This document shows positions 1-64,000 of a DNA stretch of 64,000 bases, in pieces. Each line of letters opens with the position of its first letter. Positions within the stretch are counted from its first letter, which is position 1. The notes beneath the pieces are model-generated. The model did not search any database. It was not told the origin of the DNA and was given only the letters and a program-made list of their open reading frames with translations. Position numbers and translations under genes: made by a program. The stretch is from Planctomycetota bacterium (GTDB lineage Bacteria; Planctomycetota; MHYJ01; JACPRB01), in contig DATLZA010000102.1 in assembly GCA_035574235.1 (NCBI GenBank), positions 27,219 through 91,218 on the forward strand, in the 5' to 3' direction.

Positions 1-1471
1 TTCCCAGAAACACCCCGAGGGGGTACTCCGCGTCGAAAGGCCGCGGGAGGTTCCGCACGAGCGCCCGCCCGAAGCCCGCGCGGCCGCCGTCCTCCCGGAC
101 CACCTTGAGCCCGATGATCTTCTTGCCGATCGTCCAGCCGAACGCTCCTTCGAGGAGCGCGTGGTAGGCGACCCGGATTCCGAACCATACGCCCGCCAGC
201 GCCAGCGTCTTCGGATCCGAAAGTTCCAGCGCCGCCGTTTCCGGCACGGCGTTGAGCGCCTCGGCCACCACCCACACGATCGGGTAGAGCGCCATCTGAT
301 CGAGCACATGAGCCATCGCGCGCTGGAGGATCTCGCCGGGCACGGGACCCTCCCGCGCCGCGGGCCGCAGGCGTTCCAGGATGAAGCGGCTGCGTTCCCG
401 CAGGAGCGTGAACCCGAGGAAGATCAGCGAAAAGGAGAAAAAGAGCATCGTGATCGGCCAGAAGGCCGCCGCCATCCGGAGCCCGAGGGGCTCGGCTCCC
501 AGCGGGCGCAGCCGCGCCCCGGGCGGCGGCCGCAGCGTCGGGCGAGGAACGGAGGCCGCCTGCGCCGTCGTCGGCCGGGCGAGCACGAGAAGCACCTCTT
601 CGGGACCGGTCGCGGCGGCCAGGCCCGTCACGCGCTTGCCGAGAAGAAGAACCGAGTCGGTGAAGGCGATCCGTTCGGGCGGAGCCGGGCGGTCGCACCC
701 CGGACAGCAGGCCACCCGCAGGGCGACCTCCCGGAACGTCCGGTCTTCCCGGTGGTACGAGAACAGGAGCACCCGATCGCCGTCCAGCACCGCGTCCCAG
801 TGTTCCGCGTCGCCCACGACGAACTCCGAGCGGGGAACGAAGGACGCGCCGTCGAAAAGAAGCGTCTTGACGACCGACGATCCCCGTTCCCGGTAAGCCA
901 CCAGCGGCCCCCGGTCGCCGTCCACGGAGGCCGTCAGACGCTCCACCGGGCCGGATTCGGCCACGCGGATTTCGTCGGAAAAGCGTCCCAGGTGCCGGCG
1001 GCGGGCCACCACCGAGCGTTCCCACGCGCCGAAGATCCAGGCCTGCCCCCGCGCGGGATCCCGCACGGCGTCCAGGACCGGCCAGGTCTGGCCCAGGTCC
1101 GCGCCCCGCACGGTGTCTCCTCCGCGCAGGACCGAATAGCGCGTGCCGAAGAAGACGGTGACCTCGTCCCCTTCGGCCAGGACCCCCGTGGCCTCCCCGA
1201 GGAGGGCGAGCGTGCGCCGCAGCCGGAGGGACGGATCCAGAAGCATCAGCCGCGCCGCCGGACCGTCTCCCTCGGCGGGCCGCACGCGGTGGATGACCCC
1301 CCAGCCCTCCTCGAGGGCCGAGGCGCGCGGGGCGTCGTACGTCTCCAGGACGAAGCTCAGCTGGATCTGCGCCGCCAGAAGCGCCAGGCTCAAGCCGCCG
1401 AAGATGTACGCCAGTCGCCGCTTGCGGAGGTAAAACTCGGAAACGGCCGGGACGGGGGGCGCCGCGCCCAC
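1..1471 (-). CDS. RDD-family membrane protein (C-terminal RDD domain with long N-terminal extension); 3' end runs off window start
   Basis: Reverse-strand frame is open from ~1471 to 1 with no stop. The C-terminal translation ...LELSDPKTLALAGVWFGIRVAYHALLEGAFGWTIGKKIIGLKVVREDGGRAGFGRALVRNL matches the RDD-domain signature (GxxxGKrlxGLrVV). Internal TM segment ITMLFFSFSLIFLGFTLL. The start is uncertain (GTG at 1471 lies 6 nt after the dodecin stop; alternative TTG/ATG further in). Not in the ORF track because no in-window stop. Confidence 0.45.
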   Translation of the reverse strand, partial: MGAAPPVPAVSEFYLRKRRLAYIFGGLSLALLAAQIQLSFVLETYDAPRASALEEGWGVIHRVRPAEGDGPAARLMLLDPSLRLRRTLALLGEATGVLAEGDEVTVFFGTRYSVLRGGDTVRGADLGQTWPVLDAVRDPARGQAWIFGAWERSVVARRRHLGRFSDEIRVAESGPVERLTASVDGDRGPLVAYRERGSSVVKTLLFDGASFVPRSEFVVGDAEHWDAVLDGDRVLLFSYHREDRTFREVALRVACCPGCDRPAPPERIAFTDSVLLLGKRVTGLAAATGPEEVLLVLARPTTAQAASVPRPTLRPPPGARLRPLGAEPLGLRMAAAFWPITMLFFSFSLIFLGFTLLRERSRFILERLRPAAREGPVPGEILQRAMAHVLDQMALYPIVWVVAEALNAVPETAALELSDPKTLALAGVWFGIRVAYHALLEGAFGWTIGKKIIGLKVVREDGGRAGFGRALVRNLPRPFDAEYPLGVFLG

Positions 1472-1477
1472 GGCGCG

Positions 1478-1681
1478 TCACGCCTCCGGAAGGAAGGTGA
1501 CCCGGAGCGAAACGCGGTACTCGCGGATCTTGCCGTCGACCACCTTGGCCTTGATGGCTTCGACCTCGAGCCCGGTGATGCGGCGCAGGGTCCGGGAGGC
1601 GCGCCGGAGGCCCTCCTCGATGGCGGCCTCCACGCTGCGGGGCGAGGAGGCCGTGATCTCGGTGACGCGGGAGACGGCCAT
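1478..1681 (-). CDS. dodecin (small flavin-binding protein)
   Basis: 67 aa; VTEITASSPRSVEAAIEEGLRRASRTLRRITGLEVEAIKAKVVDGKIREYRVSLRVTF aligns with the dodecin consensus (VIEIVGTSPDGVDAAIQGGLARAAQTMRAL..EV..IRG.V.DG.V..FQVTMKVGF). Confidence 0.7.
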   Translation of the reverse strand: MAVSRVTEITASSPRSVEAAIEEGLRRASRTLRRITGLEVEAIKAKVVDGKIREYRVSLRVTFLPEA

Positions 1682-1786
1682 ACGGTAACGGCGACTCTAA
1701 TGAGCCCGGCGGCCGGGGTCAAGAAACATCGCCGCCGGATCTTTGTGGTGAAAATCCGCGGGGCGTGCGATAAAATCCCCGGCGCC

Positions 1787-3049
1787 ATGACCCCGTTCCG
1801 CGCTCCCGAGGGAACCCGCGACATCCTCCCCGACGAGGCCCGCCGCTGGCGGCGCCTCGAGGAGGCCGCGCGCGCCGCCTTCGACCGCTTCGGCTACGAG
1901 GAAGTGCGGCCTCCGGTCTTCGAGTACGCCGCGCTCTTCCAGAAGTCCAGCGGCGAAACCACCGACATCGTCGAGAAGGAGATGTTCGTCTTCGGCGACC
2001 CGGAGGATCCCGCGGGGGCGTACGCGCTGCGGCCGGAGCTCACCCCCGGCGCGGTGCGGGCCGTGCTTCAGGAGAATCTCTTCGCCCGCCGCGGACTCTG
2101 GAAGCTCTGGTACTTCGGCCCCGCCTTCCGGCGCGAGCGCCCCCAGAAAGGCCGCTACCGGCAGTTCACCCAGCTGGGCGTCGAAGTGCTCGGGACCTCC
2201 GATCCCCTGGCGGACGTGGAGACGATGATCCTTTTCGCCGAGATCCTCCGGGAGGCGGGCGTCGCCGCCTGGGAGCTGCGGATCAACTCCATCGGCTGCG
2301 CCGAGTGCCGTCCCGCGTATCGCGAGGTCCTCCGCCGGGCCATCGCCCCCGACCTTTCGCGGTACTGCGAGAATTGCCGGCGGCGCTTCGAGCGCAACGT
2401 CTTCCGGATCCTCGACTGCAAGACGCCCTCCTGCATGGAGCGGTCCTCGCGGCTGCCGGCCGCGATCGATTACACCTGCGAGCGGTGCCGCGCCCATCAG
2501 CGCGCCGTCGAGGCCGCCCTCCGCGACGCCGCGGTCCCCTTCCGCGCCGATCCGCGCATCGTTCGCGGGCTCGACTACTACACCCGGACCGTTTACGAGT
2601 TCAGCTCCTCGGCGCTCGGGGCGCAGAACGCGCTGGCCGGCGGCGGGCGCTACGACACGCTCGTGCGCGACATGGGGGGACCCGACGTGGGGGCCGTGGG
2701 GTTCGCCGCCGGCGCGGAGCGCGTGCTCCTGGCCATGGGTTCGGAGGCGGCGGCGCGGGTTCCCGACTTCTTCGGCGCGGCCGTCCAGGCGGACCAGCGG
2801 CCGGCTCTCTTCCGGCTCATGACGGAACTCCGGCGCGCGGGCTTTTCGGGCGATATGGATTACGAGGGGCGCAGCCTCAAGGCCCAGATGCGGGAGGCTC
2901 ATCGTTCCGGGGCGCGCTTCGCCCTGATTCTCGGGCCCGAGGAGGCCGCCCAGGGCCGCGTGAAGATCAAGGACATGAAGGACGGCTCGGAGCGGACCGT
3001 GGGGTTCGAAGAGGCGCGGGCCGTCCTGAAAGGAGGGAAGGGGACATGA
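1787..3049 (+). CDS. hisS: histidine--tRNA ligase
   Basis: ATG at 1787 inside the long 161..3049 frame; MTPFRAPEGTRDILPDE N-terminus, class II motifs (RPELTP, GRYRQFTQLGVE, GGGRYD), anticodon-binding C-terminus. The upstream part of the frame is antisense to the RDD gene and rejected. Confidence 0.92.
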   Translation: MTPFRAPEGTRDILPDEARRWRRLEEAARAAFDRFGYEEVRPPVFEYAALFQKSSGETTDIVEKEMFVFGDPEDPAGAYALRPELTPGAVRAVLQENLFARRGLWKLWYFGPAFRRERPQKGRYRQFTQLGVEVLGTSDPLADVETMILFAEILREAGVAAWELRINSIGCAECRPAYREVLRRAIAPDLSRYCENCRRRFERNVFRILDCKTPSCMERSSRLPAAIDYTCERCRAHQRAVEAALRDAAVPFRADPRIVRGLDYYTRTVYEFSSSALGAQNALAGGGRYDTLVRDMGGPDVGAVGFAAGAERVLLAMGSEAAARVPDFFGAAVQADQRPALFRLMTELRRAGFSGDMDYEGRSLKAQMREAHRSGARFALILGPEEAAQGRVKIKDMKDGSERTVGFEEARAVLKGGKGT

Positions 3050-3627
3050 GGAGAGCCGCATGGGCCGCCGCCCTCGCCGCCGCGGCGGGGGCGGCCGCCT
3101 GCGAGCCGTTCGATCCGGTCGAGGCGTCCCACGAGAGCGTTCGGCAGGAGGCCCTCCAGGCGTTCGACGAGTGGCGCCGCGCCGCCGCCGAAGGCCGCGC
3201 GGAGGAAACCTTCATGCGGATTTCCGACGGCCTGAAGTCCCAGTGGGTTTTCGCGCGGCTTCGGGAGGGCGACCCTCTCATTCGCGCCTGGCGCGGCGCG
3301 CTCGTCGGAGCGGCCCGCACGGATCTGGATCTCTGGTGGGAGCATTGCCGGAAGTATCCCCAGGAGCGCGTCGAGATTCTTCCGCAGACGGTGTTGCGGG
3401 AGCCTTCCCTGGCCAGGCTCTGGAAGGACTACTTCGCGCAGCAGGCCGCCGAGGTGAAGTTCCAGATGTCCCGGCTGGAGGTGGTGGACGCCTACGTCGA
3501 TCCCACGGGGGTGTCGATCCTGGTCCGCAACGCCTTCGGGCGGCAGGAAATGTACGAGCTGGTGCCCGAGGCCGGGATCTGGCGGATCAACCATCACCGG
3601 GTGGGGCCCGGCGTGACGGCGCGATAG
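3046..3627 (+). CDS. putative lipoprotein / secreted hypothetical protein
   Basis: ATG at 3046 overlaps the hisS stop (ATGA). Signal peptide MRRAAWAAALAAAAGAAAC with a Cys lipobox-like end; the rest has non-biased composition. Confidence 0.5.
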   Translation: MRRAAWAAALAAAAGAAACEPFDPVEASHESVRQEALQAFDEWRRAAAEGRAEETFMRISDGLKSQWVFARLREGDPLIRAWRGALVGAARTDLDLWWEHCRKYPQERVEILPQTVLREPSLARLWKDYFAQQAAEVKFQMSRLEVVDAYVDPTGVSILVRNAFGRQEMYELVPEAGIWRINHHRVGPGVTAR

Positions 3628-3630
3628 GTC

Positions 3631-4398
3631 CTACCGGCCGACTTCCAGGCGCTCCCCGAACCGCCGCGGGATGTGCTTGATGGCGAAAATCTTGTCCATC
3701 GTCTTGCGGTAGTCGTACTCCACGCGCCGGAATTCGACCACCTGAGTCTCGGGATCCCAGACGACGTAGCAGGCCCGCGTGTCGCGGTCCCGGGGCTGGC
3801 CCACGGAGCCGATGTTGACGTAGTAGCGGCGGTTGTCGGCGAGTTTCACCTTGTTGGCGAACGAGCGCGGCGGGTAAAACTTCATGTCCTCCGTGAAGAC
3901 GCCGGGTTCGTGGGTGTGGCCGCAGAAGCAGACATGCCGGATCATCGAGAAGATCTCTTCCATCTTCTCCCGGTCCTGCACGTCGTGCGGGCGCACGTAT
4001 TCCTTGGTGCGGTTGCGCGGCGAGGCGTGAAGGTAGGTGACCCCGTCCTCTTCCTTGATGTCGGGGAGGTCTCCCAGGTAGTTCCACATCCGGTGGTTCT
4101 CTTCCCGCGCCGCGGCGGCGTCGTTGAGCTGATTGCGCGTCCAGTCGATGGCCTGCGCGGCCTCGGGGTTGAAGTCCAGGGCCAGAAAAAGCAGCGCGTC
4201 CTCATGGTTTCCGCGCAGGGACCACGCCCAGTTGAAGGCGTGCTTGATCATCTCCCGCGGGTTCGGGCCGTAGCCGATGAGGTCCCCGAGGCAGTAGATC
4301 GTCTCGATCTTCTGGGCGTTGATGTCCTTGAGGACGGCTTCGAGCGCCTCGATGTTGGAATGCAGATCAGAGATCAGCGCGACCTTGTTTTTGCTCAT
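3631..4398 (-). CDS. metallophosphoesterase (calcineurin-like phosphoesterase)
   Basis: 255 aa; motifs ISDLHSN, CLGDLIGYGPNP, GNHE and GHTHEPGVF are typical of the MPP superfamily. Confidence 0.8.
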   Translation of the reverse strand: MSKNKVALISDLHSNIEALEAVLKDINAQKIETIYCLGDLIGYGPNPREMIKHAFNWAWSLRGNHEDALLFLALDFNPEAAQAIDWTRNQLNDAAAAREENHRMWNYLGDLPDIKEEDGVTYLHASPRNRTKEYVRPHDVQDREKMEEIFSMIRHVCFCGHTHEPGVFTEDMKFYPPRSFANKVKLADNRRYYVNIGSVGQPRDRDTRACYVVWDPETQVVEFRRVEYDYRKTMDKIFAIKHIPRRFGERLEVGR

Positions 4399-4453
4399 GC
4401 GCCCATAAAGTCTAACACGGACGGTGCATAAATCAAGCGGACCTCCCCGCGGG

Positions 4454-4981
4454 TCAGGGAGCGCCGAGGCCCGCGGGGGGCACCTGACGAAGGCCGAGGA
4501 TCAGTTCCACTTCGCCCTTCTCGAGGCCCGTGGCGCTGCAGATTTCGAGGAGGTCCTTGCCCGCGTCCCGAAGGGTGTATACCTGTTCGTGAAGCGGATT
4601 GGGCGCCCGGGCGGCGGAAGGGACCGCTTCGGTCCTGGCCGGCGCGGACGGGGACGTTCGTCCCAGGAGGGACTCGATCTCCTTCTGCTTGCGATCGCAC
4701 TCGGCCAGGAGCTGCGAGAGAAGCCGGATCTTCGCGTCCAGTCGGGCGATGTGTTCTCGGGAGAGATCCTGAATCTCCACGACCAGACGTTCGAGCTCCG
4801 CCCGGGCGAGCTCGCCGGCATCGGCGAAGGATCCGGGCCGGCCGCCCCGGGCGACTCCGCGCGGCCGGAAGCGAAGGAGTGCCACTCCGGCGAAGACCGC
4901 CGCGGCCAGGGCCACAAGCCAAATCGTCGGGGAGCCGCCCCCGCTCTCGGCCGCATCCGGAATCGACGTCCAGAAAGGCAT
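4454..4981 (-). CDS. hypothetical single-pass membrane protein with coiled-coil and C-terminal helix-turn-helix-like segment
   Basis: Start chosen at internal Met (MPFWTS...) preceded by TATAAT 9 nt upstream. TM helix IWLVALAAAVFAGVALL; coiled-coil region; C-terminal TLRDAGKDLLEICSATGLEKGEVELILGL. Longer alternative starts exist at 5071 and 5122. Confidence 0.4.
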   Translation of the reverse strand: MPFWTSIPDAAESGGGSPTIWLVALAAAVFAGVALLRFRPRGVARGGRPGSFADAGELARAELERLVVEIQDLSREHIARLDAKIRLLSQLLAECDRKQKEIESLLGRTSPSAPARTEAVPSAARAPNPLHEQVYTLRDAGKDLLEICSATGLEKGEVELILGLRQVPPAGLGAP

Positions 4982-4990
4982 GCCAAAGGG

Positions 4991-4996
4991 ATTATA
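4991..4996 (-). promoter_or_regulatory. -10 box TATAAT (minus strand) 9 nt upstream of ATG 4981; probable leaderless/short-leader promoter
   Basis: Minus-strand sequence cctactataatccctttggcATG. Confidence 0.3.
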
Positions 4997-5165
4997 GTAG
5001 GGAAGGACGGTCGGCGGCCACGGATTCTCCGGATGTTTCGCGGGCGTAACGGTGTCACCGTGGGGTAACATGGGGAGGGGGAGGTCTCCGAAGGGGAAGG
5101 GGGTGGTACGCGTTTTGCTCATTCGGGGAAGGGCGGCGGAAATGGCTTTTGCGGGGAGGGGTTCT

Positions 5166-5171
5166 TATAAT
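5166..5171 (+). promoter_or_regulatory. -10 box TATAAT for the pseudopilin operon
   Basis: gttcTTATAATcggagtttatcgggcggcgcgATG; divergent from the 4981 gene. Confidence 0.35.
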
Positions 5172-5192
5172 CGGAGTTTATCGGGCGGCGCG

Positions 5193-5810
5193 ATGAAGGG
5201 GGATCTTATGGGCTTGAAGCGCTCCGGGTTCACGCTGGTTGAGCTTCTCATCGTCATCGTCATCATCGGGATCATCGCGGGGCTCGTCCTGCCGGCGATC
5301 TTCAAGGCCATGTGCGCGGCCCGCGCGGGGAGCGCGGAAACTCTGATCAGCCAGCTCAGCCAGGCGATCAAGGCCTACGAGTTCGATAACGCCGTCTATC
5401 CTCCCGGCCGCGGCACGGGGAGCAAGGAGCTGGCCTACCATCTTCAGAAGAAGGGCGCCAAAGGCTCGGGCTATTTCGAGCTCAAGGGGCACCTCAACGA
5501 GGCGGGAGACATCATCAACCCCGTCTGGCCGGACGGAGAGCCGCCGAGCAATGTGCTGCACTACCGGAACAACGTGATGACTCCCGCGCAGGCGGCTCCT
5601 CCGACGCCCCAAGGGCCGGGAGCCAAGAAGGCCCCCGCCAAGCCCTCGCCTCAGCCGGCCGCGAAGCCCACCGCTCCGGGCGCACCTCCCGCGCCGCCGC
5701 CGGGGCAGCCCCCCATCTACCACAAGAATTCGTTCGACCTCTGGTGCGCCGGCTGCGACTTCTCGCCCGACAAGCCGGCCACGGTCTGGAGCATCAATAA
5801 CTGGGAATAG
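5193..5810 (+). CDS. prepilin-type N-terminal cleavage/methylation domain protein (GspG-like pseudopilin) with Pro/Ala-rich tail
   Basis: MKGDLMGLKRSG|FTLVELLIVIVIIGIIAGL prepilin leader plus hydrophobic helix with Glu at +5; C-terminal PAPKPSPQP low-complexity region. Confidence 0.75.
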   Translation: MKGDLMGLKRSGFTLVELLIVIVIIGIIAGLVLPAIFKAMCAARAGSAETLISQLSQAIKAYEFDNAVYPPGRGTGSKELAYHLQKKGAKGSGYFELKGHLNEAGDIINPVWPDGEPPSNVLHYRNNVMTPAQAAPPTPQGPGAKKAPAKPSPQPAAKPTAPGAPPAPPPGQPPIYHKNSFDLWCAGCDFSPDKPATVWSINNWE

Positions 5811-5850
5811 ATCCGTTCGCCGAGGGAAAGGACACGGAGGAGGAAGCCGG

Positions 5851-6384
5851 ATGGCCCGGTCGTCGCGGGGATTCACCCTCGTCGAGATGCTCGTGGTGAT
5901 TGCGATCATCGTTATCCTGGTCGCCTTTCTCGCCGTGTGGATCGTGGGCACCGCCGAGCGGGGCATGTACGTCAAGGCCCATGCGATCGTCAAGATGCTC
6001 GACCAGGGGTGCCGGACCTATAAGAAGGACTTCGGCGTCTATCCGCCCAACGACAAGGGGGATTCGCGGTGCCTGCACTTCTACCTGGGGCGGGAGCGGT
6101 GGATCGAAACCCACAAACCCGACCAGGGGCCGGCCATTCGCGTCAAGCGTCCCCCCATCCTGGAATTCCCCGCGGACATGCTGGCCCAGGAGACGGGCGT
6201 GCCCGATCCGAACAAGCCGTCCCCCGTTGTCGACCCGTGGAGGAACCCGATCCGGTACCTCAATCCCGGGCGGTACAATAAAACGTTCGTGGACCTCTGG
6301 TCCGCGGGAAAAAACGGCACGGACGAGCTTAATCCCGAATCCCCGGATTTCGACGACGTGACCAACTGGTCGAAGGACTTCTGA
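5851..6384 (+). CDS. type II secretion GspG-like pseudopilin
   Basis: MARSSRG|FTLVEMLVVIAII; DPWRNPIRY and LWSAGKNG resemble the GspG DPWGNPY / SLGADG motifs. Confidence 0.8.
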   Translation: MARSSRGFTLVEMLVVIAIIVILVAFLAVWIVGTAERGMYVKAHAIVKMLDQGCRTYKKDFGVYPPNDKGDSRCLHFYLGRERWIETHKPDQGPAIRVKRPPILEFPADMLAQETGVPDPNKPSPVVDPWRNPIRYLNPGRYNKTFVDLWSAGKNGTDELNPESPDFDDVTNWSKDF

Positions 6385-6974
6385 TGAGAAACGCCATGCG
6401 GCGGCGCGGGGGCTTCACGCTGTTCGAGATGCTCGTCGTCATCATCATCATCACGATCCTGGCGGGATCGTCGGTGATGCTGATGAACGTCTTTTTCCGC
6501 GGCCAGGGCATCCGTCAGGGGGCGGCGATCGTCAGCCAGGTCGTCGCCCAGGCCAAGCAGCAGGCCGCCCGGACCCATGGGGTGGTCTTTCTCGTCTTCT
6601 CGCCGCCCGGCGAGGACGCGTGGCTGGAGATCCATACGGACGCCAACGACGACGGCATCTACCAGGGAGATCAGAAACTGGGCACGCAAGATCCGGATCC
6701 GGTGGACGGCCCCCGCGTGGACCTGCCGAAAGCCGTCGTCTTCGAATACGCGCCCGTGTGGATCGGATTCGCTCCTTCCGGCTACATGACCTTCAGCGCC
6801 GGGTTTGCGGAGATCCAGGCGTCCATGTTCGACGCCGTCATGGCCGGATCCAATCCGCGTGCGGTCGGGGACGTCGTGCTTCGCCAGCAGAATCGGCGGA
6901 TGTACATGTGCCTGGACCTGGACCGGGCCAGCGGAAGGGTCCGGCGCTCCCACTTCCTCAACCAGGAGGAATAG
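6384..6974 (+). CDS. prepilin-type pseudopilin (minor pilin, GspH-like)
   Basis: MRNAMRRRGG|FTLFEMLVVIIIITILAG; start overlaps the previous stop (TGATG). Confidence 0.75.
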   Translation: MRNAMRRRGGFTLFEMLVVIIIITILAGSSVMLMNVFFRGQGIRQGAAIVSQVVAQAKQQAARTHGVVFLVFSPPGEDAWLEIHTDANDDGIYQGDQKLGTQDPDPVDGPRVDLPKAVVFEYAPVWIGFAPSGYMTFSAGFAEIQASMFDAVMAGSNPRAVGDVVLRQQNRRMYMCLDLDRASGRVRRSHFLNQEE

Positions 6975-6977
6975 CCC

Positions 6978-7697
6978 ATGATCGCCCGCCGCTCCCGACG
7001 TCGCGACGGCCTGACGCTCATCGAGATCCTGCTGGCCCTCATCGTGATGGTGCTCGGCTTCTGCGGGATCCTGGCGCTTTTCCCTCCGGCGCTCCAATCC
7101 TCGCGCGAATCGATGGAGGCCACCAACGCGGCCATCCTCGGGGAATCGATCGCGCACGCCCTGACGACGTCCCTGCAATTCGCGACATTCAACGCGTCCA
7201 GCCAGCAGTACGAGGCGATCCTGACGCACGACCTCAAGTCCGGCGCCGTCAGCAACCGGTACCGGTTCGCCCTTCCCAAACTGGCGCCCCCCGGCGACCC
7301 CATGGGGGGGTGGCGACACTACCCGAGCAAGGTGAACCCCCCGTCCCCCGACCTCGGCGCGCCGATGACGGCAAGCTGGGCCCCCGAGGAGGACGACCGC
7401 CTCTTCACCCTCGACGGCGACCCGTGGCTCAAGGAAACCGTCCGCCGCGTGCACGAGATCAACGACGCGACCGATCCCTACAGCCAGTTCGCCTTTTCGT
7501 TCCAGGCGCGCAAGTCGGACCATCTGGCCTATCTGCGCGTCCGCGTCAATCCGGACACGGGCCGCCCGTACACCAACGAGGAAATCGACAAGCAGAGCAT
7601 GCTGTACGAGTTCCGCATCCACATCTTCCGCGTGACGCCCGCGGGGGACGCCCGCAAGCTGATCGCCACGATCGCCCATAAGATCGCCCTCAAATAG
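6978..7697 (+). CDS. prepilin-type pseudopilin (minor pilin, GspI-like)
   Basis: MIARRSRRRDG|LTLIEILLALIVMVLG. Confidence 0.7.
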   Translation: MIARRSRRRDGLTLIEILLALIVMVLGFCGILALFPPALQSSRESMEATNAAILGESIAHALTTSLQFATFNASSQQYEAILTHDLKSGAVSNRYRFALPKLAPPGDPMGGWRHYPSKVNPPSPDLGAPMTASWAPEEDDRLFTLDGDPWLKETVRRVHEINDATDPYSQFAFSFQARKSDHLAYLRVRVNPDTGRPYTNEEIDKQSMLYEFRIHIFRVTPAGDARKLIATIAHKIALK

Positions 7698-7707
7698 GAG
7701 GCCGCCC

Positions 7708-8598
7708 ATGCGCCCGAAGGCCGCCCCAGGCTTCACCCTGATCGAGCTTCTCATCTCCGTGGCGCTCATGGTGCTGGTGCTCGCGTCGGTGACCCTGGTT
7801 TTCTCGGGGACGACCGAGACCGTGGCCGTCCAGGGGGCGCGCATGACCGTGTACACGAACGCGCGTTACGCCATGGACGTGCTCGAGAACGATCTTCTCG
7901 GGTGCCTTCCCTTCAACCCGCCGTCGGTGGGGCCGGCCCAGGCCGCCGGACCCGGCCAGCCGCTGCAGCTTATGTCCCTCCCGCACGTTCACCAGGCGTT
8001 CTGGATGGAAAACGGCGTCCTCCGCGAGCCGGGTCAGCCTCCCGCGTACAACGTGAGCGGCGGCCACACCCACGCGGCCGGCGACCGCCTCTCCTTCCGT
8101 TCCACGACCGCCGTGGGGGACACGCTGCAGACCTGCCAGGTGACGTACGAACTCATCCCGGGGAACATGACCCTGAACGAGCAGGGGCTCGCCGTCCCGG
8201 GGGACCCCAACCGCCTCAAGACCGCCCGCACGGGCCGGGGCCTCTACACGCTCGTGCGCCGCGTGCGGGTGGCCAAGCCCGAAAGCCCCAACACCTTCAG
8301 CGAATTCGCCGTGATCAAGGACCGCGTCTCCGGGCGCGCCGTCAAGGTCCTCGACCAGGACCTCTGCCAGTACGTCGTGAGCTTCAATCTCGAGTACTAC
8401 GCGAGCAACCAGCTCTTCTCGCAGCTCGATCCCACGCCCTTCCCGAGCAGCGATCCGCTGGGCGACGGCAAGGGGGTCAACGACACGACCACGCCTTTCC
8501 GCGTCCCTTCGATCCGGGCCACGCTCGTGATCGTCGAAGACGTGGGCGAGCGCCAGGAGCGCACGATTCAGCGCGTCTTCCGGATTCCACAGGGGTAG
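7708..8598 (+). CDS. prepilin-type pseudopilin (minor pilin, GspJ-like)
   Basis: MRPKAAPG|FTLIELLISVALMVLVL. Confidence 0.7.
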   Translation: MRPKAAPGFTLIELLISVALMVLVLASVTLVFSGTTETVAVQGARMTVYTNARYAMDVLENDLLGCLPFNPPSVGPAQAAGPGQPLQLMSLPHVHQAFWMENGVLREPGQPPAYNVSGGHTHAAGDRLSFRSTTAVGDTLQTCQVTYELIPGNMTLNEQGLAVPGDPNRLKTARTGRGLYTLVRRVRVAKPESPNTFSEFAVIKDRVSGRAVKVLDQDLCQYVVSFNLEYYASNQLFSQLDPTPFPSSDPLGDGKGVNDTTTPFRVPSIRATLVIVEDVGERQERTIQRVFRIPQG

Positions 8599-8623
8599 AC
8601 CCTTCCGCGCGGCGCGGTATACT
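8596..8623 (+). promoter_or_regulatory. sigma70-like promoter TAGACC-N16-TATACT ending 6 nt before the lpxH ATG (leaderless)
   Basis: ggggTAGACCcttccgcgcggcgcggTATACTgcccgcATG. Confidence 0.4.
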
Positions 8624-8629
8624 GCCCGC

Positions 8630-9343
8630 ATGGCGCGCACGCTCTTCGTGAGCGATGTTCACCTGCGTCCGGGAGACCCCGGCGCCAACGCTTCCTTTCT
8701 CCGGTTCCTGGCGCAGGAATGCGAGGCGCTGTACATCGTCGGGGACCTCTTCGACTATTGGATCGGGCCCAAGCATCTCGAATTTCCGGACTACCGCCCC
8801 GAGCTCGAGGCGCTGCGCCGCGCGGCGGGCCGGACGCGGGTGTGCCTCGTGCCGGGCAATCGGGATTTTCTGGTGGACGCGCGTTTCGAGCGGGCGACCG
8901 GGATCGAGGTCCTCGGGGAGGAGGTCCGCCTGGACCTGGGAGGCCGGCGCGTGGCTCTGGCGCATGGAGATGCGCTCTACAACACCAATCCCAAGTATTC
9001 CGCGTACCGCGCGCTCATGCGCTCGCGCCCGGTGGGGGACCTCTGGCGGGCGGTGCCGGGGATCGTGGCCCGAAGGCTGGCGCGCGGGTACCGGCGCGTT
9101 TCGCCCCTGACGACGCCGGCCAAGGCCTGGGGCCCCGAAGGCCTGCTCGAGCGCGCCCGGCCCGTCTTCCGCGGCGGCGCGGATGTGCTCATCTGCGGGC
9201 ACATCCATCAGCCGCGCCATCTGACCGCGGAGGTGGACGGCCGGCGGCGCGAGCTTTTTGTCCTGGGCGACTGGTGCGGGGGCACGCAGGACTACGTGGA
9301 GCACGACGGCGGCGAATTCCGGATGCGCCGCTGGGAGCGCTGA
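8630..9343 (+). CDS. lpxH: UDP-2,3-diacylglucosamine diphosphatase
   Basis: MARTLFVSDVHL...GDLFDYWIG...GNRD...GHIH metallophosphatase motifs and overall LpxH-like sequence. Confidence 0.8.
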   Translation: MARTLFVSDVHLRPGDPGANASFLRFLAQECEALYIVGDLFDYWIGPKHLEFPDYRPELEALRRAAGRTRVCLVPGNRDFLVDARFERATGIEVLGEEVRLDLGGRRVALAHGDALYNTNPKYSAYRALMRSRPVGDLWRAVPGIVARRLARGYRRVSPLTTPAKAWGPEGLLERARPVFRGGADVLICGHIHQPRHLTAEVDGRRRELFVLGDWCGGTQDYVEHDGGEFRMRRWER

Positions 9344-9346
9344 CGC

Positions 9347-9538
9347 TCAGGGCCGCTCGAATTCCAGGCCGCAGCGCCGGCACAGGTGCCGCGGCGGCCG
9401 CCCGCGCTCGGCCGGGGGACGCGCCGTGACGAAGCCCTGGAATCGGCACATGGGACAGCGTCCGGAGTCCGGCGCGGCCGGAGGCTCTGAAGGCCAGGGA
9501 AGAATGGTCCGGGCGGGGCGCACGCCGCGGCGCCTCAC
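9347..9538 (-). CDS. small Zn-ribbon protein (CxxC...CxxC)
   Basis: 63 aa with CPMCRF and CRRCG pairs; start overlaps the upstream gene stop by 4 nt (translational coupling). Confidence 0.35.
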   Translation of the reverse strand: MRRRGVRPARTILPWPSEPPAAPDSGRCPMCRFQGFVTARPPAERGRPPRHLCRRCGLEFERP

Positions 9539-10158
9539 CGCAGGAGCTCCGAAAGGATTTCGCGCACGCCGCCGGGATCCACCTGGACGGCCACGCGGCG
9601 CAGGCGTCGCGCGGGATCGGTTTCGACGGTCCGGACGTCTCCGGCCAGGAGGCGGCCGGCGACGCGCGCGCGGACGTGTCGGGGGGCTCCCTCGAAGTGC
9701 CGGTGAAACTCGTCGGATTCTCCCGCCAGGACGAGCGTCTCGGGCGAAAGCTCCGCGAGCCGGCAGGCGATCGTGAGGCCCTCGCCCGCCTCGAGCTCCA
9801 CGGGGAGCTTCCGCACGCGCTCCTGGCGGAGGCGCTCGAGCCGCCGGAACGTGTCGGCGAGCTTGAGCGGAGAAAGCGGCGCGGGCAGGACCGCCGCCAC
9901 CTGGCCCGCCGCGGGGACGGCCACGGGCACGCCGGCCAGGACCACGGGCACGCCGGGCATCTCCTGTTCGAGAAAGCGCGCCAGGGTCTCGGGCGCTCCG
10001 GCGGGTCCGAAGACGACCGCGTCAAAGAGCGCGGTGCGGAGTTTGAGCGCCGCGTCGTCGGCGTCGGCGGCCAGCGACACGCGGTGGCCGAGCGAGCGAA
10101 GCAGCGCGCGCACGAGATGCGCCACGGAGGCGGGCGCGTCGTAGACGAGAACGTTCAT
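9535..10158 (-). CDS. pseudo-receiver (REC-like lacking phospho-Asp) / PilZ-like domain protein
   Basis: Start MNVLVYD at 10158 with GGGAGG Shine-Dalgarno. The N-terminus is CheY-like but has G at the phosphoacceptor position (FDAVVFG). C-terminus carries RQERVR and ELSPETL motifs reminiscent of PilZ (RxxxR / DxSxxG); this is weak. Confidence 0.45.
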   Translation of the reverse strand: MNVLVYDAPASVAHLVRALLRSLGHRVSLAADADDAALKLRTALFDAVVFGPAGAPETLARFLEQEMPGVPVVLAGVPVAVPAAGQVAAVLPAPLSPLKLADTFRRLERLRQERVRKLPVELEAGEGLTIACRLAELSPETLVLAGESDEFHRHFEGAPRHVRARVAGRLLAGDVRTVETDPARRLRRVAVQVDPGGVREILSELLR

Positions 10159-10354
10159 GCGACCTCCCGGGAAGGGACGCGGCGTCCGCAGACTATATCG
10201 GCGCGGAGGGCGGCGGGCTTGAGCGCCGGCCGCATGAGTGTTAAGAATGCACAATCCATGGGGGCGTCCCGCCGGGAGCCCACAATCGGCGGGGGCCCCT
10301 GCGGGCCGCCCTGTCGCCGGCGTGCGGGACGCCGGAGGGGGCCTGCGTTTTCGC

Positions 10355-10382
10355 TTGACTGGCCCTTCGGGCGGGATAAACT
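10355..10382 (+). promoter_or_regulatory. sigma70-like promoter TTGACT-N16-TAAACT upstream of mraZ
   Basis: cTTGACTggcccttcgggcgggaTAAACTaattcg. Confidence 0.35.
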
Positions 10383-10390
10383 AATTCGTG

Positions 10391-10415
10391 ACGGCTGACG
10401 CGCTCAGCCGTTTTT
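10391..10415 (+). terminator. intrinsic-terminator-like hairpin in mraZ leader (8-bp stem ACGGCTGA/TCAGCCGT, loop CGCGC, then TTTTT)
   Basis: acggctgaCGCGCtcagccgtttttctctc; oriented to act on + strand transcripts. Confidence 0.4.
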
Positions 10416-10427
10416 CTCTCCGCCCCG

Positions 10428-10468
10428 GTGGGGAAAAGTGGGGGGAAAGTAGGGAGGAGTGGAAGGTA
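10428..10468 (+). promoter_or_regulatory. GTGGG direct-repeat array (4 repeats, 10-11 nt periodicity) abutting the mraZ start: candidate MraZ operator
   Basis: GTGGGGaaaaGTGGGGGGaaaGTAGGGaggaGTGGAAGG; MraZ is known to bind direct repeats of (G)TGGG upstream of mraZ. Confidence 0.4.
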
Positions 10469-10481
10469 ATCCCTGGGTCCT

Positions 10482-10946
10482 ATGTTCGCCGGCGAATTCC
10501 GACACGCGATCGACGAGAAGAATCGCCTCGTCATTCCGGCGAAATTCAGGGCCTTTCTGAACGATCCCGAGGATCGCAAGGGGTTTTTCGTGATGGCCAG
10601 CCCGGTGCCGGGGGAGCACTGCCTGCGGCTCTACACGATGAGCGGGTGGAAGAAGGTGGTCGACAATCTCCGCAAGCAGGCCGACCGGGCCAAGGATCCG
10701 GCCAAGTTTCTGAGGTTCTTCGCCTCGCGGGGGGAGTTTTCCACGCTGGACGGGCAGAGCCGGCTGGTGATTCCGCAGAAGCTGCTCGACTACGCGGGGC
10801 TTCAGAGGGACGTGATCCTGGTGGGCAACTACGACTGGATCGAAGTCTGGAACGTCGAGGAATATCAGGCGGCGACGGAAAGTCTGGACGAGGAGATCGC
10901 CGACCGCAGCCGGGCGCTGTGGCCGGGTCCGGGCGGTCCGGCCTGA
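10482..10946 (+). CDS. mraZ: division/cell wall cluster transcriptional regulator MraZ
   Basis: MFAGEFRHAIDEKNRLVIPAKFR... with two SpoVT/AbrB-like halves (second: DGQSRLVIPQKLLDYAGL). Confidence 0.9.
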   Translation: MFAGEFRHAIDEKNRLVIPAKFRAFLNDPEDRKGFFVMASPVPGEHCLRLYTMSGWKKVVDNLRKQADRAKDPAKFLRFFASRGEFSTLDGQSRLVIPQKLLDYAGLQRDVILVGNYDWIEVWNVEEYQAATESLDEEIADRSRALWPGPGGPA

Positions 10947-10986
10947 CGCCGGTCCGCGCGCCGCGGGCAGGAGAGAGGGGGAAGGC

Positions 10987-11244
10987 ATGGAGGCAGAGGA
11001 AGGGAAGGACTCGTTCGAGATCGTCCGCGACTTCCTTCTGAGCCTGGGCGAGCGCAAGCCCGGGAGGGACGAGGTGCAGGCGATCGCGCCGGCGCTGCGG
11101 GACATTTACGAGCGCCTGATGAGGGTGCGGGCCGTGGCGCCGTCGGTGGACCTGAGCGACCGGCTGTGGGAGCTCATGGAGATGGTGGGGCTCAAGGCGC
11201 GGCCGGCGCGACGGACGGCGTTCTTTCGGGCCGCGAGCCTGTAG
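10987..11244 (+). CDS. hypothetical small protein
   Basis: 85 aa, preceded by GAGAGGGGGAAGG Shine-Dalgarno-like motif; sits between mraZ and rsmH; non-biased composition. Confidence 0.35.
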   Translation: MEAEEGKDSFEIVRDFLLSLGERKPGRDEVQAIAPALRDIYERLMRVRAVAPSVDLSDRLWELMEMVGLKARPARRTAFFRAASL

Positions 11245-11343
11245 GCCGCGGACGCGGGGCGGCCCGGCGAGGCGAGGGAAAGTGGGTGAGGGCAGGAGGG
11301 ATGTATCGGAGAGAGGGAGGAGGAGCCCTTCGCGCATGGATCC

Positions 11344-12231
11344 TTGCCTCGCCGGGTCGCCGCCGTGCACGAACCTGTTCTTTCGGATGAGGTGATCGGG
11401 CTCCTGCGGATCCGCCCGGGCGGACTGTACGTGGACGCCACGCTCGGTCTGGGCGGACACGCGGAGCGGATCGTGGCGCTCGGGGGGCGCGTCCTCGGCA
11501 TCGAGTGGGATGACGAGGCCGCGGCGCGCGCGGCGGAGCGGCTGGGGCCGGCCGCCGAAGTCGTTCGCGACTCGTTCGCGAACCTCCCGTCGATCCTTGA
11601 AAGTCGGAACGTGAGCGTCGTCGACGGCATCCTGGCCGATCTGGGCGTGTCGTCGTTGCAGTTGGACACCGCTTCGAGGGGGTTCAGCTTCCTCCGGGAA
11701 GGTCCTCTGGACATGCGCATGTCGCCGCGGATCCGGAGGACGGCGGCGGACCTGCTCCGGGAGCTTGGAGAGAGGGACCTGGAGCGGATCCTGCGGGAGT
11801 ACGGCGAGGAGCCGCGCGCCCGCCGAATCGCGGCCGCCCTGGTGCAGGAGAGGGGGAAACCGGGGAGCGACATCCTGGCATCGACCCGGGCGCTGGGGGA
11901 GTTCGTGGCGCGCCTGACCCGCCGGCGCGGACGAATTCATCCGGCGACCCGGGTCTTCCAGGCCCTCCGGATCGCCGTCAACGACGAGCTGGAAAACCTC
12001 AAGAAGTTCCTGGCGGTTTTCGATAAGTATCTGGGAGCCGGGGCGCGGTGCTGCGTGATCGCGTTCCACTCCCTGGAGGACCGCCTGGTGAAGCGGGCCT
12101 TCCGCGAGAAGGAGAAGGAAGGGCTGCGGATCGTCACCCGCAAGCCCCTCCGGCCCTCGCGCGAGGAGGTCCGGCGCAACCCGCGCGCCCGGAGCGCGCG
12201 GCTGCGCGCGATCGAGCGGCCCGGAGCGTGA
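11344..12231 (+). CDS. rsmH: 16S rRNA (cytosine1402-N4)-methyltransferase
   Basis: HEPVLSDEVIGLL, DATLGLGGH, DLGVSSLQLD, RIAVNDEL motifs. The start is TTG 11344 or GTG 11365. Confidence 0.85.
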   Translation: MPRRVAAVHEPVLSDEVIGLLRIRPGGLYVDATLGLGGHAERIVALGGRVLGIEWDDEAAARAAERLGPAAEVVRDSFANLPSILESRNVSVVDGILADLGVSSLQLDTASRGFSFLREGPLDMRMSPRIRRTAADLLRELGERDLERILREYGEEPRARRIAAALVQERGKPGSDILASTRALGEFVARLTRRRGRIHPATRVFQALRIAVNDELENLKKFLAVFDKYLGAGARCCVIAFHSLEDRLVKRAFREKEKEGLRIVTRKPLRPSREEVRRNPRARSARLRAIERPGA

Positions 12232-12341
12232 GGCCGCCGCAACGAGGCGTCTCCTTGCGGCAGCCTCAGGCTTCGGCCCTGGAGAGAAGGGTCTAGGGTC
12301 CGCGGACCGCCGGAGGGCGGGTCCGGGGACGAGGGGGAAAC

Positions 12342-12611
12342 GTGAAGGTCGTCCGCGCGGCGCTGGCCGCCGTCATCGTGCTGAACCTGGCGCTCCTGGC
12401 CGCGTTCGCGCCCCTGCGCGCGACGCTTCTGCGCTACGAGACGGCCCGGCAACGGCGCGAACTGGCGTCCCTGGCCCTGGAGAACCGCGCCCTCCTGCAC
12501 CAGGCGGCTCTGGCCCGCCGGCCCGACCGGCTCGCCGCCCGCGCCGCCGCCCTGGGCGTGGAGCTGCGCGCCGCGGACCTCGAGGCCGTCGTCAAAGGGA
12601 GGCGGCGATGA
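12342..12611 (+). CDS. ftsL: cell division protein FtsL-like (single TM + coiled coil)
   Basis: GTG start after GAGGGGGAAAC; TM VVRAALAAVIVLNLALLAAF then a Leu-rich coiled coil; positioned between rsmH and ftsI. Confidence 0.6.
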   Translation: MKVVRAALAAVIVLNLALLAAFAPLRATLLRYETARQRRELASLALENRALLHQAALARRPDRLAARAAALGVELRAADLEAVVKGRRR

Positions 12612-14347
12612 GCGCCTCCCCCGGCCCTGGAGAGAGGAGGCCCGCCCCGGTCGACGCCGGCGCCCGCCGCCGCGCCGGCGCCGTCGCCGTCCTGGCCGCG
12701 GCGCTTTTCCTTTTCCTCCTCGGACGCCTCTTTTCCATCCAGGTCGTCGGCCACGAAACCTATCGGGGAAAGCGCGAAGCCCAGACCCGCGGCACCGTCG
12801 TCGTGGAAACCCCCGCCGGAACCCTCCGCGACGCCCGCGGGCAGATCCTGGCCGTTTCCGTCCCCGTCGAGTCGGTGTGGGCCGATCCCTCCGCCCTGGA
12901 CGACCGCCCCGCGGCCGCGCGACTCCTGGCGCAGGCGCTCGGAATGCGCCCCGAGACGGTCCTCGAACGCCTCTCGCGCGAAGAACGACGGTTCGTGTGG
13001 ATCAAGCGCAAGATCGCGCCCCAGGAGGCCGACCGCGTCCGCAAGCTCCTCAAGGAGCCGCCGTTTGCGTCCAGGGACCGCCGCGCGGCGCCGGCCCTGG
13101 GGCTGGCCACCGAGTTCGCCCGCCGCTACCCGCAGGGACCCGTCCTCTCCCATATCCTGGGTTTCCGCAGCGAGGACGAGGAGTCCCACGAAGGTCTCGA
13201 ACGCGCCCTGGCCCGCGTGCTCGAAGGCGGCCGGCGCGCCGCCTCCGTGGAGGTCGACGGCCTGCGGCGGCCTCTGGGCGGACCCTCCCTCGAAGCGCCC
13301 CCGGACGCCGTCCTCACGATCGACCTCCTCCTCCAGCGGATCGTCGAGGAGGAATTGGACGCGGCCTGCGCGGAACACCGTCCGGACTGGGCTTCAGTCG
13401 TGGCGATGGATCCCCGGACGGGCGCGATCCTCGCGCTGGCCAACCGGCCGGGGTTCGACCCCAACGATCCGGCCGCGGCGCCCGGCGCGGCGCGGCGCAA
13501 CCGGGCCGTGGTGGATCCCTACGAGCCCGGTTCCACCCTCAAGCCGTTCCTGGCGGCGTACGCGCTCGACCTGGGCCTGGTGACGCCCGAGACGACGTTC
13601 GACTGCGAAAACGGCCTGTGGAAGCACGGGCCGCGCCTCCTGCATGATCATCATCCGTACGGAAGGCTCACCCTCGCCGAGGTCATCAAGTACTCCTCCA
13701 ACATCGGCGCGGCCAAGCTCGGGGCGCTGACGTTGGGGCGCGCCCGCCTTCACGAGTGCATGGCCCGGTGGGGCTTCGGCTCCCGGACGGGCGTGGACCT
13801 TCCGGCCGAGGACCAGGGGCGTCTCTTCCCGCTTTCGCGCTGGAGCGTCTATTCGGACACCTCCGTCCCCATGGGACACGAGATCGCGGTGACTCCTCTT
13901 CAGCTCGTGACGGCCATGAGCGCCGTGGCCTCGGGAGGGACGCTGCACCGGCCGTTCGTCGTGCGCCGCGTCGTGGGGGCCGACGGCGCGGTCCTCCACG
14001 AGGGGCATCCCGTGGCGGCGCGGCGCGTGATCGGTTCCCGCGCGGCCGCTCAGATGGTGGAGATCCTGGCCGACACGGTCCGCGACGGCACCGGGAAAAA
14101 GGCCCAGGTGCCCGGCGTGACGGTCGCCGGAAAGACGGGAACCACCCAGAAGGTGGACCCGCAGACGAAGCGCTACACCCGCGAACGGTACATCAGCTCC
14201 TTCGTCGGATTCGCGCCGGCGGAGGAGCCGCGCATCTGCATCGCGGTCGTGATCGACGAGCCCAAGGGGGGTGCGTACTACGGCGGGGCGGTCGCCGCCC
14301 CCGTGGTGGGACGGATCCTCCAGCGGGGGCTCGTCCACGTGCCGTAA
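12608..14347 (+). CDS. ftsI: peptidoglycan D,D-transpeptidase FtsI (PBP3)
   Basis: N-terminal TM, PBP dimerisation domain, and transpeptidase motifs STLKP, SSN (KYSSNIG) and KTGT. Confidence 0.9.
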   Translation: MSASPGPGERRPAPVDAGARRRAGAVAVLAAALFLFLLGRLFSIQVVGHETYRGKREAQTRGTVVVETPAGTLRDARGQILAVSVPVESVWADPSALDDRPAAARLLAQALGMRPETVLERLSREERRFVWIKRKIAPQEADRVRKLLKEPPFASRDRRAAPALGLATEFARRYPQGPVLSHILGFRSEDEESHEGLERALARVLEGGRRAASVEVDGLRRPLGGPSLEAPPDAVLTIDLLLQRIVEEELDAACAEHRPDWASVVAMDPRTGAILALANRPGFDPNDPAAAPGAARRNRAVVDPYEPGSTLKPFLAAYALDLGLVTPETTFDCENGLWKHGPRLLHDHHPYGRLTLAEVIKYSSNIGAAKLGALTLGRARLHECMARWGFGSRTGVDLPAEDQGRLFPLSRWSVYSDTSVPMGHEIAVTPLQLVTAMSAVASGGTLHRPFVVRRVVGADGAVLHEGHPVAARRVIGSRAAAQMVEILADTVRDGTGKKAQVPGVTVAGKTGTTQKVDPQTKRYTRERYISSFVGFAPAEEPRICIAVVIDEPKGGAYYGGAVAAPVVGRILQRGLVHVP

Positions 14348-14511
14348 CGCGGGGCGCGCGCGGGAGCGTTCCCGGGGCCGGGGCCCCGGGCTTGAGGAGA
14401 GGGGAAGGCATGAGCGAAGAACCTCGGCGGTCGATTCCGGCGTGGCTGCGCCACATTTATCTCTATACCGCCCGGATCCAGTATCCGCGGCGCCGAGAGG
14501 GGGGAAGGAAA

Positions 14512-15981
14512 ATGGGCGTCCGGTTGAGCGCGCTTCTCGAGGGGCTGGCCGGCGAGTGCCTCCACTTCCGGGAGGCCGAAATCCACGACGTCACCTGCGA
14601 TTCGCGCCAGGTCCAGCCGGGAACTCTTTTTGTGGCCGTGCCCGGCACGCGGCAGGACGGAGCCGCTTTCGTGGACGAGGCGATCCGCCGCGGGGCGGTC
14701 GCCATCGTCGCCGAAAAGTCCGTCCCGAGCTGCCCCGTTCCCGTCCTCGTCGTTCCGGAGGCCCGCGCGGCCCTGGCCGATCTGGCGGCGCGGTTCCACG
14801 GACACCCCACGGCGCGCCTGAACGTCGTGGGCGTCACGGGCACCAACGGCAAGACCACGACGACCTTCCTGGTCCGTTCGATCCTCGAGGCCGCCGGCCA
14901 GAAGACGGGGCTCCTGGGGACGATCCAGCACGCGATCGGCTCGCGCGTCCTGCCGAGCGACAATACGACGCCGGGGGCGGACACGCTCCAGCGTCACTTC
15001 GCCGAGATGGTCCGGGCGGGCTGCGGCGCCGCGGCGATGGAGGTCTCCTCCCACGCGCTCGACCAGGGGCGCGTCCGCGGCGTGCGCTTCGCGGCCGCGA
15101 TCTTCACGAACCTCACCCGCGATCACCTGGACTACCATCCGACGTTCGAGCACTACCGCGACGCCAAGGGGAAGCTCTTCGAGATGCTCTCCCCGAAATC
15201 GATCGCGGCGCTCAACGCGGACGATCCGGTCTCCGAGCTTTACGCCGCGCGCACGCCGGCGCGCGTCCGGACCTACGCGCTCAAGCGTCCGGCGGACGTC
15301 ACGGCCGCCGTGGAGCTCGTCACGTTCCACGGGACGCGGCTCGTCCTGCGGGCCGGCGGGGAGGAAGTCCGCGTCCACACGCGGCTCATCGGAACCCACA
15401 ACGTCTACAACATCCTGGGCGCGGCGGCCGCCGCGTGGGGCATGGGCTACGACCTCGAGGTCATCAAGGCCGGGGTGGAGAACCTCGCCGCGGTTCCCGG
15501 CCGCCTGGAGCCCGTGGACGCCGGCCAGGACTTCGCCGTGCTCGTGGATTACGCGCACACGGACGACGCCCTCCGCAACGTTCTCGGGTGCCTGCGCCCG
15601 CTCGTCCGGGGCCGCCTGATCGTCGTCTTCGGCTGCGGCGGCGACCGGGACCGGGGCAAGCGGCCGAAGATGGGCCGCGTCGCCGCGGAACTGGCCGACC
15701 AGGTGATCCTGACGAGCGACAATCCGCGCTCGGAGAGTCCCACGGCGATCCTGTCGGACATCCTGGCGGGAGTGCCCGACCGGGAGCGCCGGAAGGTCCT
15801 CCTGGAGCCGGACCGCCGGGACGCCATCAAAATGGCCGTTTCCCTGGCGCGCAAGGACGACGCCGTGCTCATCGCCGGCAAGGGGCACGAAACGGTGCAG
15901 ATTTTCCGGGACCGGACGGCGGGCTTCGACGACCGCCTCGTGGCGCGCGAGGTGCTCGGCGAAGTCGTCGGAAGCCGGTAA
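14512..15981 (+). CDS. murE: UDP-N-acetylmuramoyl-L-alanyl-D-glutamate--2,6-diaminopimelate ligase
   Basis: MGVRLSALLEG..., GVTGTNGKTTT, DNPR motifs. An alternative start at 14410 would add 34 aa. Confidence 0.85.
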   Translation: MGVRLSALLEGLAGECLHFREAEIHDVTCDSRQVQPGTLFVAVPGTRQDGAAFVDEAIRRGAVAIVAEKSVPSCPVPVLVVPEARAALADLAARFHGHPTARLNVVGVTGTNGKTTTTFLVRSILEAAGQKTGLLGTIQHAIGSRVLPSDNTTPGADTLQRHFAEMVRAGCGAAAMEVSSHALDQGRVRGVRFAAAIFTNLTRDHLDYHPTFEHYRDAKGKLFEMLSPKSIAALNADDPVSELYAARTPARVRTYALKRPADVTAAVELVTFHGTRLVLRAGGEEVRVHTRLIGTHNVYNILGAAAAAWGMGYDLEVIKAGVENLAAVPGRLEPVDAGQDFAVLVDYAHTDDALRNVLGCLRPLVRGRLIVVFGCGGDRDRGKRPKMGRVAAELADQVILTSDNPRSESPTAILSDILAGVPDRERRKVLLEPDRRDAIKMAVSLARKDDAVLIAGKGHETVQIFRDRTAGFDDRLVAREVLGEVVGSR

Positions 15982-16194
15982 GCGGCGCCCCGGCGTCGCG
16001 CGAGAGAGGGGGAAGGATGCTGTCGGATCTCCATATCTACGGCGGGTTTCACCTCTCGCCCTACCTGGCCCTTCGGGTGTTCGAGGTGGTGGGCGAAATC
16101 GTCGAGCGCAACGTGGACCGGTCGTTGTCGCACCTGGACGACGACCGGTGCGAAGTGTGCCGCGCGGCGGCCGCGGCGGGAGAGGGGGCGGACG

Positions 16195-17556
16195 ATGAAT
16201 CTGGCGCGGATCGCGCGGGTCATCCGCGGGCGGCCTGACCGGCCTCTCGAGGAGCGGACGGTTTCCGGCGTTTCGACGGACACGCGGACGCTGCGGCCGG
16301 GGGACCTGTTCTTCGCGCTGCGCGGGGCGCGGTTCGACGCGCACGACTTCGTGGCCGAGGCGTTCCGCCGGGGGGCGGCCGCCGCGGTCGTGGAGCGCGA
16401 TCCGGGGGCCGCGCCCGGTCCCCTGGTCTTCGTCGCCGACGCGTGGAGGGCGCTCGGGGACCTGGCCGCCGCGTGGCGCATGGCGCTTCCGGCGCGGGTG
16501 ATCGCCGTGGCCGGCTCTAACGGCAAGACCACCACCAAGGACATGATCGCCCATGTCCTGGGGCGCGACCGGCGCGTGGTGAAGGCGCAGGGGAGCTTCA
16601 ACAATCTCGTCGGAGTGCCGCTGACGATCTTCCAGGCGGACGCGCGGACCGAGGCGGCGGTGCTCGAGATCGGCACCAACCGTCCGGGCGAGGTGGCCCG
16701 CCTCGGGGCGATCGCCCGGCCGGACGTGGCGGTGATCGTGAGCGTGGGCGCGGAGCACCTGGAAGGCCTGGGCTCGATCGACGGCGTGGCGGACGAGGAG
16801 ACGTCGCTTCTGGGATTTCTGCGCGCGGGCGGTTTCGCCGTGGTTCACGACGACCCGCGGATCCGGGCGCGGGTGCGGCTGCCGGCGGCGAAGACGGCGA
16901 CCTTCGGCTTCGGCCAGGACGCGGACTTCCGGCCGGAGCGCGTGGAGCGCGAGCCGGGGGGCATGAGGTTCCGGCTGCGGGGGGTGGAGTTCCGGCTGGG
17001 CCTTCTCGGGGAGTGGAACGTGCAGAACGCGCTGGCCGCGGCGGCGGTGGCGGCCCACGAGGGCGTGTCCCTCGAGGAGTGCGCGCGGCGGCTGGCGGAC
17101 TTCCGCGGGCCGAAGATGAGGATGGAGCGCCTAGAACTGGCGGGGGTGACGATTCTGAACGACGCGTACAACTCGAATCCCGAATCGGCCTCCCGGGCGG
17201 TGCGGGAGTTCGCGCGGCTGGAGACGGGCGGCCGGCGGATCGCGGTGATGGGGGACATGAAGGAGCTGGGCGCGGCTTCGGCGGAGTATCACCGGGCGCT
17301 GGGGCGGCTTCTGGCGGAAAGCGGCGTGGATGTCGTGATCGGCGTGGGCCCGGAGTGCCGCGCGCTTCTGGAGGCGGTCGGGGAAGCGGCGCAGACCCGC
17401 GGGTTCGCGCGCGTGGAGGAGCTGCGGGCGGCTCTCGGCGAGATCGTCCGCCCCGGGGACGCGGTGCTTCTGAAAGGCTCGCGGTCCGTGGGTCTGGAGC
17501 AGGTGGTCAAGTGGATCGGGGAGGGAGCGGCGGCGCCGGTGGGCTCCGGCCGGTGA
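16195..17556 (+). CDS. murF: UDP-N-acetylmuramoyl-tripeptide--D-alanyl-D-alanine ligase
   Basis: VSTDTRTLRPGDLFFAL, AVAGSNGKTTTKDM, Mur ligase C-terminal domain. Confidence 0.9.
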   Translation: MNLARIARVIRGRPDRPLEERTVSGVSTDTRTLRPGDLFFALRGARFDAHDFVAEAFRRGAAAAVVERDPGAAPGPLVFVADAWRALGDLAAAWRMALPARVIAVAGSNGKTTTKDMIAHVLGRDRRVVKAQGSFNNLVGVPLTIFQADARTEAAVLEIGTNRPGEVARLGAIARPDVAVIVSVGAEHLEGLGSIDGVADEETSLLGFLRAGGFAVVHDDPRIRARVRLPAAKTATFGFGQDADFRPERVEREPGGMRFRLRGVEFRLGLLGEWNVQNALAAAAVAAHEGVSLEECARRLADFRGPKMRMERLELAGVTILNDAYNSNPESASRAVREFARLETGGRRIAVMGDMKELGAASAEYHRALGRLLAESGVDVVIGVGPECRALLEAVGEAAQTRGFARVEELRAALGEIVRPGDAVLLKGSRSVGLEQVVKWIGEGAAAPVGSGR

Positions 17557-17578
17557 CCGCCGACGCGCGAGGACGGCG

Positions 17579-18652
17579 ATGCTGCTTTGGCTTTTGGGCG
17601 AGGACTTCCGGGAAGGGATCACCCTGCGGGCGGCGATGGCGGGGATCACCGCGTTCGCGGCCTGCCTGGCGCTCGGGCCGCGCGTGATCGCCTGGCTGCG
17701 GGCCCGCAAGGTCGGGGAGCGGGTCGAAAAGGACGACTCGCGGCGGCTCGACGAGCTCATGCGGCAGAAGAAGGGGACGCCCACGATGGGCGGGGTTTTC
17801 ATCGTGGCGGCGATCCTCCTGAGCGTGGTTCTCTTCGGCAACTTCGCGAATCCCGCGCTCTGGGTCCTGGCGCTGGTTCTTGTGGGCCTGGGGGCGGTGG
17901 GGGCGGCGGACGACTACCTGAAGCTTTCCGGCCGGTCGCGCACGGGAATGCGGATGCGGACGAAGCTTCTGCTGCAGGTGGCCGTGAGCCTGGCGGCGGG
18001 ACTCGGTCTGGCGGGCGCGCTGCGGGCGACGGATCCCCAGACGGCGACGAAGCTTTTCACGCCCTTCGGGATCTCGTGGGACCTCGGGGTCTTCTATCCG
18101 GCGTTCGTGGCGCTGGTGCTCGTGGCCACGACGAACGCCGTCAACATCACCGACGGGCTGGACGGCCTGGCGGGAGGGTGTCTGGGGATCTCCACCTTCG
18201 CGTACGCGGTGATCGCGTACATCGTGGGGCGCGTGGACTTCAGCGCGTACCTGGAGCTTCCGTACGTCAAGGCGAGCGCGGAGCTGCCGGTGTTCTGCAC
18301 TGCGATGCTCGGCGCGGTCCTGGGATTCCTCTGGTTCAACAGCCACCCCGCGCAGGTGTTCATGGGAGATTCGGGGTCCCTGCCTCTGGGGGGCGCGCTC
18401 GGGCTGGTGGCGTGCGCGACCAAGCAGGAGCTGCTGCTCTTCCTCGTGGGCGGGGTCTTCGTGATCGAAGCCTTCTCCTCGCTGCTTCAGATCCTGAGCT
18501 ACAAGGCGACCGGACGGCGGATTTTCCTCATCGCGCCGCTCCACCACCATTTCCAGTTCCGGGGCCTTCCGGAGACGAAGATCACGCTGCGCTTCTGGAT
18601 CGTGGCGGCGGTGATGGCGGTCTCCAGCCTGGCCCTTCTCAAGATCCGATGA
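17579..18652 (+). CDS. mraY: phospho-N-acetylmuramoyl-pentapeptide-transferase
   Basis: Ten-TM pattern, KKGTPTMGG, NAVNITDGLDGLA, PAQVFMGDSGS motifs. Confidence 0.92.
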   Translation: MLLWLLGEDFREGITLRAAMAGITAFAACLALGPRVIAWLRARKVGERVEKDDSRRLDELMRQKKGTPTMGGVFIVAAILLSVVLFGNFANPALWVLALVLVGLGAVGAADDYLKLSGRSRTGMRMRTKLLLQVAVSLAAGLGLAGALRATDPQTATKLFTPFGISWDLGVFYPAFVALVLVATTNAVNITDGLDGLAGGCLGISTFAYAVIAYIVGRVDFSAYLELPYVKASAELPVFCTAMLGAVLGFLWFNSHPAQVFMGDSGSLPLGGALGLVACATKQELLLFLVGGVFVIEAFSSLLQILSYKATGRRIFLIAPLHHHFQFRGLPETKITLRFWIVAAVMAVSSLALLKIR

Positions 18653-18784
18653 AACGCTGGGAGCTCGTCCTGGCCGTGGTCCTCCTGGGCCTGGCGGAGG
18701 CGCTGGGCCGGGCGCGCCGCCGGCTGATTCGGTTTCTGACCCCGCGCCGGCCGTAGGCGCGCCCCGGGCCCCCTCGCCAATTTC

Positions 18785-18812
18785 TTGACGCTTCGCCGGA
18801 GGAGCCTAGAAT
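18785..18812 (+). promoter_or_regulatory. sigma70-like promoter TTGACG-N16-TAGAAT for mdh
   Basis: ttcTTGACGcttcgccggaggagccTAGAATcggg; 30-nt leader with AAGGAGA Shine-Dalgarno. Confidence 0.4.
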
Positions 18813-18842
18813 CGGGCGCACCCTGCTCAAGGAGAACGCGCC

Positions 18843-19778
18843 ATGCCCCGTCCGATCGTCGGCGTCGTCGGCGCCGGAAACGTCGGCGCTTCCGCGGCCC
18901 TCATGATGCTCAAGAAGGATCTCTGCGACGTGATCCTGTGCGATATCCCCCAGGTGGAGGGCATGCCCCAGGGCAAAGCCCTCGACATGTCCGAATCGCG
19001 CCAGGTGGATTACCACGACGCCAAGGCGTGGGGCACCACGCGGGTCGAGGATCTCAAGGACTGCTCGATCGTCTGCATCACCGCGGGCGTTCCCCGCAAA
19101 CCCGGGATGACCCGCGAGCAGCTCCTCGAGGTCAACGCGAACATCATCCGGGACGTGACCGGAAAGCTCAAGGCGGCCGGCGCCCGCCCGATTCTCATCG
19201 TCGTGACGAACCCCCTCGACGTCATGACCTACGCCGCGATCCGCCTGACGGGGTTTCCGCGCGAGCGGGTCCTGGGCATGGCCGGCGTTCTGGATTCCAA
19301 CCGGTTCGCGCATTTCGTGGCCGAGGAGCTCAAGGTCTCCCCGAAGGACATCTCCGCGATGGTCCTGGGCTCCCACGGCGACACGATGGTGGCGATGCCG
19401 CGCTTCACGACGGTCGCCGGCATTCCCATCACGGAACTCCTTCCGAAGGAGCGGATCGACGCGCTGGCGCAGAGGACCCGCGACGGCGGGATCGAGATCG
19501 TGAACCTCCTCAAGACCGGGAGCGCCTACTACGCCCCGGGCAGCTCCATCGTCGCGATGGTCGAAGCGATCCTCCACGACTCCCATCGGGTGCTCCCGTG
19601 CTCGGTGCTCCTCAAGGGCGAGTACGGGCTGGACGACGTCGTGGTCGGGGTTCCATGCAAGATCGGGGAAGGCGGGCTGAAGCAGATCCTCGAGGTTCGC
19701 CTGACGCCCGAGGAGGACGCCGCCCTCAAGCGCTCCGCGGCCGTCGTCAAGGAAAACATCCGGGCGCTCAAGTTCTGA
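18843..19778 (+). CDS. mdh: malate dehydrogenase (LDH-like MDH)
   Basis: VGVVGAGNVGAS Rossmann, substrate-binding R and catalytic H region, overall LDH/MDH family. Confidence 0.9.
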   Translation: MPRPIVGVVGAGNVGASAALMMLKKDLCDVILCDIPQVEGMPQGKALDMSESRQVDYHDAKAWGTTRVEDLKDCSIVCITAGVPRKPGMTREQLLEVNANIIRDVTGKLKAAGARPILIVVTNPLDVMTYAAIRLTGFPRERVLGMAGVLDSNRFAHFVAEELKVSPKDISAMVLGSHGDTMVAMPRFTTVAGIPITELLPKERIDALAQRTRDGGIEIVNLLKTGSAYYAPGSSIVAMVEAILHDSHRVLPCSVLLKGEYGLDDVVVGVPCKIGEGGLKQILEVRLTPEEDAALKRSAAVVKENIRALKF

Positions 19779-19832
19779 GGGCGCTCCATAGTTCTTGACC
19801 GGCCGCCGGGCCCGGCTAGGATCGAAGGAACC

Positions 19833-21257
19833 TTGGCACCGGTCGCACGTATCACGACCGCCCGGGCGGTCCTCCTCGCTGGCGCGCTCCTGGCCGGATG
19901 TGCGCAGGCTCCCCCGTTCGACCCTCCCGCGCCGCCGGTCGAGGCGCCCCCGACGTGGGCTTCCGGCCCGACTCCGCCGGGCGCTCCCCGACCGGACTGG
20001 TGGAAGACCTTCGGCGATCCTCGTCTGGAGGCGCTGATCGAAGAGGGCGTCCGCCGGAGCTTCAGCCTGCGGGCCGCGGCGGCGCGCGTCGAGGCCGCGC
20101 TCGCTTTGGCCCGTATCGCCGGCGCGGACCGGCTCCCCCAGGCCTCCCTCGGCGCCCAGGCCGCGCGCCAGAAGCAGGTCTTCGTGGGCCTCGAGATTCC
20201 GGGCTTCGACGACGTCCTGGCCAGCCGCAGCTCGGTGTACGCGTTCTCGCTGGACCTCAGCTGGGAGATCGACCTCTGGGGCCGGGTCCGCAGCGCGCAG
20301 GCCGCCGCCCTGGCCGACGTCCAGGCCCAGGAGGCCGACTTCGAGGGGGCTCGGCTCTCCCTGGAAGGCCAGGTCGCGCGCGCCTACTTCGCGGCCGTCG
20401 AATCGCGCCTCCAGGCGGCGCTCGCCCGGCGCACGCTGGAGAGCTACCGGGCCACGACCGCGCGGATCGAGGAGCGCTTCCGCCTCGGCCTGCGGCCGGC
20501 GCTCGACGTGGCGCTCGCGCGGACCGCCGAAACGGGAGCCGAGTCGGCCCTCCGCCTGCGCGAAGAGGAACACGCCCTGGCGGCCCGGAGGCTCGAAGCC
20601 CTGGTCGCGCGTTATCCGCGCGGCGCCGTCGAAACCGCCGAGTCGCTTCCGCCCCTGCCGGATCCGCCCCCGGCGGGACTGCCCTCGGAACTTGTGACGC
20701 GCCGGCCGGACCTGGCCGCCGCGGAGCGGCGTCTGGCGGCGGCGGGCCTGCGCGTCGAGGAAGCCCGCGCCGCGCTCTACCCGCGGCTCAGCCTCACGGG
20801 ATCCGCCGGACAGACGAGCAGCGAGCTGCGGGATCTCCTCGACGGCGACTTCAGCGTCTGGAGGATCGGCGCCAATCTGCTCCAGCCCCTGTTCCAAGGA
20901 GGGCGTCTCCGTGCCGGCGTGGAGCTGGCCCGCTCCCGGACGGAGGAGGCGCTGGCCCTCTACGCCGCCCAGGCCCTGCGGGCCTTCGAGGAGGTGGAGT
21001 CCGCGCTCGCCGCCGAGCAGGCCCTGGCCCGGCGGGAAGAGGCGCTCCGAAAGGGTTTGGCGGACGCTCGAGCCGCCCTGGACCAGGCCGAACGCCGTTA
21101 TCTGGCGGGTTTGACGGATCTTCTCACGCTTCAGGAGTCCCAGCGGCGCCTTTACGACATCGAAAGCCAAATCCTCGCGGTCGTGCGCCGGCGCCTCGAC
21201 ACCCGGGTCCAGCTTCACCTCGCGCTCGGGGGAGGGTTCTCATGGCCGAGGGGATAA
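19833..21257 (+). CDS. efflux transporter outer membrane factor lipoprotein (NodT/CzcC-like)
   Basis: TTG start; lipoprotein signal ...LLAGALLAGC; TolC-like repeat architecture with a coiled-coil periplasmic domain. Confidence 0.8.
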   Translation: MAPVARITTARAVLLAGALLAGCAQAPPFDPPAPPVEAPPTWASGPTPPGAPRPDWWKTFGDPRLEALIEEGVRRSFSLRAAAARVEAALALARIAGADRLPQASLGAQAARQKQVFVGLEIPGFDDVLASRSSVYAFSLDLSWEIDLWGRVRSAQAAALADVQAQEADFEGARLSLEGQVARAYFAAVESRLQAALARRTLESYRATTARIEERFRLGLRPALDVALARTAETGAESALRLREEEHALAARRLEALVARYPRGAVETAESLPPLPDPPPAGLPSELVTRRPDLAAAERRLAAAGLRVEEARAALYPRLSLTGSAGQTSSELRDLLDGDFSVWRIGANLLQPLFQGGRLRAGVELARSRTEEALALYAAQALRAFEEVESALAAEQALARREEALRKGLADARAALDQAERRYLAGLTDLLTLQESQRRLYDIESQILAVVRRRLDTRVQLHLALGGGFSWPRG

Positions 21258-22411
21258 GCCTCCGCCGCCGCGCGGCGGGAGTTCTGATCGGACTGGCCCT
21301 TCTGGCCGCCGGCGCCGCGGCGTTCTTCGTCCTCGTCCGTACCGCGCCGCGTCCCGAGGCGCGCCCTTCGGAGCCGGCCCTGCCGCTCGTGCGCGTGGCG
21401 CCCCTGGAGCCCTCGGATCTCCGGGTCACGGTGACGTCCTACGGCACGGTGACCCCGCGCACGGAGACGCTTCTGGCCGCCGAGGTGGCCGGGCGGATCG
21501 TGGAGATCGCTCCCGCCCTGGCCGGCGGCGGCTCCTTCCGGGCGGGCGACGTCCTCGTGCGCCTGGAACGGCGGGACTATGAGCTGGCCCGCACGCGCGC
21601 CCGCGCGGCCCTCGCGCAGGCGCGCATGAAGCTGGCGCTGGAGCGCGCGGCGGCACGGGTCGCGGAGGAGGAATGGAAGCTCTACGGCAAGGGGGAGCCC
21701 GATCCCCTGGTGCTGCGCCGCCCGCAGGTGGCGGAGGCCGAGGCGGCCGTGGCCGGGGCCGAAGCGGCCCTGGAACAGGCCGAACGCGACCTGGCCCGAA
21801 CCGAGGTAACGGCCCCCTACGACGGGCGGGTGCGGGAAAAGCTCGCCGACGTGGGCCGGTACGTCCTGCCCGGAACGGCGCTGGCCCGCGTTTACGCCGA
21901 CGACGCCGCCGAGGTCCGGTTGTCGGTCTCGCTCGAGGAGGCCGGGCTCCTGGACCTGCCGGCCTCGTTCGGCGCGCCGGGGCCGGCGGTCGCGCTGCGT
22001 CACCGGCTGCGCGGCGAGCGGCGCGAGTGGGCGGGCCGGGTCGTCCGCGTCGAGGCGGAGGTGGACCCGCGGACGCGGACGATGCATCTGGTGGCGCGCG
22101 TGGACCGGCCCCGCGGAGCCGATGGAAACGGGCCGCCGCTGCTTCCGGGCCTCTTCGTGGAGGCGGAGATCGAGGGCAAGGTCGTGTCCCGCGCGTACGA
22201 AGTTCCCCGCTTCGCGCTGCGCGAGGGGAACCGTCTGATCGTCGTGGACCGCGATTCGCGCCTGCGGTTGCGGGCGGTCGAGGTCGTCCGGGCGGGCGTG
22301 CGCACGGCGATTCTGCGGGGGGGCCTGGAACGGGGCGACCGCGTGTGTCTCTCCCCCCTGGAAGCGCCCGTGGACGGAATGGCCGTGCGGACGGTCGAGG
22401 AGGAGCGGTGA
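21242..22411 (+). CDS. efflux RND transporter periplasmic adaptor subunit (MFP)
   Basis: MAEGISLRRR, TM anchor, HlyD-like coiled coil and beta-barrel; overlaps the OMF stop by 16 nt. Confidence 0.85.
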   Translation: MAEGISLRRRAAGVLIGLALLAAGAAAFFVLVRTAPRPEARPSEPALPLVRVAPLEPSDLRVTVTSYGTVTPRTETLLAAEVAGRIVEIAPALAGGGSFRAGDVLVRLERRDYELARTRARAALAQARMKLALERAAARVAEEEWKLYGKGEPDPLVLRRPQVAEAEAAVAGAEAALEQAERDLARTEVTAPYDGRVREKLADVGRYVLPGTALARVYADDAAEVRLSVSLEEAGLLDLPASFGAPGPAVALRHRLRGERREWAGRVVRVEAEVDPRTRTMHLVARVDRPRGADGNGPPLLPGLFVEAEIEGKVVSRAYEVPRFALREGNRLIVVDRDSRLRLRAVEVVRAGVRTAILRGGLERGDRVCLSPLEAPVDGMAVRTVEEER

Positions 22412-25400
22412 ACCGGTTCATCGCCTGGTGCGCCTCGAACCGGGTGGTGGCGACGCTCTTCTGGGTGGTCGTCTTCGCCGGCGGCTTCCTTTCGCTGTCC
22501 ACGATGCGCGTGGAGCTTTTTCCGGAGATCACCCCGCGCCTGATCACCGTGAGCGTGGCCTATCCGGGAGCTTCGCCCGAGGAGGTCGAGCAGGCGGTGT
22601 GCGTGCGCGTCGAGGAGGCGATTCACGAGGTTCAGGGCCTCCGGACGATCACGTCCTACGCCTCGGAGGGGCAGGGCGTGGTGATGGCGGAACTGGAGTC
22701 GGGCGCCTCCGTGCCCGACGTTCTGGACCGGATCAAGTCGCAGGTGGACGCCATCACGACTTTTCCGGAAGAGGCGGAGGAGCCCGTCGTCCGGGATGTG
22801 CCGCTGGAGCTTCACGTGGCCAGCGTCGCCGTCTCCGGACGGGTTCCCGAGGACGTCCTCAAACGGTTCGCGGAGCGGGTGCGGGACGAGCTTCAGGAGC
22901 TGCCCGGCGTGACCCGGGTGCGTCTGGCCGGGGCGCGTCCGTACGAGGTGGCGATCGAGGTTTCCGAAGAGGCGTTGCGGCGCCACGGTCTGACGTTCGA
23001 CGAGGTGGCGCAGGCGATCCGTCGCTCGTCGCTGGATCTTCCCGGGGGCGTTCTCAAGACGCCCGGCGGGGAGATCTTCGTGAGAGGCAAGGGCCAGGCG
23101 TACCGCGCCGCCGAGTTCGAGGCGATTCCCGTGGTCGCGCGGCCCGATGGGACGCGCCTGACGGTGGGCGACGTGGCCCGCGTCCGGGACGCCTTCGAGG
23201 ACGTGGATCTGTACGCGCGATTCGACGGGGAGCCGGCGCTTCTGCTTCAGGTCTTTCGGGTGGGGGAGCAAAGCGCCCTTCGGGTGGCCGATACGGTCAA
23301 GGCGTACGTGGAACGGGCCGCCCGCGAGGCGCCCGAGGGGCTGAAGGTCGCGCTGTGGGAAGACTGGGCCAAGGTCCTTCGCGACCGCATGGATCTTCTC
23401 CGGAGAAACGGTCTTCAGGGCCTGGCGCTGGTCTTCGTGACCCTGGCGCTTTTTCTCCGGCCGCGGTTCGCGTTCTGGGTGAGCTGGGGCATCTTCGTCT
23501 CGGTCCTGGGGACGTTCTGGGTGATGCCTCTCTTCGGCGTGTCGATCAACCTGCTTTCGCTTTTCGGATTCATCCTGGTCACGGGGATTCTGGTGGACGA
23601 CGGAATCGTCGTGGGGGAGAACGTCTATCGTCTCCGGCGGGAAGGGGTTCCGGCTCTGGAAGCGTCGGTTCGCGGCGCGCAGGAGATCTTTGTTCCGGTG
23701 CTTCTGGCCGTGGCGACGAACATTTTCGCGTTCATTCCCATGCTCAACCTCCCGGGTCCGAACGGCGATTTCGCGTATCCCATCCCGGTGGTCGTGATCC
23801 TGTGCCTGGTGTTTTCGCTCCTGGAGTGCTTCATTTCCCTGCCGGCGCACCTTTCGGGCCTCCGGGATCCGGCTCCCGCGGCGGGCTGGAGGGGATGGAT
23901 CCCGCGGGCGCAGGATGCGGTGGCGCGGGGCCTGGAGCGGTTCGTCGCGCGGGTCTATCGGCCGTCCCTGGAGGCGGCGGTGCGTCACCGCTACGTGACG
24001 CTGGCGGCGGGGGCGGCGGGGCTTCTCGTGACGGCCGGGCTCGTGGCGGGAGGGCGGGTGAAATTCGACTTCTTTCCGCCGATCGACGCCGACAACGTGG
24101 TGGCGGGGCTGACGCTGCCCGAGGGCGCCCCGGCGGAAGCGACGGCCCGCGCCGTGGAGCGGATGGAACGCGCCGCGGAGCGGCTGCGGCAGGAGCTGGA
24201 GCGCGAGCTCGGCCGGCCGGTGTTCCGCCACGTGCTCAGCGTTGTGGGCATTCAGCCCATGAGGATGGCGCAGGATCCCTCCTGGGGGGCGAACCCCGCG
24301 GCCTTTTCGGGCAGCCACGTGGGGGAAGTGAACCTGCAGCTCGTGCCCGCCGAGGAGCGCGGGGAGATCGGGGCGACCGAACTGGCGGCGCGGTGGCGGA
24401 AACTGGCGGGGGAGATCCCCGAGGTCGAACTGACGTTCATCACGTCCGCCACGCAGTCGGGAAAGCCGATTTACGTGGAGCTTCGCGGGACGGACCTGGG
24501 CCTGCTGGCGTCCGCGTCCGAGCGCCTCAAGGAGCGGGTGGCCCGGTTCCCGGGGGTCTATCAGGTCGCCGACAGCCATCAGGCGGGCAAGCGGGAGGTT
24601 CAGGTCGCGATCCGTCCCGCGGGCGAGGCTTTGGGGCTCACCCAGGCGGACCTGGCGCGGCAGGTGCGGCAGGCCTTCACCGGAGAGGAGGCGCAGCGGA
24701 TCCAGCGGGGCCGCGACGACGTGCGGGTCATGGTTCGATATCCCCCCGAGGAACGGCGGTCGCTCGGCAGCCTCATGGACCTGCGGATCCGGCTTCCCGG
24801 CGGCGTGGAGGCTCCGCTTCCCGAAGTGGCCGAGGTCGTCTCCGCGGCGGGGCCCGCGTCCATTCAGCGGCGGGATCGCCGGCGCGTGGTGACCGTGACG
24901 GCCGACGTCGACCGGGCGGCGGGCAATCCGAACGAGATCGTCCGGGAACTCGAACGGTCGGTGCTGCCGGAGCTGGTGTCCGAGTTCCCCGGCCTGGGAT
25001 ATTCGATGGAAGGAGAGCAGCGGGACCAGCGGGAGATGATCCAGGCGCTTCTGCGCGGGATGGTCGTGGTGCTCTTTCTGATCTATGCGGCGCTGGCGGT
25101 GAATTTCCGGTCGTACCTGCAGCCGTCGCTCATCATGCTGGCGATCCCTTTCGGGGTGGCGGGGGCGGTCCTGGCGCATTTCGTCCTGGGGATGCCGCTG
25201 ACGCTTCTTTCCATGATCGGGATCATGGCCCTGGTCGGAGTCGTCGTCAACGACGCGATCGTCATGGTCGACTTCATCAACGAGGCCCGGCGGAAGGGAG
25301 CCGCGCTCCGCGAGGCGATTCTGGAGGCGGGACCGCTCCGCTTTCGGCCGATTCTTCTGACGTCGGCCACGACGTTCGTCGGGCTCGTTCCGATCATGAG

Positions 25401-25560
25401 CGAAAGGAGCATTCAGGCGCAGTTTCTCATTCCGATGGCGGTATCTCTCGCGTACGGGGTGATCCTGGCGACGGCGGTGACGCTCTTCCTCGTGCCGGCG
25501 GCGTACTTGGTGGTGGAGGACGTGCGCCGTCTGGGCGGTGGGGTCAGAAAATCGCCTTGA
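22408..25560 (+). CDS. efflux RND transporter permease subunit (AcrB/CzcA family)
   Basis: GTG start overlapping the MFP stop (GTGA); 12-TM, two large periplasmic loops; conserved ITVSVAYPGASPEEVE and C-terminal VGLVPIM regions. Confidence 0.9.
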   Translation: MNRFIAWCASNRVVATLFWVVVFAGGFLSLSTMRVELFPEITPRLITVSVAYPGASPEEVEQAVCVRVEEAIHEVQGLRTITSYASEGQGVVMAELESGASVPDVLDRIKSQVDAITTFPEEAEEPVVRDVPLELHVASVAVSGRVPEDVLKRFAERVRDELQELPGVTRVRLAGARPYEVAIEVSEEALRRHGLTFDEVAQAIRRSSLDLPGGVLKTPGGEIFVRGKGQAYRAAEFEAIPVVARPDGTRLTVGDVARVRDAFEDVDLYARFDGEPALLLQVFRVGEQSALRVADTVKAYVERAAREAPEGLKVALWEDWAKVLRDRMDLLRRNGLQGLALVFVTLALFLRPRFAFWVSWGIFVSVLGTFWVMPLFGVSINLLSLFGFILVTGILVDDGIVVGENVYRLRREGVPALEASVRGAQEIFVPVLLAVATNIFAFIPMLNLPGPNGDFAYPIPVVVILCLVFSLLECFISLPAHLSGLRDPAPAAGWRGWIPRAQDAVARGLERFVARVYRPSLEAAVRHRYVTLAAGAAGLLVTAGLVAGGRVKFDFFPPIDADNVVAGLTLPEGAPAEATARAVERMERAAERLRQELERELGRPVFRHVLSVVGIQPMRMAQDPSWGANPAAFSGSHVGEVNLQLVPAEERGEIGATELAARWRKLAGEIPEVELTFITSATQSGKPIYVELRGTDLGLLASASERLKERVARFPGVYQVADSHQAGKREVQVAIRPAGEALGLTQADLARQVRQAFTGEEAQRIQRGRDDVRVMVRYPPEERRSLGSLMDLRIRLPGGVEAPLPEVAEVVSAAGPASIQRRDRRRVVTVTADVDRAAGNPNEIVRELERSVLPELVSEFPGLGYSMEGEQRDQREMIQALLRGMVVVLFLIYAALAVNFRSYLQPSLIMLAIPFGVAGAVLAHFVLGMPLTLLSMIGIMALVGVVVNDAIVMVDFINEARRKGAALREAILEAGPLRFRPILLTSATTFVGLVPIMSERSIQAQFLIPMAVSLAYGVILATAVTLFLVPAAYLVVEDVRRLGGGVRKSP

Positions 25561-25747
25561 CCAGAAGAAGAAGCCCCACGAGAAAAACCGGCAGGCCCAG
25601 CCACAGGAGGTGGAAGGGCTCCATGAGGAGGAGCCCCGCGCCCATCAGGACGAACCCGGCCGCGCCGATCGTCACGCGGCCGAGGATCCGCACGAGCGCT
25701 CCGGCCCAGCGGAAGGGGGACGCCAGGATCTCCTTCAAGTCGGCCAA
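25544..25747 (-). CDS. small two-TM membrane protein
   Basis: 67 aa, two hydrophobic helices; 3' end overlaps the RND stop. Confidence 0.35.
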   Translation of the reverse strand: MADLKEILASPFRWAGALVRILGRVTIGAAGFVLMGAGLLLMEPFHLLWLGLPVFLVGLLLLVKAIF

Positions 25748-25789
25748 GGCGCGCCTCCCGAAAAAGCCGTTTCTGCGGTTTCGGCCGTC

Positions 25790-26497
25790 TTACTCCGGGG
25801 TTCCCGCGCCCGGAGCCGAAGCCTCCTGGGCCTTCTTTTCGAGGGTGTCGTAGACTTTCATGAGCTCCAGCGCCTCCGGGGCGTCGGGGAAGTTCTTCAG
25901 AATCGCCAGCGCCTTCTGCCGCGCCAGCTCCCACATTTCCAGGTCCATGTAGGTCCGCACGTGCTGATACATCTGGGCGAGTCCTTTTTCGCGGAGCTCC
26001 CGCTGCTGATCTTCGCTCAGGGGCTCCGTCCGGGCCAGGAACTTGGGCTCCGCCTTCCAGCGGATCTCGTTGATGTTCCGGGCCACGAGTTCCGCCTCCC
26101 GCGTTCCGGGAAATTCCTTGAGGATGGCGTTGGCCTTCTCGAGCGCCAGCTCCCACATCTCGAGATCGACGTAGACCTTCATCTCGTGATAGAGGGACTC
26201 CAGGCGCCGCGGAGCGGGGGCACGGGATGGCTGGGGGGCCGGGGCCGCCGGAGGGGGGACGGCCTCGGGCGGACGGGCGGGCGCGGCCGGCCGGAGGGCG
26301 TCGAGGAAACCGGAAACGAGCGCGAAAAGCGCCGCGAAGAAGAATCCGAAGAGCGCGTGCCGGAGCGCCCCTTCGAGGCGGGGAAGGATTTCCGCGCGCG
26401 GGGCCGCCAGATGAAGCGCGGCCAGCGCTCCGGCTCCGACGACCGCGACCGTGCAGCCCAGCACGAGAGCGCCCTGAAAGAACGCGCGAAGGCTCAT
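25790..26497 (-). CDS. membrane-anchored protein with internal tandem ~40-aa repeat (TPR-like helices)
   Basis: N-terminal TMs; repeats YVDLEMWELALEKANAILKEFPGTREAEL / YMDLEMWELARQKALAILKNFPDAPEALEL. Confidence 0.5.
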   Translation of the reverse strand: MSLRAFFQGALVLGCTVAVVGAGALAALHLAAPRAEILPRLEGALRHALFGFFFAALFALVSGFLDALRPAAPARPPEAVPPPAAPAPQPSRAPAPRRLESLYHEMKVYVDLEMWELALEKANAILKEFPGTREAELVARNINEIRWKAEPKFLARTEPLSEDQQRELREKGLAQMYQHVRTYMDLEMWELARQKALAILKNFPDAPEALELMKVYDTLEKKAQEASAPGAGTPE

Positions 26498-26568
26498 GCC
26501 GCTAAGCTATCCGGAGGGAGCGGGGAAAGTCAAACAGCCCTTGGCTTTTCCCCGGCGGCGGGCGTAAG

Positions 26569-27723
26569 ATGGGCCCCCTCATGAAGCGCGGACGCCACAC
26601 GCTCGCCGTCCATTCCGCCCGCGAATTTCCGGGGCCCTCGACGCCGATCGCTCCTCCCCTGACGCTGGCTTCGGTCCACCGCTTCGGGGACCTCGAGAGC
26701 CTGACCGCGGCGTCGCGGGGCGAGGCGGCGCCGTGGGGATTCTATCGCCGCTACGGTCACGCGAACGGCCGCCAGCTCGAGGAGACGGTGGCGGCGCTCG
26801 AAGGGGCCGAGGACGCCCTGGCGTGCGCCTCGGGAATGTCGGCGGCGCTCGCGATCGTTTCGACCCTCGCGGGGAAGGGCGACCGGGTGGTGGCCGCGCG
26901 CGATCTCTACGGAGGGACACGGTCGTTCCTGGCGCGCGAGACGGCTCGACGGGGCGTTGGGGTGGAATTCCTCCCGCTGGAGGAGATCGAGCGGGGTGTC
27001 CCCGCGGGGACGCGGCTCGTCCTCGTGGAAACGATTTCCAACCCGCTGGTGCGGGTGGCGGATCTGGCGCGCGTCTCCAGGAACGCCCGCCGGGCGGGGG
27101 CGCTTCTCGTGGTGGACAACACCTTCGCCACCCCGTTTCTGTGCCGTCCGCTGGAATGGGGAGCCGACGTCGTCTACCACAGCGGGACGAAACTCCTCAA
27201 CGGCCACGGGGACGCCGTGAGCGGAATCGTGTGCGGGGCGGCGGGTCCGATCCGGCTCATGCGCAAGTTCGCGATTTCGGTGGGGGCGACGATTTCACCG
27301 ATGGACGCCTGGCTGACGCTGCGCGGGCTGAAGACGCTGGGCGTGCGGGTGGCGCGCGCGTGCGAAAACGCCGCCCGGATGGCGTCTTTTCTGGCTCGGC
27401 ATCCGAAGGTGATCCGGGTGCATTATCCCCGGCGCGGGCGCGTCCTGGGACGGCATCGGGGAACGATCCTTTCGTTCGAGCTTCGGGGAGGACTCCGGGC
27501 CGCTTCCCGCTTCTTTCGGGCCTGCCGCCTGATCGCGCTGGCACCGAGCCTGGGGGACGTGACGACGACGTCGTCCCATCCCGCGCGCAGTTCGCACGCT
27601 TACCTTTCGGAGGAGGAGCGGGCGGCGATGGGGGTGACGGACGGGCTGGTGCGCCTGTCGGCGGGCCTGGAGGACGCGGAGGATCTTCTCGAGGACCTGT
27701 CGCGCGCCCTTGCGAAAGCTTAA
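26569..27723 (+). CDS. Cys/Met metabolism PLP-dependent enzyme (cystathionine gamma-synthase/lyase family)
   Basis: YHSGTKLLNGHGD contains the PLP-lysine; overall trans-sulfuration family. Confidence 0.8.
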   Translation: MGPLMKRGRHTLAVHSAREFPGPSTPIAPPLTLASVHRFGDLESLTAASRGEAAPWGFYRRYGHANGRQLEETVAALEGAEDALACASGMSAALAIVSTLAGKGDRVVAARDLYGGTRSFLARETARRGVGVEFLPLEEIERGVPAGTRLVLVETISNPLVRVADLARVSRNARRAGALLVVDNTFATPFLCRPLEWGADVVYHSGTKLLNGHGDAVSGIVCGAAGPIRLMRKFAISVGATISPMDAWLTLRGLKTLGVRVARACENAARMASFLARHPKVIRVHYPRRGRVLGRHRGTILSFELRGGLRAASRFFRACRLIALAPSLGDVTTTSSHPARSSHAYLSEEERAAMGVTDGLVRLSAGLEDAEDLLEDLSRALAKA

Positions 27724-27735
27724 GGAGGACCGATC

Positions 27736-28104
27736 ATGGTGGAACCCGTTTCGCCCGCGCCCCCGCCGGCGGCCGCCGGGCCGATCGGCATCGAGGAATT
27801 CAAAAAGGTGGCCCTCCGCGTGGGCCGCGTGCTGGAGGCGGCGGAGCATCCCAACGCGCAGAAGCTCCTGGTCCTCAAGGTGGACCTGGGGGGCGGCGAC
27901 GTCCGGCAGATCGTCTCGGGGATCAAGCCCTGGTACGCGCCGGCGGACCTCGTGGGCAAGAACGTGATCGTGGTGGCCAACCTCCGGCCGGCCACGTTGC
28001 GGGGCGTGGAAAGCCAGGGGATGATTCTGGCGGCCACGTCGGGTTCCGAGGTCGTCGTCTGCACGACCGTCAAGGACGCGGCGCCCGGGAGCCCCGTGAG
28101 CTGA
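27736..28104 (+). CDS. tRNA-binding protein (CsaA/EMAP-like OB-fold, MetRS C-terminal-like)
   Basis: FKKVALRVGRVLEAAEHPNAQKLLVLKVDLGGGDVRQIVSGIKPWY matches the tRNA-binding domain consensus. Confidence 0.75.
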   Translation: MVEPVSPAPPPAAAGPIGIEEFKKVALRVGRVLEAAEHPNAQKLLVLKVDLGGGDVRQIVSGIKPWYAPADLVGKNVIVVANLRPATLRGVESQGMILAATSGSEVVVCTTVKDAAPGSPVS

Positions 28105-28117
28105 CGCCGGCCGCGGC

Positions 28118-29359
28118 TCAGGAGGGGCGCAGGCGGATCGTCGTCGTCCCGGTTCCGGTCGCGGTTCCCGGCTGGAAGAGTCCGGCGAGCGTCCGGAGGA
28201 TCGAGTCCCGGGTGAAGGGCTTCACGACGTAGGCGCGGGCGCCCTTGCGGACGGCGGCGAGGGCGGCTTCCTTGGAGGCGTCCCCGGAGAGGACGACCAC
28301 CGGGGAGGTCGTGTTCTCGCACAGCCAGGAGAGGAACTGGTGCTCGTCCGACGACGCCAGCCCCATGTCCAGGATCAGGGCGTCGACCTTCCGGTTTTCG
28401 CTGAGGAGCGCCATGGCCTGGGCGGCCTGTTCCTCGAGGACCTGGTAGCCGGCCTCGCGCAGAAGGGACGCGAGCGCCTGGCGGTACTTCAGCATGTCGC
28501 CCAGCAGGAGGATGGACCGCCGCTGTCCGGGAGGCACGGCGTAGGGAGAGCGGGGCGGGGCGCCCGGGCGCTGGGCGGGGAGTTTCGCGCTCGAATCGGC
28601 CTTGAGGTGAACGACGGTCGCGCCCTCGCGGTCCATGATCTTCACGTATCCCCGCGTGGCCAGGACGTACATGGCCCGGAGGGCCTCGAAGCGCGGGTAG
28701 AGCGACAGCCGCAGAACTTCCGAGACGCCGACGCGGCCGTTGATCTGGCTGTAGACGGCGCTCAGGAGGTCCGGATTCAGCCCGAGCTGATCGGGCGCGA
28801 ACGGCTTGGTGGTTCGGATGGGGATCATCGTCTCGTCGCGGATGACCTTGTGGATGACGGCGAGCTCGTCGGCCCTGCGGGCGGCCTCGAGCGCGACCGA
28901 GGTGGGGGAAGCGTCCACGGTGACGTCCGCGAGCGGAAAATCCTTGGGCTTGGGGGGCGGGGGGCCTTCCTTGAACTCGAAGCGGGCGGACGTCCAGGAG
29001 AAAAGATCGTAGATCTCCTCCTGCGCCTGCTCGCGGAGGGCGGCTTCGATGTCGGCCTTGGTGACGAGTCCCTGGCGGCTGACGAGCTCTCCGAGCCGGC
29101 GGCCCGTCTTCTGCTGTTCGAGGAGGAGCTGATCGAGCTGGGCGCGGGTGATCTTGCGGGTGCGGATGAGGATCTCGCCGAGGGAGCTCGTCTTCTTGCT
29201 GCTGGTGGAGATGAGCTGCATGCCGTCGGGGGAGATGTAGATCACCTTCTGGAGAGGGCCCTGGGTGAGGGTGAGGGTGCCGGAGATCTGGGCGTTGTAG
29301 AGGTGCTGGAGCAGATCGGCGAAGCTGAGGATCGAAACGCTGCCCTGGAGGTCGCCCAT
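28118..29359 (-). CDS. DUF4388 (PATAN-like) domain + CheY-like receiver response regulator (PatA-like architecture)
   Basis: N-terminus MGDLQGSVSILSFADLLQHLYNAQISGTLTL (DUF4388). C-terminal REC with phospho-Asp (ILDMGL), Ser (VVLSG) and Lys (VVKPF) present. Confidence 0.7.
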   Translation of the reverse strand: MGDLQGSVSILSFADLLQHLYNAQISGTLTLTQGPLQKVIYISPDGMQLISTSSKKTSSLGEILIRTRKITRAQLDQLLLEQQKTGRRLGELVSRQGLVTKADIEAALREQAQEEIYDLFSWTSARFEFKEGPPPPKPKDFPLADVTVDASPTSVALEAARRADELAVIHKVIRDETMIPIRTTKPFAPDQLGLNPDLLSAVYSQINGRVGVSEVLRLSLYPRFEALRAMYVLATRGYVKIMDREGATVVHLKADSSAKLPAQRPGAPPRSPYAVPPGQRRSILLLGDMLKYRQALASLLREAGYQVLEEQAAQAMALLSENRKVDALILDMGLASSDEHQFLSWLCENTTSPVVVLSGDASKEAALAAVRKGARAYVVKPFTRDSILRTLAGLFQPGTATGTGTTTIRLRPS

Positions 29360-29385
29360 GAGCGGTCCATTCTCCGGCAATCCGT

Positions 29386-30549
29386 TCAGTCCTTCAAGAC
29401 GTTTGCGATCCGCTCGACGAGAAGGTCCTCCCGGAAGGGCTTCACGAGCACATACCGCGCGCCGCACTGAAGGGCGTTGGCGATGGCCTGCTTGCTCGTG
29501 TTGCCCGACAGCACGATGAACGGCGTGTTCGTGCGTTCGCGCAGCCGGGCGCAGAGTTTCAGGCCGTCCTCGGTTTCCAGGGGGACGTCCAGAACCACGA
29601 CGTCCCCGGGGGACCGGTCGACGAGGTCGCCTTCCACGTCGGCGATGCGCCCTTCGATCGCGTCGTAGCCGGTGGAGCGCAGGCAGAGGGCCAGGGCCGA
29701 GCGGAAGGTCGGAAGGTCGCTGAGGATGAGCACCGTGCGTCCGCGGGCGGGCGCGCGCTCCTCGGCGGGCGTGGCGGGCCGGCGCAGGACGGTGTGGGGG
29801 GGCGTGAGGCCCTCGCCCCGGTCCCGGATCTTGATCACGCCGCGCTGGGCCAGGCCGTACAGGGTGCGCAGCACGGTGAACTTGGGGTAGAGCGACTCCT
29901 CGATGATGTGGGCCACCGTCCGCTCGCCGTCCACGAGCGGCAGGATGTCCTCGATGGCGTTGCGGTCGAGGCTGGGATCGTCCAGGGACGCCGGAAGCTC
30001 CAGGCGCTCGGCGATGAGGCGGGTGTCGGGAATCACGGACTGGATGCGGGCGAGCTCGTCCACGCGGCGGGCCGCCTCGATCATGATCGACATGACGTTG
30101 GCGTCCAGGAGGACGGACGCCAGCGGACCCTGGTCGGAGGGAGCCGCGCCGTCGCGGCTCTCCACGAACTGGAATCGCGCCTGCGTCCAGGTGAACAGAT
30201 CGTAGATCTCCTCGGCCACCTGCTCGCGGAGCGCCGAGTCGATGACGGCGCGGTCGAGGATCCCCCGGCGGGAGACGATCTCCCCGAGGGGCGTGCCCGT
30301 GCGGCGCTGCTCGGCCAGCAGCTCGTCGAGCTGGTCGCGGGTCAGCCGGCCGGCGCGAAGAAGGATTTCTCCCAGGGGGTTGGTGCGCCGGGCTCCGCTG
30401 ACCAGCCGGATGCCGTGATCGAGGAACTGGATGACCTTCTTCTGGTCCTCCTGCTCCAGGGTCAGGTAGCCCCGGCAATGGTTCATCGAGAGCATCTGGA
30501 GGAGGTTGGAGATGCCGAGGACGTCAACGTCTCCGCGGATTTCTCCCAT
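29386..30549 (-). CDS. DUF4388 (PATAN-like) + receiver response regulator, paralog 2
   Basis: MGEIRGDVDVLGISNLLQMLSMNHCRGYLTL plus C-terminal REC (VVLDVPLE, IVLSG, VLVKPF). 26-nt spacer to paralog 1. Confidence 0.7.
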   Translation of the reverse strand: MGEIRGDVDVLGISNLLQMLSMNHCRGYLTLEQEDQKKVIQFLDHGIRLVSGARRTNPLGEILLRAGRLTRDQLDELLAEQRRTGTPLGEIVSRRGILDRAVIDSALREQVAEEIYDLFTWTQARFQFVESRDGAAPSDQGPLASVLLDANVMSIMIEAARRVDELARIQSVIPDTRLIAERLELPASLDDPSLDRNAIEDILPLVDGERTVAHIIEESLYPKFTVLRTLYGLAQRGVIKIRDRGEGLTPPHTVLRRPATPAEERAPARGRTVLILSDLPTFRSALALCLRSTGYDAIEGRIADVEGDLVDRSPGDVVVLDVPLETEDGLKLCARLRERTNTPFIVLSGNTSKQAIANALQCGARYVLVKPFREDLLVERIANVLKD

Positions 30550-30554
30550 GGCGT

Positions 30555-31334
30555 TTACCCCGCCCGCTCGGAGGCGCCGGCGACGAGGATCGCCGCGCCC
30601 TTGCGGTCGCGGGCCTTGAGCTGGCCCAGGGCCAGGAGCCTGTAGATCGCGCGCATCGTGGCGAATCTCGGGTAGGGCGAGATCTGCGCCACCTCGCGCA
30701 GGGTCCGTTTTCCGTCCACCAGGGGAAACAGCCCCCGGGCGGCCTCGAGGTCTTCGCCCAGCGCCGAGACCGGGATGGACGTGGCGGCCCGCTGGAGGAC
30801 CATGTCCTCGTCGTGCAGGATCGAACGGATGCGCATGAGCTCGTCGTGCCGGCGGGCCGCTTCCATGAGAAGGGAGGTGACGTTCACGTCGAACGAGAGC
30901 CCGGCCAGCGGATCGGTGGCTTCCGCCCGCGCGGAGGGTCCCTCCTGGAACTCGAACGCCGCCCCTTCCCACATGAACATGTCGAAAATTTCTTCCTCGA
31001 TCTGCTCGCGGAGCGCCTCTTCTACGTCTTTCCGGGTGGCCTTGCCGGCGCGGATCGCGAGCTGGCCGAGCTTGAGGCCCTCGAGTTTCTGGCGGCGAAG
31101 GAGCGCCTCCAGATCCGCGCGGCTGATCCGGCGTTTGCGCAGGAGAATCCGTCCCACCCGGTTGATTCGCTTCATGGTCGAGGAAAGCAGGCGGATCCCG
31201 CGGGGACCGAAATGAATCGCCTTGCGCTCCATCTCCTTGTAGAGCGTGAGCGTGCCCTCCCTCCGGTTGAAGGACAGAAGCTGAAGGAGGTTCCCCAGGC
31301 CCAGGATGTCCACGTCGCCCTTGAGGATGCCCAT
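30555..31334 (-). CDS. DUF4388 (PATAN-like) domain protein, paralog 3 (no receiver)
   Basis: MGILKGDVDILGLGNLLQLLSFNRREGTLTL; 5-nt gap to paralog 2 and 3-nt gap after purN. Confidence 0.65.
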   Translation of the reverse strand: MGILKGDVDILGLGNLLQLLSFNRREGTLTLYKEMERKAIHFGPRGIRLLSSTMKRINRVGRILLRKRRISRADLEALLRRQKLEGLKLGQLAIRAGKATRKDVEEALREQIEEEIFDMFMWEGAAFEFQEGPSARAEATDPLAGLSFDVNVTSLLMEAARRHDELMRIRSILHDEDMVLQRAATSIPVSALGEDLEAARGLFPLVDGKRTLREVAQISPYPRFATMRAIYRLLALGQLKARDRKGAAILVAGASERAG

Positions 31335-31337
31335 CGC

Positions 31338-31955
31338 TCAGGCCCCTCCTCCGGGCGCGGCGGGGACTCCGAGGCGGGCCGCCACCCGGCGGATGGCCTC
31401 GGGATACGCTTCGCATTCGGCCTGGAACACCCGTTCGGCGAGGCTCTCCGGCGTGTCCCCGGGAAGCACCGGCACCTTCTTCTGCAGGATGATCGGTCCG
31501 TGGTCGTAGTGCTCGTCGGCGAAATGCACGGTGCAACCGGACTCGCGGGCTCCGGAGCGCAGGACCGCCTCGTGCACCCGGCGGCCGTAGAACCCTTTGC
31601 CGCCGAACCGGGGCAGGAGCGCGGGATGAATGTTCAGAACCCTTCCGGCCCACTTCGGGGGAAAAAGATAAAGGTGCACGAAGCCCGCCAGGAGGACGAG
31701 GTCGATCGGGTAGCGCTCCAGCACCTCGGTCACCGCGCGGCTGAAGCTTTGCGCGTCCGGATAGCGGCGGCGGGGGACGACCTCGGCGGGCAGGCCGTGG
31801 CGCCGCGCCCGCTCCAGACCCGGCGCCGCCGGGTCGCTCGACACCACGACCTCGATCCGGGCGGGAAGCGATCCGTCTCCGATGCGGTCGATCAGGTTCT
31901 GGAGCGTCCGACCGCCGCCGGAGATGAGGACTCCCAACCGAACCGGGGGACTCAT
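31338..31955 (-). CDS. purN: phosphoribosylglycinamide formyltransferase
   Basis: LGVLISGGGRTLQNL, NIHPALLP, HFADEHYDHGPII motifs; start taken at MSPPVRLGVL. Confidence 0.85.
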   Translation of the reverse strand: MSPPVRLGVLISGGGRTLQNLIDRIGDGSLPARIEVVVSSDPAAPGLERARRHGLPAEVVPRRRYPDAQSFSRAVTEVLERYPIDLVLLAGFVHLYLFPPKWAGRVLNIHPALLPRFGGKGFYGRRVHEAVLRSGARESGCTVHFADEHYDHGPIILQKKVPVLPGDTPESLAERVFQAECEAYPEAIRRVAARLGVPAAPGGGA

Positions 31956-32046
31956 GGGTCGAGCGTCGTTCTCACCGAGGGTCCGTTGTTCAGTATATAC
32001 CATAAGAAGGCGGTCGGGGGAACGCTCCGGACGCGCGGCCCGGCCC

Positions 32047-34785
32047 TCAGCTTCCCGCGATCACCGCCACGCAGCGGCCGCACAGCGTGGGATGGCGCGC
32101 GTCCCGCCCCACGTCCGCCCGGAGGTTCCAGCAGCGTTCACACTTGGGGTGGGGCGAGCGCTCCGCGTGGATGAAGAGGCCCTTGAGTTCCTCCGCCTCG
32201 CGGCCCGCGGGGGCGTCGGCGACGATCGCCTCCGAGACGATCAGGACCTCCTGAAGATCCACCGCCCGCAACGTCCGCGCCAGCGCGAGGTCGGCCGCGT
32301 GGAGCGTCACGCGGGCCTCCAGCGATTTGCCGATCGCGCCGGCGCGGCGGAGCCGCTCCAGCTCCCGGTAGACTTCCGCGCGGACCGCCCACACGCGCTC
32401 CCATTCGGGATCGGGCTCCCAGGGCCCCGGCTCGGGCCACCGCGCCAGGTGGACGCTCTCTTCGACGCGGCCGGGCATATAGCCCCACACCTCCTCCATC
32501 GTATGGGACAGGATCGGGGCGAACATCCGCGTCAACGCGTCGAGGATCTGGTAGAGCGCCGTCTGGGCCGAGCGGCGCTCGCGCGAGGTCCGGCCGGAGG
32601 TGTACAGCCGGTCCTTGAGGATGTCGAAGTAGAGCGCGCTCAGGGTGACGGCGCAGAACTGAAAGAGCTCGTGGTAGGCGCGGAAGAACTCGTAGCGCTC
32701 GAAGTGCTGGGTGACGCGGCGGACGAGCGCGGAAAGCTCTCCGAGCGCCCAGCGGTCCACGGGCAGGAGGTCCGCGACGCGGTCGCGGCCGGGGTCGAAG
32801 TCGTAGAGGCTCGCCAGCAGATAGCGGAAGGTGTTGCGGATCTTCTTGTACGGTTCGGCGCGCTCCCGAAGGATTTCCCAGGACATGGGAAGGTCGTCGG
32901 TGAAATCGATCGAGGCGATCCAGAGCCGCAGAAGTTCCGCGCCGATCTTGGACACCACCTCCTCGACGGGGATGAGGAAGCCGGATTTCGAAAGCTTGTC
33001 GCCGGTCCGGGCGTCCACGAGAAATCCGTGGGTGACGACCTCCCGGAAGGGGGCCTGGCCGTTGGAGAGGAGGCTGGCCAGGAGCGAGACCTGGAACCAC
33101 CCGCGGTGCTGGTCGGTGCCCTCGAGGTAGAGCTCCGCCGGGAAGTGAAGTTCCGGGTGTTTCATCGAGACGGCGCGGTGGCTGGCCGCCGACTCGAACC
33201 ACACGTCGAAGATGTCCTCCTCCTTGACGAAATCCTCCGATCCGCAGGCGCAGCGGGTTCCCGGGGGAAGGATGTCGCGGGGGGCGGTGGTGAACCACGC
33301 GTCGGCGCCGCCGCGGGCCACGAGCTTCTTGGCGGCGTCGAAGGTGACGTCGTTGAAGAGAAGCGCGCGGCAGCGGGCGCAGTAGAAGGCGGGGATCGGC
33401 ACGCCCCAGGAGCGCTGCCGGGACACGCACCAGTCGGGCCGGTCCTGGAGCATGCCGGAGATGCGGGTTTCCCCCCAGGAGGGGACCCAGCGGGTGCGTC
33501 GCACCGCTTCGAGCGCCGCCCGGCGGCCGTCGTTGTGATCGATGAGGACGAACCACTGCTCGGTGGCGCGGAAGATGACGGGCTGCTTGCAGCGCCAGCA
33601 GCAGGGATAGTCGTGGGTGAATTCTTCGTGATGGAGGAGGACGCCGCTCCGGCGCAGGTCCTCCACGATCCGCGCGTTGGCCTGGAAGACGTGCTGTCCG
33701 GTGTACCCGGGCGCTTCGGCCGTGAAGATGCCCGACTCGTCCACGGGGGAGAGGATCGGGAGGTTGTATTTGAGGCCCGTCTCGTAGTCTTCCGCGCCGT
33801 GGCCGGGGGCCGTATGGACGAGGCCGGTTCCGTCGGAGACGGTGACGTAGTCGGCCAGGACGACGGGGCATTCGTGCCCGTAGAGAGGGTGCCGGTACTT
33901 TTGCCCTTCGAGGTCCCGGCCGCGCACGGACCCGACCGTTTCCCCGAGCGGGATTCGCTTGCGCAGCTCTTCGAGCCGCTGGGGGGCGGCCACGGCGAGG
34001 CGGTCGCGGAATCGGACGATCGCGTATTCGAGGTCGGGGTGGACCGCCACGGCGACGTCGGCCGGGAGGGTCCAGGGCGTGGTGGTCCAGACGAGGAGAT
34101 CCGTTCCCGGGCGGGAGGTCATCTCGAAGGCCAGGTAGATCGAGGGAGAAGGGAGGTTTTTGTATTCGAGTTCGGCCTCGGCCAGCGCGGTGCGGTCCTG
34201 GAGGCACCAGTGGATCGGCCGGCGCCTCCGGGCCACGTGGCCTTTCTTCCAGAGAAGCTCGAAAACCTCGAGGATCGAGAGCTCGTACTGAGGGTCGATC
34301 GTGAGGTAGGGACGTTCCCAGTCCCCCAGGACGCCGAGGGACTTGAATTCGCGCCGCTGGACGTCGATGTAGGTGCGGGCGAATTCGAGGCAAAGGCGGC
34401 GGATTTCGGACTTGGGAAGGGAGGCGGCCTTGGGGCCCAGGTCCTTGACGACGCGATGCTCGATGGGCAGGCCGTGGCAGTCCCATCCGGGGACGAAGGG
34501 GGAATGGTAGCCCTGCATGGTCCGGAACTTGACCACGATGTCCTTGAGGACCTTGTTCTGTCCCGTGCCCACGTGCACGTGCCCGTTGGCGTAAGGGGGG
34601 CCGTCGTGGAGGATCCATTTCGGGCGGCCGCGGCGGGCGGCCTGGATTTTCGCGTACAGGTTTTCGCGTTCCCATCGCTCCCGGATCCGAGGCTCCATCT
34701 GCGTGAGGTTGGCGGCCATGGGAAAATCGGTCCGCGGGAGGTTGAGCGTGTCCTTGTACGGAGTGGAGCCCATGAGGGGAGACAT
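32047..34785 (-). CDS. ileS: isoleucine--tRNA ligase
   Basis: PPYANGHVHVGTG (HIGH-type motif), KMSKS-like region, C-terminal Zn finger (CERCW...CGRC). The ORF's N-terminal 280-aa extension was rejected. Confidence 0.92.
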   Translation of the reverse strand: MSPLMGSTPYKDTLNLPRTDFPMAANLTQMEPRIRERWERENLYAKIQAARRGRPKWILHDGPPYANGHVHVGTGQNKVLKDIVVKFRTMQGYHSPFVPGWDCHGLPIEHRVVKDLGPKAASLPKSEIRRLCLEFARTYIDVQRREFKSLGVLGDWERPYLTIDPQYELSILEVFELLWKKGHVARRRRPIHWCLQDRTALAEAELEYKNLPSPSIYLAFEMTSRPGTDLLVWTTTPWTLPADVAVAVHPDLEYAIVRFRDRLAVAAPQRLEELRKRIPLGETVGSVRGRDLEGQKYRHPLYGHECPVVLADYVTVSDGTGLVHTAPGHGAEDYETGLKYNLPILSPVDESGIFTAEAPGYTGQHVFQANARIVEDLRRSGVLLHHEEFTHDYPCCWRCKQPVIFRATEQWFVLIDHNDGRRAALEAVRRTRWVPSWGETRISGMLQDRPDWCVSRQRSWGVPIPAFYCARCRALLFNDVTFDAAKKLVARGGADAWFTTAPRDILPPGTRCACGSEDFVKEEDIFDVWFESAASHRAVSMKHPELHFPAELYLEGTDQHRGWFQVSLLASLLSNGQAPFREVVTHGFLVDARTGDKLSKSGFLIPVEEVVSKIGAELLRLWIASIDFTDDLPMSWEILRERAEPYKKIRNTFRYLLASLYDFDPGRDRVADLLPVDRWALGELSALVRRVTQHFERYEFFRAYHELFQFCAVTLSALYFDILKDRLYTSGRTSRERRSAQTALYQILDALTRMFAPILSHTMEEVWGYMPGRVEESVHLARWPEPGPWEPDPEWERVWAVRAEVYRELERLRRAGAIGKSLEARVTLHAADLALARTLRAVDLQEVLIVSEAIVADAPAGREAEELKGLFIHAERSPHPKCERCWNLRADVGRDARHPTLCGRCVAVIAGS

Positions 34786-34869
34786 CTTAATGAATGGTCC
34801 GGGGGGCGTCAACGCCGCCTCCGGCCGCAATCCTTTGCCGGGCGCCGGCGGCCGCGGTAAAATCCGCCC

Positions 34870-35661
34870 ATGGGCGCGGTCCCTCCCAAGGTGTACGCCC
34901 TGGCCGATTCCGTGGTGTACGGCCCGATGGCGTCGCGCCGCCTGGGCCGGTCTCTGGGGGTCAACATCCTTCCCTTCGGCGTCAAGGTATGCTCGTTCAA
35001 CTGCAACTACTGTCAATGCGGGTGGACGACGGATCTGGTGGACGCGGCGTCGCTCGCCCGGTATCGGTTCCCGAGCGCCCGCGAGGTGGGAGAAGCCCTG
35101 CGCCGCCGGCTGCCGGAGCTGAGGGCGTCCGGCGTGCGGGTGGACTGCATGACGATCGCCGGCAACGGAGAGCCGACGCTTCATCCGGACTTTCTCGACG
35201 TCGTCCGCGCCCTTCTGGCCGCGCGGGACGAATGCTGGCCCGGGCTCCGCACGGACATCCTTTCCAACGCGGCGCACCTGGACCGGCCGGACGTGGTCGA
35301 GGGGCTCAATCTTCTGGATGAGCGGTACATGAAGCTCGACGCGGGGACGGAGGAGCAGTTCCTGAACATGAACGCCCCGGTGATCGAGGCGGGGATCTGG
35401 GACGTGGTCCGGCATCTTCCGAGGCTGCGGGATTTCGTGGTGCAGGCGATGTTCACGCACGGCCGGCGGGACAACACGGACACGCGTTCGGTGGTGGCGT
35501 GGATCCAGCTTCTGGGGCGCCTGAAGCCCAAGGCGGTTCATGTGTACAGCGTGGATCGCGTCCCGGCGGACCCGAAGATCCGCCCCGTGGAGCGCGAGCT
35601 TCTGGAGGAGATCGCGCGGGCGCTGACGGCACAAACGGGGATCCCCGCGGAAGTGTTCTGA
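34870..35661 (+). CDS. radical SAM protein
   Basis: CSFNCNYC (Cx3Cx2C) cluster motif plus glycine-rich SAM motif. Confidence 0.7.
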   Translation: MGAVPPKVYALADSVVYGPMASRRLGRSLGVNILPFGVKVCSFNCNYCQCGWTTDLVDAASLARYRFPSAREVGEALRRRLPELRASGVRVDCMTIAGNGEPTLHPDFLDVVRALLAARDECWPGLRTDILSNAAHLDRPDVVEGLNLLDERYMKLDAGTEEQFLNMNAPVIEAGIWDVVRHLPRLRDFVVQAMFTHGRRDNTDTRSVVAWIQLLGRLKPKAVHVYSVDRVPADPKIRPVERELLEEIARALTAQTGIPAEVF

Positions 35662-35723
35662 CGGCCGGAGTCGGAGCGGGTCGGGAAAAAGAGAAGTGGA
35701 GGGTTCCCGGAAGCGCGGTCCTC

Positions 35724-35752
35724 TTGAAAGACCGCCTCGTGGGCCCTATACT
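35724..35752 (+). promoter_or_regulatory. sigma70-like promoter TTGAAA-N17-TATACT driving the korAB leader
   Basis: ctcTTGAAAgaccgcctcgtgggcccTATACTtacc. Confidence 0.45.
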
Positions 35753-35826
35753 TACCACAGCCGCCGCCGGTTCGGGCGGCTCGGCGACGGGCGGGGAGGG
35801 GTAGGTCCTCACGCCCCGGGAGAACG

Positions 35827-35895
35827 ATGAGCATTCGGTCACGATCGGCGCCCCGTTCGAACGGGGCTTTTTTTGTAGCTGAGGAAGAACGATGA
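35827..35895 (+). CDS. candidate leader peptide uORF (22 codons) overlapping the korA start (ATGA) and spanning the terminator hairpin
   Basis: GGGAGA Shine-Dalgarno 5 nt upstream; encodes MSIRSRSAPRSNGAFFVAEEER. Confidence 0.3.
   Translation: MSIRSRSAPRSNGAFFVAEEER
35850..35874 (+). terminator. intrinsic terminator/attenuator hairpin (GCCCCGT-tcga-ACGGGGC) followed by T7, 18 nt upstream of korA
   Basis: ggcGCCCCGTTCGAACGGGGCtttttttgtag. Confidence 0.55.
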
Positions 35896-37769
35896 CGCCC
35901 CCCACTGCTGCGGACGTATCGGCCCCGCCCCGGCGGCAGGTCCTCGAAAAGGTCACCATTCGCTTCGCCGGCGACTCCGGCGACGGCATGCAGCTCATCG
36001 GCGGCCACTTCACCAACACGACGGCCGTTCTGGGCAACGACCTGGCGACCTTCCCGGACTTCCCGGCCGAGATTCGGGCCCCGGCGGGATCGCTCCCGGG
36101 CGTTTCCGGCTTCCAGATCCAGTTCGCCGCCAGCGACATTCATACCCCGGGAGACCGGCCGGACGTCCTGGTGGCGTTCAACCCCGCCGCCCTCAAGGTG
36201 AACCTCCCCGACATGGCCCCCAATTCGGTCATCATCGTCAATACCGACGCCTTCACGGAGGTCGAGCTCAAGAAGGCGGGCTACAAGACCAATCCTCTCG
36301 AGGACGGATCGCTCTCCAAATACCAGGTCTTCAAGGTTCCCATCACGGATCTCACGATCAAGGCGCTCAACTCCATCAAGTTCGCCGAGAAGGATCACCA
36401 GAAGAAGGAGCGCAACAAGAACTTCTTCGCGCTCGGGATGCTGTACTGGCTTTATAACCGCCCTCTCGAGACGACCTTCAAGGCCATCGAGCGCGAGCTG
36501 GCCAAGAAGGCGGAAGGGGCGCAGCTCGTCGCCGCCGCGCAGACGGCGCTGAAGGCCGGGCACGCCTACGCGGAGGCCACGGAGCTCTTCCGTTCCCAGT
36601 ACGTCGTCCCTCCGGCCCGCTACCAGCCCGGCACGTACCGCAACATCAACGGCAATACCGCTCTGGCGATCGGACTGGTGACGGCGTCGCGGCTGGCGGG
36701 GATTCCCCTCTTCTACGGGAGCTATCCGATCACGCCGGCCAGCTCGGTCCTCGAGGAGCTGTCGCGCCACAAGAATTTCGGGGTGCGGACGTTCCAGGCG
36801 GAGGACGAGATCGCGGCGGTGACCGCGGCGATCGGGGCCTCCTACGCCGGAGCCCTCGGCGTGACCGGCACCAGCGGCCCCGGGGTGGCCCTCAAGAGCG
36901 AGGCGATCAACCTGGCCGTGATGGTGGAGCTTCCGCTGATCATCTGCGACATTCAGCGCGGCGGGCCGTCCACGGGATTGCCGACGAAAACCGAGCAGGC
37001 GGATCTCCTGCAGGCTCTCTTCGGGCGGAACTCGGAATCGCCCGTGGCGGTCGTGGCCCCGGCGACGCCCGCGGAATGCTTCGACCTGGCGATCTTCGCC
37101 GCCCGCATCGCCATCAAGTACATGTGCCCCGTGTTCGTGCTCTCGGACGGCTACCTCGCCAACGGCGCCGAGCCCTGGAGGATCCCCGATCCCGAGCAGC
37201 TCCCCAGGATCGAGGTCCGCTTCCGGAAGGACCCCGACGGCTTCGCCCCGTACCTCCGGGACGAGGTGACGCTCGCCCGCGAGTGGGCCATTCCGGGCAC
37301 CCCCGGCCTGGAGCATCGGATCGGCGGCATCGAGAAGAGTCACATCTGGGGCAACGTCAATTACGATCCCGAAAACCACGATTTCATGTGCCGGGTGCGC
37401 GCGGCGAAAATCCAGCGCATCGTCCAGGATGTTCCCGACGTGAAGGTCCACGGACCCGAGGACGCGACCACGCTTGTCATCGGCTGGGGGTCCACGTACG
37501 GGGCCATCCGCGCGGCGGTGGAGGAGTGCCAGCAGCGGGGGCTCAAGGTGGCGCGCGCCCACCTGAGGCACCTGAATCCGTTCCCGGCCAATCTGGGCAA
37601 GGTGCTTTCCCGCTTCCGCAAGATTCTGGTGCCCGAGATGAACCTCGGCCAGCTTCTGTTCCTCCTGCGCGCGAAGTTCCTGGTGGACGCCAAGGGCATC
37701 AACAAGGTGCAGGGAAAGCCCTTCCGCGTCGCCGAGCTGATCGAGGTGATCGAAAAGGAATGCCGATAG
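35892..37769 (+). CDS. korA: 2-oxoglutarate:ferredoxin oxidoreductase subunit alpha (fused gamma/alpha, KorA)
   Basis: 625 aa; pyruvate/2-oxoacid:ferredoxin oxidoreductase domains III and I (GDSGDGMQ..., GSYPITPASS, TGTSGPGVALK). Confidence 0.85.
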   Translation: MTPPTAADVSAPPRRQVLEKVTIRFAGDSGDGMQLIGGHFTNTTAVLGNDLATFPDFPAEIRAPAGSLPGVSGFQIQFAASDIHTPGDRPDVLVAFNPAALKVNLPDMAPNSVIIVNTDAFTEVELKKAGYKTNPLEDGSLSKYQVFKVPITDLTIKALNSIKFAEKDHQKKERNKNFFALGMLYWLYNRPLETTFKAIERELAKKAEGAQLVAAAQTALKAGHAYAEATELFRSQYVVPPARYQPGTYRNINGNTALAIGLVTASRLAGIPLFYGSYPITPASSVLEELSRHKNFGVRTFQAEDEIAAVTAAIGASYAGALGVTGTSGPGVALKSEAINLAVMVELPLIICDIQRGGPSTGLPTKTEQADLLQALFGRNSESPVAVVAPATPAECFDLAIFAARIAIKYMCPVFVLSDGYLANGAEPWRIPDPEQLPRIEVRFRKDPDGFAPYLRDEVTLAREWAIPGTPGLEHRIGGIEKSHIWGNVNYDPENHDFMCRVRAAKIQRIVQDVPDVKVHGPEDATTLVIGWGSTYGAIRAAVEECQQRGLKVARAHLRHLNPFPANLGKVLSRFRKILVPEMNLGQLLFLLRAKFLVDAKGINKVQGKPFRVAELIEVIEKECR

Positions 37770-37796
37770 ATTCCCGACCCGGGAGGTGAATGAACC

Positions 37797-38834
37797 ATGG
37801 TCGCCCCCACGCAGCCCCAGACCGCGCCCCAGGCGCCCAAGTACACCAAGAAGGACTTCCAGACCGATCAGGAGGTGCGCTGGTGTCCCGGGTGCGGGGA
37901 CTACGCCATTCTCAACGCCGCCCAGCAGGTCTTCGCCCAGCTGGGACTGCCCCGCCACAACCTGGTGATGGTTTCGGGGATCGGCTGCTCCAGCCGCTTC
38001 CCGTACTACGTGAACACCTACGGATTCCATACCATCCACGGGCGCGCCCCCGCCGTGGCCACGGGCATCAAGCTGGCCAACCCCAACCTCCAGGTCTGGG
38101 TGATCACCGGCGACGGGGACGGCCTTTCGATCGGCGGCAACCACCTCATCCACGCCCTGCGCCGCAACGTCGACCTCAAGATCCTGCTCTTCAACAACCG
38201 CATCTACGGGTTGACCAAGGGGCAGTACTCCCCCACGAGCGAGCTGGGCAAGCTCAATAAGTCCGCCCCCTACGGGACCGTGGATCAGCCGATCAATCCG
38301 ATCTCGCTCGCCCTGGCCGCCGAGGCCACCTTCGTCGCGCGCTCGGTGGACGTGTACGCCAAGCACCTGATGGAAATGATCCGGCGGATGGCCGAGCACA
38401 GGGGATCGGCCTTCCTGGAGATCTACCAGAATTGCAATGTCTTCAACGACCGCGCCTTCGAGAAGTTCACCGAGAGGGACGTCCGGGACGACTGGAACGT
38501 GGTCCTGGAGCACGGCAAACCCCTTATTTTCGGAAAGAACCGCGACCGGGGGATCCGCCTCAACGGTTTGAAGCTGGAGGTCGTCAAGCTCGGCGAGAAC
38601 GGAGTCACCGAAAAGGACCTCATCGTCCACGACGAGCACAATCCGCCGCTGGCGTACCTTTTGTCCCGCATGAACTTCCCGCAGTTCCCGGAGCCCGTCG
38701 GCGTCTTCCGCAGCGACCGCCTGCCGACGCTCGAGGAGCGCGTCGAGAACCAGATCGCGGAGGTGAAGAAGAAGCAGGGCGAAGGGGACCTGCGGAAGCT
38801 GCTTTTCTCCGGCGACCTGTGGGAAGTGAAGTAG
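37797..38834 (+). CDS. korB: 2-oxoglutarate:ferredoxin oxidoreductase subunit beta (TPP-binding, KorB)
   Basis: WCPGCGDY, GIGCSSRFP and the TPP-binding GDGDG...N motif. Confidence 0.85.
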   Translation: MVAPTQPQTAPQAPKYTKKDFQTDQEVRWCPGCGDYAILNAAQQVFAQLGLPRHNLVMVSGIGCSSRFPYYVNTYGFHTIHGRAPAVATGIKLANPNLQVWVITGDGDGLSIGGNHLIHALRRNVDLKILLFNNRIYGLTKGQYSPTSELGKLNKSAPYGTVDQPINPISLALAAEATFVARSVDVYAKHLMEMIRRMAEHRGSAFLEIYQNCNVFNDRAFEKFTERDVRDDWNVVLEHGKPLIFGKNRDRGIRLNGLKLEVVKLGENGVTEKDLIVHDEHNPPLAYLLSRMNFPQFPEPVGVFRSDRLPTLEERVENQIAEVKKKQGEGDLRKLLFSGDLWEVK

Positions 38835-38847
38835 CCGGCGGCCCGGA

Positions 38848-38875
38848 TTGACAGCGCGCGCCGGGCCCCTATAAT
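38848..38875 (+). promoter_or_regulatory. perfect consensus sigma70 promoter TTGACA-N16-TATAAT; folE ATG 8 nt downstream of the -10 (leaderless)
   Basis: gaTTGACAgcgcgcgccgggccccTATAATcagggcgcATG. Confidence 0.55.
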
Positions 38876-38883
38876 CAGGGCGC

Positions 38884-39474
38884 ATGTCCGACAAGGCCGC
38901 CTTGGTCCGCCCCGAGCTCCGGGAACACGTGGCGGAGATCCTCCGCCTGCTCGGAGAGGATCCTTCCCGCGAGGGACTGGTTCGGACTCCGCTCCGGGTG
39001 GAAAAAGCGCTGCGCTACCTCACCCGCGGGTACGGCCAGGATCCCACCGAGACGCTCCGCGGAGCGGTCTTCGAGGCCAGCGACTACGACGAGATGGTGA
39101 TCGTCAAGGACATCGACGTCTTCTCGCTGTGCGAACACCATCTGCTGCCTTTCTTCGGGAAGTGCCACGTGGCGTACCTGCCGGAGCGCAAGATCGTGGG
39201 ACTTTCGAAGATCCCCCGCGTCGTGGAGGTCTACGCCCGTCGGCTTCAGATTCAGGAGCGCCTCACCACGGAGATCGCCCGCGTCATCGAGGACGCCCTG
39301 CAGCCCAAGGGGGTCGGCGTCGTCATCGAAGCGTTCCACCTGTGCGTGATGATGCGCGGCGTGGAAAAGCAGAACGCCCACATGATCACCAGCTCCATGC
39401 GCGGCCGCTTCCGCACGGACCCCAAGACCCGCGAGGAATTTCTGGATCTGATCCGTCGGTCCAAACCGCTATAA
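38884..39474 (+). CDS. folE: GTP cyclohydrolase I
   Basis: [30 protein letters not shown] motifs. Confidence 0.9.
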
Positions 39475-39485
39475 AGGAGGGTTTC

Positions 39486-40067
39486 ATGGCGACGCTCGTC
39501 GGCAAGAAGGCCCCGGCCTTCAAGACCCAGGCGTTCGTGCGCGGCGAGATCAAGGAGATCTCGCTCGACGATGCCAAGGGAAAGTGGACGGTCCTGTTCT
39601 TCTACCCGCTGGACTTCACCTTCGTCTGACCCACGGAAATCATGGCGTTCTCCGACAGGTTGTCGGAATTCCAGCAGCGCGGCGCCGAAGTGATCGCCGT
39701 GTCCACCGATTCCGTGTACTCCCACAAGGCGTGGGCCGAGGTGCCCCGCACCAAGGGCGGCATCCAGGGCGTTCAGATCCCCATCGCCGCGGATCTCACC
39801 AAGATGATTTCGCGGGACTACGGAGTTCTCGACGAGGCCAAGGGCATCGCCCTCCGGGGGACGTTCATCATCAACCCCGAGGGGACCGTGGTTTCCGAGA
39901 CCGTCAACTTCTTCCCCGTGGGACGCAACGTGGACGAGTGCCTGCGCACCATCGACGCGTTCCAGGAGGCCGCCAAGGGCGTCGTCTGCCCGGTGGGCTG
40001 GACCAAAGGGAAGGAGGCCATCAACCCGAAGGAAGCCTCCAAGTACTTCGAAAAGCTCAAGACGTAG
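39486..40067 (+). CDS. typical 2-Cys peroxiredoxin (AhpC/Prx1) with in-frame TGA at the peroxidatic position: candidate selenocysteine peroxiredoxin
   Basis: Single frame 39486..40067. ...[15 protein letters not shown]-[TGA 39627-39629][14 protein letters not shown] matches [19 protein letters not shown]. The resolving Cys is retained (VCPVGW). The ORF track splits this into 39129..39629 and 39642..40067. Confidence 0.65.
39651..39667 (+). promoter_or_regulatory. candidate bacterial SECIS hairpin (7-bp stem TCCGACA/TGTCGGA, GGU apical loop) 22 nt downstream of the in-frame UGA
   Basis: tgaCCCACGGAAATCATGGCGTTCtccgacaGGTtgtcgga. Confidence 0.35.
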
Positions 40068-40146
40068 CGGTCCTGCGACCGCCCCGGGTCTCCGCCGCCC
40101 GCGATCGCGTCGGAGCGGCGCGGGGCCCGGGGCCCGGGAGCGGCCG

Positions 40147-40971
40147 GTGAAGATCGATCTGCATACCCATACGACCCGCTCGGACGGCAATACGCCGCCG
40201 CGCGAACTGGTGCGGCTGGCGCGCGAGGCGGGAATCGGCGTCCTGGCCGTGACCGACCATGATACGGCGGAGGCGATCGAGGAATGCCTGGACGAGGGCG
40301 CCCGCCGCGGCGTCCGCGTCCTTCCCGGGATCGAGCTGTCCAGCCGGTTCGAAGGAAAGGACGTCCATGTGCTCGGCTACGGGTTCGACCCGGCGGCGCC
40401 GGCTCTGCGGGAGCGGCTGGAGGATCTTCACCGCCGACGCCGGGAACGGGTGACCCGGATCTGCGCGCGGCTGGCCGAGCTGGGGGTGGCTCTGGAGCCT
40501 CAGGAGGTTCTCCGCGAAGCGGGCGGAAAATCGGTGGGCCGCCGCCACGTGGCCCGCGCGCTGGTCCGCAAAGGCGCGGTGGGTTCCCTGGAGGAGGCGT
40601 TCGGGCGCTACCTCGGAGCCGATTCCCCGGCTTACGTTCCCGCCCACGAAATGACCCCCCGGGAGGCGCGCGACCTCGTCCACGCCCACGGGGGGCTGGC
40701 CGTCCTGGCCCACCCCGGGTTCCTCGAGGACGACGCCCTGGTCGAGCGCCTCCTGGACGAGGCGCGGTTCGACGGGATCGAGGTCTTTCATCGCTATGAT
40801 TCCGCCACGCGGCACCGGACCTACCTGGAGATGGCCCATCGGCGCAATCTTCTGGTGACCGGCGGCTCCGACTTCCACGGGGACCGGCATCCGCGCAACG
40901 CCGCGCTGGGGGAGATGACCTGTCCCCGCGAGCACTGGAAAGCCTTTGAAAAGCGGCTCCGGGCGCAGTAG
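40147..40971 (+). CDS. PHP-domain metal-dependent phosphoesterase (TrpH/YciV-like)
   Basis: GTG start; IDLHTHTTRSDG, AVTDHD, SDFHG motifs. Confidence 0.75.
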   Translation: MKIDLHTHTTRSDGNTPPRELVRLAREAGIGVLAVTDHDTAEAIEECLDEGARRGVRVLPGIELSSRFEGKDVHVLGYGFDPAAPALRERLEDLHRRRRERVTRICARLAELGVALEPQEVLREAGGKSVGRRHVARALVRKGAVGSLEEAFGRYLGADSPAYVPAHEMTPREARDLVHAHGGLAVLAHPGFLEDDALVERLLDEARFDGIEVFHRYDSATRHRTYLEMAHRRNLLVTGGSDFHGDRHPRNAALGEMTCPREHWKAFEKRLRAQ

Positions 40972-40989
40972 ACTTCTTCGGACACGCCC

Positions 40990-42795
40990 ATGACCCTCGA
41001 CCAGGACAACGACCCACTTGTCGGGAGCAAGATCGGATCGTTCCGCGTGGAGAAACGCCTGGCCGCCGGCGGCATGGGCGTCGTTTATCGGGCCCGGCAC
41101 GTCTCCCAGGATCAGGAAGTGGCCATCAAGCTTCTGGCCCCTTCGCTCGCCCAGGATCAAGAGTACGTCACCCGCTTCTTTCGGGAGGCCGGCGCCGCCG
41201 GCCAGATCGACCATCCCAACGTCGTGCGCGTCATCGACGTGGGGCGCCACGAGGACAAATACTACCTCGTCATGGAGTACGTCGAGGGGGAGACCCTCGA
41301 TCGGATCCTGGACCGGGAGCGCCGCCTGTCCCTCGAACGCGCGACCCGGCTCATCCGGGATGTGGCCGCGGGCCTGGCCGCGGCCCATCGGGCCGGAATC
41401 ATCCACCGGGACGTCAAGCCCGGCAACATCATCGTCTCCCGGGACGGGAAACCCCATCTCACCGACTTCGGCCTGGCCCGCCATACGGAGACGCGCAAGG
41501 GGCTGACGATCGAGGGGACGTTCCTGGGCACGCCGGAATACGCTTCTCCCGAGCAGGTCGAGGGTCGCCGCCTGGACCACCGGACGGACCTCTACTCCCT
41601 GGGCGTGACCTACTTCCAGCTTCTCTCCGGCACGCTCCCCTTCCTGGGGGAATCCCCCATGGAGATCGCCATCAAGCGCACCAAGGAGGAGCCGCGGCCC
41701 CTGGAGCACGCCTTCCCGGCGGCCGACCCGCGCGCCTGCGCGATCGTGCGCAAGCTTCTCCAGATGGAACCGTCCCAGCGGTACGCGAGCGCCACGGACC
41801 TCATCCGCGACCTCGACGCGATTCTCTTCGGCCAGAAACCCGAAGTCGCCCAGAAACCCGCGACCACGCGCGCCACGAAAACCCCTTCGATCACCGTGGC
41901 CGCCAAGCGCCGTCTCCGCGCCCTGACCCATTGGGGGCTCCTGTCCCTGGGAATCCTGTCGGCCTTCCTTTCCGGCGGCCTGGCCGCGCGGGGCGGCACG
42001 TTCCTGGAAACCTGGCCGGCCCGGGACGGCGACCTCGGACTGCGCATCCTTCTTCTCGTCTGCGCCCTCCTGGCCGGAGGCGGCGCGGCGTTCATCTACC
42101 GGCGCGAGTTCGCTTCGACGGGACGCATGGCCTCGCTGGCTTCGCTGGTCGCCCTGATGCTCCTGGGATCCCTGGCCGCCGGGACCCTGATCGACCGCGA
42201 TTCGGGGCAGGGCGCCGTGGCGACGCTCGGCCACACGCTGGCCGCTCTCGGAACGTCGATCGGGGCGCCCGCCAACCGCCTCGCCTTCGGGCTGCTTTTC
42301 CTTTTCGCCGCCGCCGTCGTCTCGTTCGAGCACCTGCCGGGAGCGTCCCGCGTGCTGCTCTCCCGGGTGCTCATGGTCGTGGGATACCTCCTCATCTACT
42401 CCTTCGGGACGCCCCAAGGACTGGACGGCCCCTTCCGCCAGTTCATGATCCACGCGGAATTGTCGGTGCCCCTGGCCACGGCCACGGCGCTGGCCTGCGT
42501 TTTCGGGACGTGGCTCCTGACGGGCTGGAATTTCGAGGGCGGATGGAAGGTCTTCGGCGCCGCCCTGGCCCTGGCCGGGGCGGCGGGACTTTTCGCCTTC
42601 GGAGCGCTGGTGGCCCAGCCGCTGCGTCCGGAAGGATGGCTCGCCCTCCTCGGGGAACGGTTCGATGACTTCGGGCGCGCTTTCGCCAAGCAGGGGACGG
42701 CGCTCGCCGTCGTCCTGGCCGTGGGTGTGATCGAACAATCCGTCGTGGGCGCCGGAATGCGCCGCATGGACCGGTTCTACCGCAAGAAGTTCTGA
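40990..42795 (+). CDS. serine/threonine protein kinase with C-terminal polytopic membrane domain
   Basis: GGMGVVY...AIK, HRDVKPGNI, DFGLAR, TPEYASPE Hanks-type motifs; about 300 aa of C-terminal TM helices. Confidence 0.85.
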   Translation: MTLDQDNDPLVGSKIGSFRVEKRLAAGGMGVVYRARHVSQDQEVAIKLLAPSLAQDQEYVTRFFREAGAAGQIDHPNVVRVIDVGRHEDKYYLVMEYVEGETLDRILDRERRLSLERATRLIRDVAAGLAAAHRAGIIHRDVKPGNIIVSRDGKPHLTDFGLARHTETRKGLTIEGTFLGTPEYASPEQVEGRRLDHRTDLYSLGVTYFQLLSGTLPFLGESPMEIAIKRTKEEPRPLEHAFPAADPRACAIVRKLLQMEPSQRYASATDLIRDLDAILFGQKPEVAQKPATTRATKTPSITVAAKRRLRALTHWGLLSLGILSAFLSGGLAARGGTFLETWPARDGDLGLRILLLVCALLAGGGAAFIYRREFASTGRMASLASLVALMLLGSLAAGTLIDRDSGQGAVATLGHTLAALGTSIGAPANRLAFGLLFLFAAAVVSFEHLPGASRVLLSRVLMVVGYLLIYSFGTPQGLDGPFRQFMIHAELSVPLATATALACVFGTWLLTGWNFEGGWKVFGAALALAGAAGLFAFGALVAQPLRPEGWLALLGERFDDFGRAFAKQGTALAVVLAVGVIEQSVVGAGMRRMDRFYRKKF

Positions 42796-42802
42796 TCGCC
42801 GT

Positions 42803-45598
42803 ATGCCTGCCGCTTCGGGCCTGGAACGCGACCTGCGCCGCATCGTCCGCGGGGACGTCCTCTGCGACGAGATTTCCCGCGCCCTCTACTCGACCGCCGC
42901 CTGCATCTTTCAGATCGTTCCCCAGGCGGTCGTCGTTCCCCGCGACCGACGGGATGTGGCGGCCGTCGTGAAGTACGCCGCGGAGCGGGAACTCCCGATC
43001 ACGCCGCGCGGCGCCGGCAGCGGCCTGGCCGGGCAGACCCTCGGACCCGGCATCATCCTGGACTTCTCGAAGTACATGAACCGGATCCTGGAGACGGATC
43101 AGGTCCGCTCCACCGTCCGTGTCGAGCCCGGTGTGGTCCTCGGGGATCTCAACCGGCACCTGCGGCAGTTCGGGCTCTGGTTTCCCCCGGACCCCTCCAG
43201 CGGCGATGTGGCCACCCTCGGCGGCATGATCGCCAACAACGCCGCGGGGGCCCACTCCGTCAAGTACGGCGTCACCCGGGACTACGTGGCCGGACTCGAG
43301 TGCGTCCTGGACGACGGTTCCCTCACCGGCCAGGACCGCTGGAAGGAACTGGTTCAGAAGATGGCGTCGCTCACGGCCGCCAACCGGCCCCTCATCGAGC
43401 GGTGGAAGCCGAACGTCCTGAAGAACTCGAGCGGGTACCACCTCTACGACGATCCGTTCGACATGAACCGGCTGATCGTCGGCAGCGAGGGGACGCTGGC
43501 CGTCGTCACGGAAGCGCGCCTGCGGATCGCGCGCCGGCCGACCGAACGCATCCTGCTTCGGATCACCTTCGACGACCTCGAGCCCATGGGGCGGGCCGTC
43601 CAGGCGCTTCGCCCGCTGGGCCCCAGCGCCCTCGAGGTGATCGACAAGACGATGATCGATCTCGTGCGCGGATCGCTCCTCGAATACGGCGAAGCGATGC
43701 CCGAGAACCTCCGGGCGATCCTCCTGTGCGAGTTCGACGGAGACCGCCGCGACGCCGTCGAAAAGCTGGCGGAAAAGGCCCGGACGCTCCTGGGGGAGGC
43801 GCTCGAGGTCACCGTGGCCTCCGGCGGGGATTACGAAAAGCTCTGGAAGGTCCGCAAGGCCGCATCCCCGATCCTCGACCGCCTGCAGGGGCCGCTTCGC
43901 TCGACGCGCATCATCGAGGACGCCTGCGTGCACCCGGACCGGCTGGTCGACTACATCCGGGGGCTCAAAGGGATCTTCGCCCGGCACGGCGTGGACGGCA
44001 TCGTGTTCGGTCACGCCGGCAGCGGACACGTCCACGTGAACGTCCTCATGGATCCGCGCTCGGGGGAGCATCATGCGAAGATCCGGCCCCTCTGCGAGGA
44101 CGTGGCCGATCTCGTGGCGTCCCTGCGGGGGACGCTGTCCGGGGAGCACGGGGACGGGATCCTCCGGGCGGCGTACCTGCGCAAGATCTTCGGGAAACTC
44201 TACCCGCTCTTCGAGGAAGTCAAGCAGGCGTTCGATCCCCGGAACATCCTCAATCCGGGCAAGAAGCTGGCGCCGCCGGACTTCGATTTCACGCCCTTCC
44301 TGAGGGCGTCCCGGAGGCCGGACGCGACCTATCGGCACGACTCGCCGTTCCTCGCCTGGGCGGGCGAGATCGAGCGCTGCAACGGGTGCGGCCACTGCCG
44401 GACCTACTGTCCCGTGTTCAAGGAGATTCCCGACGAGGCGGCGACGCCGCGGGGCAAGGCGGTGGCGCTCGGGGCGGCGCTCGAGGGGAAGGTGGCGGAG
44501 GATCCGGCGGCGCTGCGGCGGGTGGCGGATCTGTGCATCAACTGCAAGCTGTGCCTCGTCCTTTGTCCGTCCCGGGTGGACATTCCGGGAATGTGCCTGG
44601 AGGCCAAGGCGTTCGACGTTTCCCGCCGGGGGCTTTCCCGCCGGGACGCGCTCTTCGTGCGGGTGCGGGAGAATTCGGAGCGCGCCGCCCGCTGGGCGCC
44701 CTTTTCGAATTGGCTGGCGCCCGTGGCGGGGCCGATCCTCGGGCTCAAGCGCGCGCCGCGCTTCGTGCGGGCGGAGGTGCGTCCCACGCGCGTGTCCGAC
44801 CGCAAGGTGGTTTATTTCGCCGGCTGCTTCGCCGATTTCAACGATCCTCTGGGCGAGAAAAAGTCCACGATCGAAGTCCTCGAACGGAACGGCTTCGAGG
44901 TCGTGATTCCGGACTACCGCTGCTGCGGGCTGGCGGCGCTTTCGCTGGGCGCGCGCGAGGAGGCCGTCCGGGACGCGCGCGAGAACGTGGCGATTCTGGC
45001 GGCCACGGGGGATCTTCCGATCGTCGCCAGCGCCCCGTCCTGCGGGCTCATGCTCAAGATGGAACTCCCGCGGCTGGTTCCGGGGGACGACGCCCGCCGG
45101 GTGGCCTCCCGGGTGACGGACGTTCACGAGTTCCTCTGGAGCCTGCACCGCCGGGGGGCGCTGGACGTGAATTTCAAGCGCATCCAGTCCACGCTCCTGG
45201 TGCATCCCACGTGCCACCTGCGGGCGCTGGGGGCGGACAAGGCGGCCCGGCAGGTGCTCGGCCTGATTCCGGGGATCGAGCTCGTGGAGATTCCGGAACG
45301 CTGCTGCGGGATGGCGGGGTCGCTCGGAATGAAGGCCGCCACGTACGATCTGGCTCAGGCGATCGGGCGGCACGTGTTCGCGGACATCCGGGCGAAAAAT
45401 CCCACCCTCCTGGCGGCCTCGAACGGCACCTGCCGGTTCCATATCGGGGAGGGGGTCGGCCGCGAGGTGCTTCACACGATGACCCTTCTGCACCGCGCCT
45501 ACGGGCTTTCGCCTCTGGACGGCTTCCACAAGGTGCACGAAGGGGTGGCCATCGCCTCGCTTCGGAACCACATGGCCGCCTCCGAGCCGGACGAATAA
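42803..45598 (+). CDS. FAD-binding oxidase (GlcD-like) fused to Fe-S/CCG-domain subunit (GlcF/YdiJ-like)
   Basis: FAD-binding PCMH domain (RGAGSGLAGQ), then CNGCGHCRTYCP and CINCKLCLVLCP ferredoxin-type clusters, plus Cys-rich CCG repeats. Confidence 0.75.
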   Translation: MPAASGLERDLRRIVRGDVLCDEISRALYSTAACIFQIVPQAVVVPRDRRDVAAVVKYAAERELPITPRGAGSGLAGQTLGPGIILDFSKYMNRILETDQVRSTVRVEPGVVLGDLNRHLRQFGLWFPPDPSSGDVATLGGMIANNAAGAHSVKYGVTRDYVAGLECVLDDGSLTGQDRWKELVQKMASLTAANRPLIERWKPNVLKNSSGYHLYDDPFDMNRLIVGSEGTLAVVTEARLRIARRPTERILLRITFDDLEPMGRAVQALRPLGPSALEVIDKTMIDLVRGSLLEYGEAMPENLRAILLCEFDGDRRDAVEKLAEKARTLLGEALEVTVASGGDYEKLWKVRKAASPILDRLQGPLRSTRIIEDACVHPDRLVDYIRGLKGIFARHGVDGIVFGHAGSGHVHVNVLMDPRSGEHHAKIRPLCEDVADLVASLRGTLSGEHGDGILRAAYLRKIFGKLYPLFEEVKQAFDPRNILNPGKKLAPPDFDFTPFLRASRRPDATYRHDSPFLAWAGEIERCNGCGHCRTYCPVFKEIPDEAATPRGKAVALGAALEGKVAEDPAALRRVADLCINCKLCLVLCPSRVDIPGMCLEAKAFDVSRRGLSRRDALFVRVRENSERAARWAPFSNWLAPVAGPILGLKRAPRFVRAEVRPTRVSDRKVVYFAGCFADFNDPLGEKKSTIEVLERNGFEVVIPDYRCCGLAALSLGAREEAVRDARENVAILAATGDLPIVASAPSCGLMLKMELPRLVPGDDARRVASRVTDVHEFLWSLHRRGALDVNFKRIQSTLLVHPTCHLRALGADKAARQVLGLIPGIELVEIPERCCGMAGSLGMKAATYDLAQAIGRHVFADIRAKNPTLLAASNGTCRFHIGEGVGREVLHTMTLLHRAYGLSPLDGFHKVHEGVAIASLRNHMAASEPDE

Positions 45599-45650
45599 GG
45601 CGCGTGCGGGCGCTTGCGGCTCCGGGCCGGGCCGGGTAGAATCCGGGCCC

Positions 45651-46748
45651 ATGACCGGCGACACGCTGCGGGATCTCGAAGACAAGGTGCGCGCGGGGGA
45701 GCGTCTGTCGTTCGAGGACGGAGTGCGCCTTTTCAAGGCGCGCGATCTCTTCGCGGTCGGCCGCCTGGCCAACCTCGTCCGCGAGCGCAAGAACGGCAAC
45801 CGGGCCTACTACGTCCGGAACATGCACCTCAACTACACGAACGTGTGCGTGTTCGACTGCCATTTCTGCAGCTTCTACCGCAAGGAAGGGCAGGAAGGGG
45901 CCTGGGAAATGGATCTCGAGGCGGTCTTCGCCTATGCGGCCAAGGCGCGCTTCGAGCGCCTGAACGAGCTGCACATCGTGGGCGGGGTGCATCCGCGGCT
46001 TCCGTTCGGCTACTACCTCGAGATGCTCCGCGGGCTCAAGGAGCGTTACCCCGAGCTGCACCTGAAGGCGTTCACGGCGACCGAGATCGACCACCTGACG
46101 AAGATTTCGAAAAAGCCGGCGGAGCAGGTGCTTCTGGAGCTCCGGGAGGCGGGACTGGACTCGCTTCCGGGAGGAGGGGCGGAGATTTTCGCCCCGCGGG
46201 TGTGGAACCAGATCTGCAGCGGCAAGGCGAAGCCCGAGCGATGGCTGGAGATTCACCGCGCGTGGCACCGCCTGGGAGGGCGCTCCACGGCCACGATGCT
46301 GTACGGCCATCTCGAGACCGACGAGGAACGCGTGGATCACATGCTGCGCGTGCGGGCGCTTCAGGACGAGACGGGCGGATTCACGGCGTTCATCCCGCTG
46401 GCCTTCCAGGTGGAGAACAACCGTCTCTCGCACCTGCCGCGGCCCACGGCCCAGACGGACCTCCGGGTGCACGCCGTGGCGCGGCTCCTTCTGGACAATT
46501 TCGACCACATCAAGGCGTACTGGGTGATGACCGGGCTCAAGATGGCCCAGATTCTTCTCTCCTGGGGCGCGGACGACATCGACGGGACGATCGTCGAGGA
46601 ACGGATCGTGCACATGGCGGGGGCGGAATCGCCCCTGGGGGTGACGGAGGAGGAGCTCCGGGCGCTCATCCGCGAGGCCGGCCGGGAGCCCGTGCGCCGC
46701 GACACGCTGTACCGGCCGCTGGAGCCCGTCGAGTCCGGGCGGGCGTAG
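45651..46748 (+). CDS. MqnC/MqnE-family radical SAM enzyme (futalosine pathway of menaquinone biosynthesis)
   Basis: NYTNVCVFDCHFCSF cluster motif; CofH/MqnE-like architecture. MqnC cannot be told from MqnE without alignment. Confidence 0.65.
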   Translation: MTGDTLRDLEDKVRAGERLSFEDGVRLFKARDLFAVGRLANLVRERKNGNRAYYVRNMHLNYTNVCVFDCHFCSFYRKEGQEGAWEMDLEAVFAYAAKARFERLNELHIVGGVHPRLPFGYYLEMLRGLKERYPELHLKAFTATEIDHLTKISKKPAEQVLLELREAGLDSLPGGGAEIFAPRVWNQICSGKAKPERWLEIHRAWHRLGGRSTATMLYGHLETDEERVDHMLRVRALQDETGGFTAFIPLAFQVENNRLSHLPRPTAQTDLRVHAVARLLLDNFDHIKAYWVMTGLKMAQILLSWGADDIDGTIVEERIVHMAGAESPLGVTEEELRALIREAGREPVRRDTLYRPLEPVESGRA

Positions 46749-46844
46749 GGGCGCGGCGCCCGCGAGCCAGGGGATTTTTTTCGCTTTACCCGGCGGCGGG
46801 GGAGGCGTAGACTTTCGGGAAATCGCCGCTTCCCGGAGGTCGGC

Positions 46845-47636
46845 ATGCGCATCTTCGAACCGCACGCCCACATGTACGCGCGCACCACCAACGACTACGA
46901 AGCCATGGCCAAGGCGGGCGTCGAGGTGCTGGTCGAGCCCGCCTTCTGGCTGGGCGAAACCCGCAAGTACGCCGGCAGCTTCTTCGACTACTTCGACCAT
47001 CTGATCCACTACGAACACTCGCGGGCGGCCCGCTACGGAATCCGGCAGTACGTCACGATCGCCATGAATCCCAAGGAGTCCAACAACTACGAGCTGGCGC
47101 AGGAGGTCGTCGAGGAACTTCCGCGGTTCCTCGAGCATCCGCGCGTGGTGGCGGTCGGCGAGATCGGCTTCGACGCGATGACCCCCACGGAGGAGGAATT
47201 CTTCGTCCGGCAGGCGGAGCTGGCGCGCGAGTTCGGCCTGCCTCTTCTGATTCACTCGCCGCACCTCAACAAGTACGAGGGCATCCGGAGGCTCCTCGAA
47301 GTTCTCAAGGGAATGGACTACGACATGGACCGCGTCCTCATGGACCACAACGTCGAGGACACGACGCCCATGTCCCTCAAGGCGGGCTGCTGGGCGGGGC
47401 ACACGGTCTATCCGATCACGAAGCTCTCGCCCGAGCGGATGGCCAACATCGTCGAAGACAACGGCTACGAGCGCATGATGATCAACTCCGCCGCCGACTG
47501 GGGGCCCAGCGATCCGCTCATGGTCAAGTACACGGTGGAGGAGCTGCGCGGCCGCGGAGCCTCCGAGCGGGATCTCGAGCGCCTGGTCTGGGACAATCCA
47601 TGGAATTTCTTTTCGAAATCGGGACGTCTGCGCTGA
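46845..47636 (+). CDS. TatD-related metal-dependent hydrolase (amidohydrolase fold)
   Basis: FEPHAHM, GEIGFD, LIHSPH motifs. Confidence 0.6.
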   Translation: MRIFEPHAHMYARTTNDYEAMAKAGVEVLVEPAFWLGETRKYAGSFFDYFDHLIHYEHSRAARYGIRQYVTIAMNPKESNNYELAQEVVEELPRFLEHPRVVAVGEIGFDAMTPTEEEFFVRQAELAREFGLPLLIHSPHLNKYEGIRRLLEVLKGMDYDMDRVLMDHNVEDTTPMSLKAGCWAGHTVYPITKLSPERMANIVEDNGYERMMINSAADWGPSDPLMVKYTVEELRGRGASERDLERLVWDNPWNFFSKSGRLR

Positions 47637-47715
47637 GAATTTGGTAATGTATTGACGGCCCGGCCGTCTAAAAATCCTGACCGGACGGATCGGACTTATT
47701 GCAGGGAGGGAAGAG

Positions 47716-49074
47716 ATGCTTCGAGCCATGGGCGCGGCCGCGCTCTGGGTGGTCCTGACGGCGTGTGGAACCTCGACCAGCGAAACGTATTCGAAGGACT
47801 CCATTCCGGACATCGGCAACTATCCTCCGCCTCCGCCCGGGTACACGAAGGTGCGCGCGGCGGTCATGAAGCTGCAGGACAAGACCAACAACCAGTCGTG
47901 GCATTCGCGCCCGGTCGGCGAGCAGGCGGCCGAGCAGCTCGAGACGCTCCTGGTGAACTCCGGGAGATTCAACATGATCGAGCGGCTCCAGCTCGAGAAC
48001 GTGCTCAAGGAGCAGGGGCTCGCCAATGTGGTGGATCCCAACGAGCTGGCGCGTCCGGGACGGGTGCGGGGCGTGGATTATCTGTTCCTCGGATCCATTA
48101 CCGAGTTCAGCATCAAGGTCATGCGGACGCGGACCGGCGGCGGCATTTTCGACCGCATCCTTCCCGGCATCGCCCCTCTGGACATCGATACGAGCAAGAC
48201 GGAGATCGAGACGCGCGTGGCGGTGGACATCAAGCTCGTCAATACGACGACCGGGGAGATCGTCGCCAAGGACGCCGAACCCGTCAAGCGGGTCGATACC
48301 GCCAGCGCGTGGGGCGTCCGCGTCCTCGGCATCGGCGGGGACGCGAGCAAGGACATCAAGGTGGACGCCGAAAGCCAGGGCCGCATCATGCGGTACGCTC
48401 TGGACCAGTCTTTGAAGCGCATGCTTCCGGCCATCGACGCCAAGTTCTCGCGGCCCCAGCCGTCGTACTGCCCGCACTGCAAGACGGAGCTGGCCGCGGG
48501 GCAGAACTTCTGCACCAAGTGCGGCAAGTCCGCCGCCAAGCCCAAGTGCAAGTGCGGCGCGGAGCTGGAGTCGGGGGCGAAGTTCTGCGGCGCCTGCGGA
48601 AGCAAGGTGGAAGGGGCGGAGCCCGCGCCGTCGTCGCCCCAGGGGCGCGCGCCGTCGCCCGCGCCCGCCTCGGGGGATTATTTGCCCGAACACGCCGTCC
48701 TGGCGCGCGCCCCGAGCGGGAAATGGTATGCGTGCATCGTGAAGACGCCCGCCGAGGGCGAGAAGAAGGAAGTCGAATTTCAGATGCTGACCAAGAACGA
48801 AACCTTCAAGAGCGAGCGCTATCACAAGACCCGCCCGGCGAAGGCCGAGGACATCAAAATCGGCGCGACGGTCTTTGTGCCGAATGTTTTCGCGTATGGA
48901 CGGGATCTGAACCGTCCGGGGGCGGTCGTCGAAACGTGGAAGGAGAGCTTTTCGGAGTGGCAGGAAACGACCGTCACCGGCGTAAAGGGCGGCGAGCAGG
49001 GTCTTTTCCAGGCGCCCGTCTACGGGGAAAAGGACATTCATTTCTCCAACGTTCGCGTGGCCGTGAAGGAGTGA
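47716..49074 (+). CDS. CsgG-like lipoprotein fused to tandem Zn-ribbons and a C-terminal uncharacterised domain
   Basis: Lipobox LTAC; CsgG family motifs (VAVMKLQDKT, LVNSGRFNMIERLQLENVLKEQ); CPHCKTELAAGQNFCTKCG and CKCGAELESGAKFCGACG. Confidence 0.65.
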   Translation: MLRAMGAAALWVVLTACGTSTSETYSKDSIPDIGNYPPPPPGYTKVRAAVMKLQDKTNNQSWHSRPVGEQAAEQLETLLVNSGRFNMIERLQLENVLKEQGLANVVDPNELARPGRVRGVDYLFLGSITEFSIKVMRTRTGGGIFDRILPGIAPLDIDTSKTEIETRVAVDIKLVNTTTGEIVAKDAEPVKRVDTASAWGVRVLGIGGDASKDIKVDAESQGRIMRYALDQSLKRMLPAIDAKFSRPQPSYCPHCKTELAAGQNFCTKCGKSAAKPKCKCGAELESGAKFCGACGSKVEGAEPAPSSPQGRAPSPAPASGDYLPEHAVLARAPSGKWYACIVKTPAEGEKKEVEFQMLTKNETFKSERYHKTRPAKAEDIKIGATVFVPNVFAYGRDLNRPGAVVETWKESFSEWQETTVTGVKGGEQGLFQAPVYGEKDIHFSNVRVAVKE

Positions 49075-49715
49075 GCGGGCCGGGCACGTTCTCTCGAGAG
49101 ACGTTTTCGGGGAAGGTGCCGCTCTTTCCCTTGCCGGACGTGGTCCTTTTCCCGGGATCCCTCCTTCCGCTTCACGTCTTCGAGCCGCGCTATCGGCAGA
49201 TGACGCGGGACGCTCTGGACGGGGAACGGCTGATCGCCATGGCCCTGCTCAAACCGGGCTGGGAAAAGGATTACTACGGCAATCCTGCCGTCCACGACGT
49301 GGTGGGGATCGGCCGCATCGCGGAGGACAAAGTGCTTCCGGACGGCCGTTTTCTCCTGCTTCTCGAGGGCGTCGCGCGGGCCCGGCTTCTGGACATCGTC
49401 CGGGATCGGCCGTACCGGGTCGCCCGGGTGATTCTTCTGGAAGACCGGATCCCTGAGGGAGCGGAGGAGACGTTCCGGCCCGCGCTGGAGGATCTTTGCT
49501 CCCGGCGGATCGCGGCGGCGCCCGCGGCCCCTCCGGGAACGCTCTCCTTGGGCTGCCTGTGCGATCGGGTCGCGGCGGCCCTCGTGCGGGATCCGGCGGC
49601 CCGGCAGGAACTGCTGGCGGAGGAGGACGTGGGGGTTCGGTGCCGGCGCCTCCTGGCCGCGATTCCCCCCGGAACGGGCGTTCGGGGCGACCCCGGCCGG
49701 CCTTCTCCCAATTGA
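49071..49715 (+). CDS. LON N-terminal substrate-binding domain protein
   Basis: GTG start overlapping the CsgG-like stop (GTGA); PLFPLPDVVLFPGSLLPLHVFEPRYR is the Lon N-domain signature. Confidence 0.6.
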   Translation: MSGPGTFSRETFSGKVPLFPLPDVVLFPGSLLPLHVFEPRYRQMTRDALDGERLIAMALLKPGWEKDYYGNPAVHDVVGIGRIAEDKVLPDGRFLLLLEGVARARLLDIVRDRPYRVARVILLEDRIPEGAEETFRPALEDLCSRRIAAAPAAPPGTLSLGCLCDRVAAALVRDPAARQELLAEEDVGVRCRRLLAAIPPGTGVRGDPGRPSPN

Positions 49716-49717
49716 AG

Positions 49718-49744
49718 GCCGCAAGGTTGATTTAGACTTGCGGC
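49718..49744 (+). terminator. hairpin (GCCGCAAG / CTTGCGGC, 11-nt loop) after the LON-N stop; weak terminator
   Basis: gccgcaagGTTGATTTAGActtgcggc followed by GGATTTCC (poor U-tract). Confidence 0.25.
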
Positions 49745-49761
49745 GGATTTCCGATTATAGT
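49733..49761 (+). promoter_or_regulatory. sigma70-like promoter TAGACT-N17-TATAGT for ispH
   Basis: TAGACTtgcggcggatttccgatTATAGTaagaggag; 28-nt leader with AAGAGGAG Shine-Dalgarno. Confidence 0.35.
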
Positions 49762-49789
49762 AAGAGGAGTCCGATTCGCCCGGGACGGC

Positions 49790-50635
49790 ATGGAAATCAG
49801 AATCGCCAAGGAAATCGGGTATTGCTACGGCGTCCGGGACGCCGTGGACATGGCCATCGACGAGGCCGACAAGGCCGGAGGGGCCAAGGTCTATACCTTC
49901 GGGCCGATCATTCACAATCACCATACGATCGACATGCTCCGGGACGCGCACAACGTCCATACCGTGCAGTCGATGGAGGAGATCGGCGAGAAGGGCGCCA
50001 CGGTCGTCATCCGCACGCACGGAACCACGCCGGCGCGGATGAAGGAACTCGTCGAAGCGGGATTCAACGTCAAGGACGCGACGTGCCCCTTCGTCCTCAA
50101 GACCCAGCGCAAGGCGCGCGAGTTCGCCGCGGAGGGGTACCACATCGTGATCCTCGGCCATCGCAACCATCCCGAGGTCGTGGGGATCGCCGGCCAGGTG
50201 CCGGATCGTCACACGATCGTGGATACACGGGAGGATCTCGAGAAGGTCGGCCGCCACCTCAAGATCGCCGCGCTCTTTCAGTCCACCGTGACCTTCGAGG
50301 ACTACGCGTGGGCGATTCCGCTCCTGGCGGCCAAGTGCTACGAATTCAAGCTCCTTCAGACGATCTGCGGCGTCACGATCACGCGGCAGAAGCGCACCGC
50401 CGAAGTGGCGCGGGACGTGGATCTCATGATCATCATCGGGGGGAAGAACTCCTCCAACACGAAGAAGCTCGTGGACGTCAGCCGGCCGTATTGCCGCACC
50501 GTGCACATCGAGGAGCCCGAGGAGATCGACGGCGTGGATCTCTCCGGCGTGCGCCGGGTCGGCATCAGCACGGGAACCTCGACGCCCGAATTCCTGGTGG
50601 ATGCGCTCGTCGAGCGGCTCAGGGCGAGGGCGTGA
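49790..50635 (+). CDS. ispH: 4-hydroxy-3-methylbut-2-enyl diphosphate reductase
   Basis: GYCYGVRDAV, three conserved Cys regions (CPFV, ICGVT), HNHH and SSNTKKL motifs. Confidence 0.9.
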   Translation: MEIRIAKEIGYCYGVRDAVDMAIDEADKAGGAKVYTFGPIIHNHHTIDMLRDAHNVHTVQSMEEIGEKGATVVIRTHGTTPARMKELVEAGFNVKDATCPFVLKTQRKAREFAAEGYHIVILGHRNHPEVVGIAGQVPDRHTIVDTREDLEKVGRHLKIAALFQSTVTFEDYAWAIPLLAAKCYEFKLLQTICGVTITRQKRTAEVARDVDLMIIIGGKNSSNTKKLVDVSRPYCRTVHIEEPEEIDGVDLSGVRRVGISTGTSTPEFLVDALVERLRARA

Positions 50636-50682
50636 CCGGAGCCCCCGCCTTCGCGGGCCCGCCTCCGATCGCGGACAACGAC

Positions 50683-52452
50683 ATGACCACCGTCTGGGAC
50701 AGGCTGGAACGGCATCTGCTCCATGTGCAGAGCCCCGCCCAGTACATCGGCGGGGAGTGGAACACAATCCGCAAGACGGACGCCGAGGTCAAGGTGGCCG
50801 TGGCCTTCCACGACTGCTACAAGATCGGCATGGCCCACCTGGGCCTTCAGATTCTCTACGGACTTCTCAACTCCCGGGAAGACACCCTGTGCGAGCGCGT
50901 CTTCGCCCCCTGGCCGGACCTCGAGGACCGCATGCGGGCGGAGGGCCTCCCCCTGTTCTCGGTGGACAGCCACCGGCCGGTGCGCGAGTTCGACATCCTG
51001 GGCTTCTCGCTGCAGAGCGAGCTCGGGTACACGAACGTTCTCAACATGCTGGAGCTGGCGGGCCTGCCGCTCCGGGCCCGGGAGCGCGGCCCCGAATTTC
51101 CGCTCGTCGTCGGGGGAGGCGTCAACGCGAGCTATCCGGAGCCGCTGGCCGACTTTTTCGACGTCTTCATCCTGGGAGACGGCGAGGAGGCGATGCCCGC
51201 GCTCGTGGACGTCTACAAGGACCTGCGCCGGGACCGGGACGCGCTCCTCAGGACGGTCGCCGAACGGGTTCCGGGAGCGTACGTTCCGTCTCTCTACGAA
51301 TGGACCTACGCGCCCGATGGGACGATCTCCTCGTTCACGGGCCGGGTCGTCAAGAAGGCCCAGGTGGCGGATCTCGACGGGGCTTATTATCCGCTCAAGC
51401 CCGTCGTGCCGTTCGCGGAGGTGGTCCACGACCGGATCAACCTGGAGATCATGCGGGGCTGCCCGCACCGCTGCCGCTTCTGCCACGCCGTGAGCTTCAA
51501 GAACAAGCTCCGCTTCCGCTCGGTGGAGAAGCTCCTGGCGCAGGCGGAGGAGGTGTACAAGAACACCGGGTACGACGAGATCGCCCTGACGTCCCTGTCG
51601 AGCGGAGACTACCCGCAGATCCACGAGCTCATGACGCGGCTTCACGCCCGCTTCCGCCAGCGGCGGGTTTCGGTGTCGCTGCCGTCCCTGCGCGTGGACG
51701 AGAAGCTTTCGGAGCTTCCGGCGCTGATGACCTCGGTGCGCAAGGGAGGCTTCACGATCGCTCCCGAGGGAGGCTCCGAGGAATTCCGCAGGATCATCCG
51801 CAAGCCGATCCGGGACGAGGACCTTGATGCGACCGTCCGGGCGGCCTTCCAGCACGGCTGGAATCACGTGAAGATGTATTTCATGGTGGGATTCCCGATG
51901 GAGACCGCGGCGGACGTCGAGGCCATTCTCGAAACCGCCAAGCGGGCCAGCCGGATCGGCAAGGAAGTCCGGGGGAAGTGGGGCGACGTCAATATCACCC
52001 TCTCCCCCCTCATTCCGAAGCCTCATACCCCGTTCCAGTTCTGCGCGCAGCGGGAGCTGGAGTACGTGCTGGAGGTGGAGCGGCGCCTGGCGTCCCTGGC
52101 GCGCGGCACGCGGGTCCACCTGCGCGCGCACGATCCGCGGAAGTCCTACATCGAGGCGGTTCTGGCGCGGGGGGACCGGAGGGTGGGCGCCGCCCTCGTG
52201 GAAGCGCGCCGGCTGGGCGCCCGTTTCGACGAATGGTCGGAGTTTTTCGATTTCCCGCGCTGGATGCGCGCCTTTCAGAACGCGGGCATCGATCCCGATT
52301 TCTACGCCCGCCGGGAACGCTCCGTCTCGGAGGTGCTCCCGTGGGAGCCGCTGGACGTGGGACGGCCCAAGCAGGCCCTCTGGAACGACTACCAGGCGGC
52401 GCTGCAGGCGGCCCGCGAGCGGGAGGCCAGGAATGCTGAAAAAGCTAGCTGA
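50683..52452 (+). CDS. B12-binding domain radical SAM protein (TIGR03960-like)
   Basis: N-terminal B12-binding-like region; CPHRCRFC Cx3Cx2C-type cluster; about 590 aa. Confidence 0.7.
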   Translation: MTTVWDRLERHLLHVQSPAQYIGGEWNTIRKTDAEVKVAVAFHDCYKIGMAHLGLQILYGLLNSREDTLCERVFAPWPDLEDRMRAEGLPLFSVDSHRPVREFDILGFSLQSELGYTNVLNMLELAGLPLRARERGPEFPLVVGGGVNASYPEPLADFFDVFILGDGEEAMPALVDVYKDLRRDRDALLRTVAERVPGAYVPSLYEWTYAPDGTISSFTGRVVKKAQVADLDGAYYPLKPVVPFAEVVHDRINLEIMRGCPHRCRFCHAVSFKNKLRFRSVEKLLAQAEEVYKNTGYDEIALTSLSSGDYPQIHELMTRLHARFRQRRVSVSLPSLRVDEKLSELPALMTSVRKGGFTIAPEGGSEEFRRIIRKPIRDEDLDATVRAAFQHGWNHVKMYFMVGFPMETAADVEAILETAKRASRIGKEVRGKWGDVNITLSPLIPKPHTPFQFCAQRELEYVLEVERRLASLARGTRVHLRAHDPRKSYIEAVLARGDRRVGAALVEARRLGARFDEWSEFFDFPRWMRAFQNAGIDPDFYARRERSVSEVLPWEPLDVGRPKQALWNDYQAALQAAREREARNAEKAS

Positions 52453-52660
52453 GTTCCTCGAACGCGAAGTCGAGATCTGGACCACGGAGAACACGGAGCC
52501 GTGGATGGGGATCCTCAAGCAGGTGACGCCCGACTACGTGGCGCTCCTCATCGACGAACTGGAAACGTTCCTGGTGGCCAACAAGATCGTGGCGTTCCGG
52601 CTCTCCGAAGGGGAGCAGGGCGCCGCCGCCGGGGAACGGGGCGAGGAAGAGGAGGCGTAG
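52433..52660 (+). CDS. small Sm-like (LSm fold) protein
   Basis: 75 aa; VEIWTTENTEPWMGILKQVTPDYVALLIDE...FLVANKIVAFRL pattern; overlaps the upstream stop by 20 nt; acidic tail. Confidence 0.4.
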   Translation: MLKKLAEFLEREVEIWTTENTEPWMGILKQVTPDYVALLIDELETFLVANKIVAFRLSEGEQGAAAGERGEEEEA

Positions 52661-52670
52661 GACGCCGCCC

Positions 52671-54194
52671 ATGGCCGGCAAGCCGCGAACGGTCGACGAG
52701 CTGCGCGCCTCCGGGGCCCGCGTGGTCCCGGTGAAGGAGGAGATGCGGCGCAATCTCATCCGCAAGCTCCGCGCCGACGAACGGCTCTTCCCGGGCATCG
52801 TCGGCTACGACCGGACCGTCCTGCCCGCCCTCCAGAACGCCATTCTCGCCCGCCACGACTTCATCCTTCTCGGCCTCCGGGGGCAGGGCAAGTCCCGGCT
52901 CCTGAGGGCCCTCGTGGACCTTCTCGACGAAGAGGTCCCCGTGGTCCCCGGATGCGAGATCAACGACCATCCGCTGGCGCCCCTCTGCCGCCGCTGCCGC
53001 CGCACCGTCACGGGTTCCACGGAGATCGGGTGGCTCCGGCGCGCGGACCGTTACCGCGAGAAGCTCGCCACGCCGGACGTCACCATGGCCGACCTCATCG
53101 GCGATCTCGACCCCATCAAGGCGGCCAACGAGCGGCGGTCGCTCGCGGACGAGGAGATCATTCACTTCGGCATTCTCCCGCGCACCCACCGGGGAATCTT
53201 CGCGATCAACGAGCTTCCGGACCTCCAGACCCGCATCCAGGTGGGGCTTCTGAACGTCATGGAGGAGCGCGACGTCCAGATCCGCGGCTTTCCCGTGCGG
53301 TTCCCCCTGGACGTCTGCATCGTGTATACCGCGAACCCGGAGGATTACACGAACCGCGGGACCATCATTACGCCGCTCAAGGACCGCATCGACTCCCAGA
53401 TCATGACGCACTATCCGCGGACCCTCGAGGAGGCCGTCGCGATCACGGCGCAGGAAGCCTGGGTCCGGCGCGAAGACGTCTGCGACGTTCACGTGCCGGC
53501 CCTGATCCGCGAGATCGTGGAGGAGATCGCCTTTCAGGCCCGAAAGAGCGAATTCGTCGATCAGGGAAGCGGGGTTTCGGCGCGGCTGTCGATTTCGGCG
53601 CTCGAGAACGTGGTTTCGAATTGCGAGCGAAGGGCGCTCCGGACCGGGGAGCGCCGGGCGGTGCCGCGCATCTGCGATCTCTACGCCGCCGTGCCCGCCG
53701 TGGCGGGGAAGATCGAGCTCGTCTACGAAGGCGAACGGGAGGGCGTGGCGGTCGTGGCGCGCCGGCTGATCGGGCAGGCGATCGAGGCCGCGTTCCGGAG
53801 GCGCCTGCCGGACGCGTACGCCGCGCGGCCCGCCGCCCCCAAGGCCGGCCCGAAGGGACGCCCGGGGCCGGGCACGAAGGACGCCCCCGTCGAAGACACG
53901 GTCTACAAGCCCGTTCTGGAATGGTTCGCGCGCGGAAACCGCGTGGAGGTGAGCGACTCGATGGGCCCGGAGGAGTACGCCCGGGCGCTCGATCAGGTGG
54001 CCGGCCTGCGGGCCCTCGTCCAGGAGCATCTGCGGCCGCCCGCCGAGGAGACGTTTCTGGCCATGGAATTCGTGCTCGAGGGGATGCACCAGAGCTCTCT
54101 GATCGCCCGCGAGGATCTCGAAAACGGCGCCTCGTACAAGGACATGCTCAAGACCATGTTCGAAAGCCTCGGGAGCGGCCGTGGCCCGGAATAG
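52671..54194 (+). CDS. ChlI/BchI-like AAA+ ATPase (Mg-chelatase-like)
   Basis: Walker A GLRGQGKS, Walker B IFAINELPDL, arginine finger region; 507 aa. Confidence 0.65.
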   Translation: MAGKPRTVDELRASGARVVPVKEEMRRNLIRKLRADERLFPGIVGYDRTVLPALQNAILARHDFILLGLRGQGKSRLLRALVDLLDEEVPVVPGCEINDHPLAPLCRRCRRTVTGSTEIGWLRRADRYREKLATPDVTMADLIGDLDPIKAANERRSLADEEIIHFGILPRTHRGIFAINELPDLQTRIQVGLLNVMEERDVQIRGFPVRFPLDVCIVYTANPEDYTNRGTIITPLKDRIDSQIMTHYPRTLEEAVAITAQEAWVRREDVCDVHVPALIREIVEEIAFQARKSEFVDQGSGVSARLSISALENVVSNCERRALRTGERRAVPRICDLYAAVPAVAGKIELVYEGEREGVAVVARRLIGQAIEAAFRRRLPDAYAARPAAPKAGPKGRPGPGTKDAPVEDTVYKPVLEWFARGNRVEVSDSMGPEEYARALDQVAGLRALVQEHLRPPAEETFLAMEFVLEGMHQSSLIAREDLENGASYKDMLKTMFESLGSGRGPE

Positions 54195-54621
54195 CGCGGC
54201 GCTTCTCCTGGCGGCGCTGGCGGCGTCCTGCGCCGAGGTCTACTACCTCGACCTGCCGGACATCAACCTCGACCCGCCGGCCGATCTGGCCGAGCGCCTC
54301 GCCCGCTACCGGTCGGGCGAGGAGAGATGGCACGGCGACCCGCGGGCCGTGGCGGACGTGACCCTCCGGCAGCACCTCGACGTTCCGTGGAAGGCGGAGC
54401 CCTTCCGGCCTTCCGTGTACGAATTCAAGGAGTCCCCCGAATGGGGTCCCTACGTCGTCCGGGGTTACACGTACCCGAGCGGCCACGTCATGCGCTACCG
54501 CGTCAAGCTCCGCCGTTATGAGGAGATCTGGTATCCCGTCCAGGTGAGCCGCTACAAGATCCAGGAGGTTCCCGACGAGGATCCGGCGCACGGTCCCCCG
54601 AGCGGCCGACCGAAGCATTAG
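54181..54621 (+). CDS. putative lipoprotein, hypothetical
   Basis: GTG start overlapping the upstream stop; signal LLLAALAASC. Confidence 0.4.
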   Translation: MARNSAALLLAALAASCAEVYYLDLPDINLDPPADLAERLARYRSGEERWHGDPRAVADVTLRQHLDVPWKAEPFRPSVYEFKESPEWGPYVVRGYTYPSGHVMRYRVKLRRYEEIWYPVQVSRYKIQEVPDEDPAHGPPSGRPKH

Positions 54622-55940
54622 GGCAGTTCGACGCCCTCCAGCGCGAACGGCATCTCCTTGACGTACGTGTCCGTGACGAAACGGAAGCGGATCTCCCGGA
54701 CCGCTCGGGGCCCCAGAGCCGGGAAAGCGGCCTGGTAGACGGCCCGGACGGGATCCGCCGGAACCTTCCGGGCGTTCCGTACGGCGACGACGGCGGCGGC
54801 CTCCGGGGTGCGCACGAACGTCCCTTTGTGTTCGGCTCCCTGGTCGTCCACCGCCACGAGCGACTCCTCGTCCAGCCGCTCGGCGACCGTCTCGAGGAAA
54901 GACTCGTCCGGTGTTCCGTCCGCCGGCGCGAAGGTCAGCATCCACAGGCGGCCCGCCGTGGCGCGCTCCACGCGGATGCGGACCTGTCCCGCCTCCGCCT
55001 GGGCTCCCGCCTCGGGCTTCAGGCGGATCTCGCCGCTCTCCAGCGGAAATAGAGCGCGCACCGTCCCTTGAAGAGAAATTTTTCCGGCTCCGAGCGCCAG
55101 GCCGGACAGAGCGAAGGCCCGCCGCTCCGGGGACGCTCCGAGCCCGCGGGCGGCCGGGCGCACGAGCACGCGCACGGCGGCCAGGGGGGATTCCACGTCC
55201 TCGACGCCTTCGCGCACCTCCAGGGCGGATCCCCGGTCATCCCGGGCTTCGCGGAGCGTGACGGAAGGAAATCCAAGCGGTTTGAGCGACCTCTCGTAGT
55301 CCGTCTCGAGCTGAAGGCGCACGCGGGCGGTCCGCTCCTTGAAGTCGGTCCGGCGTTCCAGCCGCAGCTCCACCACGCGCACGGCGAACGGGCCGGGATA
55401 GGCGGCCGGATAGGGCGGCAAGGGTTCCGGGAGAAGGCGGATGGTCCGGTCGTCCTTCCACTGGTATGAGATGCCGGCGCGGCGGCTGAGGTCGTCCAGG
55501 ACGGCCAGGAGCGGGCGACCGTCCGCGGCCAGCGTGATGCGGGCCGCGACGTCCCGCGGCGGATCCTCGAAGCGCACTCCCGCCTGGCGCTCGATTTCCG
55601 CGAGGGCGGCTCGAAGATCGGCGTCCCGCACGTCCAGGCGCAGCGGCGCGGGGTCGCGGTAGGCGGCCCGGATCTTGGCGGCCCGTTCGATTCTCCGGAG
55701 AACCGCCGTCGCCCGGAGCGTCAGCTCGTTCTGGGTCCCTTGCGAGTTCTCCAGGAGCCGGCGCAGGGCGGGCGCGGCCGCCTCCCCCGCGGCCTCCAGG
55801 TCCCGCTCCGCCCGTTCCCGCACCGCCACGTCGTCGTGTTCGAGATCCCGGATCAGGCGGCGAAGGGAGTCGTTTTCGGGTCCGTCCTGAACCGCACCCG
55901 CCCAGAAGAGAAAGGACGCGAAGAAAGCCGTCATGGTCAT
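54618..55940 (-). CDS. secreted hypothetical protein (HEAT-like N-terminal repeats)
   Basis: Signal MTMTAFFASFLFWAGAV; non-biased 440 aa. Confidence 0.5.
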   Translation of the reverse strand: MTMTAFFASFLFWAGAVQDGPENDSLRRLIRDLEHDDVAVRERAERDLEAAGEAAAPALRRLLENSQGTQNELTLRATAVLRRIERAAKIRAAYRDPAPLRLDVRDADLRAALAEIERQAGVRFEDPPRDVAARITLAADGRPLLAVLDDLSRRAGISYQWKDDRTIRLLPEPLPPYPAAYPGPFAVRVVELRLERRTDFKERTARVRLQLETDYERSLKPLGFPSVTLREARDDRGSALEVREGVEDVESPLAAVRVLVRPAARGLGASPERRAFALSGLALGAGKISLQGTVRALFPLESGEIRLKPEAGAQAEAGQVRIRVERATAGRLWMLTFAPADGTPDESFLETVAERLDEESLVAVDDQGAEHKGTFVRTPEAAAVVAVRNARKVPADPVRAVYQAAFPALGPRAVREIRFRFVTDTYVKEMPFALEGVELP

Positions 55941-56003
55941 CTCCCGCGATCGTTGAAGTCTATACGGCCGTGCGCCCTTTCCGATGAAGGAGGCGAGGTC
56001 GGG

Positions 56004-56549
56004 CTACGCGAAGATTTCGCCGACCGGAAGCTCCAGGCCCGCAAGGACCGACGACGTCAGCGTATCCGGCTCCTGGAAGTACCCGAGCGGCGAGAAGGCG
56101 CTTCCGGAGAGCCCGAGGATCTCGACCGAGCGCTCTTCCGGATCCACGATCCAGTACTCGCGGACCGCGTTCTGCTCGTAGAGCCGGCGCTTGACGAGCC
56201 GGTCGCGCTCGGGATTCTCGGGCGAAAGGACCTCCACGATGAGGTCGGGCACCCCGCGGATCCAGTCCTCGCGTCGCGCCGGATTATTCGAGGCCAGGAA
56301 GAGGACGTCCGGCTGCACGATGTCCCCGGAAGGCAGATGGACGTCCATCGGCGCCGCCAGGACGAGGCCAAGACCGCGACTGCGGGAATGCTCCCGAAGG
56401 ATCGCCGCGAGGTTAAGAACCGCTTTCTGGTGTCGAAATCGCGGCGAAGGCGACGTCAGAATTTCCCCCTCGAGGAGTTCCGCGAGCGCACCCTCGGGAA
56501 GTCGCAGGTAGTCGTCCACGGTCTTTCGGGGCTTGGTCTTAAGCGCCAT
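56004..56549 (-). CDS. Uma2-family (DUF820) putative endonuclease
   Basis: Start at MALKTKPRKTVDDYLRLPEG; PD-(D/E)xK-like core (DVHLPSGDIVQPDVLF..EVLSP); TACAAT 6 nt upstream of the ATG. Confidence 0.7.
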   Translation of the reverse strand: MALKTKPRKTVDDYLRLPEGALAELLEGEILTSPSPRFRHQKAVLNLAAILREHSRSRGLGLVLAAPMDVHLPSGDIVQPDVLFLASNNPARREDWIRGVPDLIVEVLSPENPERDRLVKRRLYEQNAVREYWIVDPEERSVEILGLSGSAFSPLGYFQEPDTLTSSVLAGLELPVGEIFA

Positions 56550-56586
56550 AATCTCATTGTACCGGTCGCGCGAACGCCGGGGCAAG

Positions 56587-58056
56587 TCAAGGCCACCGCG
56601 CGAGGCGCCGCACCGGATACGCCCCCCCCGGGCGCAGGACGGCGTCGAAGAAGTTCCAGCGGACCAGGCCGTCGTCGCTCTCCGGCTCCAGAAGGTAGAC
56701 GGCCAGCGTGCCGAGCGGCTGGTCCGCGGGCACGAGGATATCCCCCGGGACGCCCCGAACGGGTCCCGATTCCGCGCGGCAGACGGCCACGGTCTCCAGG
56801 CGCTTCATGTCTCCGACGTCGGGGCTGTCCACCGACGAGAGCCCCTCCACGCGGTACGTCTCGCCGGGCACTTCGAAGGGGCTTTCCACGGGAACCAGGC
56901 GCAGGTTGTGTTCCCGCAGCTTCTCGAGCACCGTCCCCAGGGCGCCCGGCACGAGGTACGCGGCCGGACGCCGCACGGCCTTCGAGAGCTCGAAGCGGGC
57001 GAAATGGGGCACCCGGTAGAGACGCTTCTCGCGGCCCGGAATGCGCCTTGCGAGCTGCGATTCCATGTCCCACGCCAGGATCTCGCAGTCTCCGATTTTC
57101 TGCGGAGGTCCGTAGGCGATGCCCACGGGATCGGGCCGGCGGGTTTCCTCCTCCGCGCACCGCCGCACGATCTCCGGCCCGCGTTCGATCGCCAGATCGA
57201 AGATCTCCTTCAGGATTTCGACCGTCACGCGCACCCGGTCCCGGAAGGGGATGTAGCTGTAGGCTTCCAAAAGAATGTCCATCCGTCCGGTCAGCCCGCG
57301 GTAATGCGACCCGTAGCGCGGAAAATGAGGGTACGTCATCCACCCTTTGGAGAGATCCTTCTCGTCGATGAAATTGCCGTAGAAGAACGTCTTGAGTCCC
57401 GTCCGGCGGTCCAGGCGGCGGGTGATTTCGGGAAGGAATTCGGTCCGGATCCATTCGCAGGGCGGCGTGGGAATGTGGGAGGTGTCGTACGTGAGGTCGA
57501 AGCCGTGGATCGAGCCGTCCGTCGTGTGGCAGTCGATCGTGAGGTGCGGTCGCCACGCGCCGTACAGGCGCGAGAGGTTCCGGGACTCCGGAGCCTCGAG
57601 CTTCATATAGTCGCGGTTGAGGTTGATGCCTTGGCCGGTCGTGCGCGTTCCCACGCCCCCTTCGGGACCTATCTGGCCTTCGAGTTTCTCGAGGTCGAGC
57701 GCACGGTGGCGCGGATCGATCCGGTCGTTTCCGTCGGGGTTGTAGTTGGGGACCAGAAGGAGCGTCAGCCCCTCGAGGACCCGGTCCGGCAGGTCCCGGG
57801 CGAGCATGAGGACCGCCTCCTTGCCTTCCACCTCCCCCGCGTGGATGTTGGCCAGGACAAGCACCGTGGGGCGATCCGGCCGGCGGTCCCCCGAGACAAG
57901 GACGGGCATCTCCTGGCCGAAGGCGCTGCGCCCCATCGACTCCACGCGGAAGCGAGGGCGGCGGGCCTGAAGCGCGTCGATGAACCGCAGGACGTCCGTG
58001 TGGCGCGACGTTTCGCGGTAGTTCGTCCGTTCGGCGACGGTCAGGGGTTCGGGCAT
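56587..58056 (-). CDS. M14-family zinc carboxypeptidase
   Basis: ANIHAGEVEG (HxxE zinc motif), NYNPDGN, downstream His ligand region. Confidence 0.75.
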   Translation of the reverse strand: MPEPLTVAERTNYRETSRHTDVLRFIDALQARRPRFRVESMGRSAFGQEMPVLVSGDRRPDRPTVLVLANIHAGEVEGKEAVLMLARDLPDRVLEGLTLLLVPNYNPDGNDRIDPRHRALDLEKLEGQIGPEGGVGTRTTGQGINLNRDYMKLEAPESRNLSRLYGAWRPHLTIDCHTTDGSIHGFDLTYDTSHIPTPPCEWIRTEFLPEITRRLDRRTGLKTFFYGNFIDEKDLSKGWMTYPHFPRYGSHYRGLTGRMDILLEAYSYIPFRDRVRVTVEILKEIFDLAIERGPEIVRRCAEEETRRPDPVGIAYGPPQKIGDCEILAWDMESQLARRIPGREKRLYRVPHFARFELSKAVRRPAAYLVPGALGTVLEKLREHNLRLVPVESPFEVPGETYRVEGLSSVDSPDVGDMKRLETVAVCRAESGPVRGVPGDILVPADQPLGTLAVYLLEPESDDGLVRWNFFDAVLRPGGAYPVRRLARWP

Positions 58057-58065
58057 CGGAGGCTC

Positions 58066-59073
58066 TCAGGACGGTCGGACCAGCTCGATACGGCGGGCGC
58101 CCGCGGGAATCCGCAGGAGTCCTCCCGAGGGGGCCGCGGGCCGGCCGTCGATTCGCGCCGAGAGCTCGGCGGGCGCCTCGAGAAGGAAGCCTTCCGGCGG
58201 GCGGCAGTCGCCCCGCAGCTCGAGCGCCCGGGCGTTGAACGCGCCCTCGTACTGCACGGTCAGCGCGCCGAAGGGGGTGGGAATTCCCTCGGCCTCGATC
58301 GTCTGGTAGAGCCAGGTCTCGGGAACATCGGGGAAGAGGCGGATCGCGCCGCCTTCCGGACGCGCCAGCCGGCCGAGCAGACGGTCGAGCACGGCGGCGC
58401 GCTCGCTCAGCCCCATGCGGATCCCCGCCAGGGCCGCATAGTACTCCGTGACCGCGTCGGCATCCGGAACGCGCAGGCGGCGTCCTTCGAAGGCGCGCTC
58501 CCAGGCGGCCGCCGCCCGTTCGAGATCCTCCGCTTGGACCCGTCCGGCGAGATCGGCCGTGGTGAGGTGGACGAAGGCGCTCGTTCCCGGCTCCACGCGG
58601 AGCGGGAACGACCAGCCGGAAGGGGTCCGGCTCGCGCCGGTTCCCGAAGGAACGAGCGCTCCCGAGGCGACGACGAGCCGGCACGAACGCGGCCCGTCTC
58701 CGTGGTTCATGACGTGGTAGCGCGCCACGACCCCCGAGGAGCCGGCGGGGTACAGGAGCTGGGTCACCTGGAACCCGCCCCCGGCGTCCCACGTCACCTG
58801 CGGGAAGGGAAGCGTGCCGCGGAAAAGCGACAGTCGCGGCGATCCGGCCGAAGGATGCGCGGGTTCGTCTCCGCCTTCGGGTTCGATGCGGTGTTCCACC
58901 CGGTGGCCGCCGGCGCTCCAGCGGCCCGAAGCGTCGCAGAAGGTCCTGGGCGCCTCGCCGGGAAGGCCCACGGGGATGCCGGCGGGCGCCGGGCCGGGAG
59001 GGGCGGACGGCGGCTGCGGAGGGGGCGACGAACAGGCCGACAGAAAGATCAACCCCAGCAGCGCGCGTTTCAT
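58066..59073 (-). CDS. putative lipoprotein, hypothetical
   Basis: Start MKRALLGLIFLSACSS (lipobox). The longer ORF begins at 59103. Confidence 0.45.
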   Translation of the reverse strand: MKRALLGLIFLSACSSPPPQPPSAPPGPAPAGIPVGLPGEAPRTFCDASGRWSAGGHRVEHRIEPEGGDEPAHPSAGSPRLSLFRGTLPFPQVTWDAGGGFQVTQLLYPAGSSGVVARYHVMNHGDGPRSCRLVVASGALVPSGTGASRTPSGWSFPLRVEPGTSAFVHLTTADLAGRVQAEDLERAAAAWERAFEGRRLRVPDADAVTEYYAALAGIRMGLSERAAVLDRLLGRLARPEGGAIRLFPDVPETWLYQTIEAEGIPTPFGALTVQYEGAFNARALELRGDCRPPEGFLLEAPAELSARIDGRPAAPSGGLLRIPAGARRIELVRPS

Positions 59074-59099
59074 GGCCGTCATCGTAACAGCCGCGCGGA

Positions 59100-61271
59100 T
59101 CATTTCAAAAGTTTCTCCACGCAGCCTTCCCGGCCGGTGATGAGGGCCGGCACGGGAAGAGCCTCCACCACGCGGGGCGAATAGTATCCCTCGGGGGCGC
59201 TGACGACGACCGTTTCGGCCCCGACGCGCCGCACGAATTCCTCATGCCGCTCGAAGTACTTCCCGTGGTGGGGCAGGACGAGCAGCCGCGCGCGAAGGTC
59301 GGGGAGCGTGAGAAGTTCCTCGACGCCGCGGTCCTGGATGTCGCCCGGGAAGAGGACGCCTCCCGCGCGAAGGACGATGGAGCTTTCGTTCGGGGGGACC
59401 GGGCGGCCGAACTTTTCCCACGCGGGCGGGCCCAGGATTTCCATCCGGTCGAGCCGCACCGGTTCGTGAAGGCGCTCGACGACGACGACCTCGACCCCCG
59501 CGGGCCACGTGAACCCCTCGAAGGCGCGGGTGACGATCAGACGGCGGACCCGCACAAGCTCCAGGAGCGAGCGCGCGCCGTTGACGTGGTCGGCGTCGGG
59601 GTGGGTCAGGACGAGGGTGTCGAGGCGCCGGACCCCGCGCTCCCAGAGGTAGGGAGCGGCGATGGAGGCGCCGGGATCCCGGACGTCGAGGCTGCCGCAG
59701 TCCACCATGAGGTTTCGTCCGTCGGGCCATTCGAGGTAAGCGCAGCTTCCGCGGCCCACGTCGAGCGCCGCGAAGAAGACGCCGTCGGGGGCGCGGTAGC
59801 GCAGCGGGCCCGCCAGTCCCAGGGGCAAAACGAGCGCCACGGCCCCGAGCGCCTTCCAGGGGCGGGGAGCGGCGCGGCACCAGAGCGTCCAGGCGCCGAG
59901 CGCGGCGTAGTAGGCCGCCAGAAGCGCCGGGCCGGGCGAAGGGCCGTAGGCGTGGGAGAAAGGGAGGGACCCCAGGAATCCGGAAGCGGCGCTCAGGAGG
60001 TCGAACGCCGCGCCGGCCGCCGCGCCCGTGAGGCTTCCAAGGCCGATCGGCGCGAGGAGCAGGTGGGCCAGGCCCAGGCCGAATTCGAGCGTCATGAGGG
60101 GGACGATGAGGAGGTTCGCCGCGACGATCACGGGCGTCAGAAGGTTGAAGGCTTCGAGGATGATCGGAGCGGTGGCGAGCCACGCCGCCAGGGAGGCGGC
60201 CAGGGCATGCCGCAGGCGCTCCCAGGCCCAGCCGCCGGGGGCCGGGAGGGCGTGGAAGATCGGGGCCACGAGGGAAAGTCCCAGGACGGCCGCGAAGGAG
60301 AGCTGAAATCCCAGGTCCGCCACCTGGGCGGGATCGACGGCCGAAAGAAGGAGCGCCGCGGCCGCCAGCGCCGAGATCGCGTCGCGCCGCCGCCAGGCCA
60401 GGTCGGCCCCGAAGAAGGCGGCGATCATGAGGAAGGAGCGCACGACGGAGATTTCCAGTCCGGTCAGAAGGACGTACGTGCCCAGGATTCCGAGAAGGGC
60501 GAGCGCCTGGGGCCGTCCCGTGACGCCCAGGAGGGTCAGGAGCGTCCAGAACGCCCCCAGGACGATGACGAGGTTCTGGCCGGACAGGGCCAGGACGTGC
60601 GCGGTGCCGGTGCGCTGGAAGTTCCGCACGAGGTCGTCCGGAAGCGGTTCGCGGCGGCCCAGGACGATGGCGGCGCAGAAGGAGCCGACTTCCGGGCGCA
60701 TACCGCGGTCGAAAAGGGAGCGGACCCACGCGCGGGCGCGGCTCCAGGCCGGCGGTCCTTCCAGGATCTCGAGCGTTTCGAGGGTCATCACGGCGTCGAT
60801 GCCCTGGCGCTGGAGCCAGGCGCCGTAATCGAACTGGCCGGGGTTCGTGGCGCGTCTGGGGCGCTTCATGGGGCCGCGGACGCGGACGCGCTCGCCGCCG
60901 ATGAGCGGCACCTCGCGGCCGAAGGCGCGGACCTGAACGCGGTCCACGACGAAGGAGGCTCGGGCCGGGGGTGCGCCTTCGGGTTCGTCCAGGGAGCGGT
61001 AGAAGCGGGGAGGGCCGGCCACGGTGCCCTCGACCTGATCCGTCAGGGGGATCGGGTCGCGAAGCTCGGCGGCTTCCTGCCGGATCGCGCCGAGGGCGGT
61101 TCCCCAAAGCGCCAGAAGGAAGGGCGCGCGGCGGCGGCACAGGGCGAGCACGGCGCCGAGCGCCAAGGCCGCGGCGACGGGAAGGAGCCACGGCGGATCC
61201 GCTTCGCGCGCGCCGGCGATGCCGGCCAGGAATCCCGCCGCCAGCGGGACCAGGGGGCGCGCCCGGAGCAT
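59100..61271 (-). CDS. comEC: DNA internalisation-related competence protein ComEC/Rec2
   Basis: Start MLRARPLVPL; competence domain (AHVLALSGQNL, GLSFAAV); C-terminal metallo-beta-lactamase (HPDADHVNG, VLPHHG). Confidence 0.8.
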   Translation of the reverse strand: MLRARPLVPLAAGFLAGIAGAREADPPWLLPVAAALALGAVLALCRRRAPFLLALWGTALGAIRQEAAELRDPIPLTDQVEGTVAGPPRFYRSLDEPEGAPPARASFVVDRVQVRAFGREVPLIGGERVRVRGPMKRPRRATNPGQFDYGAWLQRQGIDAVMTLETLEILEGPPAWSRARAWVRSLFDRGMRPEVGSFCAAIVLGRREPLPDDLVRNFQRTGTAHVLALSGQNLVIVLGAFWTLLTLLGVTGRPQALALLGILGTYVLLTGLEISVVRSFLMIAAFFGADLAWRRRDAISALAAAALLLSAVDPAQVADLGFQLSFAAVLGLSLVAPIFHALPAPGGWAWERLRHALAASLAAWLATAPIILEAFNLLTPVIVAANLLIVPLMTLEFGLGLAHLLLAPIGLGSLTGAAAGAAFDLLSAASGFLGSLPFSHAYGPSPGPALLAAYYAALGAWTLWCRAAPRPWKALGAVALVLPLGLAGPLRYRAPDGVFFAALDVGRGSCAYLEWPDGRNLMVDCGSLDVRDPGASIAAPYLWERGVRRLDTLVLTHPDADHVNGARSLLELVRVRRLIVTRAFEGFTWPAGVEVVVVERLHEPVRLDRMEILGPPAWEKFGRPVPPNESSIVLRAGGVLFPGDIQDRGVEELLTLPDLRARLLVLPHHGKYFERHEEFVRRVGAETVVVSAPEGYYSPRVVEALPVPALITGREGCVEKLLK

Positions 61272-61400
61272 CGCGGGATTATATCGGCGCGTGGAACCTC
61301 TGCGAAGGAAGCGCGAGAACCTGCGGATAAAGGTTATACTCGTGTCTGGAAGCTTCACCCACGTCCAGGCGCTCAACTTTTTACATAGGAGGGATGTCCC

Positions 61401-61686
61401 ATGAAACGCCTCTTGATGGCTTCGGGATCGGGGGGGATCGCGGCCCTTTTTTTTTCTGCTCGGATTCGTTGCGGCCGACTGGACTCCGTCGGCTCAGGCG
61501 TCTCCGGCCATGACCTTTTCGGAAAGCTCGGAGGGCGCCTTCAGCGGTCAGGACGGCGTTCTGGTCGTTCGTGTCGGTCAGGGCGGAAATCCCATGATCT
61601 TCGTCTTTCGGGGGAACCGGATCTGGAAACTGGATCCTTCGCAAACGCAATCGCTGAACACGAAACCTTGGGGCGTTCTCGAATAG
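61401..61686 (+). CDS. small secreted protein gene interrupted by a frameshift at a T9 homopolymer (61447-61455)
   Basis: With 8 T the ATG at 61401 reads MKRLLMASGSGGIAALFFLLGFVAADWTPSAQA|SPAMTFSESSEG...KPWGVLE* (95 aa, signal peptide, TAG at 61684). As sequenced, frame 1 runs into Arg-rich nonsense to 61748. Confidence 0.4.
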
Positions 61687-61744
61687 GTTCGGTCGCGCCG
61701 ATCGTGGACCGCGCCGGCGGGGTCTGTTACAATAGCCGTTCGTC

Positions 61745-62431
61745 ATGAGCCTTCCGTGGAAGGTCGGGGACAAGCTTCCGGACGCGCGGCTGGGGACGAT
61801 GGGGGGGACGTCCTGCGCGCTGCGCGATTTCCGGGGCCGGAAGGCGCTCGTCTACGTGTGGGCCTCCTGGTCCGACAGCCGGGAGGCGCTTCCGCTCCTC
61901 GAGGAATTCCACGGCAAGCACCCGGAAACGGCCGCGATTTCCATCGCCTGCGACGTGACCGGACCGGAGTATCCGATGCGGTACCTGCGCCGGGCACGCG
62001 CGACCTTCGAAATGTGGATCGACGCCACGTGCACGATCTCGCGGCGCTGGGGCGTCAAGGAGGTTCCGGTAACGGTCCTCCTCGACGAGGAAGGCTGCAT
62101 TCTGCTCCTGGGGACCGCGCTGGACCGGCCGCTTCTGGCCCGCGTGGAGGAGCTTCTGGCCCGACCCGCGGCGCGGCGCGGAGTTCCCGAGCCCAGGGTG
62201 GATACGAAGAACACCCGCATCGAAATCCTCATGCAGTCCTGCACGAACTTTCTGAGCCGGAAGCGGACGGCGGATGCGGCCGCTTCGCTTCGGAAAGCGC
62301 TCGCGGTCGATCCCGAGAACAAACTCATCGCCCCGCAGGTGTTGGTGCTCACGAACCCCGAGAAGTTCTACGAGGGGGCGATCGATCATGCCTGGCTGGC
62401 CGCTCAGCCGCCGGTGACGCCGCTCGCGTAG
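61745..62431 (+). CDS. thioredoxin-fold (TlpA/redoxin-like) protein lacking the CxxC motif
   Basis: ALVYVWASWSDSREALP aligns with redoxin WA(S/T)WCxPC, but the Cys are replaced; helical C-terminal region. Confidence 0.5.
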   Translation: MSLPWKVGDKLPDARLGTMGGTSCALRDFRGRKALVYVWASWSDSREALPLLEEFHGKHPETAAISIACDVTGPEYPMRYLRRARATFEMWIDATCTISRRWGVKEVPVTVLLDEEGCILLLGTALDRPLLARVEELLARPAARRGVPEPRVDTKNTRIEILMQSCTNFLSRKRTADAAASLRKALAVDPENKLIAPQVLVLTNPEKFYEGAIDHAWLAAQPPVTPLA

Positions 62432-62451
62432 GGCCCGGGCCGGCGGGGAGG

Positions 62452-62748
62452 CTATCGGGCGGGTTCCGGAGGGCGCCGGCGGGATCGCGCGAAGAATCCC
62501 AGCACCGCCACAAAAAGGGCCGCCCCGAGGATCGACCACAGGATGGGGAACGGCTCGTTTCCGATGCGCACGACGAGAACGGCCGGAAGTCCCAGAAGCC
62601 CCGCCATCCACGACCCCAGGAGCGCCCCGATGAAGCCCAGGGCGATCGAGACCAGGCAGCCTCCTCGCGAGTATCCGGCCAGCACCTGACCGAGAGCGCC
62701 GGCCACGCCGGCCACCAGCAGCAGAAGCAGAAATTCCAGAAGGTTCAT
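62452..62748 (-). CDS. GlsB/YeaQ/YmgE-family stress-response membrane protein
   Basis: 98 aa; Gly-rich TM helices VAGVAGALGQVL, IGALLGSWMAGLLG. Confidence 0.7.
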   Translation of the reverse strand: MNLLEFLLLLLVAGVAGALGQVLAGYSRGGCLVSIALGFIGALLGSWMAGLLGLPAVLVVRIGNEPFPILWSILGAALFVAVLGFFARSRRRPPEPAR

Positions 62749-62911
62749 TCCGAGTCTCCCTGCAAAAGGGTCACGGGTACCTACACATACGATGCTTCGG
62801 CGCGCGGGTTACTACGCGGGTAACGGCTCAGGACCTCGAAGAGCGGATCACGAAGGACGCGGCGCGTCCCGCGATTCCGCGATCGGATCCTTCATGACGG
62901 CGGCCCAAAGG

Positions 62912-63751
62912 CTATTCCGAAGGCGAGCGATCGAGGACGCGCGTGAGAATTTCCGGCCAGCTTCGAGCGACGCGGCCCGGCGCCGCCACGGGCCGGCCCC
63001 GGGGCGCGAAAAGGATGCCTTCGATGCCGTGCGCGGCGTACGCTTCGAGGTCGCCCCGCACGTCGCCCACCCCCCAGCGCAGGTGCGGAAAGCGCGCCCG
63101 GAGCTCCGCGAGGCGCGCGATCTTGTGGTCCCGCGGCGAGGTGTCCCAGAACCGGGTGCCCTTTCGGAGATAGAGCGGGCCTTCCGGAAAGCCTCGCCGC
63201 TTCAGCCAGTCCCGGGTCTTGGCCGCGAAGACATGGTCGCGGGCCGTCAGATACACCACCTGAAACCGCCGGGCGATTTCACGCAGCGCCTCGGGCGCCC
63301 CCGCCACCGGCCGCACCCGCTCGTTGCCGAGCAGGATGAACCCGAGCGGCGAGATGTCGGCGATCGTGCGGTCGATGTCCGTGACGAAGACGGGGGTTTC
63401 CCTCGGGACGGCGCACACGAGCGCCTCCGCCGGCGGCGCCTCCCACCCGGTCGAGCGGAGCCGCACCCGATAGCGGTACGTGCCGGGCTCCAGCGGGCCC
63501 AGCGGGAGTCCGGCCCGGCCCCGGGCATCGGTCGTGGCGCTCCCCAGGCCCTCGACTTCGACCTCGGCCCCTTCCAGCGGAGGGTCCCAGAAAGCGCAGC
63601 GAAGGCGCTCGGCTTCGACTTCCAGGGTCGCGCGTTCGCCGGCGACCGCCAGAACGTCCCAGGCCGTTACGAGGGCGGACGCGGCCAAGGAACCCTCGCG
63701 GACGTTGCATCCATGGGTAGAAGTATCCGCCGGGATCCCCCCGGGATTCAA
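62912..63751 (-). CDS. HAD-like phosphatase domain protein (App1/DUF2183-like) with N-terminal beta-sandwich domain
   Basis: TTG start; [12 protein letters not shown] (DxDxT-like motif), YLTARD, downstream GD..GDL motif. Confidence 0.4.
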
Positions 63752-63989
63752 GCCCGCGGCGGATCGGCCACCGGCGCCGGCGGAGCGGGTTCGAGCAGGA
63801 CGGGGACGGCGAGGGGTTCGGGCGGCTGGGGGACGATCGGAACGATGCCGGCCACCTCGCGGGCCAGAGCCAGGTAGTCTTCCGCCCCGTAAGACTCGGG
63901 GGCGTAGTCGAAGATGGATTTCCCGTGGCTGGGCGCCTCGGCGAGCCGGACGTTGGTGCGGATGCGGGACCGGAAGACCTTGTCCTTGA
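63748..63989 (-). CDS. parA: ParA/Soj-family partition ATPase, C-terminal part (5' end beyond window)
   Basis: Reverse-strand translation ...[49 protein letters not shown] matches the ParA C-terminus; stop TGA at 63750-63748. Confidence 0.6.
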
Positions 63990-64000
63990 AGTAATTTTCG

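Follow-up and report, generated by a model that had tools for sequence, protein, structure and literature searches.

In the T2SS, represented by Xcp of Pseudomonas aeruginosa, Gsp of ETEC, and Eps of Vibrio, the pseudopilins form the set GspG-H-I-J-K, and T4aP systems carry minor pilin operons (fimU-pilVWXY1E in P. aeruginosa and pilHIJKX in Neisseria) that are encoded separately from pilBCD and pilMNOPQ. The K-type members of these sets, GspK and PilX, are prepilin-like, usually lack Glu+5, and are encoded after the J gene. To our knowledge, there has been hardly any experimental work on the type IV filament machines of Planctomycetota, and the literature on pseudopilins and minor pilins in Planctomycetes offers almost nothing specific. 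Within the phylum, Planctopirus limnophila possesses an operon, Plim_0410-0401, that consists of gspE-pilT-gspE-gspF plus unknowns and was scored as essential by Tn-seq (PMC10632474). Other systems that bear comparison are PilA1-PilA3/ComZ of Thermus thermophilus (TTHA1218, TTHA1219) and the Verru_Chthon A-D proteins (TIGR02596, TIGR02598, TIGR02599, TIGR02600), which also derive from a multi-gene prepilin-type cassette of PVC-group bacteria.

The stretch of planctomycete DNA analyzed here, 64 kb in length and termed the window, contains at 5193-8598 (+) a cassette of five tightly packed ORFs, all of prepilin type, which we designate P1 to P5. Unlike the T2SS sets, this cassette has two G-like paralogues and no GspK, its proteins miss every NCBIfam equivalog cutoff, and its genes lie outside any gspC-O locus. 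With the T4aP minor pilin operons, it has in common a location apart from the motor genes, the H-I-J order, and a predicted fiber-priming role. The cassette differs from the Thermus set in having no ComZ-like large tip protein, and the similarity ends at the N terminus. P3, P4, and P5 match Verru_Chthon D, B, and C, respectively, at the N terminus only, and we reject membership in that group (26.7 bits versus a cutoff of 70 for P3, 13.0 versus 51.4 for P4, and 26.2 versus 256.5 for P5, with no equivalent of protein A). Cassettes of this kind, i.e., T4P/T2SS-type pilin sets, are already known; the P1-P5 set itself, with its predicted roles, is new. It provides a clean, well-conserved group of candidate filament subunits, in which G, I, and J roles can be assigned and a K-type subunit is absent, and could both aid the annotation of “hypothetical” genes in gspE-pilT-gspE-gspF operons and test the generality of the I-J-K licensing model for fiber initiation.

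Layout and prepilin signals

All five N termini consist of a short basic leader, a Gly, the motif [F/L]TLxE, and then a hydrophobic helix of about 20 residues (below, a slash follows the conserved Gly). When the six-frame translation of the whole 64 kb was scanned with the pattern G[FLMIYV][TS][LM]xE[LIVMT][LMIV], the five matches recovered were all at the starts of P1 to P5, as against an average of 0.01 matches and at most 1 in shuffled translations, which bears out the first-pass annotation of this DNA, where five consecutive prepilin-type genes had been described. Gly-1 and Glu+5 are kept in P1 to P5 and in all aligned orthologues. P1 (31.2 bits), P2 (32.1 bits), P3, and P5 exceed the cutoff of Pfam N_methyl (PF07963; 21.2 bits), and P4 scores 16.1. 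That annotation had named TIGR02532 (cutoff, 16.3 bits) as the model whose failure would tell against its claim, and here, too, four of the five proteins pass (29.5 for P1, 29.4 for P2, 24.7 for P3, and 18.9 for P5), with P4 missing narrowly at 14.0.

The genes are separated by 40 nt (P1-P2), 3 nt (P3-P4), and 10 nt (P4-P5), and P2 and P3 overlap by 1 nt, such that the earlier description of starts and stops overlapping or lying within 10 nt holds for three junctions and fails for P1-P2. One operon is the best explanation for the five genes. No terminator-like site with a good stem is present within the cassette, and no part of the window matches Rfam at gathering thresholds. Upstream, the interval 5123..5192 (+), between a divergent gene (4454-5122, -) and P1, is probably the promoter region; it contains a TATAAT hexamer at 5166-5171, and a consensus promoter scan called no full -35/-10 promoter in this interval. 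Downstream, P5 is followed after 31 nt by lpxH (NF003743, 140.6 bits versus a cutoff of 134).

The five candidate subunits

P1 (5193-5810, +; 205 aa; N terminus MKGDLMGLKRSG/FTLVELL) has a class III signal peptide with predicted cleavage after G12; an alternative ATG start at 5208, used in the JGI call, yields a 200-aa product. Against TIGR01710 (GspG), it scores 52.4 bits over positions 1-61, under the cutoff of 88.85, and against Pfam T2SSG (PF08334), it scores 17.4 bits, under the cutoff of 21. A conserved Cys is located in helix alpha1 (KAMC), and another near the C terminus (the second Cys of CAGC). The Pro/Ala-rich stretch previously noted in the first gene is real, but it is not a tail: alignment of orthologues shows that it is an internal, lineage-variable insert, after which comes the conserved C terminus FDLWCAGCD...NNWE. 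The insert is missing from three related loci (L009, L013, and L015); L011 has a shorter and different version, and L007 has a shorter, Gly-rich stretch in its place. Among the five proteins, P1 shows the lowest conservation, and its gene is tandemly duplicated in L007, L062, and L091. We regard it as a GspG-like pilin that is a candidate for the major or a variable subunit. HMM scores and alignment identify P1 and P2 as paralogues.

From its sequence, P2 (5851-6384, +; 177 aa; MARSSRG/FTLVEML) is a predicted GspG-like pseudopilin with DPWRNPIRYLNPG and a DLWSAGKNGTDE C-terminal region. It carries DPWRNPIRY, in agreement with the GspG-like DPWxNPxxY previously ascribed to the second gene, and it passes Pfam T2SSG (PF08334; 33.5 bits versus 21), reaching 58.0 bits against TIGR01710, under the equivalog cutoff of 88.85.

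P3 (6384-6974, +; 196 aa; MRNAMRRRGG/FTLFEML), whose start overlaps the P2 stop (ATGA), is probably a GspH/FimU-like minor pilin, as its N-terminal profile suggests, together with the placement of its gene ahead of the I- and J-like genes. The N-terminal 60 residues are closest to the H family (GspH, ComGD, PpdA, and XpsH), and its best partial matches, all N-terminal and below cutoff, are GspH (1.2e-6), Verru_Chthon D, ComGD, PpdA-type (PRK10506), and XpsH; the match to TIGR01708 (GspH) amounts to 28.7 bits versus a cutoff of 80 and covers only the N-terminal 53 residues. None of 10 P3 orthologues matches PF12019. The globular part of P3 matches nothing in Pfam or among PDB sequences, and this lack of detectable similarity counts against assigning the cassette to a filament. 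PDB sequence-profile searches with the P3, P4, and P5 families matched the shared N-terminal helix alone.

P4 (6978-7697, +; 239 aa; MIARRSRRRDG/LTLIEIL) is a GspI/PilV-like minor pilin. Its top three structural matches are GspI orthologues, and a Foldseek search against the PDB gave no match below an E value of 0.1; the PilV N-terminal profile matches it; and its gene is directly upstream of the J-like gene P5. It differs from GspI of the T2SS in being twice as large, with an extra, highly conserved subdomain at approximately residues 100 to 206. P4 carries Leu at +1, and the proteins in the P4 position of L017 (with Phe at +1), L045, and L033 do pass N_methyl (PF07963). P5 (7708-8598, +; 296 aa; MRPKAAPG/FTLIELL) is a GspJ/PilW-like minor pilin, approximately 100 residues longer than GspJ. 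It has the long alpha1 helix and two beta-sheets of the GspJ fold, its best structural match is the GspJ of the T2SS, and its score against TIGR01711 (GspJ), 17.2 bits versus a cutoff of 64.85, derives from the N terminus only. The protein includes a variable Pro/Gln/Gly-rich loop at approximately residues 66 to 96 and a near-invariant C-terminal motif, ED.GERQERT.QK..W.P. Relatives bear the NCBI names “PilV family” and “PilW family.” The proposal that these genes constitute a G-H-I-J-type pseudopilin operon detached from its core finds support in the T2SSG match of P2, the paralogy of P1, and the H-family N terminus of P3.

A GspK/PilX-like subunit was sought and not found in the cassette: lpxH comes directly after P5, the window holds only the five prepilin motifs, and inspection of the called ORFs by eye revealed no K-like N termini. 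Nor does the cassette encode a PilY1-like protein. Both absences count against a filament module; in current models, a K-type subunit licenses assembly (PMC13533445).

Conservation, neighbors, and motor genes

The cassette is under purifying selection: contigs of the same species differ from it at 24 synonymous and 0 nonsynonymous codons. The P4 and P5 families each have approximately 190 homologues at 42 to 70% identity, and a profile search of 1.84 billion representatives returned 57 clusters at an E value of ≤1e-30, with all 20 sampled cluster representatives being Planctomycetota MAG or metagenome sequences. Relic or chance ORFs are ruled out by the 24:0 ratio together with this deep conservation. 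A search with the distant P5-like protein of L017 found seven relatives, all uncultured, and reached no cultured Planctomycetia. Approximately 50 related loci were recovered, 11 of which extend past the cassette on either side; every one of these 11 has the order P1-P2-P3-P4-P5, and in this lineage all 11 place the cassette between hisS and lpxH/mraZ. A second planctomycete lineage (L017, L056, and L057) has a collinear cassette with different neighbors. We reject a functional tie to lpxH or the dcw cluster because this second lineage keeps the cassette with unrelated neighbors.

The window yielded no domain of a secretin, ATPase, platform, or peptidase; approximately 38 of some 60 called ORFs were scanned with Pfam, and the remainder (dcw genes, tRNA synthetases, and others) were assessed by eye. 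This result is in line with the earlier report that secretin, ATPase, and platform genes are missing. T2SS/T4P genes were likewise not encountered in the approximately 5 kb past the right end (L058) or the left end (L001) of the window, and none of the approximately 50 family loci examined adjoins motor genes. The failure to find an ATPase, platform, secretin, or prepilin peptidase gene in the window or in the roughly 5 kb beyond each end also counts against a filament module. Three DUF4388 proteins at 28118-31334 were considered as GspE-N relatives and rejected, having no MshEN or T2SSE match.

Prepilin genes do occur near motor genes in four other Planctomycetota loci. In three of these, all from Planctomycetota MAGs (L045, L033, and L032), a run of N_methyl genes stands directly behind T2SSE (+MshEN) and T2SSF genes, with five members in L045, which encodes a PilT-like ATPase as well, five in L033, and four in the part of L032 that the contig covers. 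The best profiles along the L033 array are, in order, P2, P2, P3, P4, and P5, and those of L045 and L032 follow a similar pattern with exceptions (in L045, the P3 profile fits the third gene only weakly, at 13.5 bits, less than the P2 profile does, and no profile matched the gene in the I position of L032). These arrays come from the same phylum as the cassette and present the P1/P2-P3-P4-P5 profiles in largely the same order, but, unlike the cassette, they directly follow ATPase and platform genes, and their pilins are larger (220 to 617 aa). The similarity of the motor-linked pilins to those of the cassette falls mostly within the N-terminal 60 to 80 residues, which also counts against a filament module. 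Because these loci keep prepilin genes near motor genes, detachment is a trait of the present lineage and not of the phylum. The label “orphan” in the first-pass annotation was overstated: separate pilin and motor loci are the normal layout of T4aP (PMC6668835), and a pilin operon apart from motor genes is ordinary biology.

A proposed filament module and its alternatives

We consider the cassette to be, with good probability, the filament module of a multi-locus type IV filament (T4P/T2SS-type) nanomachine of uncultured Planctomycetota. This reading is based on the motif statistics, the HMM results, the T2SSG match of P2, the GspI matches of P4, the retention of Gly-1 and Glu+5, the purifying selection, the size of the P4 and P5 families, the conserved gene order, the motor-linked arrays, and the usual separation of pilin and motor loci in T4aP. 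P1 to P5 would be made as prepilins whose hydrophobic N-terminal helix inserts into the inner membrane, and a PilD/GspO-type peptidase, encoded elsewhere, would cleave them after the conserved Gly and N-methylate them. A heterodimer of P4 (I-like) and P5 (J-like) would form the core of a tip or priming complex, which P3 (H-like) would connect to the fiber body; the latter may be built from the GspG-like P1, P2, or both, polymerized by a GspE/PilB-type ATPase and a GspF/PilC-type platform from another locus. The output of such a machine might be either an adhesion or motility fiber or a secretion piston.

A classical T2SS, in which P1/P2 form a short periplasmic endopilus that is primed by P3 to P5 and pushes folded exoproteins through a GspD secretin, with neither a retraction ATPase nor a surface fiber, strikes us as unlikely, even though P1 and P2 match GspG (TIGR01710 and PF08334) best at the whole-family level, the structures closest to P4 and P5 are those of GspI and GspJ, and the order G-H-I-J is that of gsp operons. 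The GspG, GspH, GspI, and GspJ equivalog cutoffs are all missed widely, no GspK, GspC/L/M, or secretin is nearby, and pseudopilin genes normally sit in the middle of a single T2SS locus (PMC6668835); moreover, a PilT-type ATPase, which the classical T2SS lacks, is encoded in both the L045 array and the P. limnophila operon. We lean toward a dynamic T4aP-like or hybrid machine. A competence (DNA uptake) pseudopilus resembling ComGC-GG or Thermus PilA1-A4/ComZ could operate with the ComEC channel encoded in the window (59100-61271, -), but ComEC is 50 kb away and near-universal in bacteria, the ComG matches are N-terminal only and below cutoff, comEA, dprA, and comGA/GB are not nearby, and no feature is specific to DNA binding, so that we view this role as very improbable.

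Least probable of all is that the proteins are not filament subunits, the class III signal serving only for membrane or periplasmic targeting (as in N_methyl proteins with SBP_bac_10/DUF1559), or that they act in connection with the neighboring envelope genes (lpxH and dcw). Planctomycete genomes encode 41 to 100 N_methyl proteins scattered on the chromosome (PMC8567305), a figure that loosely backs the earlier remark that PVC bacteria typically have such clusters, although most of these are SBP_bac_10/DUF1559 proteins, unlike P1 to P5. The fixed hisS-lpxH/mraZ position in all 11 both-side-spanning loci could also be taken to favor such a tie, but the second lineage retains the cassette and not the neighbors. 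We reject membership of P1 to P5 in the SBP_bac_10/DUF1559 family, Pfam detecting no such domain in any of them (E value of ≤1); P5 shows the J fold, and P4 probably the I fold, of tip subunits rather than those of solute-binding proteins; and similar arrays are joined to gspE/gspF in other Planctomycetota.

A narrower version of the filament-module reading, which we hold to be rather doubtful, would have the cassette supply, from a separate locus, the filament module of a gspE-pilT-gspE-gspF machine present across the Planctomycetota (Plim_0410-0401, scored as essential). The priming complex would lack a K subunit, and the conserved extra subdomain of the enlarged P4 would take over the capping or licensing role of GspK/PilX (with or without that of PilY1). 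The cassette would then belong to a type IV filament that has a housekeeping, envelope-related function and a variant tip, which would suit both the strict purifying selection and the constant location of the cassette near hisS, lpxH, and dcw genes. The L045, L033, and L032 loci resemble Plim_0410-0401, the likeness being one of operon layout, and the P4-type signature G/LTL.E.L...G.L..L.LFP recurs in L045.

A five-gene prepilin cassette

Five open reading frames, P1 (5193-5810), P2 (5851-6384), P3 (6384-6974), P4 (6978-7697), and P5 (7708-8598), lie head to tail on the plus strand between 5193 and 8598 of the window, whose G+C content is ~69%, and the N terminus of each product consists of a short basic leader, a Gly, the motif [F/L]TLxE, and a hydrophobic helix. 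When the six-frame translation of the window was searched with a regular expression for the prepilin motif, there were exactly five matches, all at the starts of P1 to P5 (mean of 0.01 in shuffled translations), which bears out the first-pass annotation of five consecutive prepilin-type genes. P1, P2, P3, and P5 exceed the curated cutoffs of both Pfam N_methyl and TIGR02532, the profile proposed there as a check, and P4 falls slightly under both (14.0 versus 16.3 for TIGR02532; 16.1 versus 21.2 for N_methyl). Residue +1 of P4 is Leu; the P4-position proteins of three other loci (L017, L045, and L033) pass N_methyl. The genes had been described as overlapping or lying within 10 nt of each other, which holds for P2-P3 (1-nt overlap), P3-P4 (3 nt), and P4-P5 (10 nt) but not for P1-P2, which are 40 nt apart. 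Between the window and three conspecific contigs from other metagenomes, there are 24 codon differences across P1 to P5, all 24 synonymous; these are real genes under selection.

Two of the subunits are GspG-like. P2 passes Pfam T2SSG (33.5 bits; cutoff, 21) and bears the GspG-type motifs DPWxNP...DLWS.G, the first of which had already been recognized, and P1 is its paralogue, with the N-terminal GspG-like region common to both, although neither reaches the GspG equivalog cutoff (52 to 58 versus 88.85 bits). Conservation is lowest for P1, whose gene is tandemly duplicated in several relatives and whose sequence has conserved cysteines at two sites, in alpha1 and near the C terminus. The number of G-like genes differs between relatives. 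What had been taken for a Pro/Ala-rich tail of P1 actually lies inside the protein, as an insert with a conserved C terminus after it; three relatives (L009, L013, and L015) lack this insert, L007 has a shorter Gly-rich stretch in its place, and the version in L011 is shorter and differs from that of the window. In many relatives, P1 is preceded and/or P5 is followed by an additional gene, absent from the window, whose product combines an ordinary hydrophobic N terminus, lacking the G-FTLxE prepilin motif, with a P1/GspG-like C-terminal domain (…FDLWC.D..G..DGINNW), as at L066 (6053-6526), L068 (4259-4711), L076 (4022-4486), L083 (2090-2551), and L079 (1027-1506).

The likeness of P3 to the H family (GspH, ComGD, PpdA-type, and XpsH) is limited to its first 55 to 65 residues and below all cutoffs, and its globular part has no match in Pfam or among PDB sequences; we call it H-like based on this weak profile signal, Glu+5, and its location ahead of the I and J genes. 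The cassette contains no sixth prepilin gene: lpxH (NF003743, 140.6 bits; cutoff, 134) starts 31 nt past P5. A K-type subunit and a PilY1-like partner are consistently missing, the single departure from the textbook arrangement, and current work assigns to them the licensing of the I-J-K initiation complex (PMC13533445). A K subunit gene may lie at another locus, or P4, with its enlarged size, may make up for the lack of one.

Conservation and surroundings of the cassette

Upstream of the cassette are hisS, a hypothetical gene, and, on the minus strand, a metallophosphoesterase gene and one for a conserved membrane/coiled-coil protein; downstream are lpxH, a REC-like gene (minus strand), and the dcw cluster (mraZ, rsmH, ftsL, a PBP gene, murE, murF, and mraY). 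Lengthening the sequence with identical contigs brings in polysaccharide-synthesis genes to the left (L001) and unrelated genes to the right (L058). A 73-aa ORF between murE and murF (16017-16238, plus strand), overlapping the murF start, has 45 to 63% identity to counterparts in several relatives (L007, L011, L012, and L015). As the first-pass annotation stated for secretin, ATPase, and platform genes, no T2SSE, T2SSF, secretin, or peptidase A24 domain was found in the window (~38 of ~60 called ORFs by Pfam, the rest by eye).

The P5 and P4 families yielded 190 and 194 matches, respectively, at 42 to 70% identity, all from metagenomes or Planctomycetota MAGs, and a profile search across 1.84 billion representatives returned 57 clusters at an E value of ≤1e-30; the 20 of these that were checked were without exception either Planctomycetota MAG sequences or unnamed sequences from metagenomes. 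Two relatives are named "PilW family" and "PilV family" by NCBI. Among the ~50 related loci recovered, all 11 that span both sides retain the block from hisS through P1 to P5 to lpxH, mraZ, and the rest of dcw, as does every locus with enough flanking DNA, down to ~40% P5 identity. In a second, distant lineage of Planctomycetia MAGs (L017, L056, and L057; 24 to 30% P5 identity), the five genes are collinear, the neighbors are quite different, and no motor genes occur within 10 kb. It follows that the cassette is an old unit inherited vertically, without functional ties to its neighbors. The gene divergent from P1 (4454-5122, minus strand) stays beside the cassette throughout the window's lineage but not in the second; its 222-aa product, which contains a single membrane helix and ends in a coiled-coil or HTH-like region, has no family match except a weak one to SpiroCoCo_C and could be a local regulator.

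Motor-linked arrays and the nature of the machine

Four other Planctomycetota loci (L032, L033, L036, and L045) were picked up by chance through a generic N-terminal pattern. In three of them, N_methyl genes stand in a row directly after T2SSE (with MshEN) and T2SSF genes: there are five each in L045 and L033, and four can be seen in L032, whose contig then ends. The motor genes of L045 encode two GspE proteins, with a PilT-like ATPase between them, and GspF. Family HMMs for P1 to P5 matched the N_methyl genes mostly in the same order, most matches spanning only the first 60 to 80 residues. Best matches in L033 run P2, P2, P3, P4, P5; in L045, genes 1, 2, 4, and 5 match P1, P1/P2, P4, and P5, and gene 3 scores weakly against P3 (13.5 bits, lower than its P2 score); and in L032, there are matches at the G, H, and J positions and the I-position gene has no profile match. 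By gene layout and annotation, these loci resemble Plim_0410-0401 of Planctopirus limnophila (two "T2S protein E" genes, a "twitching motility protein," a "T2S protein," and six hypothetical genes). Transposon sequencing scored every gene of that set except one as essential (PMC10632474). The two arrays may be homologous, which is a lead rather than a result. In L036, where no ATPase motif was found, a 1,610-aa ORF (5163-9995, plus strand) lies among the pilin genes, with a GspK-looking N terminus (MRGFALILVLVAL…, no Glu+5); in L033, a 2,233-aa ORF (11223-17924, plus strand) whose start is not prepilin-like follows the array. Either may be a K-type or tip protein; nothing comparable is present in the window's cassette.

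The detachment of the pilin genes is thus a trait of the window's lineage, not of the phylum. It is not odd in itself, since T4aP genes are usually spread over several loci, those for pilins being separate from the others, whereas T2SS keep theirs inside a single locus (survey of Denise et al., PMC6668835). The machine may be T2SS-like, as the G-like subunits and PDB matches suggest, or a dynamic, T4aP-like pilus, to which the detached organization, the PilV/PilW-type profile matches, and the PilT gene in motor-linked relatives point. The cassette is best read as supplying the filament and priming module to a type IV filament machine, with the genes for the motor, platform, peptidase, and any secretin located elsewhere. 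This supports the earlier view of a G-H-I-J-type pseudopilin operon detached from its core; "orphan" should be taken to mean "encoded in several loci." The cassette is an uncharacterized, new addition to an already known type of system.

Other features of the window

A full-length ComEC/Rec2-type gene (59100-61271, minus strand; DUF4131, Competence, and metallo-beta-lactamase domains) lies 50 kb from the cassette; the organism therefore has an inner-membrane DNA-uptake channel. Three tandem paralogous genes (28118-31334, minus strand) each encode an N-terminal DUF4388, with a C-terminal response-regulator receiver domain in two of the three. In a typical 2-Cys peroxiredoxin (AhpC/Prx) ORF (39486-40067, plus strand), an in-frame TGA (39627-39629) falls precisely on the position of the peroxidatic Cys, and a perfect 7-bp hairpin (TCCGACA-GGT-TGTCGGA) begins ~20 nt downstream of it, making this a candidate selenocysteine peroxiredoxin with a bacterial SECIS-like element, for which Rfam returned nothing at gathering thresholds. 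Finally, a 448-aa protein (47728-49074, plus strand) has an unusual architecture, joining a CsgG-like domain (PF03783, 4.5e-24) to double zinc-ribbon motifs.

Follow-up and report, generated by a model that had tools for sequence, protein, structure and literature searches.

In the DNA analyzed here, the mraZ gene is preceded by a promoter, a GC-rich stem-loop with an adjoining U-rich tract and an array of four putative MraZ boxes, in that order, and 32 distinct leaders of related, uncultured Planctomycetota showed the same layout. Judging from the comparison of these sequences, we consider that the stem-loop and the U-tract, together referred to as the module, would act as a promoter-proximal intrinsic terminator or attenuator, with or without coupling to MraZ, and we give this reading a probability of about 0.45. 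The DNA is a 64-kb fragment of a 69% GC genome (the window, 64,000 nucleotides), and all positions are those of this stretch.

The mraZ locus

The mraZ gene (positions 10482 to 10946, + strand) encodes a protein of 154 amino acids that matched Pfam family PF02381 (E = 8.5e-23). A total of 130 MraZ homologues showed identities of 61 to 96%, the closest proteins (61 to 96%) coming from uncultured Planctomycetota MAGs and from soil metagenomes. Both DXXXR motifs were retained (D11-R15 and D90-R94), and residues D11, K13, N14 and R15, together with D90, Q92 and R94, were invariant among the 29 MraZ sequences aligned.

The gene heads a dcw operon. It is followed by an open reading frame (ORF) of 85 amino acids (10987 to 11244, + strand), by rsmH/mraW (11344 to 12231, + strand) and then by an ftsL-like ORF, ftsI, a Mur ligase gene and mraY, up to position 18652. 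The 85-amino-acid ORF gave no match in a Pfam search. A tblastn search found it at 55 to 96% identity in all 51 related loci covering it, and it is annotated in relatives as a gene of some 85 to 90 amino acids; it appears to be an uncharacterized, clade-specific member of the dcw operon. The dcw-type cluster seems to end at mraY (stop at 18652). The next gene encodes a malate/lactate dehydrogenase (18843 to 19778, + strand) with a promoter-like sequence of its own, TTGACG-N16-TAGAAT (18785 to 18812), and no ftsW, murG, ftsA or ftsZ was found directly after mraY (17579 to 19778).

On the other side, mraZ shares an intergenic region of 323 bp with a divergent gene (9535 to 10158, − strand) whose 207-amino-acid product had no Pfam match and no recognizable DNA-binding domain. 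Synteny of this gene with mraZ held in all related loci, at identities of 46 to 87%, including those of lineages in which the hairpin is missing, and a functional link with the dcw operon is possible.

A conserved promoter directly precedes the hairpin

The promoter given in the preliminary description, TTGACT-N16-TAAACT, was found at 10355 to 10382 on the + strand, with its −35 hexamer at 10355 to 10360 and its −10 hexamer at 10377 to 10382, separated by a 16-nt spacer. It was the sole sigma-70-like site between 9500 and 11500, where 0.1 would be expected, and the same scan gave no promoter downstream of the hairpin. Among 23 aligned relatives, the TTG of the −35 element was invariant and the TAnnnT of the −10 element was at least 90% conserved, many relatives having the extended −10 sequence TGnTAGTCT. 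Similarly, TTGNNN followed by a spacer of 16 to 17 nt was present in all 33 loci examined, while the spacer sequence itself varied. Fixed TTG and TAnnnT elements around a spacer of variable sequence are the signature of a genuine promoter.

From the geometry of this promoter, transcription is predicted to start at 10388 to 10390 (+ strand), 6 to 8 nt past the −10 hexamer, giving mraZ a predicted untranslated region (UTR) of about 92 nt. In approximately 30 of the 32 leaders, the first paired base of the stem lay 6 to 9 nt from the −10 element. We infer that the RNA opens with the hairpin, with 0 to 2 unpaired nucleotides ahead of it.

The hairpin and the U-tract

The stem-loop occupies positions 10390 to 10412 (+ strand). 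Its arms, GACGGCTGA (10390 to 10398) and TCAGCCGTT (10404 to 10412), form eight Watson-Crick pairs plus one G.U pair around the 5-nt loop CGCGC. Five of the nine pairs are G-C, and the stem falls within the 5 to 14 bp that define an intrinsic terminator. The folding energy was −13.7 kcal/mol (z = −3.3 against shuffled sequences). The U-rich tract TTTTTCTCT (10411 to 10419, + strand) abuts the stem, within the 0 to 2 nt allowed for terminators, and consists of a run of five T residues (10411 to 10415) and then CTCT. Thus, the GC hairpin with T5 that had been proposed for this region is present, as a 9-bp stem starting at 10390 with the T5 run extending through 10415. The motif occurs as a single copy in the window.

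The full leader folded unremarkably (z = −1.27), and only the hairpin stood out. A search of the leader for an antiterminator yielded no consensus alternative fold. Since the hairpin starts at about +1, there can be no upstream antiterminator RNA, so that a protein (or a roadblock) would have to mediate any regulation. Searches against Rfam gave no match anywhere in the window at the gathering threshold and, at E values up to 10 on positions 10100 to 10560, chance matches to miRNA and lncRNA families only; no tRNA or tmRNA genes were found.

Single-sequence folds also contained a second hairpin, in which the U-tract or pyrimidine run pairs with the A-rich spacer of boxes 1 and 2. This candidate was dropped: RNAalifold did not return it, it had no two-sided changes, its register shifted between lineages and it was not evident in leaders L054 and L055 either.

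Putative MraZ boxes and translation start

Four GTGGG-type repeats with spacings of 10 to 11 nt had been reported directly ahead of mraZ, and they are indeed there, at 10428, 10438, 10449 and 10459. The putative boxes, all on the + strand, are box 1, GTGGGG (10428 to 10433), which aligned with box 1 of the relatives; box 2, GTGGGG (10438 to 10443), and box 3, GTAGGG (10449 to 10454), both supported by pattern match and alignment; and box 4, GTGGAAGG (10459 to 10466), with the core GTGGAA at 10459. The spacing of the four is thus 10, 11 and 10 nt. The pattern GTGGG-N5-6-GTGGG-N5-6-GTRGR had one match in 64 kb and none in 100 shuffles. The array sits directly upstream of mraZ, at the head of the dcw operon (rsmH, ftsI, the Mur ligase gene and mraY downstream). 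Box 1 lies about 39 to 40 nt past the predicted start, and the boxes span about +40 to +78, overlapping neither the promoter nor the predicted start in the window.

Two details of the preliminary description needed correction. The array was said to abut the ATG of mraZ; it does lie just upstream of the gene, but a gap of 15 nt separates it from the ATG. Likewise, the overlap with a Shine-Dalgarno-like element is real, but the element overlapped, by box 4, is GGAAGG (10461 to 10466) and not GGAGG. The GGAGG at 10453 to 10457 is 24 nt from the ATG and therefore too distant for a Shine-Dalgarno role.

In relatives, the position of box 4 is occupied by GTAGAAGG, 8 nt before a GTG start. As a side observation, mraZ starts in most of them at a GTG 8 nt past GAAGG; the window has an in-frame CTG (10473 to 10475) at the position of this GTG, and the ATG follows 9 nt further on. 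The succession of CTG and ATG was common to the closest relatives (CTG GAC CCT ATG in L010 and CTG CAA ACC ATG in L011).

The boxes of the relatives followed a strict 10-nt period. Most relatives have five boxes against four in the window, which shows an alignment gap of about 10 nt. From the T-run to box 1 there are 10 nt in most relatives and 12 in the window, the sequence of this spacer being variable. An additional "box 0" after the T-run is unlikely, the sequences at that place (GTCCG, GTCGG, GGACG, etc.) mostly lacking the GTG core contacted by MraZ.

Conservation of the module

Related loci were retrieved through MraZ and comprised 8 genome loci, 40 metagenome loci and 5 more divergent loci. 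The comparison with related mraZ upstream regions that had been suggested earlier showed promoter, hairpin plus T-run and boxes to be a conserved, ordered unit. A chance origin of the layout is excluded by this conservation. A covariance model found the hairpin in 32 distinct leaders with scores of 36 to 98 bits, and the 7-bp core of the stem was paired in 32 of 32. The module of the relatives typically reads CGGCTGA...TCAGCCG followed by a T-run, mostly CT6G, with hairpin energies ranging from −10 to −28 kcal/mol. At least five T residues (range, 5 to 7) were present within 8 nt past the stem in every lineage bearing the module except L005. In L054, the hairpin and a T7 run are situated about 18 nt after the −10 element and hence away from the extreme 5' end.

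The stem sequence itself was highly conserved. Two-sided changes were observed at three pairs (GC to CG in L003, UA to CG in L031 and AU to UA in L001), a number that just 3 of 500 column shuffles attained, in an alignment that was fitted to the model and so leans towards structure, and with each compensatory change represented by one sequence. These changes give modest support to the idea that compensatory change maintains the hairpin. Counts of covariation from MAFFT alone were too low, L003 being misaligned by one column, a fault corrected by the model-based alignment.

Variation at the apex was more informative. Most leaders have a loop of 4 to 5 nt, while in L001, L005, L014 and L015 an insertion of 10 nt gives a longer stem, of 13 to 16 bp, and L055 carries a 22-nt insertion that folds as a nested hairpin. 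In addition, U.G wobbles were seen on the + strand of three leaders; in an RNA from the opposite strand these pairs would be C.A mismatches. The variable apical spacing and the wobbles therefore favor an RNA hairpin of the + strand over a DNA operator for a dimeric protein, and this apical variation is, in our view, stronger evidence for an RNA structure than the compensatory pairs. Related loci had the hairpin in one copy each, in every case ahead of mraZ; a dispersed repeat or REP-like element was discarded, no second copy being found in the window or in approximately 200 kb of related DNA.

Gain and loss of the module

Hairpin and T-run were both gone or decayed in L006 and in L007, L029 and L032, whose 5' folding z scores ranged from +1.1 to −2.3, with no U-tract. 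The basal leaders L050/L051 and L052 have no module, and their boxes lie about 13 to 14 nt after the −10 element, an arrangement that, from its sequence, is that of a classical MraZ operator. A rough neighbor-joining tree of MraZ, a weak one built from 150 residues, suggested that the module was gained once, then lost twice and, in one further case, lost in part. The hairpin and the U-tract thus seem to behave as a single unit, kept or lost together, with the exception of L005, and since several lineages do without it, the module is dispensable. Because the basal relatives lack the module and have promoter-adjacent boxes, the module would have moved the operator to about +40; it resembles an insertion, specific to this clade, that shifted a classical MraZ operator from the transcription start to this position.

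Other elements of the intergenic region and of the window

A strict terminator scan (stem of 7 bp or more, including 4 or more G-C pairs, and a T-run; both strands, 64 kb) gave two sites in the window, the mraZ hairpin and one at 35850 to 35867. A looser scan gave no excess over shuffled sequences. Thus, canonical terminators are rare in the window, and both strong ones are situated in 5' leaders. The other promoters predicted in the window have short, unstructured leaders.

The second site, GCCCCGT-TCGA-ACGGGGC plus T7 (35850 to 35874, + strand), belongs to the leader (35724 to 35875) of a pyruvate/2-oxoacid:ferredoxin oxidoreductase gene, whose ATG (35892) follows 16 nt downstream; the promoter-like sequence CTTGAAA-N17-TATACT lies about 95 nt upstream of the site. 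An upstream copy of GCCCCG (35811 to 35816) could compete for the 3' arm of this hairpin. The sole Rfam match of the leader was anti-hemB, below threshold (17 bits, E = 0.08). The leader is a candidate attenuator, riboswitch-like element or small RNA.

Upstream of the mraZ promoter, a conserved block reads GTTAAGAATGCACAATCCATGGGGG in the window (10240 to 10264) and ATATTAAGAAAACACCATATATGGGGGG in most relatives, where it sits about 230 to 260 nt upstream of mraZ and often includes a short palindrome, e.g., CCACAATATGTTGTGG in L006. This block may act as an operator or else as the promoter for the divergent 207-amino-acid gene. Relatives such as L016 and L001 also have a small hairpin about 60 to 110 nt upstream of the −35 element, with a loop that starts with GTAG and arms that covary (ACATGT/ACATGT, CCGG/CCGG and GCGTAT/ATATGC). 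A conserved CTGTGGGC comes after this hairpin and, in L001, L005, L014 and L015, two GTGG boxes 10 nt apart come next. The window has CTGTCGCC (10311 to 10318) at this place, the box having been lost. These upstream GTGG boxes of the relatives may be extra MraZ boxes. RNAalifold gave no consensus structure for the upstream intergenic blocks on either strand (0.0 kcal/mol).

Alternative explanations for the module

Some of the evidence would also suit a 5'-terminal stabilizing stem-loop, protecting the dcw mRNA from decay by RppH, RNase E or RNase J with little or no termination, in which case the U-tract would be incidental or would serve another purpose. The placement of the stem at the extreme 5' end, 6 to 9 nt past the −10 element in about 30 of 32 leaders and even in those with apical insertions, is something that a stabilizer needs and a terminator does not. 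L005, which retains a 16-bp hairpin without a T-run, likewise speaks against termination, and the outgroups L007 and L029 carry a different 5'-proximal stem-loop lacking a U-tract (z of about −2.1 to −2.3). However, outside L005 the T-run always adjoins the stem, and this in a genome of 69% GC; L054 keeps the hairpin and T7 about 18 nt from the −10 element, where they are not 5' terminal; L006 and L032 lack significant 5' structure; and stabilizing structures are not a feature of the other promoters predicted in the window, with their short, unstructured leaders. On balance, stabilization as the function of the stem-loop is doubtful, though quite conceivable, and it is the strongest competitor of the terminator reading.

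A role of the same sequence as DNA is improbable. The palindrome CGGCTGA-N5-TCAGCCG could be bound at +1 to +23 by a second, dimeric transcription factor, with the T-tract as an A-tract-like spacer phased with the MraZ boxes. The conservation of the half-sites does exceed what the structure needs, in most lineages the end of the T-run is exactly 10 bp (one helical turn) from box 1, and a gene of unknown function, divergent and syntenic, lies across the same intergenic region. Yet the protein encoded by that gene has no recognizable DNA-binding domain, and the palindrome had no other copy, either in the 64-kb window or across the related loci (about 200 kb). Moreover, the spacing of the half-sites varies (about 4, 5, 6, 14 to 15 and 22 or more nucleotides), with inserts that extend the stem or nest within it, and the U.G wobbles and compensatory changes do not fit an operator. 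Similarly improbable is that the hairpin terminates + strand transcription arriving from further upstream, so as to end an unannotated intergenic RNA or to insulate the dcw operon, TTGACT/TAAACT then lying inside that transcript. An intergenic region of 320 to 600 bp with conserved blocks and a covarying small hairpin ahead of the promoter leaves room for such an RNA, and the UpsM promoter of Rhodobacter is more than 200 nt ahead of its terminator (PMC5089854). Nevertheless, the only promoter-like site with comparative support directly precedes the hairpin, the upstream region yielded neither a consensus structure on either strand with RNAalifold nor a match in Rfam, and the upstream gene is divergent, so that there is no read-through to stop.

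A model for termination at the mraZ leader

If the module is a terminator, the conserved sigma-70-type promoter would transcribe the mraZ-dcw operon into an RNA that begins, within 0 to 2 nt, with a GC-rich stem-loop and a U-tract, the shape of an intrinsic terminator. Transcription would then cross the four MraZ boxes, the last of which overlaps the ribosome-binding site. A fraction of the polymerases would be released after about 25 to 31 nt, and with a terminated product of this size a trans-acting small RNA is unlikely. The joint retention or loss of hairpin and U-tract agrees with the autoregulated attenuation, or small terminated RNA, proposed in the preliminary description, and UpsM is a precedent for it (PMC5089854).

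The position of the boxes bears on how MraZ might take part. An open complex covers roughly to +20, and the boxes lie at +38 and beyond; MraZ would thus be unable to occlude the promoter. An elongating RNA polymerase needs about 13 to 15 bp of downstream duplex. In head-on collisions, 26 to 31 bp separate the active sites of two polymerases (PMC13082048). With such a need for downstream duplex, and box 1 only 12 bp past the U-run, a polymerase on the U-tract (10411 to 10419) would already touch MraZ bound at box 1 (10428). MraZ could then block or slow elongation at the terminator and increase termination, instead of occluding the promoter. In this form, MraZ and the terminator would make up a single device, in which bound MraZ holds the polymerase on a leaky terminator and termination is enforced by the protein, a device that would have evolved by insertion of the terminator module into a classical MraZ operator. 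Such coupling is favored by the expectation that slowing the polymerase at a terminator should raise termination, but as a complete scheme we regard it as rather unlikely. The geometry is only approximate, and a tight block by MraZ at box 1 might stall the polymerase a few nucleotides before the release point.

Discussion

MraZ is among the most conserved bacterial regulators, and, to our knowledge, its control of the division and cell wall operon is known only for operators that overlap the promoter. Cell division in Planctomycetota is unusual and poorly understood. Here, an operator appears to have been displaced by some 40 nt downstream through an RNA element with the shape of a terminator, conserved in dozens of uncultured Planctomycetota, and in this soil lineage the usual autoregulation by MraZ is probably complemented by early termination of transcription at the module. 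If the module does terminate, termination in a dcw leader would have arisen independently of UpsM in Rhodobacter, and the leader would offer a simple natural system for the cooperation of a DNA-bound protein with an intrinsic terminator. If it only stabilizes the mRNA, it would be an ordinary leader feature.

MraZ boxes have been described as GTG[G/T] repeats separated by spacers of 6 nt, three in most bacteria and four in Mycoplasma; their GTG is read by MraZ residues Lys13, Arg15 and Arg86, and in Mycoplasma genitalium the transcription start lies inside box 1 (PMC12957436). Bacillus subtilis has three GTGG[A/T]G repeats, which are needed for repression (bioRxiv 10.1101/2022.02.09.479790). 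The array described here resembles the operators of Escherichia coli, B. subtilis and Mycoplasma in its GTG[G/T] repeats, its 10-bp period, its location before mraZ and the two DXXXR motifs of the cognate protein, and by analogy autoregulation by MraZ is expected at the boxes of the window. The earlier attribution of the known MraZ operator architecture to this leader thus holds for the box motif, the period and the DXXXR motifs, but not for the position, box 1 being at about +40 rather than overlapping the promoter. Whereas other MraZ operators have three boxes (four in Mycoplasma), there are four here and five in most relatives, and these lie at about +40 to +78 and are transcribed. Also unlike the known operators, a terminator-like module separates the boxes from the promoter, and the last box overlaps the ribosome-binding site.

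As for termination, we know of one terminator described in an mraZ leader, that of UpsM. Rhodobacter sphaeroides has a Rho-independent terminator in the 5' UTR of mraZ, where read-through amounts to about 1% (PMC5089854), and UpsM is a 206-nt small RNA, dependent on Hfq and RNase E, from a UTR of 268 nt, restricted to the Rhodobacteraceae (PMC5089854; PMC8266604). By analogy, it is the closest precedent for the leader of the window: in both cases a terminator, predicted here, stands between the mraZ promoter and mraZ, and the Rhodobacter dcw operon relies on read-through. The differences are nevertheless considerable, as here the product would be only about 25 to 31 nt long, the predicted UTR is about 92 nt, the hairpin would start at +1, the MraZ boxes come after the putative terminator, and neither the sequence nor Rfam links the element to UpsM.

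Two further systems are relevant. Stabilizing 5'-terminal stem-loops of the ompA type need no U-tract. The module shares with them a stable stem-loop 0 to 2 nt from the predicted 5' end of a long mRNA, but differs in that a T-run is nearly always attached and in that the module of L054 is not 5' terminal. Repressors such as CodY, CcpA, PurR and the lac repressor act as elongation roadblocks from sites downstream of promoters. The MraZ boxes are similar in lying well past the transcription start, beyond the footprint of the open complex, although we know of no natural case in which a roadblock site is placed about 10 bp past the U-tract of an intrinsic terminator. An MraZ operator and a leader terminator are each known in kind; here the operator is combined with a probable terminator and differs in its position relative to the promoter.

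Follow-up and report, generated by a model that had tools for sequence, protein, structure and literature searches.

The korAB-like operon of the window, by which we mean the whole 64,000-nucleotide stretch of Planctomycetota DNA analysed here, is preceded by an RNA leader that, judging from its sequence and that of its relatives, most likely switches the operon on and off by premature termination of transcription. The leader comprises a predicted hairpin, a tiny upstream open reading frame (uORF) and a strong putative intrinsic terminator, and it appears to be a conserved, previously undescribed element of a group of uncultured soil Planctomycetota. We observed that its anatomy is conserved in 29 distinct korA leaders, that it is linked exclusively to korA, and that the spacing between the uORF start codon and the terminator is fixed. 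In our judgement it is highly probable that the leader acts as a regulated, or at least a tuned, transcription attenuator. Our preferred explanation of how it would do so, a promoter-proximal attenuator of the korAB-like operon gated by a ribosome on the short ORF, is put forward tentatively, as possible rather than probable.

The elements of the leader in the window are collected in Table 1. From the position of the TATACT element, transcription is predicted to start at about nucleotide 35759, some 7 nt to its 3' side. A preliminary description of this region had reported the promoter, the GGGAGA element, the 22-codon ORF, the perfect hairpin with its T7 run and the ATGA overlap with korA, and we located each of them at the same positions. 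It had also placed the terminator 18 nt before the korA ATG; the location held, and we count 17 nt from the end of the T7 run to the ATG. In the window, the stem of the terminator is 7 bp long, 6 of the pairs being GC; it is capped by a 4-nt loop and followed by the T7 run. The G+C content of the window is 68.7%, only four runs of 6 or more T residues occur on both strands of the 64 kb, and a perfect GC hairpin precedes just one of these, the run in the korA leader; the korA leader terminator is therefore beyond chance. The folding energy of the whole leader in the window was no better than that of shuffled sequences (z = -0.13) and is thus uninformative, so that the case rests on comparison with relatives, and the weight is carried by the comparative data and by z-scores for hairpin P1 in the individual sequences.

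Table 1. Features of the korA leader region, with positions counted from the first nucleotide of the window
Feature	Position	Strand	Description
Promoter, sigma-70-type	35724..35752	+	TTGAAA (35724-35729), 17-nt spacer, TATACT (35747-35752); 10/12 in consensus scan
Hairpin P0	35760..35785	+	GCCGCC-GGTTCG-GGCGGC with outer GCC/GGC; from MFE folds
Covariance model R1 match	35783..35876	+	44.8 bits, E = 1.7e-8; R1 built without the window
Hairpin P1	35789..35816	+	5' strand is the G-run GGGCGGGGAGGG (family consensus CGGGUGGGG); variable tip; C-rich 3' strand
Shine-Dalgarno-like GGGAGA	35818..35823	+	3 nt 5' of the uORF ATG; lineage-specific
uORF, 22 codons, MSIRSRSAPRSNGAFFVAEEER	35827..35895	+	ATG 35827-35829; TGA 35893-35895 overlaps korA ATG 35892-35894
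uORF codon 6, CGA	35842..35844	+	Aligns under the (G/C)TGA of relatives (two alignments)
Predicted intrinsic terminator	35850..35874	+	GCCCCGT-TCGA-ACGGGGC (35850-35867), T7 (35868-35874)
korA ribosome-binding site GAGGAAG	35881..35887	+	GGAG in relatives
korAB-like operon	35892..38834	+	korA-like alpha subunit 35892-37769, 625 aa; korB-like beta subunit 37797-38834, 345 aa

KorA relatives were taken from a protein database, graded from 75 to 100% identity and labelled Planctomycetota where named. Contigs picked by KorA protein identity alone (75-96%) provided an unbiased sample with ten distinct members (those named here are L081-L085, L087, L088, L128 and L132; L086 is identical to L085), and the full leader was present upstream of korA in all ten. 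A pattern scan of metagenomes, which used the 3' arm of the terminator followed by T7, a gap and ATGACNCCNCC, contributed a further 19 distinct KorA leaders once about 17 chance matches had been discarded. The total is 29 distinct korA leaders, that of the window and 28 others from related Planctomycetota with KorA 75-96% identical, and in every case the leader lies directly upstream of korA on the same strand. In a genome collection holding one genome per species, no terminator was found beside korA among the matches listed for at least 80 loci (KorA 57-72% identical), a set that lacked close relatives and is not informative on the leader-bearing clade. Loci from sister clades, L129 (76% KorA identity), L131 (74%), L130 (72%) and L001 (72%), have a similar promoter and a short 5' UTR, and P1, the mini-ORF and the terminator are all absent from them. 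Because these sister clades keep the promoter without the leader, we conclude that the leader was inserted into the 5' UTR of korA in a single clade, that in which KorA starts with MTPP(T/S).

We built a covariance model of the leader, R1, from 18 relatives with the window excluded, using Infernal-based realignment. R1 recovered all 29 leaders with E values from 1e-18 to 1e-4, gave a single significant match when the 64-kb window was searched with filters off, and had no match in the sister-clade loci. No second copy of the leader was detected by regular-expression search, or by R1 search of about 380 kb of related contigs. A search for tRNA and tmRNA genes found none. Searches of Rfam 15 with the window leader (E<=10) and five relatives (E<=1) produced nothing near the gathering scores; the matches were sub-threshold terminator look-alikes only, and we set aside assignment of the korA leader to a known RNA family. 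The possibility of a riboswitch recognizable in Rfam, raised in the preliminary description, was thus not borne out for the window or the five relatives. Likewise, our literature search found no description of korA or Planctomycetes leaders.

As can be seen from the alignment of the 29 leaders, all of them carry (C)TTGAA-N18-TATAnT at the same place, as do the leaderless L129 and L131, so that the promoter of the preliminary description is retained throughout the family and in sister clades that have no leader. Hairpin P0 is confined to the window and its closest relative, L081, and is absent from the other 27 leaders; in L081 it reads GCCTCC...GGAGGC, a compensatory G-C to U-A change relative to the window. 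A hairpin at the place of P1, beginning about 10-15 nt 3' of the -10 box, was seen in all leaders. Its 5' strand is the near-constant CGGGUGGGG, its tip varies in both sequence and length (8 to about 40 nt), and its C-rich 3' strand occurs in several registers (CGCCCG, CCCCGAUCCCG, CCCUCC, CCCACC). Compared with dinucleotide shuffles, P1 gave a mean z of -1.5 and negative values in 27/28 sequences. RNAalifold and the covariance model place two 3-bp helices in P1; in the covariance-model alignment 95% of cells are paired and 5 pairs have changes on both sides, a result that none of 500 shuffles equalled, although the support for structure to be drawn from these statistics is modest, since the alignment was fitted to the model and leans towards structure. 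A C/A-rich linker of 6-20 nt separates P1 from the uORF ATG, and we found no conserved pairing between P1 and the terminator.

The terminator hairpin, too, proved to be general: hairpin and T-run were observed in 29/29 leaders with 98.8% of cells paired, the usual form being (A)GGCCCCGG-loop-CCGGGGCC(U), mostly GCCCCGG...CCGGGGC, followed by 7-9 T residues. The distance from the T-run to the korA ATG ranges from 10 to 31 nt across the 29 leaders, and CGGAG is kept 7-9 nt 5' of that ATG, and every korA has a GGAG. Overall, the 5' strand of P1 and the terminator stem are unusually constant while loops and linkers drift.

The start codon of the uORF is kept in 29/29 leaders at a position 20-25 nt to the 5' side of the first paired base of the terminator, and is followed by A in 27 of them; linker, loop and spacer sequences vary freely around this fixed distance from ATG to stem. 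A second conserved element, (G/C)UGA, is found 15 nt downstream of the A of this start codon, with its GA retained in 28/29. In 22 of the 29 leaders the stop codon of the ORF precedes the first paired base of the terminator by 4-10 nt. Exactly five codons and a TGA are found in 19 (MIVRN, MIVAA, MSVAE, MILRQ and others, with MTACE also seen among the peptides), and three of the ORFs that end before the stem are lengthened, in each case in frame, by 3 nt in L082 and by 6 nt in L093 and L123. The stop falls within the terminator loop in L128 and L132; in L087 and L117 the ORF crosses the hairpin and stops before korA; and in the window, L081 and L084 it ends on the ATGA overlap with korA. No leader (0/29) has its uORF stop far upstream of the stem.

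The uORF of the preliminary description therefore stands with respect to its start codon, which is invariant and fixed in spacing, and not with respect to its 22-codon length, which is not general in the family. The same holds for the placement of the terminator inside the ORF, which as a general feature is contradicted by the 22 ORFs that stop before the stem; for the coupling to korA through ATGA, limited to three leaders; and for the GGGAGA Shine-Dalgarno sequence, present only in the window and L081, the corresponding region of the other 27 leaders being C/A-rich with no purine run. Conservation in relatives, on which the earlier proposal had been made to depend, was accordingly found for the hairpin and the uORF ATG (29/29) and not for the long uORF of the window type. 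From the alignments, the window is a derived variant that lost an ancestral TGA at codon 6 by change to CGA and gained a Shine-Dalgarno sequence. The preliminary description thus dealt with a real but derived member of the family, and its attenuator reading is partly supported, translation of a short ORF being plausible and the 22-codon frame, the Shine-Dalgarno sequence and the ATGA coupling being peculiar to the lineage of the window.

The region around the uORF start is AU/CA-rich and predicted to be open, with a GC fraction of about 0.5 versus about 0.69 for P1 and an unpaired probability of 0.56 versus 0.36. Indels have left the UGA at its usual position yet out of frame in L084, L087, L117 and L132. 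Substitutions within codons 2-5 show no clear three-base periodicity, and conservation of the peptide could not be detected beyond a hydrophobic third residue. By hand count, in sequences that are not phylogenetically independent, there is a mild excess of Ile, Val and Leu at residues 2 and 3. We considered several other roles for these elements and rejected them. The Ile/Val/Leu excess is too mild to argue for branched-chain amino-acid sensing, being restricted to two positions and inseparable from constraints on the nucleotides, and a leaderless transcript beginning at the mini-ORF ATG is disfavored by the lack of a consistent -10 box upstream. The organism seems to use selenocysteine, as described below; a SECIS-like reading of the UGA and hairpin was set aside nonetheless, because neither a GU nor a bulge is conserved in the terminator loops. 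Nor did examination by eye and with RNAalifold find conserved flanking helices that would make a hairpin, a K-turn (box C/D-like AUGA...CUGA) or an ANTAR-type double hexaloop around AUGA and UGA.

The proteins encoded by the operon match Pfam POR, POR_N and PFOR_II (alpha subunit) and TPP_enzyme_C (beta subunit). They pass NCBIfam TIGR03710, a substrate-neutral subfamily model, and TIGR02177, and pass none of the substrate-specific NCBIfam equivalog models. The earlier naming of the enzyme as a 2-oxoglutarate:ferredoxin oxidoreductase can be retained as far as alpha and beta subunits of a 2-oxoacid:ferredoxin oxidoreductase are concerned; specificity for 2-oxoglutarate, which the name korA implies, is an assumption that the substrate-neutral TIGR03710 match does not bear out.

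The gene upstream of the leader in the window encodes a radical-SAM protein. In relatives, one to three extra genes (for a HEAT_2 repeat protein and small hypotheticals) lie between the radical-SAM gene and the korA promoter, as we saw on comparing window positions 35662-35723 with L082 1267-2293, L083 844-2334 and L132 1505-2338; the window and L084 have none of these genes, and in both the promoter comes straight after the radical-SAM gene. The window has lost the HEAT-repeat and hypothetical genes that relatives have at this location. Whichever gene lies upstream (radical-SAM, HEAT_2 or hypothetical), the leader keeps its place beside korA. Upstream of the radical-SAM gene, relatives have a gene for isoleucyl-tRNA synthetase in divergent orientation, and in the leaderless sister clade represented by L130 (1-2337, - strand) korA divergently adjoins the genes for the large and small subunits of acetolactate synthase, so that branched-chain amino-acid genes neighbor the oxidoreductase in some lineages. 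Within window positions 31882-35634 both strands contain very long overlapping ORFs (992, 1195 and 845 aa), which are typical high-GC artefacts; Pfam gave no match for the 992-aa ORF on the + strand, and it is probably not a gene.

On the downstream side, strong predicted intrinsic terminators with 9-bp GC stems and T7-T9 follow korB in L087 (4963-4993) and L088 (5507-5535), before the folE promoter. These hairpins with T-runs close the korAB operon, which suggests that the lineage uses such terminators. In the window only 13 nt separate the korB stop (38834) from the folE promoter (38848), and there is no hairpin between them. Promoter-like sites directly adjoin start codons at two places on the + strand of the window, 38848-38886 and 34835-34872: for folE, a perfect TTGACA-16-TATAAT ends 8 nt 5' of the ATG (38884), and for the radical-SAM gene, TTGCCG-17-TAAAAT ends 6 nt 5' of the ATG (34870). 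From these promoter positions the folE and radical-SAM transcripts would have little or no 5' leader, which suggests that translation commonly starts without a Shine-Dalgarno sequence in the window organism. Farther downstream (39486-40064, + strand) is a gene for a 2-Cys peroxiredoxin (AhpC-TSA) with an in-frame TGA where the peroxidatic cysteine is expected, and a candidate SECIS hairpin, CCGACAGGTTGTCGG, about 30 nt 3' of that TGA; the product is a probable selenocysteine peroxiredoxin. In L081, L083, L087 and L130 the orthologue has been annotated by gene callers as separate fragments of about 47 aa and 100-141 aa; in L085 and L088 the gene is unbroken (193-194 aa), presumably with Cys.

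With regards to function, the space that follows the terminator is too short for a promoter, and sister clades use the same promoter to drive korA directly; korAB must therefore be transcribed through the hairpin. Since transcription of the operon must pass a hairpin that seems highly efficient, a regulated or tuned attenuator is the safest conclusion. We infer from these arrangements that the promoter would fire, and that the transcript would fold its 5' hairpin or hairpins and then meet the terminator. By default, most transcription would end there, releasing a short RNA of about 115 nt, and read-through into korAB would need a ribosome that has started on the short ORF at the invariant ATG. 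In the common form of the leader, a ribosome on the TGA after five codons would reach the first bases of the 5' arm of the terminator, such that the hairpin could not be completed; in the form found in the window, a ribosome on the uORF would melt the whole terminator and might reinitiate at korA by way of the ATGA. Candidate signals for such a system are translation capacity, ribosome-polymerase coupling and the supply of Ile- or Val-tRNA.

The geometry of the family agrees with this proposal. With UGA in its A site, a ribosome has a footprint that extends about 12-13 nt past the first base of the stop codon. Measured from the uORF stop, that footprint takes in the first 3-5 nt of the 5' arm, whose pairs are those nearest to the U-tract. 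Because the ORF in all 29 leaders ends 4-10 nt before the stem or enters or crosses it, the base of the hairpin would in every case lie under a ribosome that is translating the ORF or terminating on it, and this geometry fits the translation-dependent antitermination of the preliminary description. The AU/CA-rich open start region, the in-frame length changes and the invariant, fixed-distance ATG also count for a ribosome, as does the apparent translation of folE and the radical-SAM gene without a Shine-Dalgarno sequence. Several observations count against it. A Shine-Dalgarno sequence is missing before the uORF in 27/29 leaders, although korA itself always has one; codon periodicity is absent and the peptide is largely unconserved; and the near-invariant 5' strand of P1 goes unexplained. 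The kinetics would be tight, with only about 45-50 nt between the ATG and the release point: in the time that the polymerase takes to move about 20 nt, the ribosome would have both to load and to finish five codons. A pause of the polymerase would relax this demand, and we identified no pause signal in the leader. We also found no convincing conserved antiterminator pairing, only G-run/C-run options of 4-5 bp; direct occlusion of the pyrE type would not need an antiterminator.

The out-of-frame UGA in L084, L087, L117 and L132 points to a constraint at the RNA level and not to the role of a stop codon, and it is among the observations that a ribosome-independent RNA switch would accommodate. 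In such a switch the AUGA, the (G/C)UGA and the G-strand of P1 would be recognition elements for a ligand (a riboswitch), an RNA-binding protein or processive antiterminator, or a trans-acting RNA; their resemblance to codons would be incidental, and binding would decide whether the terminator forms. The retention of GA in 28/29 leaders, the absence of codon periodicity and the scarcity of Shine-Dalgarno sequences all agree with this. So does the constancy of the P1 5' strand and the terminator stem, as expected of strands that have more than one partner, and in truncated folds the CGGG of P1 often pairs with the CCCG of the terminator 5' arm. However, these alternative pairings amount to 4-5 bp versus 7-9 GC pairs in the terminator, and no pairing is conserved in the segment from P1 to the terminator. 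The leader has a single hairpin with a hypervariable tip enclosing 8-40 nt, and invariant bases occur only in the G-run, ATGA, (T)GA and the terminator; a multi-helix junction and an invariant pocket, as seen in aptamers, are both lacking. Even at permissive thresholds Rfam yielded no match, and no candidate gene for a binding protein is found consistently beside the leader. On balance we regard a ribosome-independent switch as unlikely. We are similarly doubtful that the leader represents a new regulatory class, whether a minimalist, antiterminator-free attenuator with five codons or a new riboswitch or protein-binding switch that contacts AUGA, UGA and CGGGUGGGG.

Two further explanations seem less likely than the ribosome-independent switch, and each would come as a surprise to us. 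The leader could be an independent small RNA gene whose product of about 90-115 nt acts in trans, with korAB expressed by leakage through the terminator or from upstream transcription. A conserved promoter of its own and a strong terminator with a U-tail make up the usual anatomy of such genes, and the sub-threshold resemblances reported by Rfam were all to small RNAs that bear terminators (anti-hemB, SorY, ncS54); a short terminated transcript is predicted here too, as it is under any of the models. Yet 29/29 copies lie 10-31 nt from the korA start in the same orientation and none lies elsewhere in the window or the 380 kb of related contigs, there is no space for a separate korA promoter, and the sister clades drive korA with a short 5' UTR from the same promoter, which identifies it as the korA promoter and the leader as an insertion in the 5' UTR. 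Alternatively, the structure could be a constitutive, unregulated attenuator or insulator that ends transcription arriving from upstream and reduces the output of the korA promoter in a constant proportion, its ATG and TGA having no role. The upstream genes on the same strand do lack a terminator of their own ahead of the promoter, and where intrinsic terminators are rare, as in this GC-rich genome, a single one may do double duty. However, the expected place for an insulator is 5' of the promoter and not between promoter and gene, and this reading leaves unexplained the invariant spaced ATG, the conserved stop, the open AU-rich patch and P1, as well as the sister clades that manage without a leader.

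The ribosome-gated attenuator, as we propose it, is of a known kind. In the pyrE attenuator of Escherichia coli, the distance between the stop of the upstream ORF and the hairpin sets the level of read-through (PMC2784333). As in E. coli rph-pyrE and pyrBI, which are cases of coupling-sensing attenuation, the terminator in the korA leader lies just 5' of the regulated gene and the upstream frame stops a few nt before the hairpin or past it. Read-through at rph-pyrE depends on the timely arrival of a ribosome at the stop, and moving the stop changes expression (PMC2784333, citing earlier work); for the korA leader the same dependence is a proposal. There are clear differences as well. The upstream frame of pyrE is a full gene, rph, and the pyrBI leader has 44 codons, whereas the korA leader usually has five; pyrE and pyrBI sense UTP through polymerase pausing in U-rich tracts, and the korA leader is not U-rich before its terminator; and the genes controlled in the present case encode a 2-oxoacid:ferredoxin oxidoreductase.

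Among uORF attenuators known from comparative genomics, ilvB-II of Corynebacterium and fthC of Streptococcus can be likened to the korA leader. The former has a clear antiterminator and a peptide rich in the amino acids made by its operon, and neither is evident in the korA leader; the latter has a Shine-Dalgarno-like stretch, which the korA leader usually does not. In comparison with both, the peptide of the korA mini-ORF extends just 4 residues beyond Met, and its codons are not obviously related to the enzyme. The order of promoter, leader ORF, terminator and structural genes is that of the trp, his, leu, thr and ilv attenuators, and control would likewise be by ribosome position; the regulatory codon runs and the 1:2, 2:3 and 3:4 hairpins of those classical systems were not seen in the korA leader, and no leader family in Rfam matched it. 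Tiny uORFs of 3-20 codons close to terminators or sequestering hairpins are also found in the leaders of erm, cat, msrD and other ARE-ABCF genes, where ribosome occupancy decides the fold (PMC9226507 and 10.1101/2021.11.29.470318). Those leaders, however, involve drug-stalled ribosomes, alternative hairpins and resistance genes, and nothing ties korAB to antibiotics.

The leader would thus belong to a known kind, the promoter-proximal uORF/terminator attenuator, and what appears to be new is its occurrence in an unstudied phylum and its attachment to an operon not known to be so controlled. To our knowledge, regulatory RNA in the Planctomycetota is almost unexplored. The 2-oxoacid:ferredoxin oxidoreductases occupy a branch point in central carbon and redox metabolism, and the literature that we searched yielded no description of leader control for them. 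The natural variants described above, in which the uORF stops before the hairpin, inside it, past it or in overlap with the korA start, offer a direct test of control by ribosome position, and R1 can be used to annotate the leader in metagenomes and to seek short terminated transcripts in soil metatranscriptomes. If the five-codon attenuator is real, synthesis of KorAB would be tied to translation capacity or to the charging of Ile- or Val-tRNA, and a ribosome positioned at the UGA would by itself gate the operon.

Follow-up and report, generated by a model that had tools for sequence, protein, structure and literature searches.

A candidate selenocysteine-containing typical 2-Cys peroxiredoxin encoded at a conserved locus of Planctomycetota

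A peroxiredoxin (Prx) coding sequence of a Planctomycetota bacterium carries TGA at the codon where the peroxidatic cysteine would be expected, raising the question of whether the gene is broken or whether the TGA is decoded, and if so as which amino acid. The original prediction for this stretch of DNA (64,000 nucleotides, hereafter the window) held that two adjacent open reading frames form a single peroxiredoxin frame and that the product is a candidate selenocysteine (Sec) protein. Translation of the forward strand from the ATG at 39486 to the TAG stop at 40065-40067 bore out the first part of this proposal, giving one frame of 193 codons in which the TGA at 39627-39629 is the sole interruption. 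The features of the gene are as follows.

39474..39480, + strand: Shine-Dalgarno sequence AAGGAGG, 5 nt before the full-length ATG, read directly from the sequence.
39486..40067, + strand: complete coding sequence of a typical 2-Cys peroxiredoxin, 193 codons plus TAG, with a single in-frame UGA as codon 48.
39606..39629, + strand: active-site motif P41-L-D-F-T45-F-V-U48 (PxxxTxxU), from the translation; motif as defined in PMC13188914.
39627..39629, + strand: UGA at the position of the peroxidatic Cys, putative Sec codon by comparison with orthologues.
39987..39989, + strand: resolving Cys168 (GVVCPVGW), codon TGC, aligning with the part of typical 2-Cys peroxiredoxins that holds the resolving Cys.

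When a cysteine was placed at the TGA, the predicted protein matched the Pfam family AhpC-TSA (PF00578) with E=5.4e-41 and 139.8 bits (cut-off 26), and matches to Redoxin and to a 1-cysPrx_C tail were also obtained. Its best matches in the PDB were typical 2-Cys peroxiredoxins (E about 1e-64, residues 5-190), and these homologues have Cys in the column of U48, confirming the predicted coincidence of the TGA with the peroxidatic cysteine (PLDFTFV-U-PTE). The window protein aligned end to end with Leishmania mTXNPx (4kb3) and human PRDX3 (5jcg) and PRDX2 (1qmv), to which it is closer than to bacterial AhpC, and with which it shares its length, the Pro, Thr and Arg residues, the VCP context of the resolving Cys and the 1-cysPrx_C domain. 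The catalytic set comprises P41, T45 and R124 (ALRGTF), plus Cys168, the resolving cysteine that had been correctly read as retained. The peroxidatic residue is what sets the gene apart from typical 2-Cys peroxiredoxins of the Prx1/AhpC type, in which TGC or TGT stands in place of UGA. The original prediction called the flanking conservation perfect, which is true of the active-site motif but not of the protein overall, since the full-length Cys homologues returned by the protein search are at most 76 % identical to it. GGLG and YF motifs go with peroxide-sensitive eukaryote-type 2-Cys peroxiredoxins. The translation of the window gene contains KGGIQG (residues 90-95; 39753-39770) and KYF (residues 186-188; 40041-40049), which resemble these motifs, and their combination with a Sec peroxidatic residue would be of interest.

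The same TGA was found in 12 distinct orthologous coding sequences spanning 59-100 % amino-acid identity, hereafter the Sec forms: the window gene, L081, L090, L001, L169, L091, L092, L089, L093, L087, L094 and L095. L001 comes from a Planctomycetota metagenome-assembled genome (MAG) and has the TGA at the same codon as the window gene; the TGA is likewise present in L087/L088, L089-L095 and L169/L170. A look for TGC or TGT in close relatives, which the original prediction had called for, favoured the Sec interpretation: TGA is present in every fetched locus that matches the window protein at 62 % identity or more by tblastn (16/16), and the 151 occurrences of TGT or TGC at this codon are among more distant fetched loci. 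In the protein search the nearest relatives (78-83 %, and 100 %) were all truncated calls of 134 or 141 amino acids.

Cys-encoding orthologues nevertheless exist at the same chromosomal position. The Cys forms P0001, P0005, P0017, P0033 and P0023 share the gene neighbourhood of the window peroxiredoxin, and their codon is TGC. In the window this neighbourhood occupies 35892-45598 in the order KorA-KorB-FolE-Prx-PHP phosphoesterase-Ser/Thr kinase-FAD/FeS (GlcD/GlpC-like) oxidase, where KorA-KorB is a 2-oxoacid:ferredoxin oxidoreductase, and the order is conserved across both the Sec and the Cys lineages. The shared neighbourhood indicates that the Cys forms are orthologues rather than paralogues. 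A pair of Sec and Cys forms at one locus is a standard signature of bacterial selenoproteins. The two kinds of protein also differ in sequence after the active site, with FADRxA/GDF in the Cys orthologues and FSDRxS/PEF in the Sec forms, and a hairpin of the type found in the window is absent from the Cys orthologues.

This hairpin, and a zone of raised conservation around it, are located as follows.

39651..39667, + strand: SECIS-like hairpin with a 7-bp stem and a GGU loop, assessed by bSECIS criteria and by comparison.
39621..39683, + strand: stretch from codon -2 to codon +18 relative to the UGA in which the Sec clade shows raised synonymous-site conservation.

The hairpin had been described in the original prediction and was recovered as such, with arms UCCGACA (39651-39657) and UGUCGGA (39661-39667) and the apical loop GGU at 39658-39660. 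The criteria published for bacterial SECIS elements are a loop of 3-9 nt on an upper stem of 4-16 bp, a G in the first two loop positions, a UGA-loop distance of 16-37 nt and E <= -7.5 kcal/mol (PMC13188914). The window hairpin lies 21 nt (UGA to stem) and 28 nt (UGA to loop) downstream, within the bSECIS spacing, and has a folding energy of -8.4 kcal/mol for the stem-loop alone and -9.4 kcal/mol with flanking bases; it conforms to all four criteria, and A-GGU-U fits the consensus N1-G-(G/U)-N-N2.

Hairpins with all four properties were found in 9/12 Sec forms, compared with 1/137 distinct Cys forms (1/16 of the GC-rich Cys forms). The nine have stems of 7-8 bp, loops of 3-5 nt and a UGA-loop distance of 27-28 nt, and the loops of the Sec forms (GGU, GUC, GGC, CGUGU) start with G(G/U) or with NG(U). 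In L091, L094 and L095 a Ser-to-Pro change produces an A.C mismatch in the stem; here the hairpin occupies the same aligned position and has the loop GUU or GGU, and at -6.5 kcal/mol it misses the energy threshold.

A hairpin in a single sequence is weak evidence; what carries the SECIS case is that the hairpin goes with TGA and that the site is conserved more than coding alone requires. By chance, in this window of 69 % GC, a bSECIS-type hairpin is found downstream of 9 % of in-frame codons picked at random, and when the window peptide is recoded synonymously the bSECIS criteria are passed in 9.5 % of cases; the folding energy of the 64-nt region is itself ordinary (z=0.71 vs shuffles). Within the Sec clade, synonymous identity was 0.79 over codons +1 to +18 and 0.65 elsewhere (p=0.006), and the top-ranked 18-codon interval for synonymous conservation begins at the UGA, whereas in the Cys orthologues the synonymous identity of that stretch does not exceed their own average. 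Two rare codons spell the loop, AGG at 39657-39659 (4.5 % of the codons for Arg) and TTG at 39660-39662 (2.1 % of those for Leu); Ser56 is encoded by UCC in all 12 Sec forms, and the second Ser by UCG in 9/9. The synonymous conservation, the rare codons and the association with TGA support a putative RNA element at this position, and the hairpin would be expected to bind SelB.

Searches based on pairing and on family models did not add support for the hairpin. Counting of pairs in the Sec forms found 5/8 invariant and three that only lose pairing, with zero compensatory changes, as the stem is near-invariant. The RNAalifold consensus chose other weak pairings and not this hairpin. Rfam gave no SECIS match, either for the whole window at the gathering threshold or for 39560-39760 at E<=10, a search that is uninformative for bacterial SECIS elements. 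Among the Cys orthologues, L173 and L176/L177 have a hairpin about 24-44 nt past the Cys codon, where the Sec forms have the SECIS-like element. The arms differ from those of the Sec forms, and in L173 the structure is CGCCGA-CCGGA-UCGGCG (-9.4 kcal/mol), with a loop that lacks the starting G; that of L176 has -8.4 kcal/mol. These hairpins may be fossil SECIS elements or a coincidence of GC-rich sequence.

Insertion of Sec would require the organism to have selA, selB, selC and selD. Among the approximately 40 Pfam-annotated ORFs of the 64-kb window selA, selB and selD were absent, ARAGORN detected no tRNA gene, tRNA-Sec included, either in the window or in any of 20 related loci, and no Sec machinery was seen in the flanking DNA fetched for the Sec-form loci. 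The sole machinery found adjoins the Cys-form peroxiredoxin of another organism (L178, a related Planctomycetota contig), a protein 72 % identical to that of the window. The SelD of L178 scored 341 bits against TIGR00476 (cut-off 125). Its SelB-like protein, a GTPase of 651 aa, contains SelB winged-helix domains; selB is its best NCBIfam match by 40 orders of magnitude, yet with a score (187) below the cut-off of 242. Neither gene is more than about 5 kb from the peroxiredoxin gene. The closest NCBI-labelled homologue of the SelB-like protein (83 %) is a Planctomycetota MAG protein, JGI names homologues of this factor selenocysteine-specific elongation factor, and more distant proteins from Planctomycetota MAGs bear the annotation SelB. 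The SelD and SelB-like proteins of L178, together with the SelB-annotated MAG proteins, indicate that the trait exists in the phylum.

The L178 segment 3524-10582 contains, in order, the selB-like gene (3524-5479, + strand), prxQ, a ResA/TlpA-like gene (CPVC), a DsbD_N gene, a Trx-like gene, selD in its Cys form with SGGCAAK (8270-9325, - strand), a 62-aa ORF and then the Cys-form Prx. No in-frame TGA was found in the thiol-oxidoreductase and thiol peroxidase neighbours of selB and selD on this contig. In JGI, the longest contig listed is 8,074 nt both for the Cys-form peroxiredoxin P0011 (72 %) and for the SelB homologue P0125 (55 % identical to that of L178). The two may sit on one contig, in which case the linkage of SelB and Prx would be recurrent, but the equal lengths may also be a coincidence.

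Is the UGA decoded as Sec, or is it read in some other way? Of the competing explanations the one that survives best, although it is improbable, is that the UGA is read through without Sec, either by near-cognate decoding (Trp, Cys or Arg), by insertion of the Cys-tRNA(Sec) type or because the codon is reassigned throughout the lineage, the hairpin then merely slowing the ribosome or being irrelevant. The lack of Sec machinery in the window, the absence of covariation in the hairpin and the indirect nature of the Sec assignment would all be compatible with such decoding. However, more genes in the window end in TGA than in any other stop codon (19/40), which excludes reassignment of the codon, and low-level near-cognate decoding would not sustain a conserved enzyme in 12 lineages. 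Further arguments against it are the fit of the hairpin to bSECIS geometry, its G(G/U) loop keeping a constant spacing from the UGA, and the presence of SelB and SelD in a related planctomycete. To our knowledge, in line with established peroxiredoxin chemistry, Cys or Sec alone can serve as the peroxidatic residue.

A scan of the whole window for further in-frame TGAs with coding signal on both sides returned just the peroxiredoxin site and 1478-1480 (- strand). The latter was rejected as a second read-through candidate, being an ordinary stop between adjacent genes. It ends a 73-aa dodecin-like ORF (1478-1696, - strand; MAVSRVTEI...VTFLPEA), and an RDD-family gene (2-1477, - strand), whose RDD domain is C-terminal, continues in the same frame.

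A nonsense mutation that inactivated a Cys-type peroxiredoxin would also place a TGA at this codon. Such a pseudogene would agree with the way gene callers split the window gene, into ORFs of 47 and 141 amino acids, and with the failure to see Sec machinery in the window. We consider it very unlikely, because the identical TGA is kept in orthologues down to 59 % amino-acid identity, each of the 12 Sec-form genes having exactly one in-frame stop and no frameshift. Among the Sec forms dN/dS was 0.20 before the UGA and 0.25 after it, with dS about 0.7. Purifying selection acts on both halves of the gene, in frame, as is not expected of a decaying gene, and a dS of this size means that the orthologues are not near-identical copies of one recent lineage. 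The start is maintained as well, with an AGGAGG/AAGGAG-type Shine-Dalgarno sequence ahead of the full-length ATG in 12/12 Sec forms.

Production of the two ORFs as separate polypeptides, with the TGA as a true stop, would call for an internal start, and the window does offer an ATG at 39642, four codons past the TGA, from which the 141-aa call begins. This Met is present in only 3/12 Sec forms, however, being Asn or Thr in the other nine, and no Shine-Dalgarno sequence precedes it. Neither fragment would hold the peroxidatic residue, and a split peroxiredoxin therefore has as little probability as a pseudogene.

A sequencing or assembly error for TGC or TGT, although one base would suffice to turn a Cys codon into TGA, is barely conceivable given that the TGA is shared by six independent assemblies of the window's organism from different projects (L081-L086; ENA, JGI, Logan), whose coding sequences differ from that of the window by one synonymous change, by divergent orthologues, and by the 90 % cluster to which the window's fragment belongs, in which the same truncated call accounts for all 10 members, found on about 30 contigs. 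The members of this cluster are named only 'AhpC/peroxiredoxin'; one of them, P0241, sits on a contig of 923,373 bp, the longest with the truncated 141-aa call. The pseudogene and the sequencing error, which the original prediction had kept as alternatives, are thus both rejected by the orthologues, the dN/dS values and the independent assemblies.

Taken together, the TGA in 12 orthologues, the selection on the gene and the Cys orthologues at the same locus support the candidate Sec peroxiredoxin. On this comparative sequence evidence we consider it highly probable that 39486-40067 is one functional gene encoding a Sec-containing typical 2-Cys peroxiredoxin, in which the residue inserted at codon 48 would be Sec.

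The established selenoproteins of bacteria include a peroxiredoxin family (PF00578, TxxU; PMC1794560, PMC5029168, PMC2398784, PMC13188914), of which PrxU is the founding member (ref. 83 of PMC13188914). A survey in 2006 listed 12 Sec-Prx genes and inferred five changes from Cys to Sec in Prx and none in the reverse direction (PMC1794560). A survey in 2016 counted 91 genes in 78 genomes (PMC5029168), and 253 Sec-Prx reads are listed for the GOS metagenomes (PMC2398784), so that the description of Sec-Prx as rare in the original prediction does not hold. Planctomycetota are not discussed as Sec-Prx hosts in PMC1794560, PMC5029168 or PMC13188914. The window gene resembles the bacterial Sec-Prx family in its AhpC/TSA fold, in having UGA at the peroxidatic Cys within PxxxTxxU, in the existence of Cys homologues, and in a stem-loop that matches the bSECIS model and lies within the coding sequence, just 3' of the UGA. 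Compared with the SECIS of E. coli fdhF, the window hairpin is shorter and simpler and has no bulged U.

The suggestion that the protein is of the PrxU type was not sustained. Against the PrxU equivalog NF040737 it scored 180.9 bits, below the cut-off of 270, although this was still the best-scoring NCBIfam model, and the alignment starts at position 37 of the 233 in the model; the AhpC equivalog gave 175 (cut-off 272). By the NCBIfam cut-off the window protein falls outside the PrxU orthologous group, and it belongs instead to a Planctomycetota clade of typical 2-Cys peroxiredoxins of the Prx1 type. The enzyme type is therefore one already known in bacteria, and the planctomycete lineage is a new, mis-annotated member of the Sec-Prx family.

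Elsewhere in the window, 61736-62428 (+ strand) encodes a ResA/TlpA-like thioredoxin-fold protein whose best NCBIfam match is the WAxxUGC selenoprotein family, at 59 bits, far below the cut-off. It was rejected as a selenoprotein, its active site being WASWSDS, with neither Cys nor Sec nor TGA, and judging from this sequence its product is probably redox-inactive.

A working scheme for the gene can be drawn by analogy with established peroxiredoxin and bacterial Sec-insertion biochemistry. Translation would begin at the ATG at 39486, behind the strong Shine-Dalgarno sequence, and the ribosome would pause at the UGA (39627-39629), to which SelB.GTP.Sec-tRNA(Sec) would be recruited by the hairpin 21 nt downstream, the G-G/U apical loop being the expected contact for SelB. 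Sec would thereby enter as the peroxidatic residue U48. In the enzyme, U48 would reduce peroxide and become a selenenic acid, which would condense with Cys168 of the partner subunit and then be recycled by a thioredoxin-type reductant.

How the Sec and Cys forms came to occupy one locus was considered with neighbour-joining (NJ) trees, in which the short protein is poorly resolved. The Sec forms were interleaved with Cys forms: monophyly of all Sec forms was obtained in 0/100 bootstraps, and the ten main Sec forms were monophyletic in 22/100. L094 and L095 stand apart, at 59-63 % identity, and yet have the same UCCGACAGGUUGCCGGA element. The interleaving, the element of L094/L095 and the residual hairpins of Cys forms fit an ancestral Sec state. 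We put forward only tentatively, as a reading we think doubtful, that Sec was ancestral at the planctomycete Prx locus, the SECIS hairpin being inherited unchanged and Sec being replaced by Cys several times later. This would be opposite in direction to the inference for Prx in the 2006 survey (PMC1794560). If true, it would imply a small selenoproteome centred on Prx that has been lost piecemeal in the phylum; L178, where the selB-like gene and selD are clustered with a peroxiredoxin that is now a Cys form and with other thiol peroxidases, is the case cited for such loss.

The most direct consequence is for annotation. The clade comprises at least 12 distinct genes and occurs on dozens of contigs, where it is now recorded as 'AhpC' fragments of 134 or 141 amino acids and orphan ORFs of 47 amino acids; these fragments should be merged and flagged as selenoproteins. 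What is known of selenoproteins or peroxiredoxins in general is unchanged by this. The locus provides a natural series of Sec and Cys orthologues in one syntenic position, in which Sec and Cys can be compared in a typical 2-Cys peroxiredoxin and the gain and loss of a SECIS element inside a coding sequence can be followed. For the organism itself, the Sec-Prx gene would mark this lineage of Planctomycetota as a user of selenocysteine.
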